Positions 1 to 64,000 of a stretch of 64,000 nt of DNA are shown here, in pieces. Under the pieces are notes generated by a model, which was given only the letters and a program-made list of their open reading frames with translations, had not been told where the DNA came from and ran no database searches. The DNA is from Lachnospiraceae bacterium (lineage in GTDB: Bacteria; Bacillota; Clostridia; Lachnospirales; Lachnospiraceae), in NCBI GenBank assembly GCA_045657625.1, contig JAZOTM010000003.1, positions 5,574 through 69,573 on the forward strand, given 5' to 3'. The stretch's first letter is position 1; every line of letters starts with the position of its first letter. Made by a program: the position numbers and the translations under genes.

Positions 1-839
1 CCATTGCTGAAATGGATGATGCTTATCCTTTGACCAATCACAATCGTATGGGATTTATTGCGGCAACTTATGCCATGGGCGCAGTGGTGGCACCTCTCAT
101 TGTAGGGGTTACGGTGCAGACAGCCCTTGGCTGGAAAGCTTTTTTTGCCTCTGATTTTTTGATTTCCCTGGTTCTTGGGATTTGGCTTGCAAAAATCAGC
201 TTTGCCCTGCGAGAACTTCCGGAGGGAGCAGAGAGTATCGAACTTGCAGAGATTTCTTTGACTGCTACAAAAGAAGACAGCTTGCGTCCCCAGCTCTTTG
301 GTATTTTCTTGCTTTGCTTTATTATGTTTATTTATGTCGGAGTGGAAAACGGCATTGGATTTTTCTTAAATGGATATTTATATGATGTCATGGAATCTTT
401 CCATGGATATATGGCCTTATCGTTGTTCTGGTTTGCTATGATTCCATCCAGAATATTGTGTGGTATTTTTGCAAAACACAGAAGCGTATTGCTTTGCTTG
501 GCCTCCATTGGCTCCACCTTGTTTTTGCTGTTCTTGGCTATGACGAAGAGCGAGGGATTGACCTTTGTGGTGATTTTTATTTTAGGTATATTCTGTGGCG
601 CTGTTTACCCCAACGTTTTGACTTATGCAGCAGACTTCGCCGGCAAACGCACCGCTACGGTAACTGCAGCCATCACCGTTGCTACGGGAATTGGTGGAAC
701 CGTGGTATCTGCAGCCTTTGGTTTTTGGGAAATGGCCTTAGGCTATCAGAATTCCTTTTTCATTTTGGCTGTGATTATGGCGCTGGACATTGTGGTATCC
801 ATCTGGGTCGTGAAGGGTGCCCACAAGTGGACGAAATAG
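1..839 (+). CDS. MFS-type membrane transporter, C-terminal portion (5' end outside window)
   Basis: ORF 12..839 is uniformly hydrophobic with about 7 helix-like segments. The frame has no stop back to base 3, so the true start is probably upstream of the window. Family call is from overall appearance only. Confidence 0.5.
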   Translation, partial: IAEMDDAYPLTNHNRMGFIAATYAMGAVVAPLIVGVTVQTALGWKAFFASDFLISLVLGIWLAKISFALRELPEGAESIELAEISLTATKEDSLRPQLFGIFLLCFIMFIYVGVENGIGFFLNGYLYDVMESFHGYMALSLFWFAMIPSRILCGIFAKHRSVLLCLASIGSTLFLLFLAMTKSEGLTFVVIFILGIFCGAVYPNVLTYAADFAGKRTATVTAAITVATGIGGTVVSAAFGFWEMALGYQNSFFILAVIMALDIVVSIWVVKGAHKWTK

Positions 840-1220
840 ATTTTGGAAAAGATAAAAATATGGTAGAAACTTATGCTCCTTTTTGAGCACGAAGTACCCC
901 CTTTTTTTTCGCTATAACAAAAGAGAAAGAAAAAAGGGGGGCTTCTTTTACAAAGGCCTATACAGGAAGTCTTTCTACAACAACAGAGAAAGACTTGCTG
1001 GAAAATATGGAACTTCTCCCGGGATATGTACAGTCTCAAAGTACAATGATGTGGGGTGTGGATCATCAAAGATGGCCATGGTTATACTTTAATCATTGTG
1101 GTTGGTTAGAAGAAGAATCTTAAAAAAATTTGTAAACCAAACCTTTTTTTAAAACTTTACTTGTGCTATGCTTAATAAGGTCGTGGAGACGACAATGTAG
1201 CAACGAGGAGGATATGAAAA

Positions 1221-2960
1221 ATGTTTTGCGAGAATTGTGGAACAATGCTCCCGGATGGAAGTGCGTTTTGTAGTAACTGTGGTACAAAACTAGGAGGATT
1301 TGTACAGCAGGTGAATGCAGAAATGCTTCCTCCAAATCAGGAAACGGAAGCAACACCGGTACAACAGCCGGAAGTAAAAGCAGAAGAACAGGTGACACAG
1401 GAGCCTGTTATGCAAGCAGCAGCGACAGAAGAACACGAGACAGAAGAAAATACACAGGAGGCGGTGCAGTCACAAGAGCCAGTACAGCCACAAGAACCGG
1501 TGCAGCCACAAGGTGGATTTGCACCGAATGGTTACGATTCGAACGATTATAACCCGAATGGATTTAACCAAGGTTACAATCAGGGATATAACCCGAATCC
1601 GAACAATATGAATTACAACGGACCAATGAACGGCCCCACGGGACAGCCGATGCCACCGGTGAAGAAGAAAAAAACCGGCTTGATTATTGGCGTTATTGCA
1701 GCTGTGTTGGTGGTATTGCTGTTGGCAGCTGTTGGATATAAAGTGCTTGTGAAACCAACCATAGAGTTGGATCCTTATATCACAGTCTCAGCAGAGGGTT
1801 ATGACACCAAGGGAGAAGCTACGGTGGCATTTGATTTGGCAGCCTTTGAAGAAGAATACGAAGATGTTTTGCAGAAGCGCACCCAGGAAGGTGCTTCTTT
1901 TACACAGGATAGTGCTTATGTGTTTGCAGATGATATGGACGATAGTGCTTCTGCACGTTTCTTACAGATTTGTGTAGGCGGTTCCTTAAGTGAGACAGAG
2001 GATATCAGCAATGGAGATACCATTACTTTTCAATGGGATTGTGATGATGAAAATGCATTGGAAACCTATGGGGTAAAACTTTCCTATTCTGATATTACCT
2101 ATACCGTAAGTGAGTTGGAAGAAGTAGAAATATTTGACCCCTTTGAAGGCATCACCGTTGAATTTAGTGGTGTAGGACCCTATGCTACAGCAAAGATTAG
2201 CGGGACCCCCACCAATGAGGCGGCTCAAGGTCTTTCTTATGAACTGGATGTGGACTCCGGTTTGACTTTAGGGGATGAAGTTACGGTTACTGTTTCCGGT
2301 GGCGGATATGATACCTTAGAGGATTATTGTTTAAAGAATTATGGAATGGTTCCATCGGAAACAACCAAGACCTTTACGGTGGAAGGAATCAGTGCCTATG
2401 TGACAGATATTTCCCAGTTTACTGATGATGCTTTGGCTGATTTGCAGGAAGAAGCCGAAGATGCCTTAGATTATGAAATGTATTACTATTGGTCAGACAA
2501 GGAAACCTTGGTTGACTTTTCTTACCAGGGTATGATTTTAGCAAATCTGAAAGATGGATATGAAGACTACCTGGATTATTTTTCTTATTATGGAATTGAT
2601 GCAGGAAACTTTGTGTTCCTTTGCTATGAAGTGACAGTTCATTGTGAGCAGGGTTCTTATAGTCAGGATAACACCTATTATTGTTATTATGGTTTCAGTG
2701 GTGTGATGATGGATGAAGACGGGAATGTGTCCTATGATGAGGATAATATTATGACTACTTCTGATGAAGTTGATTTTGCTTATTCCGGTGGACGCTTCTA
2801 CTATTATGGATATGAGACCATGGAAGACTTATATGATGCAGCAATTGTACAGGAAGAGTTTGATACAGTTTATGACATTACAGAGAATGTATTAAGTACA
2901 GATGCTACGACCATGAGCCCGGAAGAAGATTTGGACGAAACAAGTAGTTCTGATTTATAA
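1221..2960 (+). CDS. Zinc-ribbon / single-pass membrane protein with large acidic extracytoplasmic domain
   Basis: N-terminus is CENCG..x11..CSNCG (zinc-ribbon). It is followed by a Q/P/E-rich then N/G/Y-rich low-complexity linker, a KKKK + TM (GLIIGVIAAVLVVLLLAAVGY), and a 400-aa D/E/Y-rich domain. SD GAGGAGGA lies upstream. Confidence 0.7.
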   Translation: MFCENCGTMLPDGSAFCSNCGTKLGGFVQQVNAEMLPPNQETEATPVQQPEVKAEEQVTQEPVMQAAATEEHETEENTQEAVQSQEPVQPQEPVQPQGGFAPNGYDSNDYNPNGFNQGYNQGYNPNPNNMNYNGPMNGPTGQPMPPVKKKKTGLIIGVIAAVLVVLLLAAVGYKVLVKPTIELDPYITVSAEGYDTKGEATVAFDLAAFEEEYEDVLQKRTQEGASFTQDSAYVFADDMDDSASARFLQICVGGSLSETEDISNGDTITFQWDCDDENALETYGVKLSYSDITYTVSELEEVEIFDPFEGITVEFSGVGPYATAKISGTPTNEAAQGLSYELDVDSGLTLGDEVTVTVSGGGYDTLEDYCLKNYGMVPSETTKTFTVEGISAYVTDISQFTDDALADLQEEAEDALDYEMYYYWSDKETLVDFSYQGMILANLKDGYEDYLDYFSYYGIDAGNFVFLCYEVTVHCEQGSYSQDNTYYCYYGFSGVMMDEDGNVSYDEDNIMTTSDEVDFAYSGGRFYYYGYETMEDLYDAAIVQEEFDTVYDITENVLSTDATTMSPEEDLDETSSSDL

Positions 2961-3142
2961 AAAAAGAGCATAGAGAACCTCTTTCCTTGGAATGGCATAG
3001 CTGTTCCGGGAAAGGGGTTTTTTAATTTTTTGTGAATAATAGTTTCTGAGGGATGACGTTTTTAGGGAAATATTTATAATGGAAATTAGAAGTATTTTTT
3101 GAAAATACGTATTAGGGAAGGTTACAAAGGAGGAGTGCATAG

Positions 3143-5575
3143 ATGGAGTTGTTGGAGTACGAAAAAGAACATTTGATTCGACTTCGCAAAGGCTTAGGGG
3201 AATGCATGGTTTTACTGAAAAAAGATGGAGAGTTTCCAATTGAGAAGCCTTGTAAAGTGGCTTTGTATGGAAATGGTGCCCGGGAGACTGTGAAAGGGGG
3301 GACAGGATCCGGCGAGGTAAATTCCCGTTACTTTGTAAACGTGGAAAAGGGTTTGGAGAAATCCGGTTTTACCATCACCACCACCAAATGGTTAGATGCA
3401 TATGATGAACAGCGAAAGCTTTTTCGCAAGAACTATATAGCCAAAGTAAAAAAAGAAGCAAAAGAGGCAAAGCAAAATCCGATTATGGTCTTGATGGGGA
3501 TGACCATTCCGGAAATGGAATATGAGATTCCGTTGGATGGAGAAGGAGAAATTGCACTCTATGTGCTTGCCAGAAATTCCGGAGAGGGCAACGACAGAAA
3601 ACCGGAAAAAGGGGATGTGAAATTAACCGATACTGAAGTGCGAGACATTTTGGTCCTCAATCAAAAATATCAAAAGTTTATGTTGTTATTGAATGTAGGG
3701 GGCGTTGTGGATTTAAGCCCTGTGCAGGATGTAAAAAACATTTTGATTTTGTCCCAGTTGGGAGTAGAGACCGGATTCGCATTGGCGGATGTGCTTTTGG
3801 GAAAACAGAATCCATCCGGTAAATTGACTACGACCTGGAGTGCCTATGAGGATTATGCGGAAATCGGTGAATTTGGACAACGAGATGAAACGCGTTATAA
3901 GGAAGGCGTTTATGTAGGGTATCGCTATTTCGATAAAATGGGAAAAAAGGCCTTGTTTCCTTTTGGATATGGACTTTCTTTCACGGAATTCAAGGTTTCT
4001 GAGGAAAAGGTGCATGTAACGGGAACGGAAATTACAGTTTCTGCCACGGTAAAAAATATTGGAAAACACAAAGGCAAGCAGGTTTTACAATTGTATGTCA
4101 GCCCACCACAGGGAAAACTGGATAAGCCATATCAGACCTTGGTGGGATTTAAAAAAACCGGTGTGTTAAAAACCCAGGAAGCGGAGACCATTACCATTTC
4201 CTTTGATTTACGAGATGCAGCTTCCTATGATGAAAAGAGAGCTTTGTACTATCTGGAAGAAGGCGACTATGTCCTTCGTCTAGGTGTATCCAGCATGGAT
4301 ACAAAGCCGGTGGCTCTTTGCAAATTGGAAAAGGAGTTGTCGGTACGACAGGTACAAAATCTGTTGGGTTCCCCGGATTTCCGGGATTTCAAACCTCAGG
4401 TGGAAGAAACAAAAGAAGCCTTGGCAGAAGTACCCTTGTATTTTGTGGATACCAAGGATTACAAAGTGGAAGAGGTTTCCTATGAGACCCAAGATGTCAT
4501 TGAAGACATGGTAAAGAAATTGACTACGGAAGAATTGGCAGCCTTAAATATAGGGTCTTTTAAAACCAAGAGTGGAATTCAAAGTGTAATCGGACAGGCC
4601 AGTGATAAACTTGCAGGGGCAGCAGGAGAAACCTCTTCTGTCGCTGTCAGTCGAGGCATTCAGACTTTGGTCATGGCGGATGGACCGGCAGGTATTCGTA
4701 TCGCAAAGGATTACTATATTGATTCCAAGGGCGCAGCTAAGTCCGTAGGAAATGGCATGATTGAAAGCATGGAAGAGTTTTTCTCTCCGGCAGCCAGGTT
4801 GGTGGTAAAGATGGTAACGGGGTCTGCCAGAAGAGTGACAGAGAACGTAAAACATCATTATGCCACGGCACTTCCCATTGGAACGGCCATTGCTCAAAGT
4901 TTTAATCTGAACTTTGCAGAAACCTGTGGTGATATTGTAGGGGATGAAATGGAACGCTTTGGGGTACATTTGTGGTTGGCCCCGGCGTTGAATATTCATC
5001 GTAATATTTTATGTGGTCGCAATTTTGAATATTATTCTGAGGATCCTTATGTGTCCGGAAAGGTTGCTGCAGCCATTACAAGAGGTGTGCAGAAACACAA
5101 GAATTGTGGGACTACCATCAAACACTTTGCAGCCAATAATCAGGAGTATTGCCGTTATATGAATAACAGTCAGGTATCTGAGCGAGCAATGCGTGAAATC
5201 TACTTAAAGGGCTTTGAAATCTGTGTGAAGGAATCGCAGCCCAAGGCTTTGATGACTTCCTACAACTTGTTGAATGGAACACATACTTCTGAAATGCATG
5301 GACTCAACCAGGATATTTTACGATGCGAATGGGGGTTTCGTGGGATTGTGATGACCGACTGGGTAATCAGTGGCATGGAAGAGAAAAACGCAAAATATGG
5401 AGCACCGGTTCCATATAAGGTGGCCGCATCCGGAAACGATTTATTTATGCCCGGGCACAAGAAAAATTACGAAGATTTGATGCAAGCGGTACAGAACGGT
5501 GACATCAGTAAGCGGGAATTGCAACGCAATGCTTCTCGCATCTATAGACTGACAAAAGAACTAAATCAAGGCTAA
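3143..5575 (+). CDS. Glycoside hydrolase family 3 (beta-glucosidase-like), permuted domain order
   Basis: C-terminal half carries barrel-domain motifs (KHFAANNQE, GFRGIVMTDW with the nucleophile Asp). N-terminal half carries sandwich-domain motifs (SGEGNDR, PSGKLTTTW, YRYFD, FPFGYGLSFTEF) plus an Fn3-like segment. Confidence 0.85.
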   Translation: MELLEYEKEHLIRLRKGLGECMVLLKKDGEFPIEKPCKVALYGNGARETVKGGTGSGEVNSRYFVNVEKGLEKSGFTITTTKWLDAYDEQRKLFRKNYIAKVKKEAKEAKQNPIMVLMGMTIPEMEYEIPLDGEGEIALYVLARNSGEGNDRKPEKGDVKLTDTEVRDILVLNQKYQKFMLLLNVGGVVDLSPVQDVKNILILSQLGVETGFALADVLLGKQNPSGKLTTTWSAYEDYAEIGEFGQRDETRYKEGVYVGYRYFDKMGKKALFPFGYGLSFTEFKVSEEKVHVTGTEITVSATVKNIGKHKGKQVLQLYVSPPQGKLDKPYQTLVGFKKTGVLKTQEAETITISFDLRDAASYDEKRALYYLEEGDYVLRLGVSSMDTKPVALCKLEKELSVRQVQNLLGSPDFRDFKPQVEETKEALAEVPLYFVDTKDYKVEEVSYETQDVIEDMVKKLTTEELAALNIGSFKTKSGIQSVIGQASDKLAGAAGETSSVAVSRGIQTLVMADGPAGIRIAKDYYIDSKGAAKSVGNGMIESMEEFFSPAARLVVKMVTGSARRVTENVKHHYATALPIGTAIAQSFNLNFAETCGDIVGDEMERFGVHLWLAPALNIHRNILCGRNFEYYSEDPYVSGKVAAAITRGVQKHKNCGTTIKHFAANNQEYCRYMNNSQVSERAMREIYLKGFEICVKESQPKALMTSYNLLNGTHTSEMHGLNQDILRCEWGFRGIVMTDWVISGMEEKNAKYGAPVPYKVAASGNDLFMPGHKKNYEDLMQAVQNGDISKRELQRNASRIYRLTKELNQG

Positions 5576-5594
5576 TAGAGCGAAAACAAACTAG

Positions 5595-5630
5595 AGGGAT
5601 TTGTATATTTCCTATATACAAATCCCTTTA
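5595..5630 (+). terminator. Intrinsic terminator after GH3 gene
   Basis: 14-bp perfect stem AGGGATTTGTATAT/ATATACAAATCCCT with a 5-nt loop, then TTT. Confidence 0.7.
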
Positions 5631-5746
5631 GTTGTCTAAATATAGTGCAGTATTTACGACAAATCGCAGGGTTTGTTCATTGACAGTAAAAATGCCATTT
5701 CCTAAAATAAACAAAAAATGAGGAACCATGTAAGAAGGAGGAAGTT

Positions 5747-7240
5747 ATGGCATCGGTAGTAAAGAACGTTTCTCATGCAGCAGAACGTCAGGTATTTAGT
5801 GTTGCAATTGAGAAATTTTTAAAGTCGGTCAAGAATCAGGAAGGTGACCGTACAGAAACATATTTGAAGTTGGTGGATGCTGCCGGAAAGTTCTGGGGAA
5901 AGAATGTAAAGCCGGAGTCTTTAGAAAGCGTAAAGAAAGCAATTCAGGATCCGGACAATCGTTGGGTGAAATTTATCAATCGTGTCATTGATGAAACACA
6001 TCCAAACGTAGCAAAAATGGCCTTGTTGAATTTAGGATACGAAGCCTTTTTCCGTGGAACAAAAACCATTCGTGAAAATAGAGAAAAATACGGTTGTAAT
6101 ATTCCTTGGTTAATTCTTTTTGACCCAACCAGTGCCTGTAATATGCACTGTGCAGGATGCTGGTCCGGCACATATGGTCATAAGAGCAATTTGTCCTTCG
6201 AAGATATGGACAAGATTGTAACCCAGGGTAAAGAACTTGGTGTTTACCTTTATATGTTAACCGGTGGAGAACCATTGGTACGTAAGAAAGACGTTCTTCG
6301 TTTGGCTGAAAAGCACAACGATGTAGAATTTTCTATTTTTGATAACTCTACTTTGATTGACGAAGAATTCTGCCAGGAAGTAGTACGTTTAGGAAACATT
6401 ACCTTCCAGTTATCCATCGAAGGAACTCCGGATACCAACGATGCACGTCGTGGAATCGGACATTATGATGCAGTTATGAATGCCATGGATTTATTCCAGA
6501 AATACGGAATTATTTTTGGTACATCAATCTGCTACACAAGACAGAATATCGAAGCAGTTACTGATGAGAAATTCATCCGTATGATCGCGGATAAGGGAGC
6601 AAGATTTGGATTTTTCTTCCACTATATGCCGGTTGGAAACAATGCCGTTCCGGAATTAATGCCAACAGTAGAACAGCGTGAAAAGATGATTCAGACCATT
6701 CGTGATTTGCGTTCTGATAAATGTGATATTGGATTCTTCCCAATGGATTTCCAAAATGATGGAGAGTACGTTGGTGGATGTATTGCCGGAGGTAGAAACT
6801 ACTTCCACATCAATTCAAACGGAGATGCAGAACCATGTGTATTCATTCACTTCTCCAATACAAACATCCATGAGAACTCTATTTTGGAAATGTTACAGAG
6901 CCCATTATTCATGGCTTACCATGAAGGACAGCCATTCAACCGTAACCACTTAAGACCATGCCCAATGTTGGAAAACCCACAGTTATTAAGAGAAATGGTT
7001 GAAAAGACAGGCGCTCACGGAACCAACGAAGAATCCGAAGAGACCGTAGAACACTTATGTGCAAAATGCGATAATTATGCGGCTGAGTGGGGGCCGGTGG
7101 CTGATCGTGTCTGGGCAAGCCAAAACCACAAGAGACCAAAATACGAGAATTATACAAAAGAAAAGAGAGAACATCCGGAACTCGCAGCTTTCGAGCATGC
7201 AGTAGACTTTGTTGCATCCGAAGAAACAGTTATGGGCTAG
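5747..7240 (+). CDS. Radical SAM enzyme with C-terminal auxiliary Cys-rich (SPASM/twitch-like) region
   Basis: CNMHCAGCW (CxxxCxxC) about 130 aa in. Later GGCIAGGRNYFHINSNGDAEPCVF and LRPCP. Strong SD AAGGAGGA. Confidence 0.8.
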   Translation: MASVVKNVSHAAERQVFSVAIEKFLKSVKNQEGDRTETYLKLVDAAGKFWGKNVKPESLESVKKAIQDPDNRWVKFINRVIDETHPNVAKMALLNLGYEAFFRGTKTIRENREKYGCNIPWLILFDPTSACNMHCAGCWSGTYGHKSNLSFEDMDKIVTQGKELGVYLYMLTGGEPLVRKKDVLRLAEKHNDVEFSIFDNSTLIDEEFCQEVVRLGNITFQLSIEGTPDTNDARRGIGHYDAVMNAMDLFQKYGIIFGTSICYTRQNIEAVTDEKFIRMIADKGARFGFFFHYMPVGNNAVPELMPTVEQREKMIQTIRDLRSDKCDIGFFPMDFQNDGEYVGGCIAGGRNYFHINSNGDAEPCVFIHFSNTNIHENSILEMLQSPLFMAYHEGQPFNRNHLRPCPMLENPQLLREMVEKTGAHGTNEESEETVEHLCAKCDNYAAEWGPVADRVWASQNHKRPKYENYTKEKREHPELAAFEHAVDFVASEETVMG

Positions 7241-7282
7241 TTTTTTTCATACAGGAGAAGGCTTACATATAACCTAAGAAGG

Positions 7283-7320
7283 AAACCCCCTTTGCTGGTA
7301 ACACAGTGAAGGGGGTTTGC
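7283..7320 (+). terminator. Intrinsic terminator after radical SAM gene
   Basis: AAACCCCC...GGGGGTTT stem with an extended imperfect inner stem. Confidence 0.6.
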
Positions 7321-7327
7321 ATAGAAA

Positions 7328-7392
7328 TACGTCAGAAATACTTTTTGAACGATTTAGCGTCAGCGACTAGTGAAAAAAGTTTTTCTGACGTA
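7328..7392 (+). repeat. 65-bp hairpin repeat, family 1, copy 1
   Basis: TACGTCAGAAATACTTTTT-[26-nt loop GAACGATTTAGCGTCAGCGACTAGTG]-AAAAAAGTTTTTCTGACGTA. Nearly identical to copies at 9038 and 19029, in the same orientation. Confidence 0.9.
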
Positions 7393-7468
7393 TTTTGATT
7401 TACGCAGGTGAGAAAAAATAATTATAATAAATGAGAGAGTAATTACATTACATTGGAGGACGGAATTT

Positions 7469-8317
7469 ATGAAAAATGAAAAAGTTTTAAATGGAATACT
7501 GGTTGTGTTAATAGCGGTCTGTGTAGCATGCTGTTCATGTTTTGTTGGGGCAAATAAGGTTCAATCATTTGAATGGGTACAAAATGCGGTAGTGCAATTG
7601 GAAGACAGCCAAGATACAATTATGAGATTTTCAGAGGCGACGTTGGCCATTTCACTTGTACTTGTTTTATTACCTGGGGATGCGGGAGAAAGTCAAATGA
7701 AGGTTTTATCTTATATGGAAGTGTTCTTTATCGCAATGTTGGGAATCATTTTCTTTGAACAATTGCTGGCAATAGAAGGAGGGTATATAGCTTTGCGATT
7801 TTTGATTCCTATAGCCGCTATATTTTTTGTCCTTTTTTGGTTTACGAGAAATGAAAGAGTGAAGAGAATAACGGTGAAGTTGATAGTTATAGCAGTGGCT
7901 TTGATAGCATTAGTTCCAGTGGGTATTAATATGTCAGATTCCATGTGTAGTAATTATTTGGCGTATGTGGAAGAAACAATTGATGAAGCGGAGTTTGGAG
8001 CAGAACAGGTTAATGATATGGTTGAGAATTCTTCTAATGAAGATGCGAGCTTTTTAGATAAAATATCGGAGGCATTTCAAACTGCGGTGAATGGAGTAGA
8101 GGAGTTTGTTGATTATATAAACAGTCTTATTAAAAAATGTATGAATGCAGTGGCTGTATTGCTTATTACAGTTTTTCTTGCTCCATTATTTATTTTTATT
8201 CTTTTGGTTTGGGGCACGGCTCAATTAGTTGGCTTGACTATGGATACAGTTCAAGGCGCTGCAAGTAAACTGATTGAAAGAGAGCATAGAAAAGAGGATC
8301 GAATCGATGAAAAATAA
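7469..8317 (+). CDS. Polytopic membrane protein, unknown function
   Basis: 5-6 hydrophobic helices, with an acidic helical segment (YVEETIDEAEFGAEQVNDMVENSSNED...) before the last TM. SD GGAGGA upstream. Confidence 0.65.
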   Translation: MKNEKVLNGILVVLIAVCVACCSCFVGANKVQSFEWVQNAVVQLEDSQDTIMRFSEATLAISLVLVLLPGDAGESQMKVLSYMEVFFIAMLGIIFFEQLLAIEGGYIALRFLIPIAAIFFVLFWFTRNERVKRITVKLIVIAVALIALVPVGINMSDSMCSNYLAYVEETIDEAEFGAEQVNDMVENSSNEDASFLDKISEAFQTAVNGVEEFVDYINSLIKKCMNAVAVLLITVFLAPLFIFILLVWGTAQLVGLTMDTVQGAASKLIEREHRKEDRIDEK

Positions 8318-8993
8318 GCATTTTTTTTGTTACGGTATTATATATTTTCTATTGATTGCGGGATGTATTGTATCTGTATATTATGGTAAAAATCTTTCGA
8401 AAGAGAATGTAACATATGAAGATGGGGTAGAAAGTATAGATGCAAATACGATTGTGCTTTTAAATAGTGGGGCAGAAGTGACTTTTTCGGAAGTAATCCT
8501 ATCACAACCGCAAGAAACTAGAAAATTGGTTGTTTTTGAACAAGAGGCAGAAGTTAGCTTTACCATAAAAAAATCCAGATTGCTTAAATGGAATGCCTTA
8601 TCTCAAAGCCAGAATATTACATACAAAGCAAAAGGGCAGTTTGTTGTAGATTTGGATTCTTTGACAGAAGAGAACATTATAGATAATTCGGATGAGAATA
8701 TACTTACAATAAAAATTGAACATCCGTATTTGGATGCGATTGTGGTTGACCCAGATAAAATAAGTTTAGAAGATACAGAGAATGGGATTCTTTCTTTTGG
8801 AGATTTAGTGCTTCCTGTAGATGATTTTGTTGAAATTGAAAAAGAATTACAAGACAGGTTAGAGGCTGAATTGGATACCTCCGCCAATGGACAAGCAGCA
8901 GATGATATAGCCATTGAAATGGTGACAGCGATTTATGAACCGGTGGTGAAGGCCGTGGATAAGGACTACACCTTGGTGGTGGAATTTCAATGA
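8307..8993 (+). CDS. N-terminally anchored protein, DUF4230-like appearance
   Basis: Likely start is ATG 8307 (SD AAGAGGA), overlapping the upstream stop by 11 nt. Has an N-terminal TM (FFCYGIIYFLLIAGCIVSVYY) then a mixed beta/alpha domain. The DUF4230 assignment is from memory of the family's shape and is not verified. Confidence 0.55.
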   Translation: MKNKHFFCYGIIYFLLIAGCIVSVYYGKNLSKENVTYEDGVESIDANTIVLLNSGAEVTFSEVILSQPQETRKLVVFEQEAEVSFTIKKSRLLKWNALSQSQNITYKAKGQFVVDLDSLTEENIIDNSDENILTIKIEHPYLDAIVVDPDKISLEDTENGILSFGDLVLPVDDFVEIEKELQDRLEAELDTSANGQAADDIAIEMVTAIYEPVVKAVDKDYTLVVEFQ

Positions 8994-9037
8994 TACAAAA
9001 ATTTGATAGAATTTTTGATGGTCATAGTGTAAATTCA

Positions 9038-9101
9038 TACGTCAGAAATACTTTTTGAACGATTTGCGTCAGCGACTTGTGAAAAAAGTTTTTCTGACGT
9101 A
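9038..9101 (+). repeat. 65-bp hairpin repeat, family 1, copy 2
   Basis: Same sequence as 7328..7392 apart from a 1-nt deletion and one substitution in the loop (GATTTGCGTCAGCGACTTGTG). Confidence 0.9.
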
Positions 9102-9241
9102 TAGTTATATACCCCATGTGAAAGGCATTTTTGGCGGATTCTTTTTATAATTGTTTTAGTGGGTTGAAATAGAAAAAAATAATTTCGTGTGATAAACTAA
9201 AAAAGGATTTGTGTTTAATACATAGGTGTTGGGAGAGAAAG

Positions 9242-9988
9242 ATGTTAGCTAGTTTAAAAATGGAAATCGTGGGGGAAGACATTTCATATAAAAAAGCTTC
9301 TAGTTTTCAAGGAGTTTTGTTCGAAAAGATAGAATCTGGATATGCGGAGTTTCTGCATAATCAACAGATGCATCCTTATAGTCAGTACTTGTGTAAAGAA
9401 CAAGATAAAGTGTATTGGTACATTAATACTTTAGACAAGGATGCATATCAAAATATTATTCAAACTCTTAAGAGTCAAAGTTTTCAATCCTTTTATTTAA
9501 AACATGGGAATACAGAAGTTCAGATTATATCTAAAGAAGAGAAGAATTATTCATATGAAGCATTATTGGCTGATTTTTATAAAAAAAAAGCCGATAGAAA
9601 TCTTTCTATTTCACTGAAGTCAGTTACTTCTTTTAAACAAAGAGGGAGATATAATGTAGTACCTGATCTGAGATTGATTTATCAGAATTTGATGATGCGT
9701 TATAGTGCTGTCGCTGGCAATGAAAACATGATAGATGCGGATGCATTGGAGGAATTAGTTGATGAGTCTATGATAACTCGGTATCGATTAAAAACTGCGA
9801 CGTTTCCGATGGAAGGCCGTATGATTCCGGGTTATATAGGAGACTTGACGATTCATATTAATGGAACGGAAACAATGGCTAGATACGCTAGAATGTTATT
9901 TCAATTTGGAGAATATTCGGGAGTTGGCATAAAAACGGCAATGGGTATGGGTGCACTAGAATTACGGGAGGAAAAAAATGCAAGATAA
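9242..9988 (+). CDS. cas6: Cas6 CRISPR repeat endoribonuclease
   Basis: First gene of the cas operon. C-terminal glycine-rich loop GVGIKTAMGMGAL is typical of Cas6. Preferred start is ATG 9242 (SD GGGAGAGAAAG). Confidence 0.8.
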   Translation: MLASLKMEIVGEDISYKKASSFQGVLFEKIESGYAEFLHNQQMHPYSQYLCKEQDKVYWYINTLDKDAYQNIIQTLKSQSFQSFYLKHGNTEVQIISKEEKNYSYEALLADFYKKKADRNLSISLKSVTSFKQRGRYNVVPDLRLIYQNLMMRYSAVAGNENMIDADALEELVDESMITRYRLKTATFPMEGRMIPGYIGDLTIHINGTETMARYARMLFQFGEYSGVGIKTAMGMGALELREEKNAR

Positions 9989-12341
9989 ATATTTGGAACT
10001 AACAATTGGCGCATTGTTGCATGATATAGGAAAAGTTATTTATCGAGAAGAAAAAGAAAAAAAGACACATAGTCAAAGTGGATATGAGTTTTTAAAAGAA
10101 AAGACTAGTTTGAATAATACGAATATATTAGATTCAATTCGGTATCATCATGCAGGTGCATTAAAAGGAGCTAAGATAGAGGATGATTCTGTAGCTTATA
10201 TAGTTTATATGGCAGATAATATTGCCTCCTCCGTGGATCGAAGAAATAAAATGGAGGATGAAAAAGGTTTTGAAATCCATGTTCCATTACAACCGGTATT
10301 TAATTTGTTAAATGGAAATCGTGGGAATACGTATTATGATCCCTATAAGTTTAATGTGGAGAATGCGATTAATTATCCGGTAGATGAAAAGAAGCTATTT
10401 GCAAAAGAGCAATACACTTCAATTATGCGAAATATAGAGGAAAATTTACGGGGAATAGAATTGTCTTCTAATTATGTGAATTCCTTGCTAGAAATATTAG
10501 AGGCAAATCTTTCTTATGTACCTTCTTCTACATCGAATGCAGAGGTTCCGGATATTTCGTTATATGATCACGTGAAGATTACAGCAGCTTTTGCGTGCAC
10601 TATGATGCAAAAACTAGAAGAACAGCAAATAAATAATTATAAAGATGTTTTGTTTCAAAACTCAGAGACCTATTATGACGAAAAGAATTTTTTGATAGCA
10701 TCTATAGATTTTTCTGGAATTCAAAAATTTATCTATACCATCCAAACGAAGAATGCGTTGCGTAATTTAAGAGCGCGATCCTTTTATTTGGAAATTATGA
10801 TGGAACATATGATAGATGAACTCTTGGAAAAATTAGGTTTATCCAGATGTAATTTGTTGTATTCCGGTGGTGGGCATTGTTATTTGCTTTTGTCTAATAC
10901 CGATGAATGTAAAAAAAGAATTGATGAATATATCGAAAAGACAAATGAATGGTTATTAGATAAATTTCAGGTGGAATTATTCGTGGCGGGAGGATATACG
11001 GAGTGTTCTGCTAATGAATTAAAAAATATACCTAATGGAAGTTATGAAGAAATCTTTCGAAGCTTATCAAGAAGTCTTTCTTATAAAAAACTACATCGTT
11101 ATACTCCGCAAATGTTACGAATATTAAATAATTCTACGGAAGATGATTATTCCAAAGAATGTGGTGTATGTAAACGTGTAGCAAAAATAGATGAAAATGG
11201 TCTTTGTCCTTTGTGTGCAGCTATAGAAAAGATGTCTGCAAATGTCTTGTATTCTGATTTTTTCACGGTGTGCGTAGGAGAAACAAAAGACAAACTTCCT
11301 TTGCCTGGAAATTATAGCTTGATTTGGGATACAAAAGAAAGCTTGACAAATAGAATGAAAAATGATGAGAAGTTTGTACGTGTATATAGTAAGAATAAAT
11401 CTTATACAGGACAACAAGTTGCTACAAAAATTTGGGTAGGAAATTATACGACTAAGTCTTCTTTTGAGGAATTTGCAGAAAGTGCGCAGGGAATTAATCG
11501 AATAGGAATTTTGAGAGCGGATGTGGACAATTTAGGACAAGCCTTTGTTTCTGGTTTTACAAATAAAGAGAATCAAAATCGGTATGTCACTATATCCAGA
11601 ACAGCTACGTTATCTAGACAATTATCTTTGTTTTTTAAACTGCATATCAATAAGATATTAGAAAATCCTGAATATACATTGGATGGAAGAAAACCGGAGA
11701 AAAGAAATATTACCATTGTATACTCAGGTGGAGATGACATCTTTGTTGTGGGGGCTTGGAATGAGGTGATTGAATTCTCTGTGGATTTAAGAAATGCGTT
11801 GAAAAAGTATACAGAGGATACATTACATATTTCAGCAGGTATTGGAATATATGAAAATAGTTATCCAATCAGTGCAAGTGCAATAGAGGTAGAAAACCAG
11901 GTAGATGCATCGAAAGATAATGACGGAAAAGATTCTGTTACATTGTTGGAAGATGGAGAAAAGCATAAAGGTAGCGATAATGATAAGTTTATTAGTGATG
12001 GAACGTATCATTGGGATGAATTCGTTGATGAGGTAATAAAAGAAAAATATCAATTGATTCAATTCTATATGAAAAAGAGTGAGAACATACATGGAAATGC
12101 GCTACTGTACAGATTGTTGGAATTAATCCGGAATCAAAAGGAGCGTATAAATTTTGCGAGATTTATATATGTTTTAGCCAGATTAGAACCTGAAGATAAA
12201 ATGAATCAGGACTTAATGGAATCTTTTGAAGCTTTTTCAAGTAAAATGGCTCAGTGGATAAAGAATGAAAAGGACAGAAGACAATTAAAAACTGCAATTA
12301 CATTATATGTATATTTGAATCGAGGGGAGGAACACGAATGA
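9978..12341 (+). CDS. cas10: Cas10/Csm1, type III-A large subunit
   Basis: N-terminal HD (LLHDIGK; HD codons 10020..10025). Zn-finger CGVCK..x..CPLC. Cyclase motif YSGGDDIFVVGAW (GGDD 11727..11738). Confidence 0.95.
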   Translation: MQDKYLELTIGALLHDIGKVIYREEKEKKTHSQSGYEFLKEKTSLNNTNILDSIRYHHAGALKGAKIEDDSVAYIVYMADNIASSVDRRNKMEDEKGFEIHVPLQPVFNLLNGNRGNTYYDPYKFNVENAINYPVDEKKLFAKEQYTSIMRNIEENLRGIELSSNYVNSLLEILEANLSYVPSSTSNAEVPDISLYDHVKITAAFACTMMQKLEEQQINNYKDVLFQNSETYYDEKNFLIASIDFSGIQKFIYTIQTKNALRNLRARSFYLEIMMEHMIDELLEKLGLSRCNLLYSGGGHCYLLLSNTDECKKRIDEYIEKTNEWLLDKFQVELFVAGGYTECSANELKNIPNGSYEEIFRSLSRSLSYKKLHRYTPQMLRILNNSTEDDYSKECGVCKRVAKIDENGLCPLCAAIEKMSANVLYSDFFTVCVGETKDKLPLPGNYSLIWDTKESLTNRMKNDEKFVRVYSKNKSYTGQQVATKIWVGNYTTKSSFEEFAESAQGINRIGILRADVDNLGQAFVSGFTNKENQNRYVTISRTATLSRQLSLFFKLHINKILENPEYTLDGRKPEKRNITIVYSGGDDIFVVGAWNEVIEFSVDLRNALKKYTEDTLHISAGIGIYENSYPISASAIEVENQVDASKDNDGKDSVTLLEDGEKHKGSDNDKFISDGTYHWDEFVDEVIKEKYQLIQFYMKKSENIHGNALLYRLLELIRNQKERINFARFIYVLARLEPEDKMNQDLMESFEAFSSKMAQWIKNEKDRRQLKTAITLYVYLNRGEEHE

Positions 12342-12730
12342 AATTTATAAGTGAACAAACATATGTTGATGATGCTGAGAAGGTAATTCTGAAGCTGTCG
12401 AATAAGACAGATCAACGGGGAAGAAAAGTAGAGATGGTTTCTACATCAAAAATCAGAAATATACTTTCCATGACTGCAGATATTTATAATAATGTATTAG
12501 TTTTGCAGGATGATAGTTTGACAGACGAATTGAATGGACGTATTTCTTATTTAAGAATGAGAATTATTTATGATTGCGGAAGAGAGCCTAAAGTAAAAGA
12601 TTTTATTACAGAGGCTAAAATACTAGAAGCGCTGAAAGAAATAAACGGAAGTAAAGCAAATTATATTTTATTTAATCATTACATGGAAGCGTTGATTGCC
12701 TTTCATAAATTTTATGATGGTAGAGATTAG
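12338..12730 (+). CDS. csm2: Csm2 small subunit
   Basis: 130-aa helical protein between cas10 and csm3, with start overlapping the cas10 stop. Called by position and size. Confidence 0.75.
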   Translation: MKFISEQTYVDDAEKVILKLSNKTDQRGRKVEMVSTSKIRNILSMTADIYNNVLVLQDDSLTDELNGRISYLRMRIIYDCGREPKVKDFITEAKILEALKEINGSKANYILFNHYMEALIAFHKFYDGRD

Positions 12731-12742
12731 GGGGATTCGATT

Positions 12743-13399
12743 ATGTATGGAAAAATTCAGATAACAGGTACTTTAGAAGTGGTAACCGGCATGCATATTG
12801 GAGGTTCTACGGCTTTCGCAGCGATTGGAGCTGTGGATGCACCTATTGTGAGGGATGTAAGAACAAATTTACCAATGATTCCGGGTAGTTCAATAAAAGG
12901 AAAGATGAGAACTCTTTTATCAAAAGAGTTCAATGAAATGTTAGTGGAACCGAACGATGATTGTGATAGAATTGCAAGATTGTTTGGAACAGCAAAAAAA
13001 GGAAATGTAAAAAGAAGTCGGTTGCTTTTTACTGACATGGTGCTAGATAACGAAGAAGAATTGCGAAAGCTAGGTCTTCAAAGTATGACGGAAGTAAAGT
13101 TTGAAAATACGATTAATCGTAAGACAGCAGTTGCAAATCCTAGACAAATTGAACGTGCAGTACGAGGTTCTTTGTTTGCATTAGATATTATGTATGAAGC
13201 AGAAGTAGAAGAGGAAATATTTGAAGATATGCAAACTTTTTGTGAAGGGCTGAAATTACTTCAATATGATTATTTAGGAGGAAATGGATCTAGAGGATAC
13301 GGAAAAGTGAGATTTTCTGATTTGTATGCAGATGTTGTCGTAGGAAATGTAGAAGATGACATTATGGAACGGTGTAATATGATGTTAAACGAATTCTAA
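12743..13399 (+). CDS. csm3: Csm3 (Cas7-type RAMP backbone subunit)
   Basis: GMHIGG, AVDAPIVRD, IPGSSIKGKMRTL and GGNGSRGYG motifs. Confidence 0.9.
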   Translation: MYGKIQITGTLEVVTGMHIGGSTAFAAIGAVDAPIVRDVRTNLPMIPGSSIKGKMRTLLSKEFNEMLVEPNDDCDRIARLFGTAKKGNVKRSRLLFTDMVLDNEEELRKLGLQSMTEVKFENTINRKTAVANPRQIERAVRGSLFALDIMYEAEVEEEIFEDMQTFCEGLKLLQYDYLGGNGSRGYGKVRFSDLYADVVVGNVEDDIMERCNMMLNEF

Positions 13400-13416
13400 G
13401 TATTTGGAGAATAAAG

Positions 13417-14340
13417 ATGAATTATGGAATATATAAACTTCGATTTCCTTATGGGGTACATTTTGGAAATCGTATGTTAGAAAACTGTAATATCCGTTTT
13501 TGTGCAGATACCTTGTTTTCAGCACTTTGTGTGGAGGCATTAAAAAACAGTAATGAGGAGCTGTTAAATAAGTTTGTAGATCAAACAAGAAAAGGAAATT
13601 TATTATTTTCTGATGCTTTTCCATATGTAGGTGAAGAATATCTTTTGCCGAAACCATATATTCAAATAGTAGGAAAAGAACAGGATTCCGCACAAAAGAA
13701 AAAATATAAGAAGTTGAATTATGTAGCACTTTCTCAGTGGCAACAATATGCTTCCGGAAATTTAGACCTAAGTATTCAAGAACAATTGGAAAAAAACATA
13801 GGGGATTTTTCTATGAGGACATATGCAGCAGTTCGTGGTTTGGAAGAAACTCTTCCTTATCGGGTAAGTTCTTTTTCCTTTTCTGAAGGTGCCGGTTTGT
13901 ATTTGGTATATGGATATGAAAATGATGAGGATGCTGATTTGTTTTATGAGTTACTGGAAAAATTATCGTTTACCGGAATAGGTGGAAAAAAATCTTCGGG
14001 TTATGGGCGGTTTGAAATATACAATGGAAAAATGCCGAAGGAATTTCAAGATAGTTTGGTAAATGAGGCAGAGAAGTATGTTTCGTTATCGGTATGTTTA
14101 CCGAAAGAAGATGAGTTAGAAGCTGTAATGGAATCGTCAACCTATAGTATTGAAAAACGAAGTGGATTTATAGATTCTACTCGGTATGCTTCGTCCATGA
14201 TGAGAAAAAAGGATATTTTCTTGTTTTCATCTGGTTCGACGTTTGCTTCGAAATTTGAAGGAGATATATATGATGTTTCTTCAGGTGGGAACCATCCGGT
14301 ATATAAATACGCAAAACCATTTTTTATGGGGGTATTGTGA
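13417..14340 (+). CDS. csm4: Csm4 (Cas5-type RAMP)
   Basis: GIGGKKSSGYGRF glycine loop. Position after csm3. Confidence 0.85.
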   Translation: MNYGIYKLRFPYGVHFGNRMLENCNIRFCADTLFSALCVEALKNSNEELLNKFVDQTRKGNLLFSDAFPYVGEEYLLPKPYIQIVGKEQDSAQKKKYKKLNYVALSQWQQYASGNLDLSIQEQLEKNIGDFSMRTYAAVRGLEETLPYRVSSFSFSEGAGLYLVYGYENDEDADLFYELLEKLSFTGIGGKKSSGYGRFEIYNGKMPKEFQDSLVNEAEKYVSLSVCLPKEDELEAVMESSTYSIEKRSGFIDSTRYASSMMRKKDIFLFSSGSTFASKFEGDIYDVSSGGNHPVYKYAKPFFMGVL

Positions 14341-15449
14341 TGCATGACTATTTAAAAGAGTATCAAATTGCATTAAAGACGGTAGGACCGGTATTTATTG
14401 GTTCTGGGAAGACCTTGTCAAAAAAAGAATATATTCTTACAAATAAAGATATTATTGTTATGGATGTTGCAAAATTATATACATTAGCATTAAATGCGAT
14501 ACAAAAGAAATCTTTTGAAGAATACTACTTACAAAGAAAAGCCAATGGTTTAGGCGATTGGCTAAAGCAAAATAAGGTATCACAAGAATTAAGTAATAAA
14601 TGTGTGAATTACCGTATGAAATATGCAGACTCATCTTTAGACAGAGGTACATCTATTGATGTTGTTGAGTTTATGAGGGATGCGTATGGCTTACCATTTG
14701 TTCCGGGAAGCTCTATAAAGGGGATGCTGCGCACGATTTTTTTATCTTATGAAATGAAGCAAAATGAAAAGAAGTTTAATTCATTCAAAGAAAAAATAAA
14801 TAGCCAATTATATGGAAATAGCAATCGTGTGAATAGAAATTCCTTTTTGAGACAAGAGCAGAAACAAATGGAGGCGGAAGCATTTTGTAAATTAAATCGT
14901 TCAGAGAAAAAAATGGATGCTGTGAACGACATACTTTCTGGTTTGATTGTAAGCGATTCTGCTCCAATAGATATAGGTGATATGATTCTTTGTCAACGTC
15001 TAGAATATCATGTTGATGGAGAGGAAAAGAACTTAAATGTATTAAGAGAATGTATTAAACCAGGTAAAGAAATTCGGTTCAGTATCACAATAGATGAAAC
15101 GATATGCCCATATACAATAGATGAAATTGAGATTGCTATTCAAGAATTCAGTCATATCTATGATTCTGTTTTTAAAACAAAATTTCATGGTATATCTCCT
15201 AGCGCGGATAATACGGTTTATTTGGGCGGAGGAACGGGATTTGTGTCTAAGACGGATGTATATCCCTTACTAGGAGAAAAGGATGGATTAGATGCGATAG
15301 TAAGAATTTTTGAGCTAACAAAAGTGCCAAAGATGCATAAACATTACTTGGATAAGAAACAAAATGTTTCGCCGCATATTCTAAAGATGACGAAATATAA
15401 TGGAAGTCTTTACCATATGGGGGAGTGTCAATGGAATGTTATTTCTTAG
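14337..15449 (+). CDS. csm5: Csm5 (RAMP)
   Basis: VPGSSIKGMLRT and YLGGGTGF motifs. Start overlaps the csm4 stop (GTGATG). Confidence 0.85.
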   Translation: MMHDYLKEYQIALKTVGPVFIGSGKTLSKKEYILTNKDIIVMDVAKLYTLALNAIQKKSFEEYYLQRKANGLGDWLKQNKVSQELSNKCVNYRMKYADSSLDRGTSIDVVEFMRDAYGLPFVPGSSIKGMLRTIFLSYEMKQNEKKFNSFKEKINSQLYGNSNRVNRNSFLRQEQKQMEAEAFCKLNRSEKKMDAVNDILSGLIVSDSAPIDIGDMILCQRLEYHVDGEEKNLNVLRECIKPGKEIRFSITIDETICPYTIDEIEIAIQEFSHIYDSVFKTKFHGISPSADNTVYLGGGTGFVSKTDVYPLLGEKDGLDAIVRIFELTKVPKMHKHYLDKKQNVSPHILKMTKYNGSLYHMGECQWNVIS

Positions 15450-15597
15450 AAAAAAGATTGTTGTTTTGCCCCGAGGCTTATGCTTTGGGGCTTGACGAAG
15501 AAATAAATTCGATTGTGTACAGTAAAATGATGAGTTTATTGTTTTGCCCCGAAAAAATAGTTTGGGGGCTAGAAATACCTAGGCCTCCCAGGGACAG
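15450..15597 (+). promoter_or_regulatory. CRISPR leader containing two palindromic GTTTTGCCCCGA...GGGGCT units
   Basis: Lies between the csm5 stop and the first repeat. TTGTTTTGCCCCGA occurs at 15461 and 15539, each followed by a complementary TTTGGGG(G)C. Confidence 0.6.
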
Positions 15598-16255
15598 GAA
15601 TTGATATAGATACTCCGAAAGGAGACGGAAACTTTGGTACACCCATTAAATATAATGGAACTATTAATTGATATAGATACTCCGAAAGGAGACGGAAACT
15701 TTAAAAATTCTTTCCATTCGACACCTGATTCTTGGAAATTGATATAGATACTCCGAAAGGAGACGGAAACGTTTTTTTCGAATTAACCGAAAACACGTTT
15801 GCACGAATTGATATAGATACTCCGAAAGGAGACGGAAACGGTAACTATGAAACTGTTACCAAAGTTTACTGACAGAATTGATAGAGATACTCCGAAAGGA
15901 GACGGAAACCTTTAAAAAAACGGTCATTATATAATAATAAACGAATTGATAGAGATACTCCGAAAGGAGACGGAAACTAGTTTCAATAGTTGCATTGTTT
16001 ACAGTTACAGAATTGATAGAGATACTCCGAAAGGAGACGGAAACAGATTCATGGCATTCGCCTGCCCATTGCCACTGACGAATTGATAGAGATACTCCGA
16101 AAGGAGACGGAAACAAGGTTTGCAAAAGGTAAAGTTGCGGTTTCGGTGGAATTGATAGAGATACTCCGAAAGGAGACGGAAACTGTTAGTACGATAATGA
16201 TACCAACACAAGCCAGAAAGGAATTGATAGAGATACTCCGAAAGGAGACGGATTT
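15598..16255 (+). CRISPR. CRISPR array: 10 repeats (35 nt, last one degenerate), 9 spacers of 32-37 nt
   Basis: Repeat is GAATTGATA[T/G]AGATACTCCGAAAGGAGACGGAAAC. Repeat starts are 15598, 15665, 15736, 15805, 15875, 15943, 16010, 16080, 16149 and 16221. The 3' end ACGGAAAC fits a type III 8-nt crRNA tag, and the terminal repeat ends GGATTTG. Confidence 0.97.
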
Positions 16256-16332
16256 GAACGCATAATACAATTAAAATAGTTTTGGCGGTTTTGGAAAGTG
16301 ATTTTGCAAGAACTGAGAAAGGGGATGTAAAA

Positions 16333-17334
16333 ATGAGCCTAATATATGTGGCTGAAAACGGTGCAGTTGTGGGAGTGGAAAATAATCGCTTGACAATTAA
16401 ATACAAAGATGGTTTATTGCGAACGATTCCAATTGAAACGGTGGAAGGTATATCCATATTGGCAAAAGCACAACTGAGCACGGCATGCATGGAAACATGT
16501 ATGGAAAAGGGAATCCCGGTATCTTTTTATTCAAAAGGGGGAAGATATTTTGGACGTTTGATGTCCACGGGGCATATTCACACAGAGTTGCAAAGAAAGC
16601 AGGATTCCTTATATGAAACAGATTTTTCACTAGGTTTGGCAAGACGGATTATCGATTGCAAGATTTATAACCAGATAGTGGTATTGAAAAGGTATGCGCG
16701 CAATGATGAAAAAGATGTAGATGCGTTTGTAAGCAATATGCAAAATAGTAGAAAGAAATTAGAAATGGTGGATTCCATCGCAGAATTAATGGGATATGAG
16801 GGAATAGCGGCAAGAGCCTATTTTGAAGGATTGTCTATGTGTATAGATCAAGATTTTAAGTTTAAGGGTAGGAGTCGAAGACCTCCGATGGATGAGTTTA
16901 ATTCTATGATTAGTTTGGGTTACTCAATTTTGATGAACGAAATTTATGCGGAATTGGAAATGCAAGGATTAAATCCTTATTTTGGATTTGTTCATAAGGA
17001 TGCAGAGAAGCATCCTACATTGGCTAGCGATTTGATAGAGGAATGGAGAGCCGTCTTAATCGATTCATTGGTAATGAGCATGATAAACGGACATGAGGTA
17101 AATAAGGAAGATTTTATTCTTAATATGGATGAACCGGGGTGCTTTTTGACGAAGGAATGTATGAAAAAATATATTTCAAAGTTGGAAATTAAATTAAATA
17201 CAAAAACAAAATACTTGTCTTATATAGATTATCAAGTTACTTTTCGTAGAGCTATATCATTACAAATTGAAAGTTTGAGGGAAGCAATAGAAACAGCAGA
17301 TTATACGAAGTATAGTCCAATTAGAATTAGGTGA
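16333..17334 (+). CDS. cas1: Cas1 integrase
   Basis: MSLIYVAENG..., EGIAARAYFEG, NSMISLGYSIL. Preferred start is ATG 16333 (SD AAAGGGGA); the track ORF starts at TTG 16282. Confidence 0.9.
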   Translation: MSLIYVAENGAVVGVENNRLTIKYKDGLLRTIPIETVEGISILAKAQLSTACMETCMEKGIPVSFYSKGGRYFGRLMSTGHIHTELQRKQDSLYETDFSLGLARRIIDCKIYNQIVVLKRYARNDEKDVDAFVSNMQNSRKKLEMVDSIAELMGYEGIAARAYFEGLSMCIDQDFKFKGRSRRPPMDEFNSMISLGYSILMNEIYAELEMQGLNPYFGFVHKDAEKHPTLASDLIEEWRAVLIDSLVMSMINGHEVNKEDFILNMDEPGCFLTKECMKKYISKLEIKLNTKTKYLSYIDYQVTFRRAISLQIESLREAIETADYTKYSPIRIR

Positions 17335-17339
17335 TTGTT

Positions 17340-17660
17340 ATGGATAGAGAAGATTATTTTTTTGGAGAAATATCTGATAATAGGCGGAATAAGGTATACG
17401 CATTAGTAATATATGACATTGTAGAAAATACGAAGAGGACTAAGTTTGCAAGATTTCTTTCTGGCTATGGGAATCGTGTGCAAAAGTCAGCATTTGAAGT
17501 GAGCATAACAGAAAAAAAGTTTGATGAAATGCTAAGGAAAATTCCCAGTTTTTGTACAATGGAAGACAGCATTCGTGTATATCGGATTTCTGGAAAAAAT
17601 TTAGTTCATAAATGGGGAATCGATTATTTAGAAGAGCAGGAAGATATTATAATTATTTAG
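17340..17660 (+). CDS. cas2: Cas2
   Basis: VIYDIVENTKRTKFARFLSGYGNRVQKSAFE is the typical Cas2 ferredoxin-fold N-terminus. Overlaps the cas1 stop. The alternative start is GTG 17331. Confidence 0.9.
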   Translation: MDREDYFFGEISDNRRNKVYALVIYDIVENTKRTKFARFLSGYGNRVQKSAFEVSITEKKFDEMLRKIPSFCTMEDSIRVYRISGKNLVHKWGIDYLEEQEDIIII

Positions 17661-17669
17661 GAGCATGTG

Positions 17670-18989
17670 ATGGGAAAAACTATTTTATTTTCACCGGTAG
17701 GTGGAACGGATCCAATTTCGATGAACAATTATAGGGATGGTTCATTATTGCATATTTCGAGGGTATATAAGCCTGATGAAGTGTATTTATATATGTCTAA
17801 TGAAATCTTAAAGAATCATGAGGAAGATAATAGATATATTTATTGCTTGGAAAAACTGGCAGAAATGCAAGAAAGAAAAATGGCATATCATATTATCGAA
17901 AGAGAAGAATTGAAAAATGTGCAAGAATTTGATTTCTTTTACAGAGATTTTAAAGAAATTATAGGTAGTATTAGAAATGAGATAAGTGCAGATGATTGTC
18001 TATTAATAAATGTTTCATCTGGTACACCTGCAATGAAGAGTGGGTTACTTGTACTTGCAACATTAGGAGAGTATCCGTTACAGATGGTACAAGTTATAAC
18101 ACCGATGAAAAAAATGAATGAGCATAATCATAATGGGTATGATGTGGAACTGTTGTGGGAATTGAATGATGATAATACGGAGAAGTTTGAAAATCGTTGT
18201 GTTGAAGTAACCTGTCCATCGTTGTCGGTGATTAAACAAGAAGAAGTTATAAAAAAATTAATTACGGAATATGATTATAATGCGGCTATAACAGCAACAA
18301 AGAATTTGCCTTTGAGTACGACAGAGAATTATTTGGAGGTATTGGAAGCTGCCTATAGTAGAATGCAATTAAATTTTAGCAAAATGAACCCTTTGGTAAA
18401 AAAGTATGATATAAAAGGGTTTCCTGTTAAATCTACCGATACGCAAAAGTATTTTGAGTATATTTTATCTTTAGAAATAAAAAGAAGACGAGGGGAATAT
18501 GGAGACTTTATACGGGCAATATCGCCTATTATATTAGATTTATTTGTTTTTATACTACAACATGAGTGTAATGTAAATCTTGAGGATTTAACGTATTCCT
18601 TCGTAGACAAAGGTATGAAATGGGATGAAACAAAGCTGAGGGGGACAGAAGTTAAGAGAATATTAGACGCTAGGAAGAAAGATTATATTGGAAAACCGGT
18701 GTATTCTTCACAGTTAATAGATGTAATTCGCGAATTGGCAAATACAAATATTGATTTAGTAAATACTGTTTCTGCATTAAGAGATATAGAAGCAAATGTG
18801 CGTAATATTGCAGCGCATCAAATAGTATCAATAACAGAAGATAAGGTTAAGAAATTGACTGGTTATGCAACGGCAGATGTTGTGAAATTGTTACATAAGG
18901 CGTGTATATATGCAGGATTTAAGATTAAGGAAGAATATTGGAACGCATATGATGAAATGAATCTTGATATTTTATCAAGAATGCAGTGA
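17670..18989 (+). CDS. csm6: Csm6 (CARF + HEPN cOA-activated RNase)
   Basis: N-terminus ILFSPVGGTDP (CARF). C-terminal R-x4-H HEPN motif RNIAAH (18801..18818). Confidence 0.85.
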   Translation: MGKTILFSPVGGTDPISMNNYRDGSLLHISRVYKPDEVYLYMSNEILKNHEEDNRYIYCLEKLAEMQERKMAYHIIEREELKNVQEFDFFYRDFKEIIGSIRNEISADDCLLINVSSGTPAMKSGLLVLATLGEYPLQMVQVITPMKKMNEHNHNGYDVELLWELNDDNTEKFENRCVEVTCPSLSVIKQEEVIKKLITEYDYNAAITATKNLPLSTTENYLEVLEAAYSRMQLNFSKMNPLVKKYDIKGFPVKSTDTQKYFEYILSLEIKRRRGEYGDFIRAISPIILDLFVFILQHECNVNLEDLTYSFVDKGMKWDETKLRGTEVKRILDARKKDYIGKPVYSSQLIDVIRELANTNIDLVNTVSALRDIEANVRNIAAHQIVSITEDKVKKLTGYATADVVKLLHKACIYAGFKIKEEYWNAYDEMNLDILSRMQ

Positions 18990-19028
18990 TTTTTATGTCT
19001 GACATTTTGCTGCAATAACATAAATTGA

Positions 19029-19093
19029 TACGTCAGAAATACTTTTTGAACGATTTAGCGTTAGCGACTAGTGAAAAAAGTATTTCTGACGTA
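19029..19093 (+). repeat. 65-bp hairpin repeat, family 1, copy 3
   Basis: Same element and same orientation. In this copy the 20-bp stem pairs perfectly (arms ...GAAATAC... / ...GTATTTC...). Confidence 0.9.
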
Positions 19094-19197
19094 CACTCAC
19101 ATACCTTACGTGAAAAAAGCATTTCTAACTTTGACATTTAAAAGCCATATTATTAAAATAAATCTAAGGGGAAAAACAACATAGGAGAGGTTTTTAC

Positions 19198-20070
19198 ATG
19201 CATGAAAAAGAGGCTAAATCGATACTAACTCCCCAAAATGGAATGAATGTGTACAGAGGTTGTACCCAGGGTTGTATTTATTGTGATTCCAGAAGTGATT
19301 GTTATCGTTATGAGTATGACTTTGAAGATGTGGAAATCAAGAAAAACATGGCACAGTTGCTGGAGAAATCTTTGCGAAGCAAGAGACGGCGGTGTATGAT
19401 TGGCATTGGTTCCATGAGTGATCCTTATCAGGAGATTGAGAAATCAGAACAGCTGATGAGAAGTGCTTTGGAACTGATTCATTATTATGGTTATGGGGTG
19501 ACCATTGAGACGAAGTCGGATTTGATTCTCAGAGATTTGGACTTGCTTCAGGCAATTCATACCAAGGCAAAGGTGAATGTGATTGTTTCTTTGACGGCAA
19601 GGGAGGATGCGCTGGCGGCGAAGCTGGAACCCGGTTGCCCTGCTACTTCCAGACGTGTGGAAGTGTTAAAGAAGCTGAAGGCAGAGGGTATTTCCACATA
19701 TGTACATATGGCACCATTGATTCCGGGGATTAATGACTCTGTAGAAAATGTGCAGGGACTGTTGGACCTTTGCGGAGAAGCAAAGGTGGACGGAATTCTT
19801 TATTCCTTTTTAGGCGTGACTTTGCGAAAGGGAAGTAGACAGCATTTTTACAAGAAGTTAACGGAACAATTTCCCGGTATGTTGGAAGATTTTATGGAAC
19901 AGTATGGTGAAATCAATGAAATTCACGTGCCGGAGGAAAAGGAATTGCTGGGGATGATTAAGCAGTATTGTAAGGAACATAGCATTGTTTGCGATCAACA
20001 AAAATTGTTTACTTATTTACGTGCTTTTGAGGACAAGCTCAGCGCCCCTCAGATTCAATTCGAATTTTAA
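19198..20070 (+). CDS. Radical SAM protein, SPL/DNA-photolyase-like (COG1533-type)
   Basis: CTQGCIYC (CxxxCxxC) within the first 30 aa. The roughly 290-aa size is typical of this family. Confidence 0.75.
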   Translation: MHEKEAKSILTPQNGMNVYRGCTQGCIYCDSRSDCYRYEYDFEDVEIKKNMAQLLEKSLRSKRRRCMIGIGSMSDPYQEIEKSEQLMRSALELIHYYGYGVTIETKSDLILRDLDLLQAIHTKAKVNVIVSLTAREDALAAKLEPGCPATSRRVEVLKKLKAEGISTYVHMAPLIPGINDSVENVQGLLDLCGEAKVDGILYSFLGVTLRKGSRQHFYKKLTEQFPGMLEDFMEQYGEINEIHVPEEKELLGMIKQYCKEHSIVCDQQKLFTYLRAFEDKLSAPQIQFEF

Positions 20071-20078
20071 ATATACGG

Positions 20079-20107
20079 TTGACGATTCCTATAGTGGATG
20101 CTATAAT
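20079..20107 (+). promoter_or_regulatory. Sigma-A-type promoter of the polyamine operon
   Basis: TTGACG (20079..20084), 17-nt spacer, TATAAT (20102..20107). Confidence 0.65.
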
Positions 20108-20258
20108 TTGCTAGCCGGAGTCTTTCCGCGTTGATTGAGTTAAAAGCTCAAATTTTATAAGTTGGTTATGTGTTTGAACACGCCCTTGTGAAACGGTCAA
20201 TGTAGAGTAGTAAAAGTAAGTGTTTACTATATAGACTCTGTCTGAAAACTTGTTGAAT

Positions 20259-20295
20259 ACGCAGGTATGTGAAAACACGTACCTGCGTTTTTTTA
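20259..20295 (+). terminator. Leader terminator (attenuator) 14 nt upstream of the speA start
   Basis: ACGCAGGTA/TACCTGCGT stem extended by GTG/CAC, followed by T7. The SD AAGGAG lies immediately downstream. Confidence 0.75.
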
Positions 20296-20308
20296 TTAAG
20301 GAGTTATC

Positions 20309-21757
20309 ATGGGAGAATTGAATCAGGAACGGGCCCCAATCTACGAGGCATTGGAAGAATTCAGACAGGCAAGAGTGGTACCTTTTGATGTGCCTGGACA
20401 TAAAAGAGGAAGAGGAAATAAAGAACTCACAGACTTTTTGGGTGAGCAATGTGTCAGCATTGACGTCAATAGTATGAAGCCTTTGGACAATTTGTGCCAT
20501 CCGGTTTCTGTCATTCGTGAGGCAGAGGAAATTGCGGCAGCAGCCTTTGGTGCAGAAAATGCATTCTTTATGGTAGGCGGAACCACCAGCGCAGTGCAGA
20601 GCATGGTGTTGACAGCCTGTAAAAGAGGGGAGAAAATCATTCTTCCCAGAAACGTACATCGAAGTGTCATCAATGCATTGGTTTTGAATGGTGCGATTCC
20701 GGTTTATGTCAATCCGGAAGTGAACCAGCGCTTAGGTATTTCTCTAGGTATGAAGCTTAGCGAAGTGGAAGCGGCCATTGAAGCAAACCCGGATGCAGTG
20801 GCAGTTCTTGTAAACAACCCGACATATTACGGTGTCTGCAGTGATTTGCAGGGCATTGTAAAAGCGGCACATGCAAAGGGCATGATGGTCCTTGCAGATG
20901 AAGCCCATGGTACTCATTTTTACTTTGGAAAGGGATTGCCGGTTTCCGCGATGCAGGCAGGTGCAGATATGGCCTCTGTCAGCATGCATAAGAGTGGCGG
21001 TAGCTTGACCCAGAGTAGTTTCCTTTTAACCGGAAAAAACGTACATGCAGGATACGTAAGACAGATTATTAACCTGACGCAGACCACTTCAGCCAGCTAT
21101 TTACTTATGAGTAGTTTGGATATTTCCAGACGTAATTTGGCGTTGCATGGAAAAGAGGTTTTTGAACAGGTGAAGTTTTTGGCGGAATACGCCAGAAACG
21201 AAATCAATGAAATCGGTGGCTATTATGCGTTCGGAAAAGAGTTGGTAGATGGCAGCGCTGTTTACGACTTCGATCCGACCAAGTTGTCCGTACATACCTT
21301 AGACATTGGTCTTGCAGGTATTGAAGTATATGACTTATTGAGAGACGAATATGATATTCAGATTGAATTTGGAGATTTGGGCAATGTCCTTGCTTATCTT
21401 TCTATTGGAGATCGTATTCACGAAGTAGAGCGTTTGGTAAGTGCGCTTGCAGAAATCAGACGTAATTTCAGCAAGTCAAAAGCGGGCATGCTGAGTCAGG
21501 AATATATTGCTCCGGATGTGGTGATTTCTCCACAGGGAGCGTTTTATGCGGAAAAAGAGAGTCTTCCTAGAGAACAAGCTTTGGGAAGAATCAGTAGCGA
21601 ATTTGTAATGTGCTATCCACCCGGCATTCCGATTTTGGCACCGGGAGAGCGTGTTACAAGAGATGTGCTGGATTACATTGCCTATGCAAAAGAAAAAGGT
21701 TGTAGCATGACGGGACCGGAAGATCCCACCATTGAAAATTTGAATGTGATTAAATAG
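20309..21757 (+). CDS. speA: Arginine (Orn/Lys/Arg-family, PLP fold I) decarboxylase
   Basis: FDVPGHKRG and SMHKSGGSLTQSS (PLP-Lys) motifs. Operon context with agmatinase. Confidence 0.8.
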   Translation: MGELNQERAPIYEALEEFRQARVVPFDVPGHKRGRGNKELTDFLGEQCVSIDVNSMKPLDNLCHPVSVIREAEEIAAAAFGAENAFFMVGGTTSAVQSMVLTACKRGEKIILPRNVHRSVINALVLNGAIPVYVNPEVNQRLGISLGMKLSEVEAAIEANPDAVAVLVNNPTYYGVCSDLQGIVKAAHAKGMMVLADEAHGTHFYFGKGLPVSAMQAGADMASVSMHKSGGSLTQSSFLLTGKNVHAGYVRQIINLTQTTSASYLLMSSLDISRRNLALHGKEVFEQVKFLAEYARNEINEIGGYYAFGKELVDGSAVYDFDPTKLSVHTLDIGLAGIEVYDLLRDEYDIQIEFGDLGNVLAYLSIGDRIHEVERLVSALAEIRRNFSKSKAGMLSQEYIAPDVVISPQGAFYAEKESLPREQALGRISSEFVMCYPPGIPILAPGERVTRDVLDYIAYAKEKGCSMTGPEDPTIENLNVIK

Positions 21758-21770
21758 AGGAGAAACGTCC

Positions 21771-22622
21771 ATGGATTTATGGTTTTCAGAGCTTCAGACA
21801 CAAAATGTGAAATTGTCTTTGCGTGTGGAAAGACAGATTTTTTCTCAACAATCTGAGGTACAACGAATAGATGTCTTTGAAAGTAAAGAATTTGGTCGTA
21901 TTTTGTCTTTGGATGGACACATTATGTTGACGGAACGTGATGAGTTCATTTACGACGAAATGATTACCCATGTGCCAATGGCAGTGCACAAGACTGCCAA
22001 GGATATCCTGGTCATTGGTGCCGGTGATGGTGGTGTGGTACGGGAATTGACTCGTTATGATCGGGTGGAGCATATTGATTTGGTAGAAATGGACCCACTG
22101 GTTGTGGAAGTTTGTCGTCAATTTTTGCCACAGAATGCCTGCCGTTTGGATGACAAACGCGTGCATATTCATTATGAAAATGGATTGAAATTTTTACGTA
22201 AGTGTGAAAATAAATATGATTTGATTATTGTGGATTCCAATGACCCTTACGGTCCCATGGAAAGTCTTTTCACCAAGGAATTCTATGGAAACTGCTTCAA
22301 GGCGTTAAAGGAAGACGGAATTATGGTCAACCAGCAGGGAAGTCCTTTCTATGATGAGGACGCCAGAGCTTGCAAACGTAGTCACAAACGTATTGTTAGC
22401 ACCTTCCCAATCAGCCGCGTTTACCAGGCCCATATACCGACTTATGCAGCAGGTTATTGGTTGTTTGGATTTGCCAGCAAAAAATATCATCCGGTGGATG
22501 ACTTTGATGCAGCAAGCTGGAGTGTGCTTGGATTAAAGACCAAGTATTACACCACAAGACTTCATCAAGGAGCTTTTTATTTGCCGGCCTACTTAGAGGA
22601 GATGTTGCAGGATGTTGAATAG
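21771..22622 (+). CDS. speE: Spermidine synthase-like aminopropyltransferase
   Basis: LDGHIMLTERDEFIYDEM, VIGAGDGGVVRE and DSNDPYGP motifs. Confidence 0.9.
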   Translation: MDLWFSELQTQNVKLSLRVERQIFSQQSEVQRIDVFESKEFGRILSLDGHIMLTERDEFIYDEMITHVPMAVHKTAKDILVIGAGDGGVVRELTRYDRVEHIDLVEMDPLVVEVCRQFLPQNACRLDDKRVHIHYENGLKFLRKCENKYDLIIVDSNDPYGPMESLFTKEFYGNCFKALKEDGIMVNQQGSPFYDEDARACKRSHKRIVSTFPISRVYQAHIPTYAAGYWLFGFASKKYHPVDDFDAASWSVLGLKTKYYTTRLHQGAFYLPAYLEEMLQDVE

Positions 22623-23481
22623 AAATGTAGAAACCTTTATCGGATGTGAAGCATCTTATGAAGATTCCAATATCGTTTTATTTGGTGCACCTTTTGATTC
22701 TACTACCAGCTATCGACCGGGGACTCGCTTTGCTTCCAAAGCCATTCGAAGCGAAAGTTTTGGCTTGGAAACCTATAGTCCTTACCAGGACCGAGATTTG
22801 ACGGATTATGCGATTTTTGACAGTGGAGATTTGGAGCTTCCTTTTGGAAATACAGAAGAAGCGCTTCGCCAGATTGAGGAACGAACCAGAATCATTTTAG
22901 AGGATGGCAAGTTGCCTTTCATGATTGGCGGAGAACATTTGGTGACTTTGGGTGCTGTCCGAGCAGTATTTGAAAAATATCCGGATTTGCATATCGTACA
23001 TTTTGACGCTCATACGGATTTGCGTGATGAGTACTTAGGCGTTTCTTTGAGCCATGCAGCGGTGATTCGCCGTTGCTATGACTTGGTAGGAGACGGAAAA
23101 ATTTTTCAGTTTGGAATTCGTAGTGGTGATAGACCGGAATTCTACTGGGCTGCAGAGGGGCATACCCACTTGCAGAAATTCAATTTTGGTGGATTACAGC
23201 AGGTCATGGAAAGTTTACGTGGAAAACCGATATACTTTACCATTGATTTGGATGTGCTGGATCCATCTGTTTTCCCCGGAACCGGTACGCCGGAAGCCGG
23301 AGGCGTGACTTTTATCGAATTATTAAATGCCATGCGAACCGTATGTGCAGGCCAGCAAATTGTTGGTTGTGATGTAAATGAACTTGCACCGCTTTTGGAC
23401 CCGACAGGTGCATCCACAGCTGTGGCGTGCAAAGTGGTACGTGAATTATTATGTGCTTTAGAAGGAAAGGAGAACGAATAA
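22612..23481 (+). CDS. speB: Agmatinase-family ureohydrolase
   Basis: GGEHLVT, HFDAHTDL and DLDVLDP Mn-binding motifs. Confidence 0.9.
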   Translation: MLNRNVETFIGCEASYEDSNIVLFGAPFDSTTSYRPGTRFASKAIRSESFGLETYSPYQDRDLTDYAIFDSGDLELPFGNTEEALRQIEERTRIILEDGKLPFMIGGEHLVTLGAVRAVFEKYPDLHIVHFDAHTDLRDEYLGVSLSHAAVIRRCYDLVGDGKIFQFGIRSGDRPEFYWAAEGHTHLQKFNFGGLQQVMESLRGKPIYFTIDLDVLDPSVFPGTGTPEAGGVTFIELLNAMRTVCAGQQIVGCDVNELAPLLDPTGASTAVACKVVRELLCALEGKENE

Positions 23482-23482
23482 C

Positions 23483-24685
23483 ATGGGAAGAGCCCTTATT
23501 ATTGGATGTGGAGGAGTTGCTAGCGTAGCAATTCACAAATGCTGTCAGAACAGCGATGTATTTGAAGAGATTATGATTGCAAGCCGTACAAAATCAAAGT
23601 GCGATGCGTTAAAAGAAAAATTAGAAGGTACTACCAAGACAAAGATTACAACTGCTCAGATTGATGCGGATGATGTGGAAGCTTTGACTGCTTTGATCAA
23701 AGAATACAATCCGGGTGTCGTTCTCAACTTGGCATTGCCATATCAGGATTTGCATATTATGGATGCTTGTCTTGCAGCCGGTGTTAGCTATGTAGATACA
23801 GCAAACTATGAGCCGGAAGATACTGCTCATTTTGAATATAGCTGGCAGTGGGCTTACAGAGAAAAATTTGAAAAGGCAGGATTGACTGCAGTACTTGGTA
23901 GTGGATTCGATCCGGGTGTTACCGGAGTCTATTCTGCTTATGCGTTGAAGCATGAGTTCGATGAAATCAACTACATTGATATTTTGGATTGCAATGCCGG
24001 CGATCATGGGTATCCATTTGCAACCAACTTCAACCCGGAAATCAATATCCGTGAAGTTTCTGCAAAAGGAAGCTACTGGGAAAACGGTGCATGGGTAGAG
24101 ACAGAGCCAATGGAAATCAAGCGCGTTTACAATTTCCCGGAGGTTGGGGAAAAAGATATGTACTTGCTTCACCATGAGGAAATCGAAAGCTTGGCACTCA
24201 ATATGCCGGGGATCAAACGGATTCGTTTCTTCATGACCTTTGGACAGAGCTACTTAGATCATTTGCGTTGCTTGGAAGATGTTGGAATGACCAGCATTGA
24301 GCCAATTATGTTTGAAGGAAAAGAAATAATTCCACTTCAGTTCTTAAAGGCTGTATTGCCGGATCCTGCATCTCTCGGACCAAGAACTGTCGGAAAGACA
24401 AATATCGGATGTATTTTCCGTGGAAAGAAAGACGGAAAAGAAAAGACTTACTACTTGTATAACGTATGTGACCATCAGGAATGCTACAAAGAAGTAGGAA
24501 GCCAGGCTGTTGCTTACACCACAGGTGTACCGGCAATGATCGGAGCGATGATGGTACTTACCGGCACATGGAATATGCCTGGTGTACACAACATTGAAGA
24601 ATTTGATCCGGATCCATTTATGGAGGCATTAAACAAATGGGGACTTCCATGGCAGGAAAGCTTCAACCCGGATTTAGTAGACTAA
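23483..24685 (+). CDS. Carboxy(nor)spermidine dehydrogenase (saccharopine dehydrogenase family)
   Basis: N-terminal IIGCGGVASV Rossmann motif, 400 aa, directly upstream of the decarboxylase partner. Confidence 0.8.
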   Translation: MGRALIIGCGGVASVAIHKCCQNSDVFEEIMIASRTKSKCDALKEKLEGTTKTKITTAQIDADDVEALTALIKEYNPGVVLNLALPYQDLHIMDACLAAGVSYVDTANYEPEDTAHFEYSWQWAYREKFEKAGLTAVLGSGFDPGVTGVYSAYALKHEFDEINYIDILDCNAGDHGYPFATNFNPEINIREVSAKGSYWENGAWVETEPMEIKRVYNFPEVGEKDMYLLHHEEIESLALNMPGIKRIRFFMTFGQSYLDHLRCLEDVGMTSIEPIMFEGKEIIPLQFLKAVLPDPASLGPRTVGKTNIGCIFRGKKDGKEKTYYLYNVCDHQECYKEVGSQAVAYTTGVPAMIGAMMVLTGTWNMPGVHNIEEFDPDPFMEALNKWGLPWQESFNPDLVD

Positions 24686-24702
24686 TTACGTGTTTATAGA
24701 AT

Positions 24703-24736
24703 TGCTCGTGTAGCATCTTGCTGCACGAGCAGTTTT
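24703..24736 (+). terminator. Hairpin plus T-run between the dehydrogenase and decarboxylase genes
   Basis: CTCGTGTAGCA/TGCTGCACGAG stem followed by GTTTT. Confidence 0.5.
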
Positions 24737-24781
24737 CGAATTATCCTGAATTTTAAAATCGTAAAAGAAAAAGGGGAAACC

Positions 24782-25921
24782 ATGAAAAGACAGGAAATAC
24801 ATACGCCTTGTTACATCATTGATGTGGAAAAATTAGAAGATAATTTAAAGATATTAAATCAAGTGGAGCAGGAGACCGGGTGCAAAATTTTGCTGGCACA
24901 AAAGGCTTTTTCTTGTTTTCCGCTGTATTCCCTGATTGGAAAATATATCAGTGGTACGGCAGCCTCCGGATTGTATGAAGCCAGACTTGGAAAAGAAGAA
25001 ATGGGAAAGGAAACCCATGTTTTTTCCGCAGCTTATCGAGAAGATGAAGTGGAGGAATTGGTGAAATATGCAGATCATATGGTGTTTAATTCGGTATCTC
25101 AGCTGGCAAAATTCGGTACTTTTTTCAAAGAAAAAGGAAAAAGTATGGGACTGCGAATAAATCCGGAATGCTCTACCCAGGAAGGACATGAAATTTATGA
25201 TCCTTGTGCAAAGGGAAGCCGTCTGGGTGTGACTTTGGAAAGCTTTGAACGGGAAATGACACCGGAGCTTTTGGCTCTTTTGGATGGATTTCACTTTCAC
25301 ACCCTCTGTGAGCAGAATTCTGACGATTTAGAGAAGACTTTGGTGGTATTTGAGGAAAAGTTCCGCAAATATTTTTCGGGCTTAAAATGGATAAATTTCG
25401 GCGGAGGACATCATATCACTAGAGAAGATTATGATTTGGAATGCTTGAAGCGTTGTATTTGTCATGTGCAGGATACTTATGGCGTGCAGGTGTACTTGGA
25501 GCCGGGAGAAGCAGTGGCTTTGAATGCCGGGGAATTGGATACCACCGTTTTAGATATTACAGAAAACAGTGGATACAATGCAATTCTGGATACCAGTGCA
25601 GCATGCCATATGCCGGATGTTTTGGAAATGCCCTATCGTCCACCACTAAAAGATAGTTTTGAGGCAGAGGAAAAAACATACACCTATCGTTTGGGTGGAC
25701 CGACCTGTTTATCCGGTGATTACATCGGTACTTACTCTTTTGAAACACCGTTACATGTAGGAGATCGTCTGACTTTTCAAGACATGGCAATTTACTCTAT
25801 GGTAAAAAATAACACATTTAACGGAATGCCCTTGCCTTCGATTGTATTGAAAAAAGAACAGGAAAACTACGAAGTTCTAAGGAGTTTCTCTTATTCCGAC
25901 TTTAAAGGCCGTTTGGGGTGA
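24782..25921 (+). CDS. nspC: Carboxy(nor)spermidine decarboxylase
   Basis: PLP fold III decarboxylase appearance (TPCYIID..., GGGHH, EPGEAV). Paired with the upstream dehydrogenase. Confidence 0.8.
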   Translation: MKRQEIHTPCYIIDVEKLEDNLKILNQVEQETGCKILLAQKAFSCFPLYSLIGKYISGTAASGLYEARLGKEEMGKETHVFSAAYREDEVEELVKYADHMVFNSVSQLAKFGTFFKEKGKSMGLRINPECSTQEGHEIYDPCAKGSRLGVTLESFEREMTPELLALLDGFHFHTLCEQNSDDLEKTLVVFEEKFRKYFSGLKWINFGGGHHITREDYDLECLKRCICHVQDTYGVQVYLEPGEAVALNAGELDTTVLDITENSGYNAILDTSAACHMPDVLEMPYRPPLKDSFEAEEKTYTYRLGGPTCLSGDYIGTYSFETPLHVGDRLTFQDMAIYSMVKNNTFNGMPLPSIVLKKEQENYEVLRSFSYSDFKGRLG

Positions 25922-25965
25922 TTTTGTATATTATGTACAAAGATAGGTAAAATTTACGAAAAAAA

Positions 25966-26199
25966 TTGACATTTTAGCAATCTGCTGGTAGTATTTATAT
26001 CAGCGACGATGTTCGAAATGTAGGAAATAATCAAGAAAAAGGTCGACATTTTTTTGCTTATCTTTTTGCTTTTGGGACATGTCAGATTGCTAGAGATGTA
26101 TTGGGGAAATGGGAGCGTGAATTTCTTTTGCAAGGGGGTTGCAAAAGAAACAAAGAGTTATTTAAAAACCTTTCGGTTAGGGGGACCGAAAGGTTTTTT
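25966..26199 (+). ncRNA. Candidate orphan transcript (promoter to terminator, about 200 nt, no convincing ORF)
   Basis: TTGACA (25966), 17-nt spacer, TAGTAT (25989). Internal 9-bp hairpin CTTTTGCAA-GGGGG-TTGCAAAAG. Ends at the 26164..26199 terminator. Points antisense into the convergent ECF gene. Confidence 0.25.
26164..26199. terminator. Bidirectional intrinsic terminator
   Basis: AACCTTTCGGT-TAGGGGG-ACCGAAAGGTT, flanked by an A-run and a T-run. Confidence 0.8.
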
Positions 26200-26225
26200 G
26201 GGTTCAAGGTGTTTTTTCAAAAATT

Positions 26226-26774
26226 CTATTGATTTCGTTTGATGTTTCTCAAAATCGGTGAAAGCAAAATCGCTACAATCACACCGAAGATTCCTTGTAC
26301 AATATTAAAGGGTACACTGGCCAGAGCAGAAGTGGCTGCAGCAAGCAGTGCGGTATCGGATGTACCGGACCCGGATAAGTAGACGAGCCCTGTTTCATAA
26401 AGAAAATAAAAGACAATCATAAAAAGTTCTGCGGGAATTCCGGCGAATAAAACCGGAATCGCCAGAGGTGCTTCTTTTTTCCATTTATGGTACAAAAAAC
26501 CGGCGATGTAAGCAGTACCGGCTTTGATGAAAAATGTGCCCGGTACATAGAGAATATAGCCGGAAAATAAATCGGAAAACATGGAGCCGACTCCGGCAGC
26601 CAAGGCACCGGTCAGGCCATTTAGATAAAAGCCACAAATCAGAACCAGAGCGTCGCCCATATGAATATACCCCATGGTGGGGGTTTGAATTTTTATAATC
26701 ATAGTAGCGATACAAGTAAAGGCGGAAAGTAAGGCGGCCTGTACCAATCGCTGGATTTTTAAGTTTGGGTTCAT
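26226..26774 (-). CDS. ECF-transporter S component-like membrane protein (substrate unknown)
   Basis: 182 aa with 5-6 TM, glycine-rich helices, and an N-terminus of the type QRLVQAALLSAFTCIATMII. Family call by appearance. Confidence 0.6.
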   Translation of the reverse strand: MNPNLKIQRLVQAALLSAFTCIATMIIKIQTPTMGYIHMGDALVLICGFYLNGLTGALAAGVGSMFSDLFSGYILYVPGTFFIKAGTAYIAGFLYHKWKKEAPLAIPVLFAGIPAELFMIVFYFLYETGLVYLSGSGTSDTALLAAATSALASVPFNIVQGIFGVIVAILLSPILRNIKRNQ

Positions 26775-26898
26775 AAGGAAATCTCCTTTTTTATATAAAC
26801 TGAAACAAAGTATACGAAAAAATACAGAAAATGTCTAATCAAAAAAAGTAATGGTCGGTTATACTATATACATAGAATGAAAAAGGTGGGAAAGTGTT

Positions 26899-28047
26899 GT
26901 GAATAAAGTACTTCGTATATTTTTATATGTGGCTTCCCTTGCGGTACTTGGAGTATTGGGGGTTTTCATGTACCGAAGTGTGAAGGCGCAAAACAGTCAA
27001 GTGGATGAAAGTCCTGCAGTAGTGCAGGAAACAGAAGCTGTGCTTCCGGAGACGGAAAGCGAAATTTTGGAGACAGTAGAGGTGGAAACCGAAACGGAAG
27101 AACCGGAGGAAGACAGTACTACGTTGTTTTTTACCGGGGATATTTTAATTGGAGATGCGGTAATTTCCAATTATAACTCCGGTGGATTATCGGCATTGCT
27201 GTCCGACACCTATGTGGAAGAAATGCAAAACGCAGACATTACCATGGTTAATGAAGAATTTCCATTTAGCACCAGAGGGGAAGCAGCAGATAAGGAATAT
27301 ACCTTTGAAGCGGATCCTTCTTATGTTTCGATTTTTCAGGAAATGGGAATTGATATCGTGACCTTGGCAAACAATCACATTTTGGATTTTGGTACAGAGG
27401 CATTGCTGGATACCTGTGATACCTTAGATGCAGCCGGCATTTTGTATGCAGGAGCAGGCGAAAATGCAGAGAGTGCAAAGGCGCTGCAAATTATTGAAAA
27501 GAATGGTATGAAATTTGGATTTTTAGCAGCTTCTCGTGTGTGGCCGGAAACCAGTTGGGCTGCAGGAACAAGCTCTCCCGGGGTGTTTGGTACCTATGAT
27601 CCGACGCAGCTTTTGGCAGCCATTGAAGAAGCCAAAGAGCAATGTGATTTCTTGACGGTCTATGTACATTGGGGCGTGGAAAGAAGTACCACACCGGAAG
27701 ATTACCAAATTTCCTTGGCGACCCGCTATGCAGAAGCCGGTGCGGATTTGATTATTGGGGCGCATCCTCATGTTTTGCAGGGTGCAAGCTATGTAAACGG
27801 TGTGCCGGTTTTTTATAGTTTGGGAAATTTCTTGTTTAGCTATTCTTCCTTTGATACGGCAGCGTTAAAGGTTGTGGTTTCACAGGATGGAAGTGCCACC
27901 TACCAATTGATTCCCGGAACTTCCTCTTCTGCGTATACCACGGCATTGGAAGGATCGCCGGCGATTGCGGCACTGGAAAACATCAGTGCTCTTTCTATTG
28001 ACGCTTATATTGATTCTGAGGGGTATTTACATTCGGAGACGGAATAG
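26899..28047 (+). CDS. CapA-family (PGA_cap metallophosphatase-like) membrane-anchored protein
   Basis: N-terminal TM. Motifs FTGD, NEEFPF, TLANNHILDFG, HWGVE, GAHPHVLQG and YSLGNF. Confidence 0.8.
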   Translation: MNKVLRIFLYVASLAVLGVLGVFMYRSVKAQNSQVDESPAVVQETEAVLPETESEILETVEVETETEEPEEDSTTLFFTGDILIGDAVISNYNSGGLSALLSDTYVEEMQNADITMVNEEFPFSTRGEAADKEYTFEADPSYVSIFQEMGIDIVTLANNHILDFGTEALLDTCDTLDAAGILYAGAGENAESAKALQIIEKNGMKFGFLAASRVWPETSWAAGTSSPGVFGTYDPTQLLAAIEEAKEQCDFLTVYVHWGVERSTTPEDYQISLATRYAEAGADLIIGAHPHVLQGASYVNGVPVFYSLGNFLFSYSSFDTAALKVVVSQDGSATYQLIPGTSSSAYTTALEGSPAIAALENISALSIDAYIDSEGYLHSETE

Positions 28048-28168
28048 CAAATATGTTGTATGAATTTGTCAGAAAAAATTTTTATATAAGCAGAATAGAC
28101 AAATAATTCTTCAAGATATATAATTTTATTAGAATTATGTCTGAAAATCAGAAGAGGCAGAGGTAACT

Positions 28169-29287
28169 ATGGGTAAAAAAATTCTAATCATTGATGATGC
28201 ACAAAAAGACAGAGAGGAAATGAAAGCCGCTCTGGGCCCTCAGTTTGAAGTGTTAGAAAGCCCTTCAGCAAAGGCGGGATTAGAACTTATTTTAAAGGGA
28301 ATGAATGAAATCAGCATGGTGCTTTTGGATTTAGCTATGCCGGAAATGGATGGAATTCAATTACTAACCATGTTGTCCCAAAGAAAAATTACAGAGCGTG
28401 TGTGTGTTGTGGTGGTAACAGCAAATCAGACGGTGGATATGGAAAGAAAATGTTTTTCCTTAGGTGCGAAGGAGTACATTCGTAAACCTTTTGATGCGCT
28501 GATTTTTAAACAGCGTGTTTTGAATTTGCTGACCATTTCAAAGACACAGGAAGCCTTAGAGGCGGAAGTGAAGAAACAGACAGAGACGGTGCGAAAACAA
28601 TACTCCTTACTGGAAGGTCGTACAGACCAATTGAAAGAGGTAAATGAAAAAATCATGGAATCTCTTGGCACCATCGTAGAAAGTCGTAACTTAAATGATG
28701 GAGAGCACATTCATCATGTAAAACATATTACAGAAATTTTGGCAAAACAGGTGCAAAAGGATTATCCGGAATATGGTTTGACGGATGAACTGGTGAGCCA
28801 GTATGTCAATGCCAGCACTTTGCATGACATTGGAAAAATTGCAGTACCGGATAGCATTTTGTTGAAACCGGCAAAATTGACGGCTGAGGAAAAGGACGTG
28901 ATGCGTTCTCATACCACAAAGGGTAGTGAAATGATGCATCAGTTACATTCGATTTTAGGCAGCGGATCGGAAGCAGATAAGGCTTACGAAAAGATTTGCT
29001 ATGACGTATGTCGTTCGCATCATGAGAGATATGATGGTGCCGGTTATCCGGATGGATTAAAGGGGGATGATATTCCTCTTTGTGCGCAGATTGTATCTTT
29101 GGCAGATGAGTATGATAGCTTGGTAAGTGAAAGACCTTATAAAAATGCAATTCCTCGTGCAGAGGCCTTTCAGATGATTATACAGGGAGATTTGGGAGTG
29201 TTTAATCCAAAATTATTGGAATGTTTCCGAAAGAATCAGGTACAGATTCAGGCGGTATTTGATGAGTCACAAATATTGGAATCATAA
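28169..29287 (+). CDS. Response-regulator receiver + HD-GYP c-di-GMP phosphodiesterase
   Basis: ILIIDD...LLDLAMPEMDG receiver. HDIGKIAVP and HHERYDGAGYPDGL (HD-GYP). Confidence 0.9.
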   Translation: MGKKILIIDDAQKDREEMKAALGPQFEVLESPSAKAGLELILKGMNEISMVLLDLAMPEMDGIQLLTMLSQRKITERVCVVVVTANQTVDMERKCFSLGAKEYIRKPFDALIFKQRVLNLLTISKTQEALEAEVKKQTETVRKQYSLLEGRTDQLKEVNEKIMESLGTIVESRNLNDGEHIHHVKHITEILAKQVQKDYPEYGLTDELVSQYVNASTLHDIGKIAVPDSILLKPAKLTAEEKDVMRSHTTKGSEMMHQLHSILGSGSEADKAYEKICYDVCRSHHERYDGAGYPDGLKGDDIPLCAQIVSLADEYDSLVSERPYKNAIPRAEAFQMIIQGDLGVFNPKLLECFRKNQVQIQAVFDESQILES

Positions 29288-29325
29288 AATACTGGAATCA
29301 TAATTAGTTAGCAGGGAGAAGGCTT

Positions 29326-31506
29326 ATGAAACCGGAAGATATTCGAGAACTTCAAGAAGAGGGATTTAGCTCAGATCAAATTGTAGAGTTGGCAAAAGGC
29401 TCTGAAAAAGGCGTAGATATTAGCAAATACAGAGACAAAGATTACATTGCATTACAGATGGAACAGATTCGCTTGGGACTGGAGGAAGGTCTCCCGGTGG
29501 ATAAGTACCGTAGTAAAGAATTTGACTGGTTCCAAATGGAAGAAATCCGTTTGGGCCTCCATTTTGGTGTTCGAGTAGATGTATATGCGAAGCCGGAGGT
29601 GACTTATCCCAGAATGCGCCAGATGCGTTTGGGATTGCAGGATGGAATCAATTTATCTCCGTATATTCGTTTTGACGCAGGGGTACTAAAACAACTACGC
29701 TTATCGTATAAAGACAAAGTCGATATGATTGGCTTCATGAAACAAGGCTACACGGAAGAACAGTTGGAGCCTATTCGTTATGCTTTGACACACAATTTGG
29801 ATATAGAACCGTATATCACACCGGAGTTTCACGGAGCTGCGATTATGCAGATTGTAAAAGGCTTGGAAAAAGGTTTGCCGGTTGCAGAATATGCAGATGT
29901 GAAGCGTGGTTGGCGTGAAATGCGTGAGATTCGCCTAGGCATGGAACATCGTGTGCAGGTGTCCATGTATAGTTCCATTTATTATAATTGGAAGCAGATG
30001 CGTGAAATCCGTTTGGGATTGGAACGCGGAATCAATGTCTCTGAGTATGCGAAGTTGATGTATACGAACAATGACATGGCGAAGAAACGAAAAGAACTGG
30101 AAGAAAAGTTGGCACTGGATTTGGTAATCAATGGTGGCAACGAGACTTCTGTTTTTGAAGATTACTTTATCAGTGTTTCTCCAAATGGTATGGAAGCGAA
30201 AGTCGAAGTCATGGGAGCGATACGTTCCTTGGATCGTACCTTGCTTGCCAGAGCCATGAAGGAAGCGGGAGTGACCCATGGTTTTATTCGTGAAAATCTA
30301 AAGCTTTTGCATGAAGGCAGTTATGATACCAGTAAGGTGGTTGTAGCGAAGGGTAGAAAAGCAGAGAACGGAAAAGATGGATGGTATGAATTTTTCTACG
30401 AAGAAAAAGCCAATCCGGTTCCGACCTTGTTAGAAGACGGATCTGTAGATTATCAGAACATGCAGTTCTTTGACCGTGTAGAAAAAGGTGCTACCATTGC
30501 GATTTACCATCCGGCAGAAACCGGAGCAGACGGTATCACCGTTACCGGTGAAAAACTGATTGCAACCAAAGGAAAAGAACTTCCTGTTTTGACAGGAAAA
30601 GGCTTCCAGGTGCAAGAGGATAAATGTACCTATGTGGCTTCTGTTTCCGGTAGATACAGAAAGAAACAGAACCAGATTGAAATTACAAATATGTTAGAAG
30701 TGGACGAAGTAACCACTTCTACCGGAAATGTAATTTTTGATGGAAACGTTCATGTGAAAGGCAATGTGGGTACCGGTGCCATGATTCAGGTAACCGAAGA
30801 TGTGGTTATTGATGGCGTTGTAGAATCCGCCATGATTTCAGCCGGTGGAAATATTGTTGTAAAATGTGGCGTTACTGCCGGAAATATGGGATTCTTAAAA
30901 GCCAAGGGTGATATCCAGACGAAATTTATTGAGTCCGGAAAATTGACGGCTGGGAATGATATCAAAGCGAACTACAGCTTGAACAGTGAATTGTTTGCCA
31001 ATGGGCAAATTGTGATTTCCGGGAACCATGGTTCCATCACCGGTGGAGTAGCCACTGCAGAACGTGGCATTATGGCAGAAAACATCGGAAATCGAGTAGG
31101 CGTTCATACCCATGTGAAAGTTGGAGTCAGCGAATCCATGATGAAGGAACAAAGAGACATGGAATCCAAGTTAAATCAGATTGGCCATGAACTTTTGATT
31201 TTGATGAATGCTTTAAATGGTTTCAAAGAGAAATTGCCGCCGGAGGTGCGCAATACCAATGAGACTTATTTGAAGGTAGAACAATCCATCTTTGCAAAAA
31301 ATAAAGAAAAAGATGAATTAAAAGAAAAAATCAAAGAACACAAAGAGAAGATGAGTGAACTAATCAAATCCAGTGTAGTGGCTCATGGTACTTTGTTTGA
31401 TGGTGTAAAGGTGGAAGTAAACGGAGCACCTTGGAATTCTCCGGGTAACAGCAAGAACGTTACCGTAAAGATGATTGAAGATCAGGTAGTTATGATAAAT
31501 AATTAA
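29326..31506 (+). CDS. FapA/DUF342-family protein with nine N-terminal 26-aa repeats
   Basis: The C-terminal half has the beta-helix-like G-N-V/I repeats typical of DUF342, plus a terminal coiled coil. The N-terminal repeats are described in the findings. Confidence 0.75.
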   Translation: MKPEDIRELQEEGFSSDQIVELAKGSEKGVDISKYRDKDYIALQMEQIRLGLEEGLPVDKYRSKEFDWFQMEEIRLGLHFGVRVDVYAKPEVTYPRMRQMRLGLQDGINLSPYIRFDAGVLKQLRLSYKDKVDMIGFMKQGYTEEQLEPIRYALTHNLDIEPYITPEFHGAAIMQIVKGLEKGLPVAEYADVKRGWREMREIRLGMEHRVQVSMYSSIYYNWKQMREIRLGLERGINVSEYAKLMYTNNDMAKKRKELEEKLALDLVINGGNETSVFEDYFISVSPNGMEAKVEVMGAIRSLDRTLLARAMKEAGVTHGFIRENLKLLHEGSYDTSKVVVAKGRKAENGKDGWYEFFYEEKANPVPTLLEDGSVDYQNMQFFDRVEKGATIAIYHPAETGADGITVTGEKLIATKGKELPVLTGKGFQVQEDKCTYVASVSGRYRKKQNQIEITNMLEVDEVTTSTGNVIFDGNVHVKGNVGTGAMIQVTEDVVIDGVVESAMISAGGNIVVKCGVTAGNMGFLKAKGDIQTKFIESGKLTAGNDIKANYSLNSELFANGQIVISGNHGSITGGVATAERGIMAENIGNRVGVHTHVKVGVSESMMKEQRDMESKLNQIGHELLILMNALNGFKEKLPPEVRNTNETYLKVEQSIFAKNKEKDELKEKIKEHKEKMSELIKSSVVAHGTLFDGVKVEVNGAPWNSPGNSKNVTVKMIEDQVVMINN

Positions 31507-31508
31507 AC

Positions 31509-31544
31509 AAAAAAAGACGGAAGCAAACGCTTTCGTCTTTTTTA
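31509..31544. terminator. Bidirectional terminator between convergent genes
   Basis: AGACGGAAGC-AAAC-GCTTTCGTCT, flanked by A6 and T6. Confidence 0.8.
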
Positions 31545-31545
31545 T

Positions 31546-31908
31546 TTATTTTTGGATAAATTCTTTGATGGCGTGAAAACTTTCCGGGCTGATGACGTGC
31601 TCCATACGGCAGGCGTCTTCTGTCGCGATCTCTTCCGGAACTCCTAAAGAAATCAGCCATGAAGAAATTGTTTCATGTCGTTCATAAATCATTTCTGCGA
31701 TTTCTTTTCCGGTATCTGTCAAATAGATGTAACCGGCATCGGTAACGGTGATATGATTTTTTTCACGAAGATTTTTCATTGCAATACTTACGCTAGATTT
31801 TTTAAAACCTAACTCATTCGCAACGTCAACAGAACGAACAACAGGAAGCCTTTGACTTAAAACCAAAATGGTTTCCAAGTAATTTTCTGCAGATTCATTT
31901 GTTGCCAT
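31546..31908 (-). CDS. DtxR/MntR-family metal-dependent repressor (short form, no SH3-like domain)
   Basis: Preferred start is MATNESAENYLETILVL (ATG complement at 31906..31908, SD GAGGTGA). Has ERHE and DACRMEH metal-site residues. Confidence 0.85.
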   Translation of the reverse strand: MATNESAENYLETILVLSQRLPVVRSVDVANELGFKKSSVSIAMKNLREKNHITVTDAGYIYLTDTGKEIAEMIYERHETISSWLISLGVPEEIATEDACRMEHVISPESFHAIKEFIQK

Positions 31909-32027
31909 GGTATCACCTCGCTTTTTCATAATTGTCTTCTTTAGTATACCATTTGAGTGTGGCGAATTCAACGTATTAGCATATGAGAATATTTATTGAT
32001 AAGAGAAAAAAGTTTTTCGTATGGTAC

Positions 32028-32056
32028 TTGACATCTAACGATAGTTAGACTATACT
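32028..32056 (+). promoter_or_regulatory. feoA-fur promoter with embedded TCTAAC-N4-GTTAGA palindrome
   Basis: TTGACA (32028), 17-nt spacer, TATACT (32051). The spacer contains the inverted repeat at 32034..32049. Confidence 0.6.
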
Positions 32057-32116
32057 AACTCCGAAGTGAAAAAAATTTATCACTTCGTAAGAGTAGTATA
32101 GAAATGGAGTAAGGAA

Positions 32117-32335
32117 ATGCCATTATCATTGGTTCAAAAGGGCGTAAAGAAAAAAATTGTACGTATCGTCTGTAAAAGTGATTTACAGGATTTTTTAAAT
32201 AACTTAGGTTTCCAGGTAGGAAAAGAATTGCGCATATTGGAAGAAGAACGAGGCAATCTTTTAGTGTTATTGCAGGGTGCGCAAATCGCTATCGGAAAGG
32301 ACATGGCAAATCGCATATATGTAAGCGAAGCATAA
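32117..32335 (+). CDS. feoA: FeoA-domain protein
   Basis: 72 aa, pattern LSLVQKGVKKKIVRI...LGFQVGKELRILEE...IAIGKDMANRIYV is typical of FeoA/SH3-like proteins. Confidence 0.8.
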   Translation: MPLSLVQKGVKKKIVRIVCKSDLQDFLNNLGFQVGKELRILEEERGNLLVLLQGAQIAIGKDMANRIYVSEA

Positions 32336-32343
32336 GAAAGGGG

Positions 32344-32766
32344 ATGTCACTTTTGGAACAAAAGAAAGAAATTCTCATTGAAAAATTAAAAGAACAGGGA
32401 ATGCGTATTACAAAGCAGCGCTTGATGCTTCTGGATATTATTTTGGAAGAGGATTGCAGCAGCTGTAAGGAGATTTATTATCGGGCTACAAAGTTAGATC
32501 CGAATATTGGTACCGCTACGGTATATCGTATGATCAACACGTTAGAGGAAATTGGTGCGATTAATCGCAAAAATATGTATCGTGTGACTTATACCATCGG
32601 TGATGTGGAAAAAGAAGAGGATTATCGTATTGAATTAGAAGATGATACTGTGATTCAGCTCTCTGCATCCAAATGGAAACAGATTTTGCAAAGTGGATTG
32701 GAAGCATGTGGCTATACTACCACGGAGTCTGTACGTAGCGTGTCAGCAGTTCCAATGGCACAGTAA
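32344..32766 (+). CDS. Fur-family-like winged-helix regulator lacking canonical metal ligands
   Basis: ITKQRLMLLDIILEE...TVYRMINTLEEIGAI is the Fur DNA-binding domain. The C-terminal half has no His cluster and no CxxC pairs. Confidence 0.65.
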   Translation: MSLLEQKKEILIEKLKEQGMRITKQRLMLLDIILEEDCSSCKEIYYRATKLDPNIGTATVYRMINTLEEIGAINRKNMYRVTYTIGDVEKEEDYRIELEDDTVIQLSASKWKQILQSGLEACGYTTTESVRSVSAVPMAQ

Positions 32767-32781
32767 CGAAAAGAAGAAATT

Positions 32782-32812
32782 GGGTCGCCTCATAGAGGCG
32801 GCCCTTCTTTTT
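32782..32812 (+). terminator. Intrinsic terminator after the fur-like gene
   Basis: GGGTCGCCTC-ATA-GAGGCGGCCC followed by TTCTTTTT. Confidence 0.75.
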
Positions 32813-32944
32813 ATATCATAGGAAATTCCATTCCTATGATATAAAAAAGCGCTCCGCTATGGAAGCGCACGCGCGCGAGGTGTAAATGTTGCATAAATGC
32901 AACCGCGCTTGGCGCGAGAATGTCGCATGCGACATTCTTTCTTG
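32808..32944 (+). repeat. 137-bp multi-hairpin repeat, family 2, copy 1
   Basis: Identical to 59625..59761 except 2 substitutions. Contains four successive palindromes (TATCATAGGAA/TTCCTATGATA, GCGCTCC/GAAGCGC, GTTGCAT/ATGCAAC, GAATGTCGCATGCGACATTC). Confidence 0.9.
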
Positions 32945-32997
32945 TTTTATAGAAGAGTGTGCTAATGTAATATTAGATGATTGTGAGAGGTTGGTTT

Positions 32998-33783
32998 ATG
33001 TTAAAACTGGAAATTTTACAAGGAATCATGATTCCTTTTTTGGGGACAGCTCTGGGAGCTGCCATGGTATTTATTTTTAAAGAAAATATGCATATGCAAT
33101 TGGAAAAAGTGTTGCAGGGATTTGCTGCGGGAATTATGGTTTCTGCATCTTTTTTTAGTTTGATTTTGCCCGGGATAGAACAAACGGAGACTATGGGGAC
33201 CACTGCATTTTTTGCAGTGCCGGTAGGCTTTTTGTTTGGTATCTTTTTCCTTTTGTTTTTGGATGATGTGGTGCCGCATTTGCATTTATATAGTGAGCAG
33301 GCAGAAGGTCTACACAGTTCTTTTAAGAAAACGACGATGTTGGTGTTGGCGGTGACACTACATAACATCCCGGAAGGTATGGCGGTAGGTGTTGTTTACG
33401 CCGGATGGTTAACAGGCAATGAAAAAATCAGTTTGACAAGTGCCCTGGCCTTGGCTCTTGGTATTGCAATTCAAAACTTTCCGGAGGGCGCTATTATTTC
33501 TATGCCCTTGCATGCAGAGGGGGAAAGCAAGATACAAGCTTTTTTGCAGGGGATGTTGTCCGGCGTGGTAGAGCCGATTGGGGCATTGATTATGATTTTA
33601 GCTGCCGGAAAAATTGTATGGATGATGCCGGCACTTCTGGGCTTTGCTGCCGGCGCTATGATTTATGTGGTTGTGGAAGAATTGATTCCGGAAATGAGTG
33701 CCGGAGAACATTCCAATCGTGGAACGGTCGCTTTTGCCATAGGATTTGTCATCATGATGATCCTGGATGTTCTCCTTGGTTAG
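32998..33783 (+). CDS. zupT: ZIP-family divalent metal transporter
   Basis: HNIPEGMAVG and QNFPEGAIIS signature helices. Preferred start is ATG 32998 (SD GAGAGG). Confidence 0.85.
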   Translation: MLKLEILQGIMIPFLGTALGAAMVFIFKENMHMQLEKVLQGFAAGIMVSASFFSLILPGIEQTETMGTTAFFAVPVGFLFGIFFLLFLDDVVPHLHLYSEQAEGLHSSFKKTTMLVLAVTLHNIPEGMAVGVVYAGWLTGNEKISLTSALALALGIAIQNFPEGAIISMPLHAEGESKIQAFLQGMLSGVVEPIGALIMILAAGKIVWMMPALLGFAAGAMIYVVVEELIPEMSAGEHSNRGTVAFAIGFVIMMILDVLLG

Positions 33784-34045
33784 TTTCATCTCGCTAAAGT
33801 TATAAAGGGAAAATTTGAGTTTGTTTTGTCTAATATGCACAAAAAATACACAGATTTTATAAAGAAAAAACTTGATTTTGTACAAAAATGGAATATAATG
33901 AAGAAAATGGGTATATCGTTCAGGTGTATCCAAATAAGTACGGATGTGTTGAAATACGTGATGGCATGGGAGTTTCAAATAACTTACTGACAACATCAAC
34001 CTATCCGCCGTTCCCAAAAACATATTTAGCAAAGGAGATTATACA

Positions 34046-34309
34046 ATGGATTTCAAGAAATTAGGTTTATTCGCAGGTGGAGTATTATTTGGAACAGCTG
34101 GTATTAAGATTCTTTCCAGCAAGGATGCAAAGAACGCATATACACATGGAACAGCTGCTGTTCTTCGTGCAAAAGATTGCGTTATGAAACAGACAACTGT
34201 AATTCAGGAGAACTGCACAGATATCTATGAAGCTGCTAAGCAGATCAACGAAGAACGTGCAAAAGCAGAAGAAGTTGTTTCTGACGAAGACGTAGCAGAA
34301 GAAGAGTAA
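34046..34309 (+). CDS. Small N-terminally anchored protein, unknown function, coupled to the P-type ATPase
   Basis: 87 aa with LGLFAGGVLFGTAGIKIL TM/amphipathic segment and an acidic tail. SD AAAGGAG. Stop lies 5 nt before the ATPase start. Confidence 0.6.
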   Translation: MDFKKLGLFAGGVLFGTAGIKILSSKDAKNAYTHGTAAVLRAKDCVMKQTTVIQENCTDIYEAAKQINEERAKAEEVVSDEDVAEEE

Positions 34310-34314
34310 AATGT

Positions 34315-36390
34315 ATGAAGTTTATAATCAAAGATGAAATACGAGGACGATTGCGTATTCATGTCATGCAAAACCGCATGACATATGAACAGGCGGATCG
34401 TCTTCAGTATTATTTAGCAAATCAAAAATATGTAACCAATTCTAAGGTTTATGAAAGAACCTGTGATGCGGTGGTACAGTTTGTCTGTGACCGAGACGAA
34501 ATGATCGCCATTTTAAAAGCCTTTGATTATGAAAAACAGGAAGTACCGGAGGTATATTTACAGAATTCCGGAAGAGCCTGCAATGCAGAATATTTTGATA
34601 AATTGGTGACCAAGGTGGTTTGTCATTATGGAAAAAGATTTTTATTCCCGGCGCCACTTCGCTTAGGTCTTAATTTATTGCGTTCTTTTTCCTATATTTG
34701 GAAAGGAACCAAGATTTTATTACAAGGAAAATTAGAAGTGCCGGTATTGGATGCGGTGGCAATCGGAGTATCTATGCTTCGTGGAGACTTTGATACTGCG
34801 GGTTCCGTTATGTTTATGCTTGGCATAGGAGATATCTTAGAAGAGTGGACTCATAAGAAGTCCGTAGATGATTTGGCACGTAGCATGTCTTTACATGTTT
34901 CCAAGGTTTGGTTGAAGTCCGGAGACCAGGAAGTATTGGTTTCTGCAAATGATATCAAAGCCGGAGATCAGGTCGTAATACGCATGGGAAATGTGATTCC
35001 TTTCGACGGCGTGGTTGATTCCGGGGATGCGGTGGTAAATCAGGCTTCTTTGACAGGTGAGTCTGTAGGTGTGCATAAATGCGAGAATGCATCTGTGTAT
35101 GCAGGTACTGTTGTAGAAGAAGGTGAAATCCTTGTAACAGTACGTGAGGTACAGGGTTCCGGTCGCTTTGATAAGATTGTAAAGATGATTGAAGAATCTG
35201 AAAAGTTGAAATCCAATATGGAGAGCAAAGCTTCTCATTTGGCGGATCGTTTGGTTCCATATACGTTGGGAGCATCCGGTCTTACTTACTTGTTTACCAG
35301 AAATGCGGTAAAAGCAGTTTCGGTATTGATGGTAGACTTTTCTTGTGCATTAAAATTGGCAATGCCGATTTCTGTTTTGTCTGCAATTCGTGAAGCGAGT
35401 GTGCACAATGTAACCGTCAAAGGCGGAAAGTTCTTGGAAGCTGTGGCAGAAGCAGACACGATTGTTTTTGATAAAACAGGAACCTTAACAGAAGCAAAGC
35501 CAAAGGTAGTAAAGGTTTATTCTTTCAATGGCGAAAGCGAGGACGAACTCCTGCGCACGGCAGCATGTTTGGAAGAACATTTTCCACACTCGATTGCTAA
35601 TGCTGTTGTAGAAGCGGCGAAAGAGCAAGACCTGGAGCATGAAGAAATGCATGCAAAAGTAGAGTATATTGTTGCACATGGTATTTCTACATCCATTGAA
35701 GAAAAGAAGGTAATTATTGGCAGTCATCACTTTGTTTTCGAAGATGAAAAAACAAAGATTCCTGCGGGAAAACAGGAATTGTTTGATGCGTTGCCTTTGG
35801 AATATTCCCATTTGTATCTTGCAATGGATGGCGAGTTGGCAGCGGTTATTTGCATCGAGGATCCACTTCGTAAAGAGGCAATCGGTGTAATCAATGCCAT
35901 TAAGAAAGCCGGCATTAGCAAAGTAGTCATGATGACAGGTGACAGCGAACGTACCGCATCAGCCATTGCAGAAAAGCTTGGATTGACCGAATACTATGCC
36001 GAAGTTTTGCCGGAAGACAAAGCTCGCTTTGTACAGCAGGAAAAAGAAAAAGGCAGAAAAGTCATTATGATTGGTGACGGAATCAATGATTCACCGGCCT
36101 TATCTGCAGCGGATGTCGGAATTGCCATTAGCGATGGTTCCGAAATTGCCAGAGAAATTGCAGATATTACCATTGGTGCCGATGACTTATATGAAATTGT
36201 AACCTTGATTGCAATTGGAAAAGGTTTGATGAAACGCATTCATCGCAATTATCAAGAAATCGTAGGTTTCAATACGTTGTTGATTGTACTTGGAATGTTT
36301 GGTGTGATTTCACCTACCACTTCTGCTTTGTTACATAATGGTTCCACCATTGGAATCAGTTTGCACAATATGCAGAATATATTGGAATAA
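34315..36390 (+). CDS. P1B-type heavy-metal ATPase with SCA (not CPC) transmembrane motif
   Basis: DKTGTLT, MMTGDS and GDGINDSPAL. TM motif is FSCALKLAMP (SCA codons 35341..35349). The N-terminal ferredoxin-like domain has no CxxC. Confidence 0.85.
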   Translation: MKFIIKDEIRGRLRIHVMQNRMTYEQADRLQYYLANQKYVTNSKVYERTCDAVVQFVCDRDEMIAILKAFDYEKQEVPEVYLQNSGRACNAEYFDKLVTKVVCHYGKRFLFPAPLRLGLNLLRSFSYIWKGTKILLQGKLEVPVLDAVAIGVSMLRGDFDTAGSVMFMLGIGDILEEWTHKKSVDDLARSMSLHVSKVWLKSGDQEVLVSANDIKAGDQVVIRMGNVIPFDGVVDSGDAVVNQASLTGESVGVHKCENASVYAGTVVEEGEILVTVREVQGSGRFDKIVKMIEESEKLKSNMESKASHLADRLVPYTLGASGLTYLFTRNAVKAVSVLMVDFSCALKLAMPISVLSAIREASVHNVTVKGGKFLEAVAEADTIVFDKTGTLTEAKPKVVKVYSFNGESEDELLRTAACLEEHFPHSIANAVVEAAKEQDLEHEEMHAKVEYIVAHGISTSIEEKKVIIGSHHFVFEDEKTKIPAGKQELFDALPLEYSHLYLAMDGELAAVICIEDPLRKEAIGVINAIKKAGISKVVMMTGDSERTASAIAEKLGLTEYYAEVLPEDKARFVQQEKEKGRKVIMIGDGINDSPALSAADVGIAISDGSEIAREIADITIGADDLYEIVTLIAIGKGLMKRIHRNYQEIVGFNTLLIVLGMFGVISPTTSALLHNGSTIGISLHNMQNILE

Positions 36391-36519
36391 AATTGTAGAT
36401 GTTTAAAAGAGCTGTTGCTCCGGACGCTGTTCCGGTGCGATGGCTCTTTTTGTGTTGCCCGGAGCCGAGTTGATGGTATAAGGCAGTGAAAGTAAGAGAA
36501 TAAAAAATCAAAACGGTAC

Positions 36520-36571
36520 TTGACACCGAACCAAAATTAGAGTATATTAACCTCAGTTAGATAAGTCTAAC
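36520..36571 (+). promoter_or_regulatory. Promoter of the DUF3793-flavodoxin operon with GTTAGA-N4-TCTAAC palindrome at about +1
   Basis: TTGACA (36520), 17-nt spacer, TATATT (36543). Inverted repeat at 36556..36571. The -35 context GGTACTTGACA is shared with the feoA promoter. Confidence 0.6.
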
Positions 36572-36595
36572 TTACGAAACGTCAGTGAGGGATAT

Positions 36596-37213
36596 ATGTG
36601 TAAAGAGGTTTTGGAAATCGTTCAAGGGATGGATCGGAATGCATTGGAAACCCAGTTGGTTTTACAGTGTGCGCCAGTGATTTCTCGTTTAAAAGCATCA
36701 AATTTGTTAAATATTGGGGAAGATAAAGAACCCGCTTTATTGCAGATGCTGACAGATTCCGGCCTTTTGGCAGTGAAACTATTGACGGTATCCGGTAGAA
36801 GTACCTTTTTGGTTTATGAGCCTGTGAAATTGGAAAAGTATTTTCACATGCCGGCAGCAAAAAAAGGATTAAAGAACTTCGGGTACAAAGGAGATTCCCT
36901 GGAGGAATGGATTCAGGAATTTGGAATTCGTTTCCAGACCTACATGCTGACAAAACAAGAATTTCCTCATGAAGTAGGTTATTTGCTTGGATATCCGGTA
37001 GAGGATGTAGAGGGATTCGTAAAATACCACGGCCAAAATTATCTAGCTATGGGGTATTGGAAGGTATATGGACATGCTTCTGCGAAGCTTCGTTTGTTTG
37101 CACAGATGGAGAATGAGAAAGAGTATATGATTCAGCAACTTTCCAGACAAATCGCCATGGAAGATATTTTGCAAGAATATAGTTTACAGACACTGCAGAA
37201 AGCAGTTGTATAG
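36596..37213 (+). CDS. Hypothetical protein (DUF3793-like, flavodoxin-associated)
   Basis: 205-aa soluble protein immediately upstream of flavodoxin. The DUF assignment is from memory of this gene pairing and is unverified. Confidence 0.5.
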   Translation: MCKEVLEIVQGMDRNALETQLVLQCAPVISRLKASNLLNIGEDKEPALLQMLTDSGLLAVKLLTVSGRSTFLVYEPVKLEKYFHMPAAKKGLKNFGYKGDSLEEWIQEFGIRFQTYMLTKQEFPHEVGYLLGYPVEDVEGFVKYHGQNYLAMGYWKVYGHASAKLRLFAQMENEKEYMIQQLSRQIAMEDILQEYSLQTLQKAVV

Positions 37214-37222
37214 GAGGTTCAC

Positions 37223-37657
37223 ATGAGTAAGGTACAGGTAGTTTATTGGTCACAGTCAGGAAACACACAGGCTATGGCAGAAGCAGTTGGACAGGGAATC
37301 ACAGAGTCCGGAAATGAAGCTGCTGTTGTATATGTTGGAGAAGCATCTTTAGATGAGTTAAAGAATGCAAAAGCATTTGCTTTAGGATGCCCAGCTATGG
37401 GTGCTGAAGTATTAGAAGAAGGCGAAATGGAACCCTTCGTAGCAGAAGTTGAAAAATTCGCAGCTGGAAAGACCATCGCATTATTTGGTTCTTATGGCTG
37501 GGGAGATGGTGAATGGATGCGTGATTGGGTATCACGTATGCAGAGTGCAGGTGCAACCGTAGTAAACGGTGAAGGTTTAATCGTGAATGAGGCTCCGGAT
37601 GACAGCGCACTTTCTGAATGCAAAGCTCTTGGAAAGGCCGTTGCTGCAGCTTCATAA
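37223..37657 (+). CDS. fldA: Short-chain flavodoxin
   Basis: VVYWSQSGNTQAMAEAV FMN-phosphate loop and GSYGWGDGEWM. Confidence 0.9.
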   Translation: MSKVQVVYWSQSGNTQAMAEAVGQGITESGNEAAVVYVGEASLDELKNAKAFALGCPAMGAEVLEEGEMEPFVAEVEKFAAGKTIALFGSYGWGDGEWMRDWVSRMQSAGATVVNGEGLIVNEAPDDSALSECKALGKAVAAAS

Positions 37658-37674
37658 GCGTAAGAGGAGGCGTT

Positions 37675-37962
37675 ATGAGTGTAGTTATCGTAGGCGGACA
37701 TGACCGTATGGTGTGTCAGTATAAGAAAATTTGCAAAGAGTACAATTGCAAAGCGAAAGTTTTTACACAGATGTCCGGTAATTTGAGAAGCAAAATCGGA
37801 TCTCCGGATTTGGTAGTACTTTTTACAAACACAGTTTCTCATAAAATGATTCATTGTGCAGTAGATGAGGCGACAAAGTGCAATGCAGATATTGTTCGTT
37901 GTCACACCAGTAGTGCTACTGCTTTAAATGAAATATTAAAAGAAGCGTGTGCCGCTAGTTAA
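37675..37962 (+). CDS. DUF2325-like small protein
   Basis: Preferred start is ATG 37675 (SD GAGGAGG). Sequence VVIVGGHDRM...DLVVLFTNTVSHKM. Family assignment is from memory. Confidence 0.55.
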   Translation: MSVVIVGGHDRMVCQYKKICKEYNCKAKVFTQMSGNLRSKIGSPDLVVLFTNTVSHKMIHCAVDEATKCNADIVRCHTSSATALNEILKEACAAS

Positions 37963-38063
37963 TTTGTAGATTTTTCTACAACATGTTAAGAAGTAATTTT
38001 TTGGTTAAAAAAGGGCCGTTGCTCTGATGTTTGAAACATCCGGGGAGCGGTCTTTTTTTGGTA

Positions 38064-38098
38064 TTGACTTTATAATGAACATATGATTAAATGTTCAT
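38064..38098 (+). promoter_or_regulatory. arsR-family promoter overlapped by ATGAACAT-N8-ATGTTCAT palindrome
   Basis: TTGACT at 38064. Inverted repeat arms at 38075..38082 and 38091..38098. Confidence 0.55.
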
Positions 38099-38203
38099 AT
38101 AAAGATATGAAGAATACTTTAGAGGAAAAGTGATTCGAAAATAGTTGAAAAGCAAATCAAAAGATTTCCAAATGGGGAGTTTTGAAGGAAAGGAGGTCAA
38201 TGG

Positions 38204-38515
38204 ATGCTCAGAAATGAGGCAAAGTTTGCATCGGATTACGAGATGCTGGAGGAATTGGCGCAGCTCTATAAGAACTTTGGTGATGTGACCAGAATCCAAA
38301 TTTTAAAGGCGTTATCTGATGATAAGGCACTGACGGTGACAGAACTGACAGAGAAATTGAATATGACACAGTCGGCAGTGAGCCACCAATTAACCATTTT
38401 ACGTAATAGTAAATTGATCAAAGCGACCAGAGATGGAAAAAAGATGATTTACGAATTGGCAGACGAACATGTAAATACGATCTTATGCATTGGTTTAGAC
38501 CATGTAAATGAATAA
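38204..38515 (+). CDS. ArsR/SmtB-family metalloregulator (CadC-like)
   Basis: FGDVTRIQILKAL...LNMTQSAVSHQLTILR helix-turn-helix. Confidence 0.85.
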   Translation: MLRNEAKFASDYEMLEELAQLYKNFGDVTRIQILKALSDDKALTVTELTEKLNMTQSAVSHQLTILRNSKLIKATRDGKKMIYELADEHVNTILCIGLDHVNE

Positions 38516-38533
38516 AAAATGGAGGATTTTATT

Positions 38534-38752
38534 ATGAAAAAAACATATGGTATTGAAATTGATTGTGCAGCATGTGCAGCAAAGGTAGAAGAAGCAGCAA
38601 AGCAGGTAGCCGGAGTTAAGGAATTATCTATTTCTTTTATGACACAGAAGATGAAGGTAGATTACGAAGATGGCGTGGATGAAAGCGCTGTTTTAGATGA
38701 AATCTATAAGACCGGAAAGAAAATCGAACCTGATTTTTCTATTGAAAACTAA
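38534..38752 (+). CDS. Heavy-metal-associated (HMA) domain protein
   Basis: IDCAACAAKVE CxxC metal-binding loop. Preferred start is ATG 38534 (SD GGAGGA). Confidence 0.8.
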   Translation: MKKTYGIEIDCAACAAKVEEAAKQVAGVKELSISFMTQKMKVDYEDGVDESAVLDEIYKTGKKIEPDFSIEN

Positions 38753-38794
38753 GAAATATGAGACAGAGCAATTTGTGAGAAAGAAGGAATCAAA

Positions 38795-40687
38795 ATGAGT
38801 AAGAAACAAAAAAAGGCCTTATATCGAATTATAGCAGCGGTGGTGCTGTTTGCAATTTTATGGGTATTACCTTTGGATGGCATATTCCTTTATTTATTCT
38901 TGGTTCCCTATCTCATCGTTGGATATGACATTTTAAAAAAGGCAGTACTTGGCATTTTTCATCGACAGTTTTTAGATGAAAACTTTTTGATGAGTGTGGC
39001 TACCATAGGTGCCATGGTTTTAGGAGAAATGCAGGAAGCCGTTGCGGTTATGCTGTTTTACCAGATTGGTGAGTTGTTCCAAAGCTATGCAGTGGGTAAG
39101 AGTAGAAAAAATATTACTGCGTTGATGGATATTCGGCCGGATTATGCCAATGTGGAAATCGATGGAAAAGTCGAGCAGGTGGATCCGGATGATGTGGAAA
39201 TCGGTTCCGTGATTTTAGTACAAGCCGGAGAAAAAGTTCCTTTGGATGGAAAGGTTGTGGATGGATTTGCAACTTTAAACACCAGTGCTTTAACCGGAGA
39301 GAGTCTTCCGAGAGAGGTAAAAGTAGGAGACGAAGTCCTTAGTGGTTGCGTCAATATGAATGGCGTGCTTCGTGTGGAAACTACAAAGGAATTTGGGGAG
39401 TCTACGGTTTCTAAGATTCTGGAATTGGTAGAAAACTCCAGTATGAAAAAAGCAAAAACCGAAAAATTTATTTCTCGTTTTGCAAAGTATTACACCCCAA
39501 TCGTATGTTTTGGCGCTTTGGCGCTGGCAGTTTTACCACCAATGATTCAGGCGGTGATGGGACAGAACCCGGAGATTTCTAAGTGGGTGTTCCGTGCATT
39601 GAACTTCTTGGTTATTAGTTGCCCTTGTGCCCTTGTTATTTCCATTCCGCTCAGTTTCTTTGGAGGAATTGGTGGAGCCTCAGCAAAGGGAATTTTGGTA
39701 AAAGGTTCCAATTACTTGGAAGTCTTATCTCAGGTGAAATACATGGTTTTTGATAAGACAGGTACTTTGACCAAGGGTGTTTTCCAGGTGACGGAAGTGC
39801 AACCGATCGAGGGTGTGACCAAGGAAGAACTTTTGCAAGTTGCAGCTATGGTGGAAAGCTATTCCAATCATCCGATTGCAAAGAGCATCAAAGAAGCTTA
39901 TGGAAAATCCGGAATGGATGCGCGAAATACAGACGATCTTTCTCAGGTAAAAGAGGAGGGTGGCTACGGAATTGAAGCGAAAATCCGAGAAATTCCGGTG
40001 GCAGTCGGAAACAACCATTTGATGGAACGTTTGGGCATTACACCACAAAAGGTGACATCTGTCGGAACTGTTTTGTATGTGGCAAAAGAGGGTGCATACA
40101 TTGGCTACTTAGTGATTTCCGATGTGATGAAACCGGAAACAGAAGGTGCCTTAAAGAATTTGAAAAAAGCAGGTATTCGTAAGAATATTATGTTGACCGG
40201 TGACCGGAAAGAAGTGGCTGATCGGGTGGCAGAATCCTTGGCCATTGATGAAGTCTTTAGTGAACTTTTGCCGGGGGACAAAGTAGAAAAAGTCGAAGCT
40301 GTATTAGCAGCTGCCGGTGAAAAAGAAGCAGTGGCATTCGTGGGAGATGGCGTCAATGATGCACCGGTACTTTCCCGTGTAGATGTGGGTATCGCCATGG
40401 GAGCCATGGGCAGTGACGCAGCCATTGAAGCAGCGGATATCGTTTTGATGGACGATAATCCGGAAAAGATTGCTTTGGCCATTGCGATTGCAAAGAAAAC
40501 CATGTGTATCGTTTATGAAAACATTACCTTTGCCATTGGTGTAAAAATCTTATTTTTGATTTTAAGTGCTTTCGGTCTTGTAGGTATGTGGTGGGCGATT
40601 TTCGCAGATGTTGGAGTAATGATTTTGGCAGTGTTAAATGCTATGAGAGCATTGACTTTGTCAGAGAAAAAAACGCAAGCGAAGTAA
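38795..40687 (+). CDS. cadA: Cd/Zn/Co-type P1B ATPase
   Basis: SCPCALVIS (CPC), DKTGTLT and GDGVNDAP. The N-terminal HMA domain is encoded separately upstream. Confidence 0.9.
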
Positions 40688-40722
40688 CTATTTCGCGGAG
40701 CGTCTGGATAAAAAAATGAGGG

Positions 40723-42081
40723 CTACGGATTTTTCCGTAGCCCTTTTGGATAGTGATTTTTCATAATGTTTCCTGCGAGTTTTCCAAAACCGAGACTGTA
40801 GCCTTCTACGGTAATCAGGTGGAAGCCCTTTTCTCCTTCGGCAGGGAAAGTCAAACCTTGCAGGTAGGATTTTGCTTCTTCGATTGTTAAATTTGTTTTT
40901 CGCGTAACCTCTTCTGAAGATAGGGAGAGTGCTAATGCATGGGCGGGTTCAAATCGTCCTTTTTTTATGGTACCTAAGTGTAGTCCCGGACGCAAAACTT
41001 TTAATCCCGCAAGGGAAGGAGACTCTTCCGGTAAAAGATAGAGCTGATCTTTGTTCAACAACACTTTTCCGGTAAGCATTTCATTGCCTGCAGGAGTCAA
41101 GAAGGACTGGGAAAAATCTTCCCATTCTTTTGGAAATTTGGGATAGTTTTTTGCAACTTCGGTAATTGGACAAAGTCCATCTTTTTCCAAAACAGCGAGG
41201 TAATGTCCTTCGCCTTTTAACAGGTGTGGCCATAAACGAATGGTTTTTGTCAGTTCGACATTGTTGTCCGTACTCCATTCCGGACGACCGGCAGCCATGC
41301 CACCTACTTTTTCTGCATCCACGAGATGAAATTCCGGATGCGCTGCTAAAAAGTGAGAAATCACCTGCTCATTTTCCTCCGGGGAAAAGGTACAAGTGGA
41401 ATAACACATGCGACCACCCGGCAATAGCATGGCAGCGGCATGCTCTAAAATCTCTTTTTGTCGATCCGCGCAGAGTAAAACATTTTCTTCGTTCCATTGT
41501 GCTGTGGCTTCCTCATTTTTTCGGAACATACCCTCGCCGGAACAAGGAGCGTCGACTAATATGCGGTGGAAGAACCCGGGAAAATGTTGGTGTAAAGTAC
41601 CGGCATCTTCGTTGGTGACAATGGCATTTCGTATGCCGAGACGTTCTATGTTTTCGGACAAGATTTTTGCTCTGGCCGGATGGACTTCATTGGTGATTAA
41701 AAGACCGGATCCCTGCAATTTCCCAGCGATTTGTGTGGATTTTCCGCCGGGGGCAGCACACAAATCCAAAACCCGTTGTCCCGGCTCTACCTGTAAATAT
41801 TCTACAGGAGCCATGGCGCTCGGTTCTTGGATGTAATATAATCCTGCTTCATGGAAAGGGTGTTTTCCGGGACGTTCGGAATCTTCATAATAAAATCCGG
41901 TTTCAGCCCAAGGAATAGGACTTAATGAAAAAGTATCTTTTAGCAAAGAGTCCTCTTTTTTTACTTTCAAAGGATTGATGCGCAAACCGTGATATTCCAC
42001 GGCGTCATATCCTTGGAAAAAAGAATCCCATTCTTCCTGTAAGAGGTTCTTCATTTTTTCTTGAAATAATTCTGGTAACAT
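40723..42081 (-). CDS. rsmF: RsmB/RsmF-family rRNA m5C methyltransferase
   Basis: DLCAAPGGKSTQ SAM motif and DAPCSGEGMFRK catalytic Cys motif. Confidence 0.85.
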   Translation of the reverse strand: MLPELFQEKMKNLLQEEWDSFFQGYDAVEYHGLRINPLKVKKEDSLLKDTFSLSPIPWAETGFYYEDSERPGKHPFHEAGLYYIQEPSAMAPVEYLQVEPGQRVLDLCAAPGGKSTQIAGKLQGSGLLITNEVHPARAKILSENIERLGIRNAIVTNEDAGTLHQHFPGFFHRILVDAPCSGEGMFRKNEEATAQWNEENVLLCADRQKEILEHAAAMLLPGGRMCYSTCTFSPEENEQVISHFLAAHPEFHLVDAEKVGGMAAGRPEWSTDNNVELTKTIRLWPHLLKGEGHYLAVLEKDGLCPITEVAKNYPKFPKEWEDFSQSFLTPAGNEMLTGKVLLNKDQLYLLPEESPSLAGLKVLRPGLHLGTIKKGRFEPAHALALSLSSEEVTRKTNLTIEEAKSYLQGLTFPAEGEKGFHLITVEGYSLGFGKLAGNIMKNHYPKGLRKNP

Positions 42082-42259
42082 GCCTACTCCTTTTTGGTGA
42101 TTTTTCGTTTCTAAAATACTTTGTTCATTATATCACGCGGTTTCTACTAGACAAATAAAATTTTCTGTACTACAATAGATTATATTTATATTAGGTACGT
42201 ACATCTATAACGAGTGGTTATATCGCGTATAAGTGTAAGACAGGATGGAGGATAAAGTA

Positions 42260-43285
42260 ATGGAAAAGAAGAATCTTGATTGGGCCAACATTGGATTTGG
42301 CTATCAGCAAGCGGATTATCGCTATGTATCCTATTATAAGAATGGAAAATGGGATGATGGTGAAATTATCACAGACGCAAATATCACTTTGAATGAATGT
42401 GCCGGTGTATTTCAGTATGCACAGACCGTATTCGAAGGATTAAAAGCATATACAACAGAGGATGGACATATTGTCTGCTTTAGACCTGACTTGAATGCGT
42501 CTCGTTTGTGCGACTCCGCAGCTAGACTTGAAATGCCGATTTTCCCGGAAGAGCGTTTCTTGGATGCTGTAAAGCAGGTAGTGCTTGCAAATGAAGCATG
42601 GGTACCACCTTATGGTTCCGGTGCAACACTTTATATTCGCCCATATATGATGGGAACCAATCCGGTTATTGGGGTAAAACCGGCAGATGAATATATGTTC
42701 CGTATTTTGGTTACTCCGGTAGGACCATATTTTAAAGGCGGCGCTAAGCCAATTACTATTAAGGTTTCTGACTATGATCGTGCAGCACCACATGGAACCG
42801 GTCATATCAAAGCTGGTTTGAACTACGCTATGAGTTTGCATGCGATTGTACAGGCTCATGAAGAAGGATATTCTGAAAATATGTACTTGGATGCAGCTAC
42901 ACGCACCAAGGTAGAAGAAACCGGTGGAGCAAACTTCATTTTCATTACAAAAGACGGAAAATTGGTTACTCCAAAGTCTGATAGTATTTTACCTTCCATT
43001 ACCAGACGCTCTATCATGGTAGTTGCTGAAAAATATTTGGGACTTACGGTAGAACATAGAGAAGTTGCATTTGATGAAGTGAAAGACTTTGCAGAATGTG
43101 GACTTTGCGGAACTGCAGCAGTCATTTCTCCGGTAGGAAAAATCGTAGATCACGGCAACGAGATTTGCTTCCCAACCGGTATGGATGAAATGGGACCGAC
43201 CTTAAAGAAATTATATGATACATTAACCGGTATTCAGATGGGACAGATTGAAGCACCGGAAGGATGGATTTATACCATCAAATAA
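42260..43285 (+). CDS. ilvE: Branched-chain amino acid aminotransferase
   Basis: FEGLKAY, LYIRPYMMG and ETGGANFIFI motifs. Preferred start is ATG 42260 (SD GGAGGA). Confidence 0.85.
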   Translation: MEKKNLDWANIGFGYQQADYRYVSYYKNGKWDDGEIITDANITLNECAGVFQYAQTVFEGLKAYTTEDGHIVCFRPDLNASRLCDSAARLEMPIFPEERFLDAVKQVVLANEAWVPPYGSGATLYIRPYMMGTNPVIGVKPADEYMFRILVTPVGPYFKGGAKPITIKVSDYDRAAPHGTGHIKAGLNYAMSLHAIVQAHEEGYSENMYLDAATRTKVEETGGANFIFITKDGKLVTPKSDSILPSITRRSIMVVAEKYLGLTVEHREVAFDEVKDFAECGLCGTAAVISPVGKIVDHGNEICFPTGMDEMGPTLKKLYDTLTGIQMGQIEAPEGWIYTIK

Positions 43286-43290
43286 TAGAC

Positions 43291-43334
43291 AAAAAAAAGG
43301 CTTTTCTTCCGAATTGGAAGAAAAGCCTTTTTTT
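43291..43334. terminator. Bidirectional terminator between convergent genes
   Basis: AAGGCTTTTCTTCC-GAATT-GGAAGAAAAGCCTT, flanked by A8 and T6. Confidence 0.85.
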
Positions 43335-44985
43335 ATACCGGATGTAGTGCTTTTAAGCGCTTTTTGTCTTCGTACATTTGTTGGTCGGCACGGTCTCTGG
43401 TGTCTTCTAAATTGCGGTCGGTATTGGGATCGAAAATCGCGTAACCGGCGGCAATTTGAATGGGAAAAGCGCCGGCAATTAAACCGGCTTCTTCTTCCCT
43501 TAGGTGAAGTTCGTAAAGATAAACCGGAAGATTGACTTCATCTGCATGGGGGATGAGTACACAAAATTCATCGCCGCCAATGCGGTAAACTTCTCCAATG
43601 GGGGAGAAAAGTTGTTTGATAATCATGGCAGCTTTGGTTAAGTAATGATCACCGGAACTGTGTCCGTGGGAATCATTGACTTCCTTTAGGTAATTCAAAT
43701 CAAAGGACACGATGCCATAATTTTTCTTTTCTATGATGTTACTCATTCTCTGTTCATAAGCGTTGCGGTTATTGAGACCGGTCAAAATATCTTTGATTGC
43801 TAACTCTTTGTAGATCTCCAGTCGTCTTGCTTCAAATTGTAAGTCCATGTTGTCCATGGAAACCCCGTACCAAAGGAACGCACAGTAAACTAAAAAGCAA
43901 GTAACCGGAAGTACCATCAAATGTGAAAAACGGAAGAAGTAGAACACGATGGTAACACTTAAACCAAAGGCCAAGGAGAAGAGCCCGTAGGCATTCATAT
44001 AAACACGGCGGTCGGGCTTTCTGGTAGTGAGTCGTTTGATGGTGACGTAAATCAGATAAATAACTTCAATCACCATTAAGATAGCCGGAATAAATGCGGT
44101 TTCTCGGTAACAAGCAAGTCCTGTGATTTGTAAGAACAGGGATAGTAAAATATTGAACTGACAAATCATGCAAAGCACATTGCAAAATTTTTTTTCACGA
44201 ACCATAAAGTAATTTCTTACAAAGAGAATAAATGGTACCGGGAGTAAGGATAAAATGACGTAACTTCCAAAGTAAATAAAAATCGGATTGTCAATCACAA
44301 TGAGGAAGAAGTCGCTTTTGAATATGGTCCAAAGCCCCAAGATGGAACTAAAGATTCCGAAGGACAACATATAACTGTTGTTTCTGCTGTGTTTTGAGAA
44401 GAAACTCCAGTGCATAATAAGGTAAAAGCCGATGACAAAGATGATAAAACTTAAGGTGATTTCCGGCAAAGATTTCAAAATAATGTAACGATAAATGCTG
44501 ACACCGCTACCGTAGAGGAAGGAGACATCCAACATTTTCAAACTGGGGAAAATGCGTTTCACTCGGATTTCCAGGGTAGAGCAGGTGTTGGAAGGTGTGT
44601 AAATATTCCAAACGTTTCCGGTGGTTCCGCCAAAGATGGAATTGGCTTCCCGCAGGGAATACACCAAGGTACCGTCTTCAAAAATGTCGACGGTTTGATG
44701 CTTGGTGTAGAAGACAAAGGTATGATTGTCTAGTCTGTATTTGCTGGTAGATTGTTTTTCTTCATTGAATTTTTCGTTCGTAGAAAGATTTTCCATGTCG
44801 AACGTGTAGGTATAGACATCGGTTTCATAGGATGCAGTGTTTGGTTCCACAAAAGAAAAATCGTTGTTTCCAAAACGAGAAAGATAAGAACTTTGCACAT
44901 AAGAAATCACAACAATCAGGGTGCAGATTGCTACTAAAAAGGCATACATGATGTTGATTTTTTTTGGCAAAGAATTTTGAAACAT
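43333..44985 (-). CDS. Membrane-bound sensor diguanylate cyclase (GGDEF)
   Basis: N-terminal periplasmic-like domain plus about 7 TM. C-terminal GLNNRNAY...YRIGGDEFCVLI. Confidence 0.85.
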   Translation of the reverse strand: MFQNSLPKKINIMYAFLVAICTLIVVISYVQSSYLSRFGNNDFSFVEPNTASYETDVYTYTFDMENLSTNEKFNEEKQSTSKYRLDNHTFVFYTKHQTVDIFEDGTLVYSLREANSIFGGTTGNVWNIYTPSNTCSTLEIRVKRIFPSLKMLDVSFLYGSGVSIYRYIILKSLPEITLSFIIFVIGFYLIMHWSFFSKHSRNNSYMLSFGIFSSILGLWTIFKSDFFLIVIDNPIFIYFGSYVILSLLPVPFILFVRNYFMVREKKFCNVLCMICQFNILLSLFLQITGLACYRETAFIPAILMVIEVIYLIYVTIKRLTTRKPDRRVYMNAYGLFSLAFGLSVTIVFYFFRFSHLMVLPVTCFLVYCAFLWYGVSMDNMDLQFEARRLEIYKELAIKDILTGLNNRNAYEQRMSNIIEKKNYGIVSFDLNYLKEVNDSHGHSSGDHYLTKAAMIIKQLFSPIGEVYRIGGDEFCVLIPHADEVNLPVYLYELHLREEEAGLIAGAFPIQIAAGYAIFDPNTDRNLEDTRDRADQQMYEDKKRLKALHPV

Positions 44986-45181
44986 AATATTAACCTCACT
45001 ATATAAAAATTATAGCATTCTGTAAGGGTTTCAATTATTAAAGAAATCGAAAAATAGGGAAGTTTTTGGAAACTGTTTCATAAGAGAAAGTGTTGAAAAA
45101 AAGCGGTTTTTTGTATAAAATAGAGAACATATAGTGGCATACTATAGCACAAACTAGATTATAGGTTAGGGATACGTTTTT

Positions 45182-47833
45182 ATGCAGGATTATTTAGGGA
45201 GAGTAGATGTTTCAATGGATGATTATAGTCAGGCATTATTAGACAGTAATGTCATGCAGGAATTACAGGATCGTTTTTGTAGAGCGCAAAACGTCTACGC
45301 AGTATGTTTCAGTCGCACCCAGGGACTTGTGACAAAGGCATACGGGAGCAAAGAAGAACATTCCTATCTTTATGAGCGAATCGATATGGGGATTTATATG
45401 GATTTAATGAATCGGCTCATAAGCTCGGATTTGGAGAGCGTGGTGGAAGCGGATGTGGCAGATCCGCATTTGAAGTGTTGTGGTGTGGCAGTCCGCATAG
45501 AGGATTCCATTGCTGCGATTTGGGTTGTCATGGGGGTGATAGCCGATGAAGCAGACGAGGAAATTCCGGATTACATAGCAGTAACTTCAGAAGAGCGTTT
45601 TTATCATTGCTTGGAGTTCTTGGAGAGTTTATCGAAACAGTTTTTGCAGTCTAAGTTAAAAGAACTGTTTATCGAAGAAAAGTATCAGCGGACAAAGGAA
45701 GCACAGGAAGAAGTAGAGCTACAGCTGAAGCGAAATGAGGCAGTGACCAGCATTGTGCAGCAGTTGGAAAGTGACGAAGAATTTTCTGTGATTGTGAAGG
45801 ATATCTTACAGGAGGTTTGTACCTATCTGGATATCAGTAGTGCTTCTTTATTGCGTTATGAAAAAGACAATGCATATTTGGATGTCATTTGTGAATATGT
45901 TTCAAAATCAGGAGTATCTTACAAGGATCGGGGACAGCATGTGCCAAGGGAAAAACTACCCTTTGCAACAGGAAAACCCTATATTATTTCCGCCGGATCC
46001 ATGAAGCCGGTGGAATTCGAGACTTTTTTCCAAAAAGAGGCGATTCTTGCAGGCGTGAGTCTTCCGATAGAAATCAACGGAAAAGTCAGCATGTATGTTT
46101 GCTTCGTGGAAAATACCGTGGATCGTACCTGGGAAAATGCGGATTTGAAGTTTTTGAATGATGTAAAACAGATCATTCAGAGTATTTTATCCAAGAGAAT
46201 TGCAAAGAATTCATTGGCTAGTTCTTATGCGTCCTTGGAGGCTATTTTGGAAAATGTGGGTTGTGGTATTTATGTGACCGATCGCTTTAGCGGCAAGATT
46301 TTATTCCGCAATCAGACTTTTCGGGATATGTTCCAGAATTCCGGTGAAGATGTGCGGATTCAGGACATTATCGGAGAAGTATCTGAAACAGAGCAGGAGT
46401 TCTCGGAAATCTTTATGGATGCAGAGGACGGCTGGTATGATGTACGGCATATTCAGATTCACTGGGTAGATGGTAGAGAAGTCGATTTGTATACGATTTA
46501 CGATATCACTGCCAAGAAAAAGAGTCAGCAGGAGATTGAACGTCAGGCCAATAACGATTATTTGACCGGACTTTACAATCGTCGTCGTTGCGAAGAAGAT
46601 TTGGCAAAATATATTGCGCAGTGCAAGGAGTTCCGCGGAAATGGAGCCCTGTTGTATATGGATTTGGATGATTTTAAGCATATCAATGATGGCTTAGGAC
46701 ATCAGTACGGAGATGTATTGCTTCGTTCGATTTCTCATTGTCTGCAAAATATTAACGGTATTGAAAATACCTGCTATCGTATGGGCGGCGATGAATTTAC
46801 GGTTATTTTGCCTTACCATCAAGTGCATCTGCTGGATCAGGTGTTGGATGAAATTCGTGGTATTTTTGCAAAGCCATGGTATTTGAAAGATCGGGATTCT
46901 TATTGTTCCATCAGTATCGGTGTTGTGCGGTTTCCGGAGAGCGGAGATGATGTGCAGGATCTGATAAAAAAAGCAGATATTGCTTTGTACGAAGCAAAAC
47001 GCCAAGGAAAAAATACGGTGGTCATGTATGACGATAAAGTGGAGCTTACTTCTTTCCGACGCATCGATATGGAAAAGAATTTGCGTGAAGCGGTGATTAA
47101 TGGTTGCCGTGAATTTGAAGTTTATTACCAACCGGTAGTGAATATTCAGAGTCCCGGAAATCCTTGCCATGGAGCGGAGGCTTTGATTCGTTGGAATTCC
47201 GAGAATCTTGGTATGGTTAGTCCGGTGGATTTTATTCCGTTGGCAGAGTATTTGCGTTTGATCAATCCCATTGGGGACTTTATTTTGGAAGAGGCGTGCA
47301 AACGTTGCAAATATTGGAATGATTATGGACATCCGGAGTATCGCATCAATATTAATTTGTCTGTGGTACAGCTTTTGCAAAACGATATTGCAGAGCGAAT
47401 TCGAAATGTCATTCGCCGTACCCAGGTGAAACCTACCAATATTACTTTGGAGGTTACGGAAAGTCTGGCTATCAGTGATATGACACGTATGAAGAAGGTA
47501 TTGGCAGAGATCAAAAAAGTCGGTGTTTGGATTGCTTTGGATGATTTTGGAACCGGCTATTCTTCCTTGAATCATATTCGGGAATTGCCGATTGATATTA
47601 TTAAAATTGACCGCTGCTTTGTAGTGGATATTGGAAAAGATGAATATTCCGAAGTCTTCGTCAAAATGGTAACAGAACTTTCAGAGACCTTAGGCGTGCA
47701 GGTGTGCGTAGAAGGGGTGGAAGAAGATGTGCAGTTTGACAAAATTCGGGAAATGAACGTGCAGTTTATTCAGGGTTATTATTTTGATAAGCCGATGACT
47801 GCAGAAGCTTTTGAAGCGAAGTATTTGAAATAA
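45182..47833 (+). CDS. Multidomain GAF/PAS-GGDEF-EAL c-di-GMP protein
   Basis: YRMGGDEFTVIL, EALIRW and DDFGTGYSSL. Both catalytic motifs look intact. Confidence 0.9.
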   Translation: MQDYLGRVDVSMDDYSQALLDSNVMQELQDRFCRAQNVYAVCFSRTQGLVTKAYGSKEEHSYLYERIDMGIYMDLMNRLISSDLESVVEADVADPHLKCCGVAVRIEDSIAAIWVVMGVIADEADEEIPDYIAVTSEERFYHCLEFLESLSKQFLQSKLKELFIEEKYQRTKEAQEEVELQLKRNEAVTSIVQQLESDEEFSVIVKDILQEVCTYLDISSASLLRYEKDNAYLDVICEYVSKSGVSYKDRGQHVPREKLPFATGKPYIISAGSMKPVEFETFFQKEAILAGVSLPIEINGKVSMYVCFVENTVDRTWENADLKFLNDVKQIIQSILSKRIAKNSLASSYASLEAILENVGCGIYVTDRFSGKILFRNQTFRDMFQNSGEDVRIQDIIGEVSETEQEFSEIFMDAEDGWYDVRHIQIHWVDGREVDLYTIYDITAKKKSQQEIERQANNDYLTGLYNRRRCEEDLAKYIAQCKEFRGNGALLYMDLDDFKHINDGLGHQYGDVLLRSISHCLQNINGIENTCYRMGGDEFTVILPYHQVHLLDQVLDEIRGIFAKPWYLKDRDSYCSISIGVVRFPESGDDVQDLIKKADIALYEAKRQGKNTVVMYDDKVELTSFRRIDMEKNLREAVINGCREFEVYYQPVVNIQSPGNPCHGAEALIRWNSENLGMVSPVDFIPLAEYLRLINPIGDFILEEACKRCKYWNDYGHPEYRININLSVVQLLQNDIAERIRNVIRRTQVKPTNITLEVTESLAISDMTRMKKVLAEIKKVGVWIALDDFGTGYSSLNHIRELPIDIIKIDRCFVVDIGKDEYSEVFVKMVTELSETLGVQVCVEGVEEDVQFDKIREMNVQFIQGYYFDKPMTAEAFEAKYLK

Positions 47834-47846
47834 GGGAGATTTGAGA

Positions 47847-49142
47847 ATGAAAAAGCTTCGGGAAAAGAAAGGAAGAGATTTATACTGGGACAGATTAGAC
47901 AACACCGCAAATCTCTTCCCGGTGATTGCCGGGGAAACGCTGACAAACGTATATCGTATTTGTGTGACACTGACAGAAGATGTACAACCGAATTTACTAC
48001 AGGAAGCTCTTGATTTGGTATTACCCAAGTTCAAGGGCTTCAATTTGCGTCTACGTTTTGGTTTGTTTTGGTTTTACTTTGAAGAAAACGGAAAGGCTGC
48101 ACCGCGGGTGCACAAGGAAAATAATTATCCCTGTCGTTACATTCGAGAAAACCGTAACAACAACTATTTGTTCCGTGTGACTTATTACAAGAATCGCATT
48201 AATTTGGAGGTGTTCCATGCTTTGACAGATGGCATGGGCGGCTACAATTTTTTAACGGAATTGACTTATCAGTATTTGCGATTGTCTCATCCGAAATTAC
48301 GGAAAAAATATGGAGACGCCTTGTCTCCAAACACTTCCTTAAACCGTGAAGATAGCTTTTTGAAAAATTGTCCCAAGCGTAAAAAAGGAAAAGCCTATGG
48401 TTCCGGAAAGGCCTTTTTGATGAATGGAGAAAGACTTCCAAAAGGGGAGTTTGGCGTTATGCATGTGTATGTGCCTGTGGCAGAGATCAAAAAGACAGCC
48501 AAGAGTAAAGGCGCCAGCATCAATGACTTTTTGGTGGCGAATACGATTTATGCGATTTATATGGAGCAGTATCGAAATCGTAGAAAAAAAAGACCGATTC
48601 GAATTTCGGTACCTGTAAATTTACGCCCTTATTTTGAATCCATTACTACAAAAAACTTTTTTGTCATGGTTTCCATTGAGTTTGAACCTCAGAAAGAGGA
48701 ATACACGTTTGATGAGGTCTTGGAAATTACAAAAGAGGAAGTGCGAAAGAAAATTACGAAAGAGAATTTGGAAATCACGGTTTCCTACAATGTGGCAAAG
48801 GCGGAAAATATCATTGGAAAATTTGTTCCTTTGCCTTTGAAAAATATTGCTATGAATATTGTTTATCGTTTTATTGCAAGGGCCAATACCACTACGGTGA
48901 CCAACATTGGAGCTTTGAAGGTGGAAGAAGCATACGCACCGTACATTACGATGTTTCATGGTATTTTATCTGTATCCCAGGGGCAATTGTTGAAGGGAAC
49001 GATTTGCTCGTATGGAGATACCTTGGTATATACTTTTAGTACCCTGTATAAGGATACAGGAATAGAAAAGCGTTTTTGTAAAACCCTAGTGGAAGAGGGG
49101 ATTTCTGTAAGGGTGGAAAGCAATGGCGTTTTCCAATTGTAG
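47847..49142 (+). CDS. Condensation-domain-like acyltransferase (HxxxDG)
   Basis: FHALTDGMGG active-site motif. Starts 8-14 nt after the GGDEF-EAL stop (TTG 47841 or ATG 47847). Confidence 0.65.
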   Translation: MKKLREKKGRDLYWDRLDNTANLFPVIAGETLTNVYRICVTLTEDVQPNLLQEALDLVLPKFKGFNLRLRFGLFWFYFEENGKAAPRVHKENNYPCRYIRENRNNNYLFRVTYYKNRINLEVFHALTDGMGGYNFLTELTYQYLRLSHPKLRKKYGDALSPNTSLNREDSFLKNCPKRKKGKAYGSGKAFLMNGERLPKGEFGVMHVYVPVAEIKKTAKSKGASINDFLVANTIYAIYMEQYRNRRKKRPIRISVPVNLRPYFESITTKNFFVMVSIEFEPQKEEYTFDEVLEITKEEVRKKITKENLEITVSYNVAKAENIIGKFVPLPLKNIAMNIVYRFIARANTTTVTNIGALKVEEAYAPYITMFHGILSVSQGQLLKGTICSYGDTLVYTFSTLYKDTGIEKRFCKTLVEEGISVRVESNGVFQL

Positions 49143-49153
49143 AAATTGTATTT

Positions 49154-49187
49154 GTGTGACTGCGGTGTGACTAAGTCAACTTATACT
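49154..49187 (+). promoter_or_regulatory. Heptamer-repeat promoter P1
   Basis: GTGTGAC (49154), N4, GTGTGAC (49165), N10, TATACT (49182). No TTGACA-like -35. Confidence 0.65.
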
Positions 49188-49229
49188 TTGAATGAAAATC
49201 CAAAAGTATATTTTGGGGAGGAGACTTTA

Positions 49230-49925
49230 GTGAAGAAAAAAACAGTGATACTTGGGGCGTTGCTTGTGGCTGTGGTGGCTGTTTCAGTAGGTGCTACTTT
49301 GGCGGTGACTGTTCTGGGTGGTACAGAGGATACCGCGCAAGAAGCGGATATTCAAATAAATGATATTGGTATCGTATTTACAAATACAGGTACGGAAACC
49401 GTTGCACTTGGAACCGGCAAAATTGTTCCGGGAGACGAAGTGGAAGTGCATCAGAGTGTTGCCAACCAAGTAGATGGAGACGATGGATACGATATTTATT
49501 TAAAAGTAGAGATTGATAAGTATTGGAAAGACGAAGATGGCGACTATATGGAATTCGATTCCGATGTGGTGGCAGATCGTTTGTTTGTGGAGGTAGACGG
49601 CGTATCTACTGAGATTCCTTATTTGGAAGAAGGAGAGCAGACACAGCTTGGCAACTGGATTTTGACTGAGTCAGATATGGATCATGTGGTGATGTTTTAT
49701 ATCTATCCATTGCAGCAAGGCGAAGAAACAACTGAATTTATTAGTTCTATCTTGTTTGACGGTTCCATAGATAACAGTTTTTCGGGAATGTCTTACAGCA
49801 TTGAAGCTACCGGTACAGCAGTGCAGGCTACCAATGGAGAGGCAGCTGTTGCAGCGGAACTTGGTATGTTCTTGACGTTTGACGAGGATGGAACCATTCT
49901 TTCTATCAGTGAAAGCAAAGAATAA
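49230..49925 (+). CDS. TasA/camelysin-like secreted protein (paralogue 1)
   Basis: Preferred start is GTG 49230 (SD GGGGAGGAG). Signal is KKKTVILGALLVAVVAVSVGATLAV. PGDEV strand and C-terminal IEATGTAVQATN. The track's upstream ATG 49146 would lie inside promoter P1. Confidence 0.65.
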   Translation: MKKKTVILGALLVAVVAVSVGATLAVTVLGGTEDTAQEADIQINDIGIVFTNTGTETVALGTGKIVPGDEVEVHQSVANQVDGDDGYDIYLKVEIDKYWKDEDGDYMEFDSDVVADRLFVEVDGVSTEIPYLEEGEQTQLGNWILTESDMDHVVMFYIYPLQQGEETTEFISSILFDGSIDNSFSGMSYSIEATGTAVQATNGEAAVAAELGMFLTFDEDGTILSISESKE

Positions 49926-49953
49926 TGGGACCGGAATGAGAGGAGAGACGAGG

Positions 49954-50748
49954 ATGAGAAAAAAACTTGGGACATTTTTGTTGACTTGTTGTATGACCAT
50001 ATCTTTGCCTGCTTTGGTAAATGGAGATACCGTAGATTTGACTGTGGTAAACAACGACACTTCCATCACTTTTGATGGAGACCTTTCGGATGCCTTTTCC
50101 GGTATTATGCCGGGCGGTACGGAAACAGTTGTGATTTCCTTGACCAACAACGGTAGTCAAACTGGCAATTATTATATGACACAGTCCACATTAGAGACAT
50201 TGGAAGAGACAAGTAGCGGCTCCGGTGGAGCTTACGCTTATACCGTGACGGTGGGATCCAGTGAAGAGGATGCCACGGTTCTTTTAGATACCAGCACCGG
50301 TGGATATACAGAGGCGGATACAGCAAGCGGCACAGACCTTAGCTCTATTACAGAATTAAATGGTTATACGTATTTTGCTACGTTGGCACCGGGGGAAAGT
50401 ACCAACGTATATATGACATTGACTTTGGATGGGGAAGGATTTGATAGTGTCACAGACAATGATTATTCCAATTCTTCTGCAGCCATTTCCGTAAATTTCC
50501 GTGTACAGTTTGAAAGTGCACAGGGCGGTACTACCACAGTGGTGACGCGTTACGTAGAACAGACAGGAGCGAATACCTTTGTAAATACAATTTTGGAAGA
50601 AGTAATTCCATTGGCCGGAGGAGTACAGACCGGAGATCCGTTCTCCATAGGGGTGTTGGCCCTTCTTCTCGGCGGAGGTATTTTCTTGATTGTAATAGCT
50701 GTGAAAAAGCAGATGGGAGAGCAGACACATGAAGAAAAAATTTCCTAA
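49954..50748 (+). CDS. Secreted protein with C-terminal VQTG sorting signal
   Basis: Preferred start is ATG 49954. Has a Sec signal ...LPALVNG. C-terminus is PLAGGVQTGD + hydrophobic helix + KKQ (VQTG codons 50623..50634). Confidence 0.7.
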   Translation: MRKKLGTFLLTCCMTISLPALVNGDTVDLTVVNNDTSITFDGDLSDAFSGIMPGGTETVVISLTNNGSQTGNYYMTQSTLETLEETSSGSGGAYAYTVTVGSSEEDATVLLDTSTGGYTEADTASGTDLSSITELNGYTYFATLAPGESTNVYMTLTLDGEGFDSVTDNDYSNSSAAISVNFRVQFESAQGGTTTVVTRYVEQTGANTFVNTILEEVIPLAGGVQTGDPFSIGVLALLLGGGIFLIVIAVKKQMGEQTHEEKIS

Positions 50749-51700
50749 AATCCTTTTGTTTGTCTTTTCATTAAGTATCTTTTTCTTTGTCCTGCCTATA
50801 AGCGTTTGGGCGGAGGAAACTTATACCATTACGTTTCGCGCAGGGAATGCCCGTACTTTTGATGTAGAGACACTTGCGTTCGAAGCTTATGAAAACGTGG
50901 AAGTCAATGAGAACTACGTCAAGATTCAAGTGGAGGTAAAAAAAGGTACTACCATCGGAGATGCGTTGGGACTCACCAATGAAGAACTAACAGCGGTAAT
51001 TCAAAGTGCACTTTCTGAGGATGGCAATGAGACCTATGCATTACGGACTTTAACGTGTGCAGATACAGAACTGATTAAGAACACCGATGTGGTATTGGAT
51101 TATAGTCGTATTGTAAATCCGGTTTCCTATTCCATTTCTTATGTGGATGCTACCGGGAATGCTATTTATCCATCAGTAATGGCCTATGGAAGTGAAGGCG
51201 AAGAGATTACAGCTTCCCCGCTCACGATTGCTTATTACGAGACAGAGGATACCGAAAAGACCATTGTATTGACAGCAGGAGAAACCAATGCCATTGTCTT
51301 TACTTATACATACACCGGAACGATTTCAAATACGGAGATTACCAATTTGATTCCGATTTATATTCCGGGGACGACGACTTATACTACGACGGTGAATACG
51401 GTTATACAGGATGCCGGGACGACGGTGACCAATGTGGCCGGTGGTGGAGCAGCGAATGCGCAAGCAGGAGCCGATGTAGATGATGAAGAAGAGGAAATTT
51501 CGGATGAAGAAACTCCGTTAGGCGGAGATGGTGAAGGACTTTTGAGTAATATTCTAGGCGAAGAAACACCTCTTGCAGCGCTGGTAGAAGGAAACAGTGT
51601 TTTGGTTCCGGCGGTGATAGGAGTGGTGGCAGCCTTGGTTGTGGTAGGCTTATTCTTTATTCAGAAGAAAAAAAGCAAATATGTTCAAGAATCTAAATAA
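50729..51700 (+). CDS. Surface protein with MucBP-like repeat and C-terminal TM anchor
   Basis: Signal peptide ...ISVWAEE. YSISYVDATGNAIY...IVFTYTY beta-rich module. T-rich linker. EETPLG / EETPLAA motifs, then TM + KKKSK. Confidence 0.65.
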   Translation: MKKKFPKILLFVFSLSIFFFVLPISVWAEETYTITFRAGNARTFDVETLAFEAYENVEVNENYVKIQVEVKKGTTIGDALGLTNEELTAVIQSALSEDGNETYALRTLTCADTELIKNTDVVLDYSRIVNPVSYSISYVDATGNAIYPSVMAYGSEGEEITASPLTIAYYETEDTEKTIVLTAGETNAIVFTYTYTGTISNTEITNLIPIYIPGTTTYTTTVNTVIQDAGTTVTNVAGGGAANAQAGADVDDEEEEISDEETPLGGDGEGLLSNILGEETPLAALVEGNSVLVPAVIGVVAALVVVGLFFIQKKKSKYVQESK

Positions 51701-51806
51701 TTTATTAAACATCCGTTTTTTACTGGAAAAACGGATGTTTTTTTGTTACAAAAAAACTAATTATGATATAGTAGTAGGGGTTGAGAGAGAGAAACGGGGA
51801 GCATAA

Positions 51807-53003
51807 ATGATTGTTCATACATTGGGAAAGTTTCAAATAATTGAAAAGGAAGCAGTTGTGACAGATGATAGTTTGAACTCGGCGATGATGATGAAACTGT
51901 TTGTTTTTTTGATTTTGCATCGAGATCAAGATGTCAGTGTGGAAGAATTAGCGGCTGCCTTATGGCCGGGGGACGAATCGGATAGTCCTGCGGGAGCTCT
52001 AAAAAATTTAACGTATCGTTTGCGAACGACGTTAAAAAAGAATTTTGGGGAATCCACTTATATTTTATCGAATCGAGGTTCTTATCGTTGGAATCCGGAG
52101 ATTCCGTTAACGGTGGATGTAGAAGAATTTGAGGAGTACTTGAAAGCGGCTCGGGAAAAAGAGGACATGGAGGAGATTATTCATGATTATGAAGAAGCCA
52201 TGTTGCTGTTTAAAGGAGACTTCATGAGCTGTATTCAAGATACACATTGGGCTGTTACTTTAAATACTTACTATCATGGACAGTTTTTACAATTGACCAA
52301 GGATTTAGAGGATTTATATCTCGAACAGGAAGATTATGTTCGTATGGAGCAGCTGGCTGGCGAGGCTCTCAAATTAGACAATCTGGATGAGGATTTGTAT
52401 TACTATTTAACCTTAGCCAAGATGAAACAAGGGCAATACCGTCAAGCACTGGAAGTTTATGAAACAGGATGTCGTATTCTGGAGGTAGAACTTGGAGTGA
52501 AACGTCCAAGACGATTGAATGAATTATACGGGGAGCTGCTAAAGGTGAATAAAACCAAGCAGGAAGAAGATATTATACAGGTGCAGACGGATATGCAGGA
52601 AGAAGAACCGGAAGGTGCTTTTTTTTGCGGATACCCGGTTTTTCGGGAAATATATCGATTGGAAGCTAGAAAAATATTACGCAGCGGGGAGTCAGAGCAT
52701 GTGTTGCTTTTGACGTTGCGTACTGTGGAAGCACCTACGGAAAAGGCGCGACAGTATCGTATAAAAAAAGGCATGGAACTTTTAAAAACGATTTTGGGAA
52801 CTAGTCTTCGTGTAGGGGATGTGGCTGCAGAATATAGCGATTCACAATATGTGATTTTGCTTCCGACCTGTACATATGAGGGGGGCATGATTGTGGCGGA
52901 TCGAATTATCTCACGTTTTCAAGAACTATCTAAGCAAAAGGAGAGCGTTCAGATTTTGCCGAGTTTAGTGGAAGTTGGGTTAGCGAAAGATATATTGGAA
53001 TAG
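51807..53003 (+). CDS. SARP/BTAD transcriptional activator fused to a degenerate GGDEF domain
   Basis: wHTH (VSVEELAAALWP, LTYRLRTTL), BTAD (AMLLFKGDF..., ALEVYETGCRILEVELGVKRPRRLNELYGELL). C-terminal RVGDVAAEYSDSQYVILLP aligns to RxxD-x5-GGDEF-VILLP. Confidence 0.8.
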   Translation: MIVHTLGKFQIIEKEAVVTDDSLNSAMMMKLFVFLILHRDQDVSVEELAAALWPGDESDSPAGALKNLTYRLRTTLKKNFGESTYILSNRGSYRWNPEIPLTVDVEEFEEYLKAAREKEDMEEIIHDYEEAMLLFKGDFMSCIQDTHWAVTLNTYYHGQFLQLTKDLEDLYLEQEDYVRMEQLAGEALKLDNLDEDLYYYLTLAKMKQGQYRQALEVYETGCRILEVELGVKRPRRLNELYGELLKVNKTKQEEDIIQVQTDMQEEEPEGAFFCGYPVFREIYRLEARKILRSGESEHVLLLTLRTVEAPTEKARQYRIKKGMELLKTILGTSLRVGDVAAEYSDSQYVILLPTCTYEGGMIVADRIISRFQELSKQKESVQILPSLVEVGLAKDILE

Positions 53004-53012
53004 TTAGGAGAC

Positions 53013-53441
53013 ATGCGTATGGAACAACAGTATCCCAAAAATGGATTTCGTGTATGTGTGGACAAAGTGGAGAACGACGTAGAGGGCAGAATTTATTCTC
53101 CGTTGTTTAAGGACAAAAAACCTTTTTCCTCTTTTGCAGAAGTGATTTTAGTTATGGATAATGTTTTCGATGCAACGGGATATCCTCATGCATTTCAAGA
53201 AAGTAGAAGTTTTGTGGAACGTCGGGGCACAAAGCCTTATCAACCGAAGAAACAGGAAGAGATTCCAAGACGCAGAGTAGAAGATCAAAAAGGAAAAGTG
53301 TATACGGTTGATATTGTAGTATTAGAACGGCGCGGCAGTAGTTGGCAAGGTGTTGCGAGAAATACGAATACCGGGGAAGAAAAAGAATTTCATAGTGAGA
53401 TGGAACTGTTTGAAATGGTTCGAAAAGAATTAGATCAGTAA
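53013..53441 (+). CDS. Small protein with two copies of a beta-beta-WQG-helix module
   Basis: Coupled 9 nt after the regulator. Its C-terminal half resembles the 59358..59585 product. Confidence 0.6.
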   Translation: MRMEQQYPKNGFRVCVDKVENDVEGRIYSPLFKDKKPFSSFAEVILVMDNVFDATGYPHAFQESRSFVERRGTKPYQPKKQEEIPRRRVEDQKGKVYTVDIVVLERRGSSWQGVARNTNTGEEKEFHSEMELFEMVRKELDQ

Positions 53442-53469
53442 AGGATGCTTTTTGGCATCCTTTTTTTTA
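53442..53469 (+). terminator. Intrinsic terminator
   Basis: AGGATGC-TTTTTG-GCATCCT followed by T8. Confidence 0.8.
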
Positions 53470-53478
53470 CTTTTTTCT

Positions 53479-53512
53479 GTGTGACCGACGTGTGACTTGA
53501 GATTGGTATAGT
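53479..53512 (+). promoter_or_regulatory. Heptamer-repeat promoter P2
   Basis: GTGTGAC (53479), N4, GTGTGAC (53490), N10, TATAGT (53507). Confidence 0.65.
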
Positions 53513-53589
53513 GGAACACATATAAAGGGAAGTTTGTGAAAGAGTTGTAATAACGAGTACCCTCGAGTTGGATGGAGGAAAAGAGGAAC

Positions 53590-56500
53590 ATGAGGAGAGT
53601 TTGGAAATCGATTCTGGCAACCGGTCTGATTGCAAGCATGAGCTTAGGCGAATTATCGACTGTTTACGCCTCAGAAACCCAAGAATCAATAGATACGAGC
53701 ATATATATGGAGTCTCAGGAAAGCACTGAGACTTCTTCTGATGTTGTAATAGATGCCGATACGACAGAAAGCACTGAGGTGGCTGCAGAGTCCACGGAAG
53801 GCACAAGCGAAGCAACCACAGCTACAACTAAAGCTACAGAGGATATTGCTGATGCCACAGAAGAGACATCTGCAGAAGTAAGGGAAGCAGAGTTGTCCTT
53901 TACTTCGAATGTTGCATCTGATGGCGTGACAGTTACTATTTCCGGTCCGGAAAGTGCATTTCCTTCTGCAGCACTTACGGTTGCTCTTGAAGTAAAAGAA
54001 GACGACGATTACATTGAAGAAGTTGTTTCTGCGTCAGATGTTTCCATTGCAGACTATGTGGCATATGACATTACACTACTGGTGGATGGCGTAGAAGTAG
54101 AACCCCTTGGAGAGGTGTCTGTTGTTTTTTCTGCAAATACATTAGGAGATGCTTCCGCAGAAGTTTATCATGTAAACGAAGAAACAAATACTTTGGATGC
54201 TGTGACAGAGACCAGCGTTACAGAAGATTCCATTTCCATGACTACGGATCATTTTTCTACCTATTTGGTTGGAGCTAGCGATACCAGATGGGGAGTACAA
54301 ACAACTTATGGGTATATTCAAACGGATAAAGATCCGAAGAATGGTGACTATAGTATTGTAGGAGAAATCTATTATAATGGGCAAAAAATAGATAGCTCTG
54401 ATGAAAAAATATTTAAATCCAAGACCCATAAATTTACTGCAGTTGCAGCGGAAGGTTATACTTTAGAAAAAGTAACCTATTATTATACTTATGCATATTA
54501 TTATGATAATTGGAGTAATGGTCAAACGGAAGAAAAGGTTTGGGACTGCTCCCAAAGTTTTACTATGGAGTATAAATATAATTCATGGGAATATGATGAG
54601 GGAAAAAATGACTATAGAGGATATTTTGTTTTACATGTCAGAGCTTATTTTGTAGATAAAACGAAAAGTGTAGATGTCGCTTTTACTACCAAAAACAGCA
54701 TGACAGAAAATGTGATTCAGGGGGTATCCTTTTCTTTAGCTGGAGAAGATGGCACTACATATACAGCAACCTCCGATTCTTCCGGAGATGTGTCATTTTC
54801 AGGTATTCCGCTAGGAACTTACACCTTAACAGAAAATCAGTTGATGGGTTATGAAACACCAAATCACACCTGGACAGTAACTGTGACAGAAACAGATACT
54901 TATACCATTGTCAGCGACAGTACGGAAGAAGCGGACTTGGAAGGCAGCTACAGTGAAGGTTATGTAGTATGGATTACACCACAGACAGAACCGGTGGTTT
55001 CTACAGATAAAGATACGGATCTTTATGATTGGGATAATCGTATTTATCAAGTGAAACTTGAAGGCAGTGCGATGCAGCAGGTGGTAGAGACAGCCTCAGA
55101 ACCGGTAAATGTGGTTCTGGTTTTGGATATGTCAGGGTCCATGCTATTTCCGAATGATTTAACAAATGAAACAACCATGTATATCTGGAACTTGGACACA
55201 TCTAAAACTTACTATTATATTGTTGAAGATGAGGCAGGTACTGTTTACACCGTACAGTATCGTACGGAAAGCGGTGTCAGTGGATGGTATTACAAGGATT
55301 CCTCTTATGTTTACGCAAATTCTGGGCAAAGTTGGACCTTGATTACTGACAAGTCTTCTGTACTAAATTACTACAAATCTTATAAGTTTTATACATCTCC
55401 TTCCGTGGGGGCCAGTATTCGTTTACAGGACACAAAGGCTGCAGCAGAATCTTTTATAAAAACTTTGGCAGAAGCAAATGAAAAGAATCAAGTAGCAATT
55501 GTAACTTTTGCAAAAAGTACTTCATCAAAAACAGAAATTGTTTGTGGTTTAACTGAATTAAGCGAGAGTAATGTGGAAACATTATTAAGTGAGATAGAGG
55601 GATTATCAACAGATGGCGGTACCAATCAGTATGCAGGACTTGAACTTGCAAATTCAATTTTAACATCGAACACGGAATCGGCAACTGATCATTCAGCAAT
55701 TGTATTGATTTCTGACGGTACCATTAATGAAAATGTAGAAGATTCCTATAAAGAAACACAAATCAGCACAGCACAGTCATTAGCAACGGTTTACACCGTT
55801 GGTATTGATATTAATGTGAATGCTACGGTGAAAGAAAAAGCGTCTACTTTGTTAAAAGAAATCGCTACGGATGAAAATCGATTCTATGAGGTTGGTTCAG
55901 ATGCTTTACATGCAATCTTATCAAGTATTGCAGTGGATATTCTTGGAAGTATTCCGTTGACAGCGACGGTTGTAGATTATATCGATGAACGGTTTCAGTT
56001 GGTGGATACTTCAGGAAATGCGCTGAGTGTAGGAGATACAATTTCAGCAAGACAAGTGACGGATGGTAAGATTGTTACCATTAACGGTACCATTGGTGAA
56101 GATGAAAATGGCGTATATGTAAAATGGGAAAGCGATGGCTTAAATGGTTTTATTGCTGAATTTTATGTGCAGGCCAAGGAGGATTTCCTAGGTGGCTATG
56201 TGGTAAAAACCAACGAGCTTGTTTCGAATATTACTGCCACATCTACAGAGGGAGAAATTGTCAGTGAAACTTTTCCGGTACCAACTGTAAATGTGAAACT
56301 CCTGGATTTGAGTATGGGGGATTTAAGTGAGACTCTTTTTCTGGGAGATGAGATTTCTTCCGGTGAGTTTGCAGAGGCATTGAATGAAACCATTCTTTTT
56401 AATGAAACAAATGGAAGCTTACAATTAACAGTGGCACAGATTGCCACCTTAATGGAAACAGGAACGGTGGAAGTTCCATATTCCTATGGTGACACCAATG

Positions 56501-57297
56501 ATGCGGTAGGTACTTTGACTTATACCTTGACTTGTTCCGGAGATACCGCTTCTTTGGAAAATCATACAGCCACAGTGGTTGGAGATAATGTGGAGACCTA
56601 TACCTTAAAGGTGAGTTATACACCATATACCTTAGAAGCAAGAAAAAATACGGCAACAACTGCAGGGTATGTGGTACCAAACAGCAGTTTTAATGGCCAC
56701 ACATTGAAAACTTCCAAAGAAACTTCAGGAAAGTATGTGATTTCTGTAGTAGCAGGAACCATTACCATTACAAAAACAATTTCCAAAGAGGACTATAAGG
56801 AAATTAAGGGAGATCCAATTTTTACCTTCCAAATCAAAAACACGACTACCGGAGATGTATATTATAAAACTCTTCGATTTACCAGTGGGGTGGAAGAGAC
56901 AAATGGAAATTATACTTTGTCTGTTGTGCTTACGGATATGAAGAGAGGCATCTATGAGGTTACGGAGCTTTCAACTATGCGGTTTACTTTAGATGAAGTG
57001 ACGATTTCTTCCAGCCAAAAGCAATTACCATCCAAGAGTATGGAAAACGGATATTGTTTTGCTATTGGATATTCTTCTACGGCTGCTGACACAGCATTAG
57101 AAACCCTTGCTTATAAGGATGCAACCATTTCTTTTGTAAACAGTATGGAAGTAGAAAACTATTTCTCAGATACGGACGTGGTGGTAAATACTTATCGGGT
57201 ATCTGATGGAAAAGTAATTTCCGGTGCAGAGGTACAGGATCGTTTAAATGGTTCTGCTAAGATTTACAGTGCTGCAGATTTCACAACAGTGGAGTAA
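53590..57297 (+). CDS. Large secreted vWA-domain / Cna-B-like adhesin without a recognisable anchor
   Basis: Signal peptide RRVWKSILATGLIASMSLG...VYASE. MIDAS DMSGS (55126..55140). Cna-B-like GTYTLTENQLMGYETPNHTWTVTVTE. The alternative start is ATG 53572. Confidence 0.8.
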   Translation: MRRVWKSILATGLIASMSLGELSTVYASETQESIDTSIYMESQESTETSSDVVIDADTTESTEVAAESTEGTSEATTATTKATEDIADATEETSAEVREAELSFTSNVASDGVTVTISGPESAFPSAALTVALEVKEDDDYIEEVVSASDVSIADYVAYDITLLVDGVEVEPLGEVSVVFSANTLGDASAEVYHVNEETNTLDAVTETSVTEDSISMTTDHFSTYLVGASDTRWGVQTTYGYIQTDKDPKNGDYSIVGEIYYNGQKIDSSDEKIFKSKTHKFTAVAAEGYTLEKVTYYYTYAYYYDNWSNGQTEEKVWDCSQSFTMEYKYNSWEYDEGKNDYRGYFVLHVRAYFVDKTKSVDVAFTTKNSMTENVIQGVSFSLAGEDGTTYTATSDSSGDVSFSGIPLGTYTLTENQLMGYETPNHTWTVTVTETDTYTIVSDSTEEADLEGSYSEGYVVWITPQTEPVVSTDKDTDLYDWDNRIYQVKLEGSAMQQVVETASEPVNVVLVLDMSGSMLFPNDLTNETTMYIWNLDTSKTYYYIVEDEAGTVYTVQYRTESGVSGWYYKDSSYVYANSGQSWTLITDKSSVLNYYKSYKFYTSPSVGASIRLQDTKAAAESFIKTLAEANEKNQVAIVTFAKSTSSKTEIVCGLTELSESNVETLLSEIEGLSTDGGTNQYAGLELANSILTSNTESATDHSAIVLISDGTINENVEDSYKETQISTAQSLATVYTVGIDINVNATVKEKASTLLKEIATDENRFYEVGSDALHAILSSIAVDILGSIPLTATVVDYIDERFQLVDTSGNALSVGDTISARQVTDGKIVTINGTIGEDENGVYVKWESDGLNGFIAEFYVQAKEDFLGGYVVKTNELVSNITATSTEGEIVSETFPVPTVNVKLLDLSMGDLSETLFLGDEISSGEFAEALNETILFNETNGSLQLTVAQIATLMETGTVEVPYSYGDTNDAVGTLTYTLTCSGDTASLENHTATVVGDNVETYTLKVSYTPYTLEARKNTATTAGYVVPNSSFNGHTLKTSKETSGKYVISVVAGTITITKTISKEDYKEIKGDPIFTFQIKNTTTGDVYYKTLRFTSGVEETNGNYTLSVVLTDMKRGIYEVTELSTMRFTLDEVTISSSQKQLPSKSMENGYCFAIGYSSTAADTALETLAYKDATISFVNSMEVENYFSDTDVVVNTYRVSDGKVISGAEVQDRLNGSAKIYSAADFTTVE

Positions 57298-57309
57298 GGG
57301 AGAGGGAAA

Positions 57310-57915
57310 ATGAAAATAAAGTGGAATAGAATAACAAAAAAAACAGCCCTCCTAATTGTAGCAGTGGTTGGAATATTGACAGTGGGAGTGGGAAGTACCT
57401 ATGCAGTGGTTTTATCCCATACTGCAAATACAGTGACGAATACTTTTACCATTGGCTCCGTGGAGACGGAGATTTATGAAGATACCTCTTCCTACGGGAC
57501 CAAAACCGTACAGGTGGTAAATACCGGAGATAGCCCCTGCTTGATTCGCGTGAGAGTCCATGTATCACCGGAAGATGCAGGCGTGACCATTACCGGGTGG
57601 GATACGGAACACTGGTCTACTTTACAGGAGGACGGTTACTATTATTATTTAGGAGTCCTGTCTGATAAAGGAGAAAATGCTACTTATTATGCTACACCGG
57701 CATTGTTTACCGGTTACACTGTAGCAGGTGTTGATGAAAATGGAAATGTGGAAGATGGAACGACTGTTCCGGATTTTTCCATTACGGTTTATCAGGAAAG
57801 CATTCAATACGAAGCGACCAATGAAGTCGGAGAAACCCTAACAGTCTATGATGAAAATGGGAACTTTTCTTTGGCGCAGGCCAAAGAGTTGTATGCCCTA
57901 TATGAAAGTAAGTAA
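57310..57915 (+). CDS. TasA/BsaA-like protein with SipW-type signal peptide (paralogue 2)
   Basis: ...LLIVAVVGILTVGVGSTYAVVLSHTANTVTNTFTIGSVETEIYED. C-terminal FSITVYQESIQYEA. Confidence 0.75.
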   Translation: MKIKWNRITKKTALLIVAVVGILTVGVGSTYAVVLSHTANTVTNTFTIGSVETEIYEDTSSYGTKTVQVVNTGDSPCLIRVRVHVSPEDAGVTITGWDTEHWSTLQEDGYYYYLGVLSDKGENATYYATPALFTGYTVAGVDENGNVEDGTTVPDFSITVYQESIQYEATNEVGETLTVYDENGNFSLAQAKELYALYESK

Positions 57916-57937
57916 GAGAAAGTGAAAAGGAAGTATT

Positions 57938-58450
57938 ATGATTCAGAAGATATGTAATGTGTTATCTACAATGATTTTAATAGTTTTATTACTGATGGCA
58001 GCGGCTTTGTTTGTGCCGAAACTTCTGGGGATGAACGAGTATGCAGTGTTGACCGGAAGTATGGAACCTACCATTTCCGTTGGATCTTTGGTGTATGACT
58101 GGGAATTCGAGGAGACTGAATTAGAAGTTGGTGATATTGTGACCTATCAGATTTCCGAAGGAACCTTGGTGACGCATCGAGTAGTGGAAATCAATGAAGA
58201 AGAGGCAACAGTTATTACCCAGGGAGATGCCAATAATGCAGAAGATGCAAATCCGGTACCTTTTGAAAATATTGTAGGGGTATGTACTTTTCATATACCG
58301 GCCTTGGGATATATTTCTATTTACATGAGAACCGGTTTGGGGATTGGCGTGATTTGCGGAATTGTTGTAGTGATTTTGTTATTAAACTATTTACCGGACC
58401 TGCTTTCAAAAGAGAGTAAGAAAGCTGTTACTGAAAAAGAAGAAATTTAG
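57938..58450 (+). CDS. sipW: Signal peptidase I, SipW (archaeal/ER) type
   Basis: N-terminal TM, LTGSMEPTISVGSLV (catalytic Ser), VTHRVVEI (His), C-terminal TM. Confidence 0.85.
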   Translation: MIQKICNVLSTMILIVLLLMAAALFVPKLLGMNEYAVLTGSMEPTISVGSLVYDWEFEETELEVGDIVTYQISEGTLVTHRVVEINEEEATVITQGDANNAEDANPVPFENIVGVCTFHIPALGYISIYMRTGLGIGVICGIVVVILLLNYLPDLLSKESKKAVTEKEEI

Positions 58451-58454
58451 AATT

Positions 58455-58488
58455 ATATGACCATGGTGTGACCAAGGCTTGTTACAAT
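58455..58488 (+). promoter_or_regulatory. Heptamer-repeat promoter P3
   Basis: ATATGAC (58455), N4, GTGTGAC (58466), N10, TACAAT (58483). Confidence 0.55.
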
Positions 58489-58534
58489 CGGTCTATAGAA
58501 TAAAACAAATTTATTTTTTAAGGAGAGTATTCAG

Positions 58535-59191
58535 ATGAAAAACAAGAAATTAGTTGTAACTTTAGGCGCTGTAGCATTGATCGCTGCAATTGGGGTAGGC
58601 AGTACTTTTGCATATTTGACAGCTACCACAGACACTGTTACCAATACTTTCACAATTGGTGAAGTGACTTTCACAACTCCGGATCCAGATCCAAATGATC
58701 CAGATTCCAGCATCAATTCCGGACTTGTAGAATCTGCTGTAGAAAGAGATGAGACCGGTGCATATGTAGATGCTGACGGAGATGATACATGGACTGTTAC
58801 CGGAAATGATTATACAGATGTATTACCTGGCGAAGTGATTTACAAAGATCCTACCGTTCTTGGTTTGACAGAGGATTCTGTTGATGCATATGTATTTGTT
58901 ACCGTTGCAGGCGAAGATGAAAGCCTTAGTGTAACAGAATATTCTAGCGAATGGACAGAATTAGGTAAAACTGACGATGGAAAGACTGTATTATATCGTG
59001 TATATGACAGTGCTGATGCAAAAAAAACTCCATCTACTATTTTCAGTTCTGTAACAGTTTCTACTGATGCAGATGAAGATACTGAGTTTACAGATATTGT
59101 AATTAATGCATATGCAATTCAGATGGCAGGCTTTGATTCACCAGAAGCTGCATTCGCTCAGTTTTCTGAACAGGCAGGAACATTAAAATAA
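58535..59191 (+). CDS. TasA/BsaA-like protein with SipW-type signal peptide (paralogue 3, own promoter)
   Basis: MKNKKLVVTLGAVALIAAIGVGSTFAYLTATTDTVTNTFTIGEV. C-terminal FTDIVINAYAIQMAGF. SD AAGGAGAG. Confidence 0.8.
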   Translation: MKNKKLVVTLGAVALIAAIGVGSTFAYLTATTDTVTNTFTIGEVTFTTPDPDPNDPDSSINSGLVESAVERDETGAYVDADGDDTWTVTGNDYTDVLPGEVIYKDPTVLGLTEDSVDAYVFVTVAGEDESLSVTEYSSEWTELGKTDDGKTVLYRVYDSADAKKTPSTIFSSVTVSTDADEDTEFTDIVINAYAIQMAGFDSPEAAFAQFSEQAGTLK

Positions 59192-59357
59192 ACTGAAAAA
59201 ATAAATACTTTTCAGAAAACAATATTTTTGGTATAATTATATGGAATATGTGAAATGAATTTGCTTTATAAAAGGATTTTCAATGGAAGTGTAAGGATAC
59301 CGGACGATGGAAGTCGTCTCGAAGGGCCGTTTTAGCGGAACGGTCGAAAGGAGCAAG

Positions 59358-59585
59358 ATGAAAAAAACGTCATTAGGCAACAGCCAAAACTTTGTAGTTA
59401 CAGTGCGTAGCCAAGAGAATCATACTTGGCAGGGAACCGTTTCCTGGGTAGAAGGGAAACAGCAGTCAAATTTCCGAAGCGTTTTGGAATTGTTGCATTT
59501 GATGGACTCTGCAATTACTCCGGAGGAGGAAGATGTAGAAGACTTGATGAATGATTCGAAGACGATGGAAGAAGTAGAAAAGTAA
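59358..59585 (+). CDS. Small protein, single beta-beta-WQG-helix module
   Basis: Preferred start is ATG 59358 (SD AAAGGAG). Sequence QNFVVTVRSQENHTWQGTVSWVEGKQQSNFRSVLELLHLMDSAI. Confidence 0.6.
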   Translation: MKKTSLGNSQNFVVTVRSQENHTWQGTVSWVEGKQQSNFRSVLELLHLMDSAITPEEEDVEDLMNDSKTMEEVEK

Positions 59586-59592
59586 TCAAGAC

Positions 59593-59629
59593 GGATGGAT
59601 TTGAGAAGACTCAAATCCATCCTTTTTTT
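59593..59629 (+). terminator. Intrinsic terminator
   Basis: GGATGGATTTGA-GAAGAC-TCAAATCCATCC followed by T7. Confidence 0.85.
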
Positions 59630-59761
59630 ATATCATAGGAAATTCCATTCCTATGATATAAAAAAGCGCTCCGCTATGGAAGCGCACGCGCGCGAGATGT
59701 AAATGTTGCATAAATGCAACCGCGCCTGGCGCGAGAATGTCGCATGCGACATTCTTTCTTG
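59625..59761 (+). repeat. 137-bp multi-hairpin repeat, family 2, copy 2
   Basis: Matches 32808..32944 with 2 substitutions (G>A, T>C). Same orientation, and again abuts the T-run of a terminator. Confidence 0.9.
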
Positions 59762-59887
59762 CGTCATAGGAAGGTTTGACCTAAAAATACTTTTGGATTT
59801 TTTATGATATAAATTCTTAATTATGATAGACTAAGGGTAGTTGTTTTGACAGAAAAGGAAAGTTGGCAGGACATAAAGGACAGTGAC

Positions 59888-60628
59888 ATGAAGAAAAAGA
59901 AGGGAAATGCACTTTTATTTCTAGGAGTGCTATTGGTTTTGGCCGGATTAGGATATCTTGGTTATATGTTTTACAGTTATAAAAAAGCAGAGGATGCTTT
60001 CGCTGAAATTGCGGATACTTACGTAGAGCAGCAAGAAGAGGAGACACAGTGGTGGGAGACATTATCCATTGACTTTGAAGGCCTGAAAGAACGAAATCCC
60101 GACGTAATTGGATGGATTTATATGCCGGGAAATGAATACATCAATTATCCTATTTTACAAGGAGAAGATGATGATACCTATTTGCGAAGGGATTTGGATG
60201 GCAATGCTTCTTCCAGTGGATCGATTTTTATGGAGACATTAAATGCCAGTGATTTTTCAGATTATCATACCATTTTGTATGGGCATAATATGAGAAATAA
60301 ATCCATGTTTGGGTCATTGAAATTATTCAAAGACGAATCTTATTATGAAGAGCATAGTATCTTCTATATTTACACGGAGAATGCGGCGTATTGCTACACC
60401 ATCTTTTCTTATCATGATGTGCCGGAGGATAGTTCTATTTATACTATTGGGTTCCAACCGGGTGAAATCTATGAAGCCTTTTTGGAAGAACTGCTTCGTG
60501 CATCCTATTATGATTGTGGTGTGGAAGTAAACGAGGAAGATCAAGTGGTGACATTATCGACCTGTTCTGCTACCGGGTATCGTTTTGTGGTACATGGTGT
60601 TTTGACGGAAATCCATGTATATGAATAA
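59888..60628 (+). CDS. srtB: Class B sortase
   Basis: N-terminal TM, DVIGWIYMPGNEYINYPILQG, ILYGHNM (His), TLSTCS (Cys), RFVVHG (Arg). Preferred start is ATG 59888; the track ORF starts at TTG 59846. Confidence 0.85.
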   Translation: MKKKKGNALLFLGVLLVLAGLGYLGYMFYSYKKAEDAFAEIADTYVEQQEEETQWWETLSIDFEGLKERNPDVIGWIYMPGNEYINYPILQGEDDDTYLRRDLDGNASSSGSIFMETLNASDFSDYHTILYGHNMRNKSMFGSLKLFKDESYYEEHSIFYIYTENAAYCYTIFSYHDVPEDSSIYTIGFQPGEIYEAFLEELLRASYYDCGVEVNEEDQVVTLSTCSATGYRFVVHGVLTEIHVYE

Positions 60629-60645
60629 GAAATTGGAGTTATAAA

Positions 60646-61311
60646 ATGAGTTATTGTAAGAATTGTAAAGTAGAAATCGGTGATCAGACCAGTGTTTGTC
60701 CTTTGTGCCAAAATGTTATGGAGGAAGGACCTAAAGTAGAAAATATGTATCCGGATATTCGCCAATTAGAAAAGAAAGTGGCGCTGGCATCTCGAATTTA
60801 TATTTTCCTTGCTATTTTAACAGAGGCAATTCTGGTTCATATAAATGCGACACTTACTCCGCAAATATGGTGGAGTGCCATTGTGGGTGGTGCCTTTTTG
60901 TTGATATATATTGGATTGAAACTGTTGATTGAGTATGAGTATACATATCGCAGCCGTATTTTTCTATTAACCATTGCAGGAACGGCTTATTTGGTTTTGA
61001 TTGACTATGTCGTTGGATTTTATGGCTGGTCTTTGGAATTTTGTTTGCCATCCTTTATTTTGGCGATTGATGTAGTGATTGCATTTTTGATGATTTTTAA
61101 TCGTAGAAATTGGCAAAGCTATATGACTTGGCAATTGGTGATGCTGGGTTGGAGCTTTTTAAATATGTTGTTGATTTATATTGTGCATGGACATATTTAT
61201 TTCATGGTGTATATTGCGGGAGCGATTACTTTTTTCTTTTTCCTTGGAACGTTTATCATTGGGGGAAAGAGATCTGCGGCAGAAATGAAACGTCGCTTTC
61301 ATATTGATTAA
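60646..61311 (+). CDS. Zinc-ribbon membrane protein, unknown function
   Basis: CKNCK..x..CPLCQ followed by 5 TM helices. Confidence 0.6.
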   Translation: MSYCKNCKVEIGDQTSVCPLCQNVMEEGPKVENMYPDIRQLEKKVALASRIYIFLAILTEAILVHINATLTPQIWWSAIVGGAFLLIYIGLKLLIEYEYTYRSRIFLLTIAGTAYLVLIDYVVGFYGWSLEFCLPSFILAIDVVIAFLMIFNRRNWQSYMTWQLVMLGWSFLNMLLIYIVHGHIYFMVYIAGAITFFFFLGTFIIGGKRSAAEMKRRFHID

Positions 61312-61413
61312 GAGAAATATGCAGAGAATTAGGATGATGTGTTGATTTATAATTGACGGAGTACGCTAAGGTGCGAGAATGCCACAAAGGGCATTCTTGC
61401 TTTAGCAGTGAAA

Positions 61414-62646
61414 TTATTTATGCATAAGATGAGGAACCTCTAAAAATGCGGGGGTTCCTTTTTTATAGGCAACTTCCGGTTCGCCTTGAATCAACGGCTC
61501 CATATAAGTAAAGAGTGCATCTGTGATATCGCAATGGTTTTCTGCAATCCAAGAAAGCGGAACTTTTTTCTCTTGGTTGGCGATGTCGCCAATTGGAGCG
61601 TAGGAATAAGATACTTGATAAGGGGCATCGGAAGTACGATTGATGGTAACCATGATGCCGGTTTTTCCTTCCTGGGCAAAAAGGGTTGCTTGTTTTCCTT
61701 CTTCAAAGGATTCCTCTAAATCTGTTTTCGATGTCAAGTGAGCTGCAGCACGCTGCAATACATTGATTTCTACAGAACGAACTTTTATGGAAAAGTGTTC
61801 TTTTACCAAATATTCTAAGGTTTTTCCGGTGCCGGACAATTGATTATGGCCGAAAGCATCGGCGGTGTCTGTAGCGGAAATATAGTTGCCTTTTTCATCA
61901 CGTACCCCTTCAGAAACTGCAATGATGACATTGCGATGTTCTTTTTGGGCGTTTTTGATATCTTCTATAAATTGTTCTGTTTGGAAGGGAGCTTCCGGAA
62001 GGTAAATTAAATGGGGAGCACCCATACCGTTTGCTCTTGCTAAAGCAGAGGCAGCGGTTAACCAACCGGCATCGCGGCCCATGATTTCCACGATGGTAAT
62101 ACTTGGAACCGGATAAATATATGCGTCATAGGCGATTTCCTGCAAAGTGGTTGCGATGTACTTTGCTGCGGAACCATATCCTGGTGTATGATCGGTGCAA
62201 ACCAAGTCATTATCAATGGTTTTTGGAATTCCAATAAATTGAATAGGGCTGTTGATATGCGCTCCATACTGCGACAATTTCAAAACGGTGTCCATGGAGT
62301 CATTGCCTCCAATGTAGAAAAAGGCCTGTACTTCTTTCTCTTCTAAAAATTGAAAAATTTGTTCGTAAATTTCAGGGGTTTCTTCGTAAGATTTTAGTCG
62401 ATATCGGCAAGAACCAAGATACATAGCGGGGGTAGTCATTAAGCGAGAAACCGCATCCCCATTGTTTTGAAATAAGTCACTTAAAGAAATAAGATTATGA
62501 TTTAAAATGCCTTCAATTCCGTGAACGGAACCGTAGATCTCGTCGAAAAACGAGGACTCTAAAATGCCGGAAATGACACCGGCTAAACTGGCATTGATGG
62601 CGGCTGTCGGACCGCCGGATTGTGCGACAATACAATTCTTTTTCAT
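61414..62646 (-). CDS. pfk: 6-phosphofructokinase (ATP- or PPi-dependent, long type)
   Basis: AQSGGPTAAINAS, GGNDS, IPKTIDNDL and MGRDAGW motifs. Confidence 0.85.
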   Translation of the reverse strand: MKKNCIVAQSGGPTAAINASLAGVISGILESSFFDEIYGSVHGIEGILNHNLISLSDLFQNNGDAVSRLMTTPAMYLGSCRYRLKSYEETPEIYEQIFQFLEEKEVQAFFYIGGNDSMDTVLKLSQYGAHINSPIQFIGIPKTIDNDLVCTDHTPGYGSAAKYIATTLQEIAYDAYIYPVPSITIVEIMGRDAGWLTAASALARANGMGAPHLIYLPEAPFQTEQFIEDIKNAQKEHRNVIIAVSEGVRDEKGNYISATDTADAFGHNQLSGTGKTLEYLVKEHFSIKVRSVEINVLQRAAAHLTSKTDLEESFEEGKQATLFAQEGKTGIMVTINRTSDAPYQVSYSYAPIGDIANQEKKVPLSWIAENHCDITDALFTYMEPLIQGEPEVAYKKGTPAFLEVPHLMHK

Positions 62647-62851
62647 AAAAGTCAGATTACTCCTACCTCATTAATTAATAACCTTCAACACTATATATGA
62701 AATTTTTGAAAAGTTCAAGGGACAGTGAAAAGAATATTTTACCTAAATTTCACAAAATGGGAAGGGGGCACAGGTTGACTGAAAAATGATGGTTTTTTAT
62801 AATAAGGGATGAAAGTCGTTGGGGAAACGACAGAAGAGGAGTATAAGGGAC

Positions 62852-63643
62852 ATGTTTCAAACAATAAATACATTTTTAATTGCAACGGCAGGATCTACAG
62901 AACTGCCTATTTCTGAAGCTTATGAGGAGTTATCGCAACAGTTTACATCCTTTATTCAGATGGCTAGAATCGTTTTTGTTGTGATGGCTGTTTTGAATAT
63001 TTTACTTGTTATTTCTGTGATTGTACTGGCTGTAAAGCTTGGCAAATCCAAAAAAGTAGCAGAACAGGAAACGCTGAATGACGTTTTGCTTCCGGAGAAA
63101 AAAATCGATGAACTCATGAAACGTGAAGAAGTCTATGATTCTATGTTGCGTGAGATGGAGACTCCGGTGTCTTTGCAAGTAGATGATTTTGATTTTGCGG
63201 AAGAATCCGAAGAAAAACCGGAGACAAAGCAAGTTTCTACATCCACCGAAGAATTGCAGTCTATTTGGGAGCAGGCTATTGCAGAGACAGAAGCAAAGGA
63301 AAGACGCGAAGCTTCAGCAGTAGCTGTGGAAGAATCTGAACCGGAAGAAGAACCGGCAAATGAGAGTCGTGGTTTGTTGCGTTTCTTCAAAGTCGAAGAA
63401 GAGGATGATTTAGAAGAAGAGGAATTAGACTGGGATGAACTCGAAAAAGAGTACAAAGAAGAAATCGATGAAAAGGCTTTAAAACGCCAGGAAAAAGAAG
63501 AAAGAAAACGTATGGCAAAGGAAGCCAAAGAAGAAAAGAAGTTGCAGAAGCAGCAGAAAAAAGCAGAAAAATCAAAGAAAAAGGAAGAAAGCGTTTCTTC
63601 TGACTTTGATGACATTGAAGTCATTGACTTGAATGATTTATAG
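62852..63643 (+). CDS. Single-pass membrane protein with E/K-rich charged tail
   Basis: TM is IVFVVMAVLNILLVISVIVLAV, followed by a highly charged region (EEEDDLEEEE, KKLQKQQKKAEKSKKK). The start is uncertain (TTG 62819 or ATG 62852). Confidence 0.55.
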   Translation: MFQTINTFLIATAGSTELPISEAYEELSQQFTSFIQMARIVFVVMAVLNILLVISVIVLAVKLGKSKKVAEQETLNDVLLPEKKIDELMKREEVYDSMLREMETPVSLQVDDFDFAEESEEKPETKQVSTSTEELQSIWEQAIAETEAKERREASAVAVEESEPEEEPANESRGLLRFFKVEEEDDLEEEELDWDELEKEYKEEIDEKALKRQEKEERKRMAKEAKEEKKLQKQQKKAEKSKKKEESVSSDFDDIEVIDLNDL

Positions 63644-63672
63644 ACGTAATAAGAAGACAACGGAGGTAGTAC

Positions 63673-64000
63673 ATGCAGAAAGCATATACCGAAAAAGCGA
63701 AAAAAGTCATGGGTTTCGCAGGGAAAATCTCCAAATCCATGCATCATAATTATATTGGAACCGAACATTTGCTGGTGGGCTTGGTGCGGGAAGGCACTGG
63801 CGTAGCAGCAAAAGTTTTATTGGAAGCCGGGGTAGAAGAAGAAAAATTATTAGACCTCATTGAACATTTGATTGCTCCTTCCGGAGAAGTGGTGATTCTG
63901 GACAAGGATGGTTACTCTCCCCGTATAGCAGAAGTATTGGAAAATGCGGAAAAAGAAGCAGAACGTTTTCATAGCGAGAAAATCGGTACGGAACATTTGC
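63673..64000 (+). CDS. clpC: ClpC-type AAA+ chaperone, N-terminal fragment (runs off window)
   Basis: Two Clp_N repeats: HNYIGTEHLLVGLVREGTGVAAKVL and SEKIGTEHL. SD GGAGG. No stop before the window end. Confidence 0.85.
   Translation, partial: MQKAYTEKAKKVMGFAGKISKSMHHNYIGTEHLLVGLVREGTGVAAKVLLEAGVEEEKLLDLIEHLIAPSGEVVILDKDGYSPRIAEVLENAEKEAERFHSEKIGTEHL

Follow-up and report, generated by a model that had tools for sequence, protein, structure and literature searches.

On balance, the regulator described here is probably a cluster-situated SARP-type activator of a surface-fibre and adhesin locus, in which a relic of a GGDEF domain would sense c-di-GMP. We analysed a stretch of 64,000 nucleotides of Lachnospiraceae DNA (hereafter, the window; all coordinates are positions in it). 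The regulator and its parts are as follows.

51807..53003, + strand: regulator gene, 398 aa, with winged helix, BTAD, linker and shortened degenerate GGDEF-like domain
51807..52106, + strand: OmpR-type winged-helix DNA-binding domain, about residues 1-100 (Trans_reg_C, Foldseek)
52107..52556, + strand: BTAD (TPR-like) domain, about residues 101-250 (PF03704, AfsR SARP region)
52557..52610, + strand: acidic linker, residues 251-268, low model confidence
52611..53000, + strand: shortened GGDEF-like domain, residues 269-398, predicted to be catalytically dead (profile, fold and conservation)

The open reading frame is intact, with an ATG start preceded by a GGGGAG ribosome-binding site. The original prediction had described the N-terminal ~250 aa as an OmpR-type winged helix plus BTAD, and Pfam, NCBIfam and Foldseek agree with this. 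BTAD (PF03704) was clear on the regulator alone (E 1.3e-17, residues 103-245, profile positions 1-146 of 146). Trans_reg_C fell just below its cut-off when the regulator was searched alone (E 6.6e-5, 23.3 bits against 26.2), but both families matched in all 62 aligned homologues, with a best Trans_reg_C E value of 6.3e-9. The NCBIfam SARP models AfsR and BagI/FevR matched residues 29-253, and the BTAD region matched the SARP region of AfsR in a PDB sequence search as well as in a fold search. In the AlphaFold2 model (pLDDT 86), the N-terminal 250 aa have the fold of AfsR and EmbR; the Foldseek match to AfsR had E 1.7e-10 and a TM-score of 0.74-0.77 normalised to target. The regulator thus carries both the winged helix and the BTAD of a SARP and belongs to this family. 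It shares these two domains with the actinobacterial SARPs AfsR, ActII-ORF4, DnrI and RedD and with EmbR of M. tuberculosis. Those proteins occur in actinomycetes and target antibiotic gene clusters, whereas the host here is a Bacillota anaerobe of gut or rumen, and the targets are surface fibres and adhesins. The C-terminal parts also differ: large SARPs carry NB-ARC/TPR and EmbR carries FHA, small SARPs have nothing there, and the regulator has the GGDEF relic. The linker is the least conserved segment of the protein, and its residues 251-258 and 264-268 have pLDDT below 50 in the AlphaFold2 model.

The regulator belongs to a large family. No record matches its exact sequence, its nearest species-level relative is 52% identical, and about 1,220 representatives (clusters at 50% identity) match the family at E<=1e-10. 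The named records among these matches are Lachnospiraceae or close relatives; labels on relatives' records include Roseburia, Agathobacter, Lachnobacterium and others. Nearly all of 150 representatives are SARP fusions of about 400 aa or pieces of them. Among these 150, the GGDEF-like domain was found in no other architecture except for an additional C-terminal fusion to sm142, a partner protein described below.

The C-terminal domain is, judged by profiles and by its model, a GGDEF homologue with a palm-type fold. Its model has the element order β, α1, β1, α2, β2, β3, α3, β4 (AlphaFold2; pLDDT ~80-90). Foldseek matched it to SadC, DosC, WspR and a T. maritima DGC, with TM-scores of at most 0.68 normalised to target; the structure prediction that had been proposed as a check thus does give a GGDEF fold. 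A profile of the C-terminal domain retrieved almost exclusively GGDEF diguanylate cyclases from the PDB (best E 2.6e-5), although the matches cover only about residues 26-122 of the 167-aa cyclase domains. PelD, a known c-di-GMP receptor with a degenerate GGDEF domain, was not retrieved in this PDB search. Alignment of the family profile with PleD by hhalign gave E 2.4e-5. The GGDEF Pfam model was below threshold on the regulator alone (E 0.014, 15.6 bits against a cut-off of 23.8), but it matched 56 of 62 aligned homologues at E<=0.01, the best at 2.1e-8. It had been proposed that the last ~130 aa adopt a GGDEF fold. The homology stands, as seen in profile, Pfam family and Foldseek searches, but the domain is incomplete: it ends after β4. 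It has no α4/β5, and the protein stops about 10 residues past β4. In a complete GGDEF domain, the α4/β5 part carries the phosphate-binding Lys and Arg. Two further changes concern catalysis.

52713..52715, + strand: T303 in place of the Mg-binding Asp, PleD D327 (hhalign)
52836..52850, + strand: SDSQY, residues 344-348, in place of GG(D/E)EF (PleD GGEEF)

Position 303 is Thr in 76 of 82 orthologues. The replacement of GG(D/E)EF by SDSQY was already part of the original prediction, and coordinates and the PleD alignment agree on it. Across the family, the consensus at this position is S-x-[ST]-Q-[YF], with Q347 invariant, and GG[DE]EF is present in none of the 150 representatives (50% identity clusters). 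In addition, the stretch that holds the base-binding Asn and Asp of cyclases is a plain helix in the regulator. Because GGEEF is replaced by SDSQY and the Mg-binding Asp by T303, and because the protein stops after β4, its sequence indicates that the C-terminal domain cannot be a cyclase. The GGDEF resemblance might be a functionless, decaying remnant or a chance similarity, as the sub-threshold Pfam match of the single sequence would allow. However, the domain is conserved like the DNA-binding domain (mean column conservation 0.58 vs 0.62), the family comprises those ~1,220 representatives, and GGDEF domains were returned by both profile and fold searches. Because of the conservation data, this explanation is effectively refuted, and we regard it as hardly credible.

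What the domain has kept is the product-inhibition site, or I-site, of cyclases.

52809..52820, + strand: RVGD, the RxxD primary I-site motif, residues 335-338 (hhalign with PleD)
52902..52904, + strand: R366, corresponding to PleD R390, the third primary I-site residue (hhalign, hmmsearch)
52680..52682, + strand: R292, corresponding to WspR R198, the equivalent of PleD R313 (hmmsearch alignment)

For this residue mapping, the PleD and WspR reference sequences were checked against PDB. R335 and D338 align with PleD R359 and D362, respectively, and five residues lie between the D of RVGD and the first residue of SDSQY, matching RAID-LPCRY-GGEEF of PleD. RVGD therefore occupies the canonical I-site position five residues upstream of SDSQY, as had been claimed; the alignment and near-complete conservation confirm it. 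WspR R198 is a secondary I-site arginine supplied by the neighbouring GGDEF domain, and the WspR R198A and R242A mutants were nucleotide-free on purification (PMC2270323). R335, D338, R366 and R292 are invariant in 82 species-level orthologues and 97-100% conserved in the 150 representatives clustered at 50% identity (R335 in 149/150, D338 in 150/150 and R366 in 145/148). A conservation of 93% or more in the representatives is reached by only 11 of the 140 domain columns, and four of these are the I-site residues; the naive probability of such an overlap is 2e-5. Both the RxxD spacing and the extra arginines of degenerate-GGDEF I-site receptors are thus recognisable in the alignments. Because the I-site residues are conserved, we infer that c-di-GMP is the ligand of the GGDEF-like domain.

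This arrangement resembles that of known receptors. PelD and PopA share with the regulator an inactive GG(D/E)EF, an RxxD five residues upstream and an Arg equivalent to PleD R390, and SgmT and CbrR are further degenerate-GGDEF I-site receptors of c-di-GMP. These receptors, however, have full-length GGDEF domains, whereas that of the regulator stops after β4, and they have no DNA-binding fusion; their outputs are polysaccharide synthesis, proteolysis targeting and kinase localisation. As receptors, they make use of the site through which cyclases are inhibited by their product (PMC12564702, PMC2270323).

C274, F279, R288, S344 and Q347 are as invariant as the I-site residues, both in the 82 orthologues and in the 150 representatives. 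The conserved surface may therefore have a different purpose, such as binding another ligand or contacting a protein, be it sm142 or the BTAD. As for another ligand, S344 and Q347 belong to the former active-site hairpin, and some degenerate GGDEF domains do bind other nucleotides: that of PdeA/CC3396 binds GTP and that of YybT/GdpP binds ATP. The domain might thus bind another cyclic dinucleotide, GTP, (p)ppGpp or a metabolite at its S-x-S-Q-Y hairpin. We consider this quite improbable; the GTP/Mg residues are gone (T303, the base-binding region turned into a plain helix, the missing α4), whereas the residues that are kept are the I-site set for c-di-GMP.

The window also contains three genes for c-di-GMP turnover.

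28169-29287: REC-HD-GYP gene
43333-44985, - strand: 7TMR-GGDEF gene with RIGGDEF motif
45182-47833: PAS-GGDEF-EAL gene with RMGGDEF, EAL and DDFGTG motifs

The two intact cyclases in the window are without RxxD, so this motif is not required by the GGDEF fold. All three genes, which the original prediction had pointed to, are real, but they are weak evidence for sensing. Only 9 of 84 related loci have a GGDEF-EAL gene within 8 kb of the regulator, about the chance level by a rough estimate, and no family-wide enrichment was seen. Adjoining c-di-GMP genes were set aside as uninformative in this respect.

The regulator appears to have a partner protein, which is encoded immediately downstream.

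53013..53441, + strand: sm142, 142-aa partner protein, beginning 10 nt past the regulator stop codon
53440..53463, + strand: intrinsic terminator-like hairpin closing the regulator-sm142 operon

Of 84 loci, 38 have sm142 next to the regulator, and in the fusion proteins P0203, P0214 and P0239 its sequence follows directly on the GGDEF-like domain; it probably serves as an accessory module to the sensor. A single exact match to sm142 is on record. It has no Pfam or NCBIfam match and no PDB sequence match; AlphaFold2 modelled it with pLDDT 73, and Foldseek gave no match better than E 0.86. We considered whether sm142 is a PilZ-type receptor, and found no support for this in family, PDB or fold searches. 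The adjacency and fusions would also suit a GGDEF-like domain that is a nucleotide-independent dimerisation or docking module for sm142, the BTAD or a diguanylate cyclase. The conserved Arg and Asp would then form protein-protein salt bridges, and the regulator would be a GTGTGAC-box activator with another input or a constitutive one. The five further invariant residues and the lack of enrichment of c-di-GMP genes near the regulator are likewise in keeping with docking. On the other hand, the loci without sm142, which are more than half of the total, retain every one of the four I-site residues, the invariant residues match one-to-one the c-di-GMP-binding residues of PleD and WspR, and the active cyclases of the window itself do without RxxD. 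We therefore judge docking unlikely and continue with c-di-GMP sensing as the preferred reading.

The genes around the regulator are organised as follows.

49154..49187, + strand: predicted operator/promoter P1 (GTGTGACtgcgGTGTGAC, 10 nt, TATACT), ahead of the BsaA-like matrix operon
49231..51700, + strand: target operon 1, encoding three secreted or membrane-anchored proteins (GTG start at 49231)
51743..51772, + strand: promoter-like site of the regulator operon (TTGTTA, 18 nt, TATAGT, upstream TG; consensus scan)
53479..53512, + strand: predicted operator/promoter P2 (GTGTGACcgacGTGTGAC, 10 nt, TATAGT), ahead of the VWA/SpaA adhesin operon
53572..58450, + strand: target operon 2, encoding a 1241-aa SpaA/VWA adhesin, a 201-aa protein and a SipW-type signal peptidase
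58455..58488, + strand: predicted operator/promoter P3 (ATATGACcatgGTGTGAC, 10 nt, TACAAT), ahead of the gene at 58535
58535..59191, + strand: target gene 3, encoding a protein with a SipW-dependent-type signal peptide (TasA/camelysin-like)
59846-60628: class B sortase gene, further downstream of target gene 3

The products of target operon 1 are a BsaA-family SipW-dependent matrix protein, a protein of no assigned family and a MucBP-like protein; in 44-54 of 84 loci, this operon likewise precedes the regulator. Peptidase_M73 was called on orthologues of target gene 3. GTGTGAC-N4-GTGTGAC occurs in the window as two exact copies and one with 2 mismatches, all intergenic and on the + strand, and each lies exactly 10 nt upstream of its -10 box. 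The position of P1 is conserved in related loci. Furthermore, in 79 species loci we counted 141 boxes on the strand of the regulator (+) and 1 on the - strand, whereas a shuffled control gave about 3 boxes on the + strand per shuffle. Of the 141 sites, 100 are followed by a -10 box at a distance of exactly 10 nt. The family form of the box is [G/A]TGTGAC-N4-[G/A]TGTGAC, a tandem direct repeat with 11-bp period, and across loci it precedes SipW/BsaA-like matrix genes, the VWA/SpaA adhesin, pilins and sortases. The classic SARP box consists of tandem direct heptamers with an 11-bp period in place of the -35 element, and the predicted boxes share this design, with direct repeats at 11-bp spacing over the putative -35 region just upstream of the -10. 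Because the box co-occurs with the regulator, we infer that the regulator is the protein that binds it. Thus, it probably switches on the adjoining surface-fibre and adhesin genes via the repeated GTGTGAC box.

The promoter of the regulator itself has no GTGTGAC box and sits just past a terminator at 51707-51740. Of 79 related loci, only 1 has a box in the 300 nt that precede the regulator, and autoregulation was rejected on this ground. The absence of autoregulation fits control at the protein level. It had also been argued that the 5' UTRs of the target genes are short and leave no room for c-di-GMP riboswitches. This holds: the UTRs, estimated from the -10 box positions, are roughly 35-70 nt, and in a search of the whole window with Rfam at the gathering threshold no family was reached, hence no c-di-GMP riboswitch. 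Riboswitch control of the target genes was rejected on this Rfam result. Homologous target types, namely SipW, a BsaA-family matrix protein and a sortase-anchored adhesin, are found in two systems for comparison, the sipW-bsaA matrix operon of C. perfringens (PMC7395162) and the sortase substrates and pili of C. difficile. Control in C. perfringens and C. difficile is by a two-component system or riboswitches, whereas the control proposed here would come from an activator protein that carries a sensor domain itself. In Clostridioides difficile, the riboswitches for c-di-GMP control sortase substrates and pili.

We propose the following mechanism. Two protomers would bind the tandem GTGTGAC repeat through their winged helices, as comparative genomics suggests. 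The repeat would occupy the position of the -35 element, 10 nt upstream of the -10 box, and the bound regulator, in the manner of AfsR, would recruit RNA polymerase to target promoters that are otherwise weak. The targets would be the BsaA/TasA-like matrix proteins, SipW, the VWA/SpaA adhesin and possibly the downstream class B sortase gene. The C-terminal palm has lost catalysis and its last third but kept the product-inhibition site. There, an intercalated c-di-GMP dimer would be held by R335, D338 and R366 from one protomer together with R292 from the second, forming a bridge between two protomers that is modelled on inhibited PleD and WspR. DNA binding or activation may thereby depend on the c-di-GMP level. 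Adhesins and matrix are typically under c-di-GMP control, and high c-di-GMP would presumably lead to more matrix and adhesin. Counting against the model are the truncation of the GGDEF-like domain and a mismatch of symmetry: two GGDEF domains bridged at their I-sites are related by a two-fold axis, but protomers on a direct repeat have to be arranged head to tail. The flexible linker would have to take up this mismatch.

Other c-di-GMP-responsive transcription factors control matrix, adhesin or motility genes, and in VpsT and BldD c-di-GMP reportedly acts by promoting oligomerisation (PMC3359988, PMC4151990, PMC3526308). FleQ, VpsT, BldD, MrkH, Clp, BrlR and LtmA differ from the regulator in using AAA+, REC, PilZ, CRP-type or bespoke motifs. 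No c-di-GMP transcription factor that we found belongs to the SARPs or senses through a GGDEF I-site. GSU1771 of Geobacter sulfurreducens, which its title and abstract describe as a SARP-family regulator governing biofilm-related genes (PMC10599522), is also a non-actinobacterial SARP. It differs from the regulator in phylum and in targets, and the title and abstract make no mention of a GGDEF-like sensor domain. Our literature searches for SARP-GGDEF proteins, c-di-GMP-binding SARPs or the locus in Lachnospiraceae found nothing, and those for a SARP or any transcription factor sensing c-di-GMP via a GGDEF I-site found none, in agreement with the earlier remark that no characterised SARP has such a sensor.

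To the original prediction, the present analysis adds the tandem GTGTGAC operator, the family-wide link to surface fibres and adhesins, and the 142-aa partner. Taken as a whole, the wider reading has, in our judgement, an even chance of being right: the regulator would be the first among transcription factors to read c-di-GMP via the recycled inhibitory site of a cyclase, and the first SARP governed by a nucleotide second messenger. On this reading, a c-di-GMP dimer would bridge two GGDEF relics and license binding to the tandem GTGTGAC box. Binding would switch on a SipW/BsaA-type fibre, a VWA adhesin and the sortase apparatus in Lachnospiraceae that are abundant in gut and rumen, and the orphan-fold sm142, sometimes fused, would be a further regulatory module. 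If true, this would be a new class of receptor-output pairing for c-di-GMP biology, in which the relic of an I-site is joined to an activator that binds DNA, and would extend the use of SARPs outside Actinobacteria and secondary metabolism, with second-messenger input. We know of no characterised c-di-GMP effector in gut Lachnospiraceae, though their genomes encode enzymes that make and break c-di-GMP. The family, with ~1,220 clusters at 50% identity, is a candidate for a widespread effector with a defined operator and an adhesion and matrix regulon. The GTGTGAC box would be a simple means of annotating this regulon in metagenomes, and how major butyrate-producing commensals come to attach or to form a matrix becomes directly testable.

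The regulator is encoded by an uninterrupted ORF of 398 aa with a plausible ribosome-binding site.

51707-51740: terminator on the 5' flank of the regulator ORF, with a second small ORF on the other side
51807-53003 (+): regulator
53013-53441 (+): sm142, a 142-aa ORF 10 nt past the regulator stop, with the operon terminator behind it

Pfam searches with the regulator sequence alone detected BTAD (E 1.3e-17), with Trans_reg_C (E 6.6e-5) and GGDEF (E 0.014) under the cut-off, and the C-terminal stretch showed weak matches to several diguanylate-cyclase models of NCBIfam. Among 62 aligned family members, BTAD and Trans_reg_C were each found in all 62 and GGDEF in 56 (best E 2.1e-8), bearing out the SARP N-terminus and GGDEF-like C-terminus of the original prediction. 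The AlphaFold2 model (mean pLDDT 86) agrees with both assignments: the N-terminal 250 aa matched the folds of AfsR (E 1.7e-10, TM 0.74-0.77, target-normalised) and EmbR, and the C-terminus matched GGDEF domains including SadC, DosC, WspR and the T. maritima DGC (TM 0.68). When the PDB was searched with a profile built from the C-terminal 137 residues, virtually all hits were GGDEF cyclases (best E 2.6e-5). In the model this region comprises, in order, α1, β1, α2, β2, β3, α3 and β4, and the protein terminates after β4; a normal GGDEF domain has a further third, α4/β5, that is missing here. The family is large, with members about 400 aa long. A word-indexed search found 380 homologues (closest 43-53% identity), and an exhaustive search with the C-terminal-domain profile found 1,220 representatives (clustered at 50% identity) at E≤1e-10, nearly all of which carry the GGDEF-like domain at about residues 265-400.

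PleD and WspR reference sequences were verified against the PDB and then aligned to the family profile. With hhalign, SDSQY (residues 344-348, nt 52836-52850) aligned to the catalytic GGEEF of PleD and T303 to its metal-binding D327. R335 and D338 of RVGD (residues 335-338, nt 52809-52820, five residues separating it from SDSQY) paired with PleD R359 and D362, and R366 with PleD R390. Both motifs lie exactly where they had been placed, and the claims of a replaced catalytic motif and of RxxD at the I-site, the inhibitory c-di-GMP site of diguanylate cyclases, hold. HMMER paired R292 with WspR R198; WspR R198A and R242A mutants were nucleotide-free on purification (PMC2270323). GG[DE]EF occurs in none of the regulator-family members, in which the consensus is S-x-[ST]-Q-[YF]. 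All 82 distinct orthologues, drawn from different species and sharing 37-52% identity with the regulator, have R292, R335, D338 and R366, and across 150 representatives these residues are 97-100% conserved. In the latter set they are four of only 11 columns conserved at ≥93%, the others being C274, F279, R288, L301, L334, Q347 and L352; the naive chance of this is 2e-5. The two catalytically intact GGDEF proteins of the window both lack RxxD.

43333-44985 (-): intact GGDEF protein, RIGGDEF
45182-47833 (+): intact GGDEF protein, RMGGDEF

Therefore, RxxD is not structurally required by the fold in the source organism. Domain homology, loss of catalytic capacity and selective retention of the I-site are in our view established.

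The neighbouring protein sm142, encoded next to the regulator at 38 of 84 loci, has the conserved motifs N-x-F-R-x-C-x-D, GYPQAFQ-x-x-RSF and SR-x-N-x-SWQG. Searches revealed no family match and no PDB sequence match; its model, two β-β-β-α units with a disordered linker between them, matched no PDB fold and represents an orphan fold. Three family representatives (P0203, P0214, P0239) carry sm142 fused C-terminally to their GGDEF-like domain (hhalign probability 99.3%, E 1.4e-20; also 98.8%, E 7.6e-17). Because of this fusion, sm142 is a functional partner of the regulator. The main rival explanation casts the GGDEF-like domain as an interaction module that works without a nucleotide and might serve sm142; it still stands, since conservation equal to that of the I-site is also seen on other surfaces of the domain. 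In the reading that we prefer, c-di-GMP would be the ligand of this domain and would act by bridging two protomers, high c-di-GMP being the activating state.

Such a c-di-GMP-responsive regulator would bind a predicted operator, the tandem direct repeat GTGTGAC-N4-GTGTGAC, which lies upstream of three window operons with a -10 box exactly 10 nt beyond each copy.

49154-49171: P1 repeat, GTGTGACtgcgGTGTGAC, then 10 nt and TATACT
53479-53496: P2 repeat, GTGTGACcgacGTGTGAC, then 10 nt and TATAGT
58455-58472: P3 repeat, ATATGACcatgGTGTGAC, then 10 nt and TACAAT

The 79 loci compared, which come from different GTDB species and each encode a family member, contain 141 copies (≤2 mismatches) on the regulator's strand versus one on the opposite strand; shuffles gave an expectation of about 3 on the + strand. 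At least one box is present in 66 of the 79 loci, and 100 of the 141 sites have the start of their -10 box at exactly 10 nt 3' of the repeat. The classic SARP box of ActII-ORF4, DnrI and AfsR has an 11-bp period and takes the place of the -35 element; the GTGTGAC operator shares both this period and this position. The conserved predicted operator and its regulon are also regarded as established. Some related loci have two full boxes, each with its -10 unit, at a distance of about 80-100 nt (L026 11707/11791; L028 9944/10026; L048 9498/9574), as do L075, L080 and L083 around 16.8-16.95 kb, an arrangement suggestive of regulated promoters in tandem or of regulated transcripts that are very short. 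Others have triple instead of double heptamers with 11-bp spacing (L071 2616-2644; L077 3030-3058; L079 999-1027; L036 10947-10975; L029 9285-9313), the third being degenerate, e.g., GGGTGAT. These hint that a line-up of more than two protomers is possible.

The box leads an operon for a BsaA-family SipW-dependent matrix protein and two more secreted proteins, an operon for a 1241-aa SpaA/VWA adhesin and, after it, a SipW-type signal peptidase, and a gene for a protein with a SipW-dependent signal peptide, with a class B sortase gene farther downstream. Directly after the sortase gene lies a DUF6320 protein gene (60646-61311, +; E 2.2e-45), homologues of which were not found in the flanks of related loci. 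At some related loci, tblastn found no homologues of the window's target genes; box-preceded surface genes are still downstream of the regulator there, e.g., a VWA/SpaA adhesin, LPXTG pilin and sortase at L023, and SipW and sortase at L030. The regulator's own promoter is σ70-like and box-free, and just one of the 79 loci has a box within the 300 nt that precede the regulator. This is consistent with constitutive synthesis of the regulator and ligand control of its activity.

Genes for c-di-GMP enzymes near the regulator are not enriched across the family: a GGDEF-EAL gene lies ≤8 kb from it in only 9 of 84 loci. Thus, all that can be read from the three enzyme genes of the window is that c-di-GMP is used by the organism. 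The target promoters had been said to leave no room for c-di-GMP riboswitches, and none is present. A gap of 7 nt separates the PAS-GGDEF-EAL gene, a close upstream neighbour of the matrix operon, from the gene that follows, with which it may be co-transcribed. This following gene (47841-49142, +), which precedes the matrix operon, is a 433-aa ORF with a weak wax-ester/diacylglycerol acyltransferase match (E 2.3e-7, far under the cut-off) and no counterpart in the 84 related loci. Another c-di-GMP neighbourhood linked to surface or motility (26899-31506, +) has a PGA_cap capsule-synthesis gene, then REC-HD-GYP, then a FapA-family gene. In one relative, the matrix operon is preceded at about 1.4 kb by genes for a REC-GGDEF-EAL-REC protein and an Hpt protein (L001 964-3891).

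The regulator passes the tests of SARP membership and fails those for an active and for a complete GGDEF domain; it passes every sequence test for degenerate-GGDEF I-site receptors, the class of PelD and PopA. In a 2025 review of c-di-GMP effectors (PMC12564702), receptors with a degenerate GGDEF domain form one class and transcription factors another, and SARPs are absent. In line with the claim that no SARP with this sensor domain had been characterised, full-text literature searches turned up no description of either a SARP-GGDEF protein or a SARP that binds c-di-GMP. Automatic Pfam annotation already reveals the architecture, and the family's proteins are named solely 'BTAD domain-containing putative transcriptional regulator' in the sources. 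The regulator can be seen as a known receptor principle and a known activator family, joined in a new phylum with new targets.
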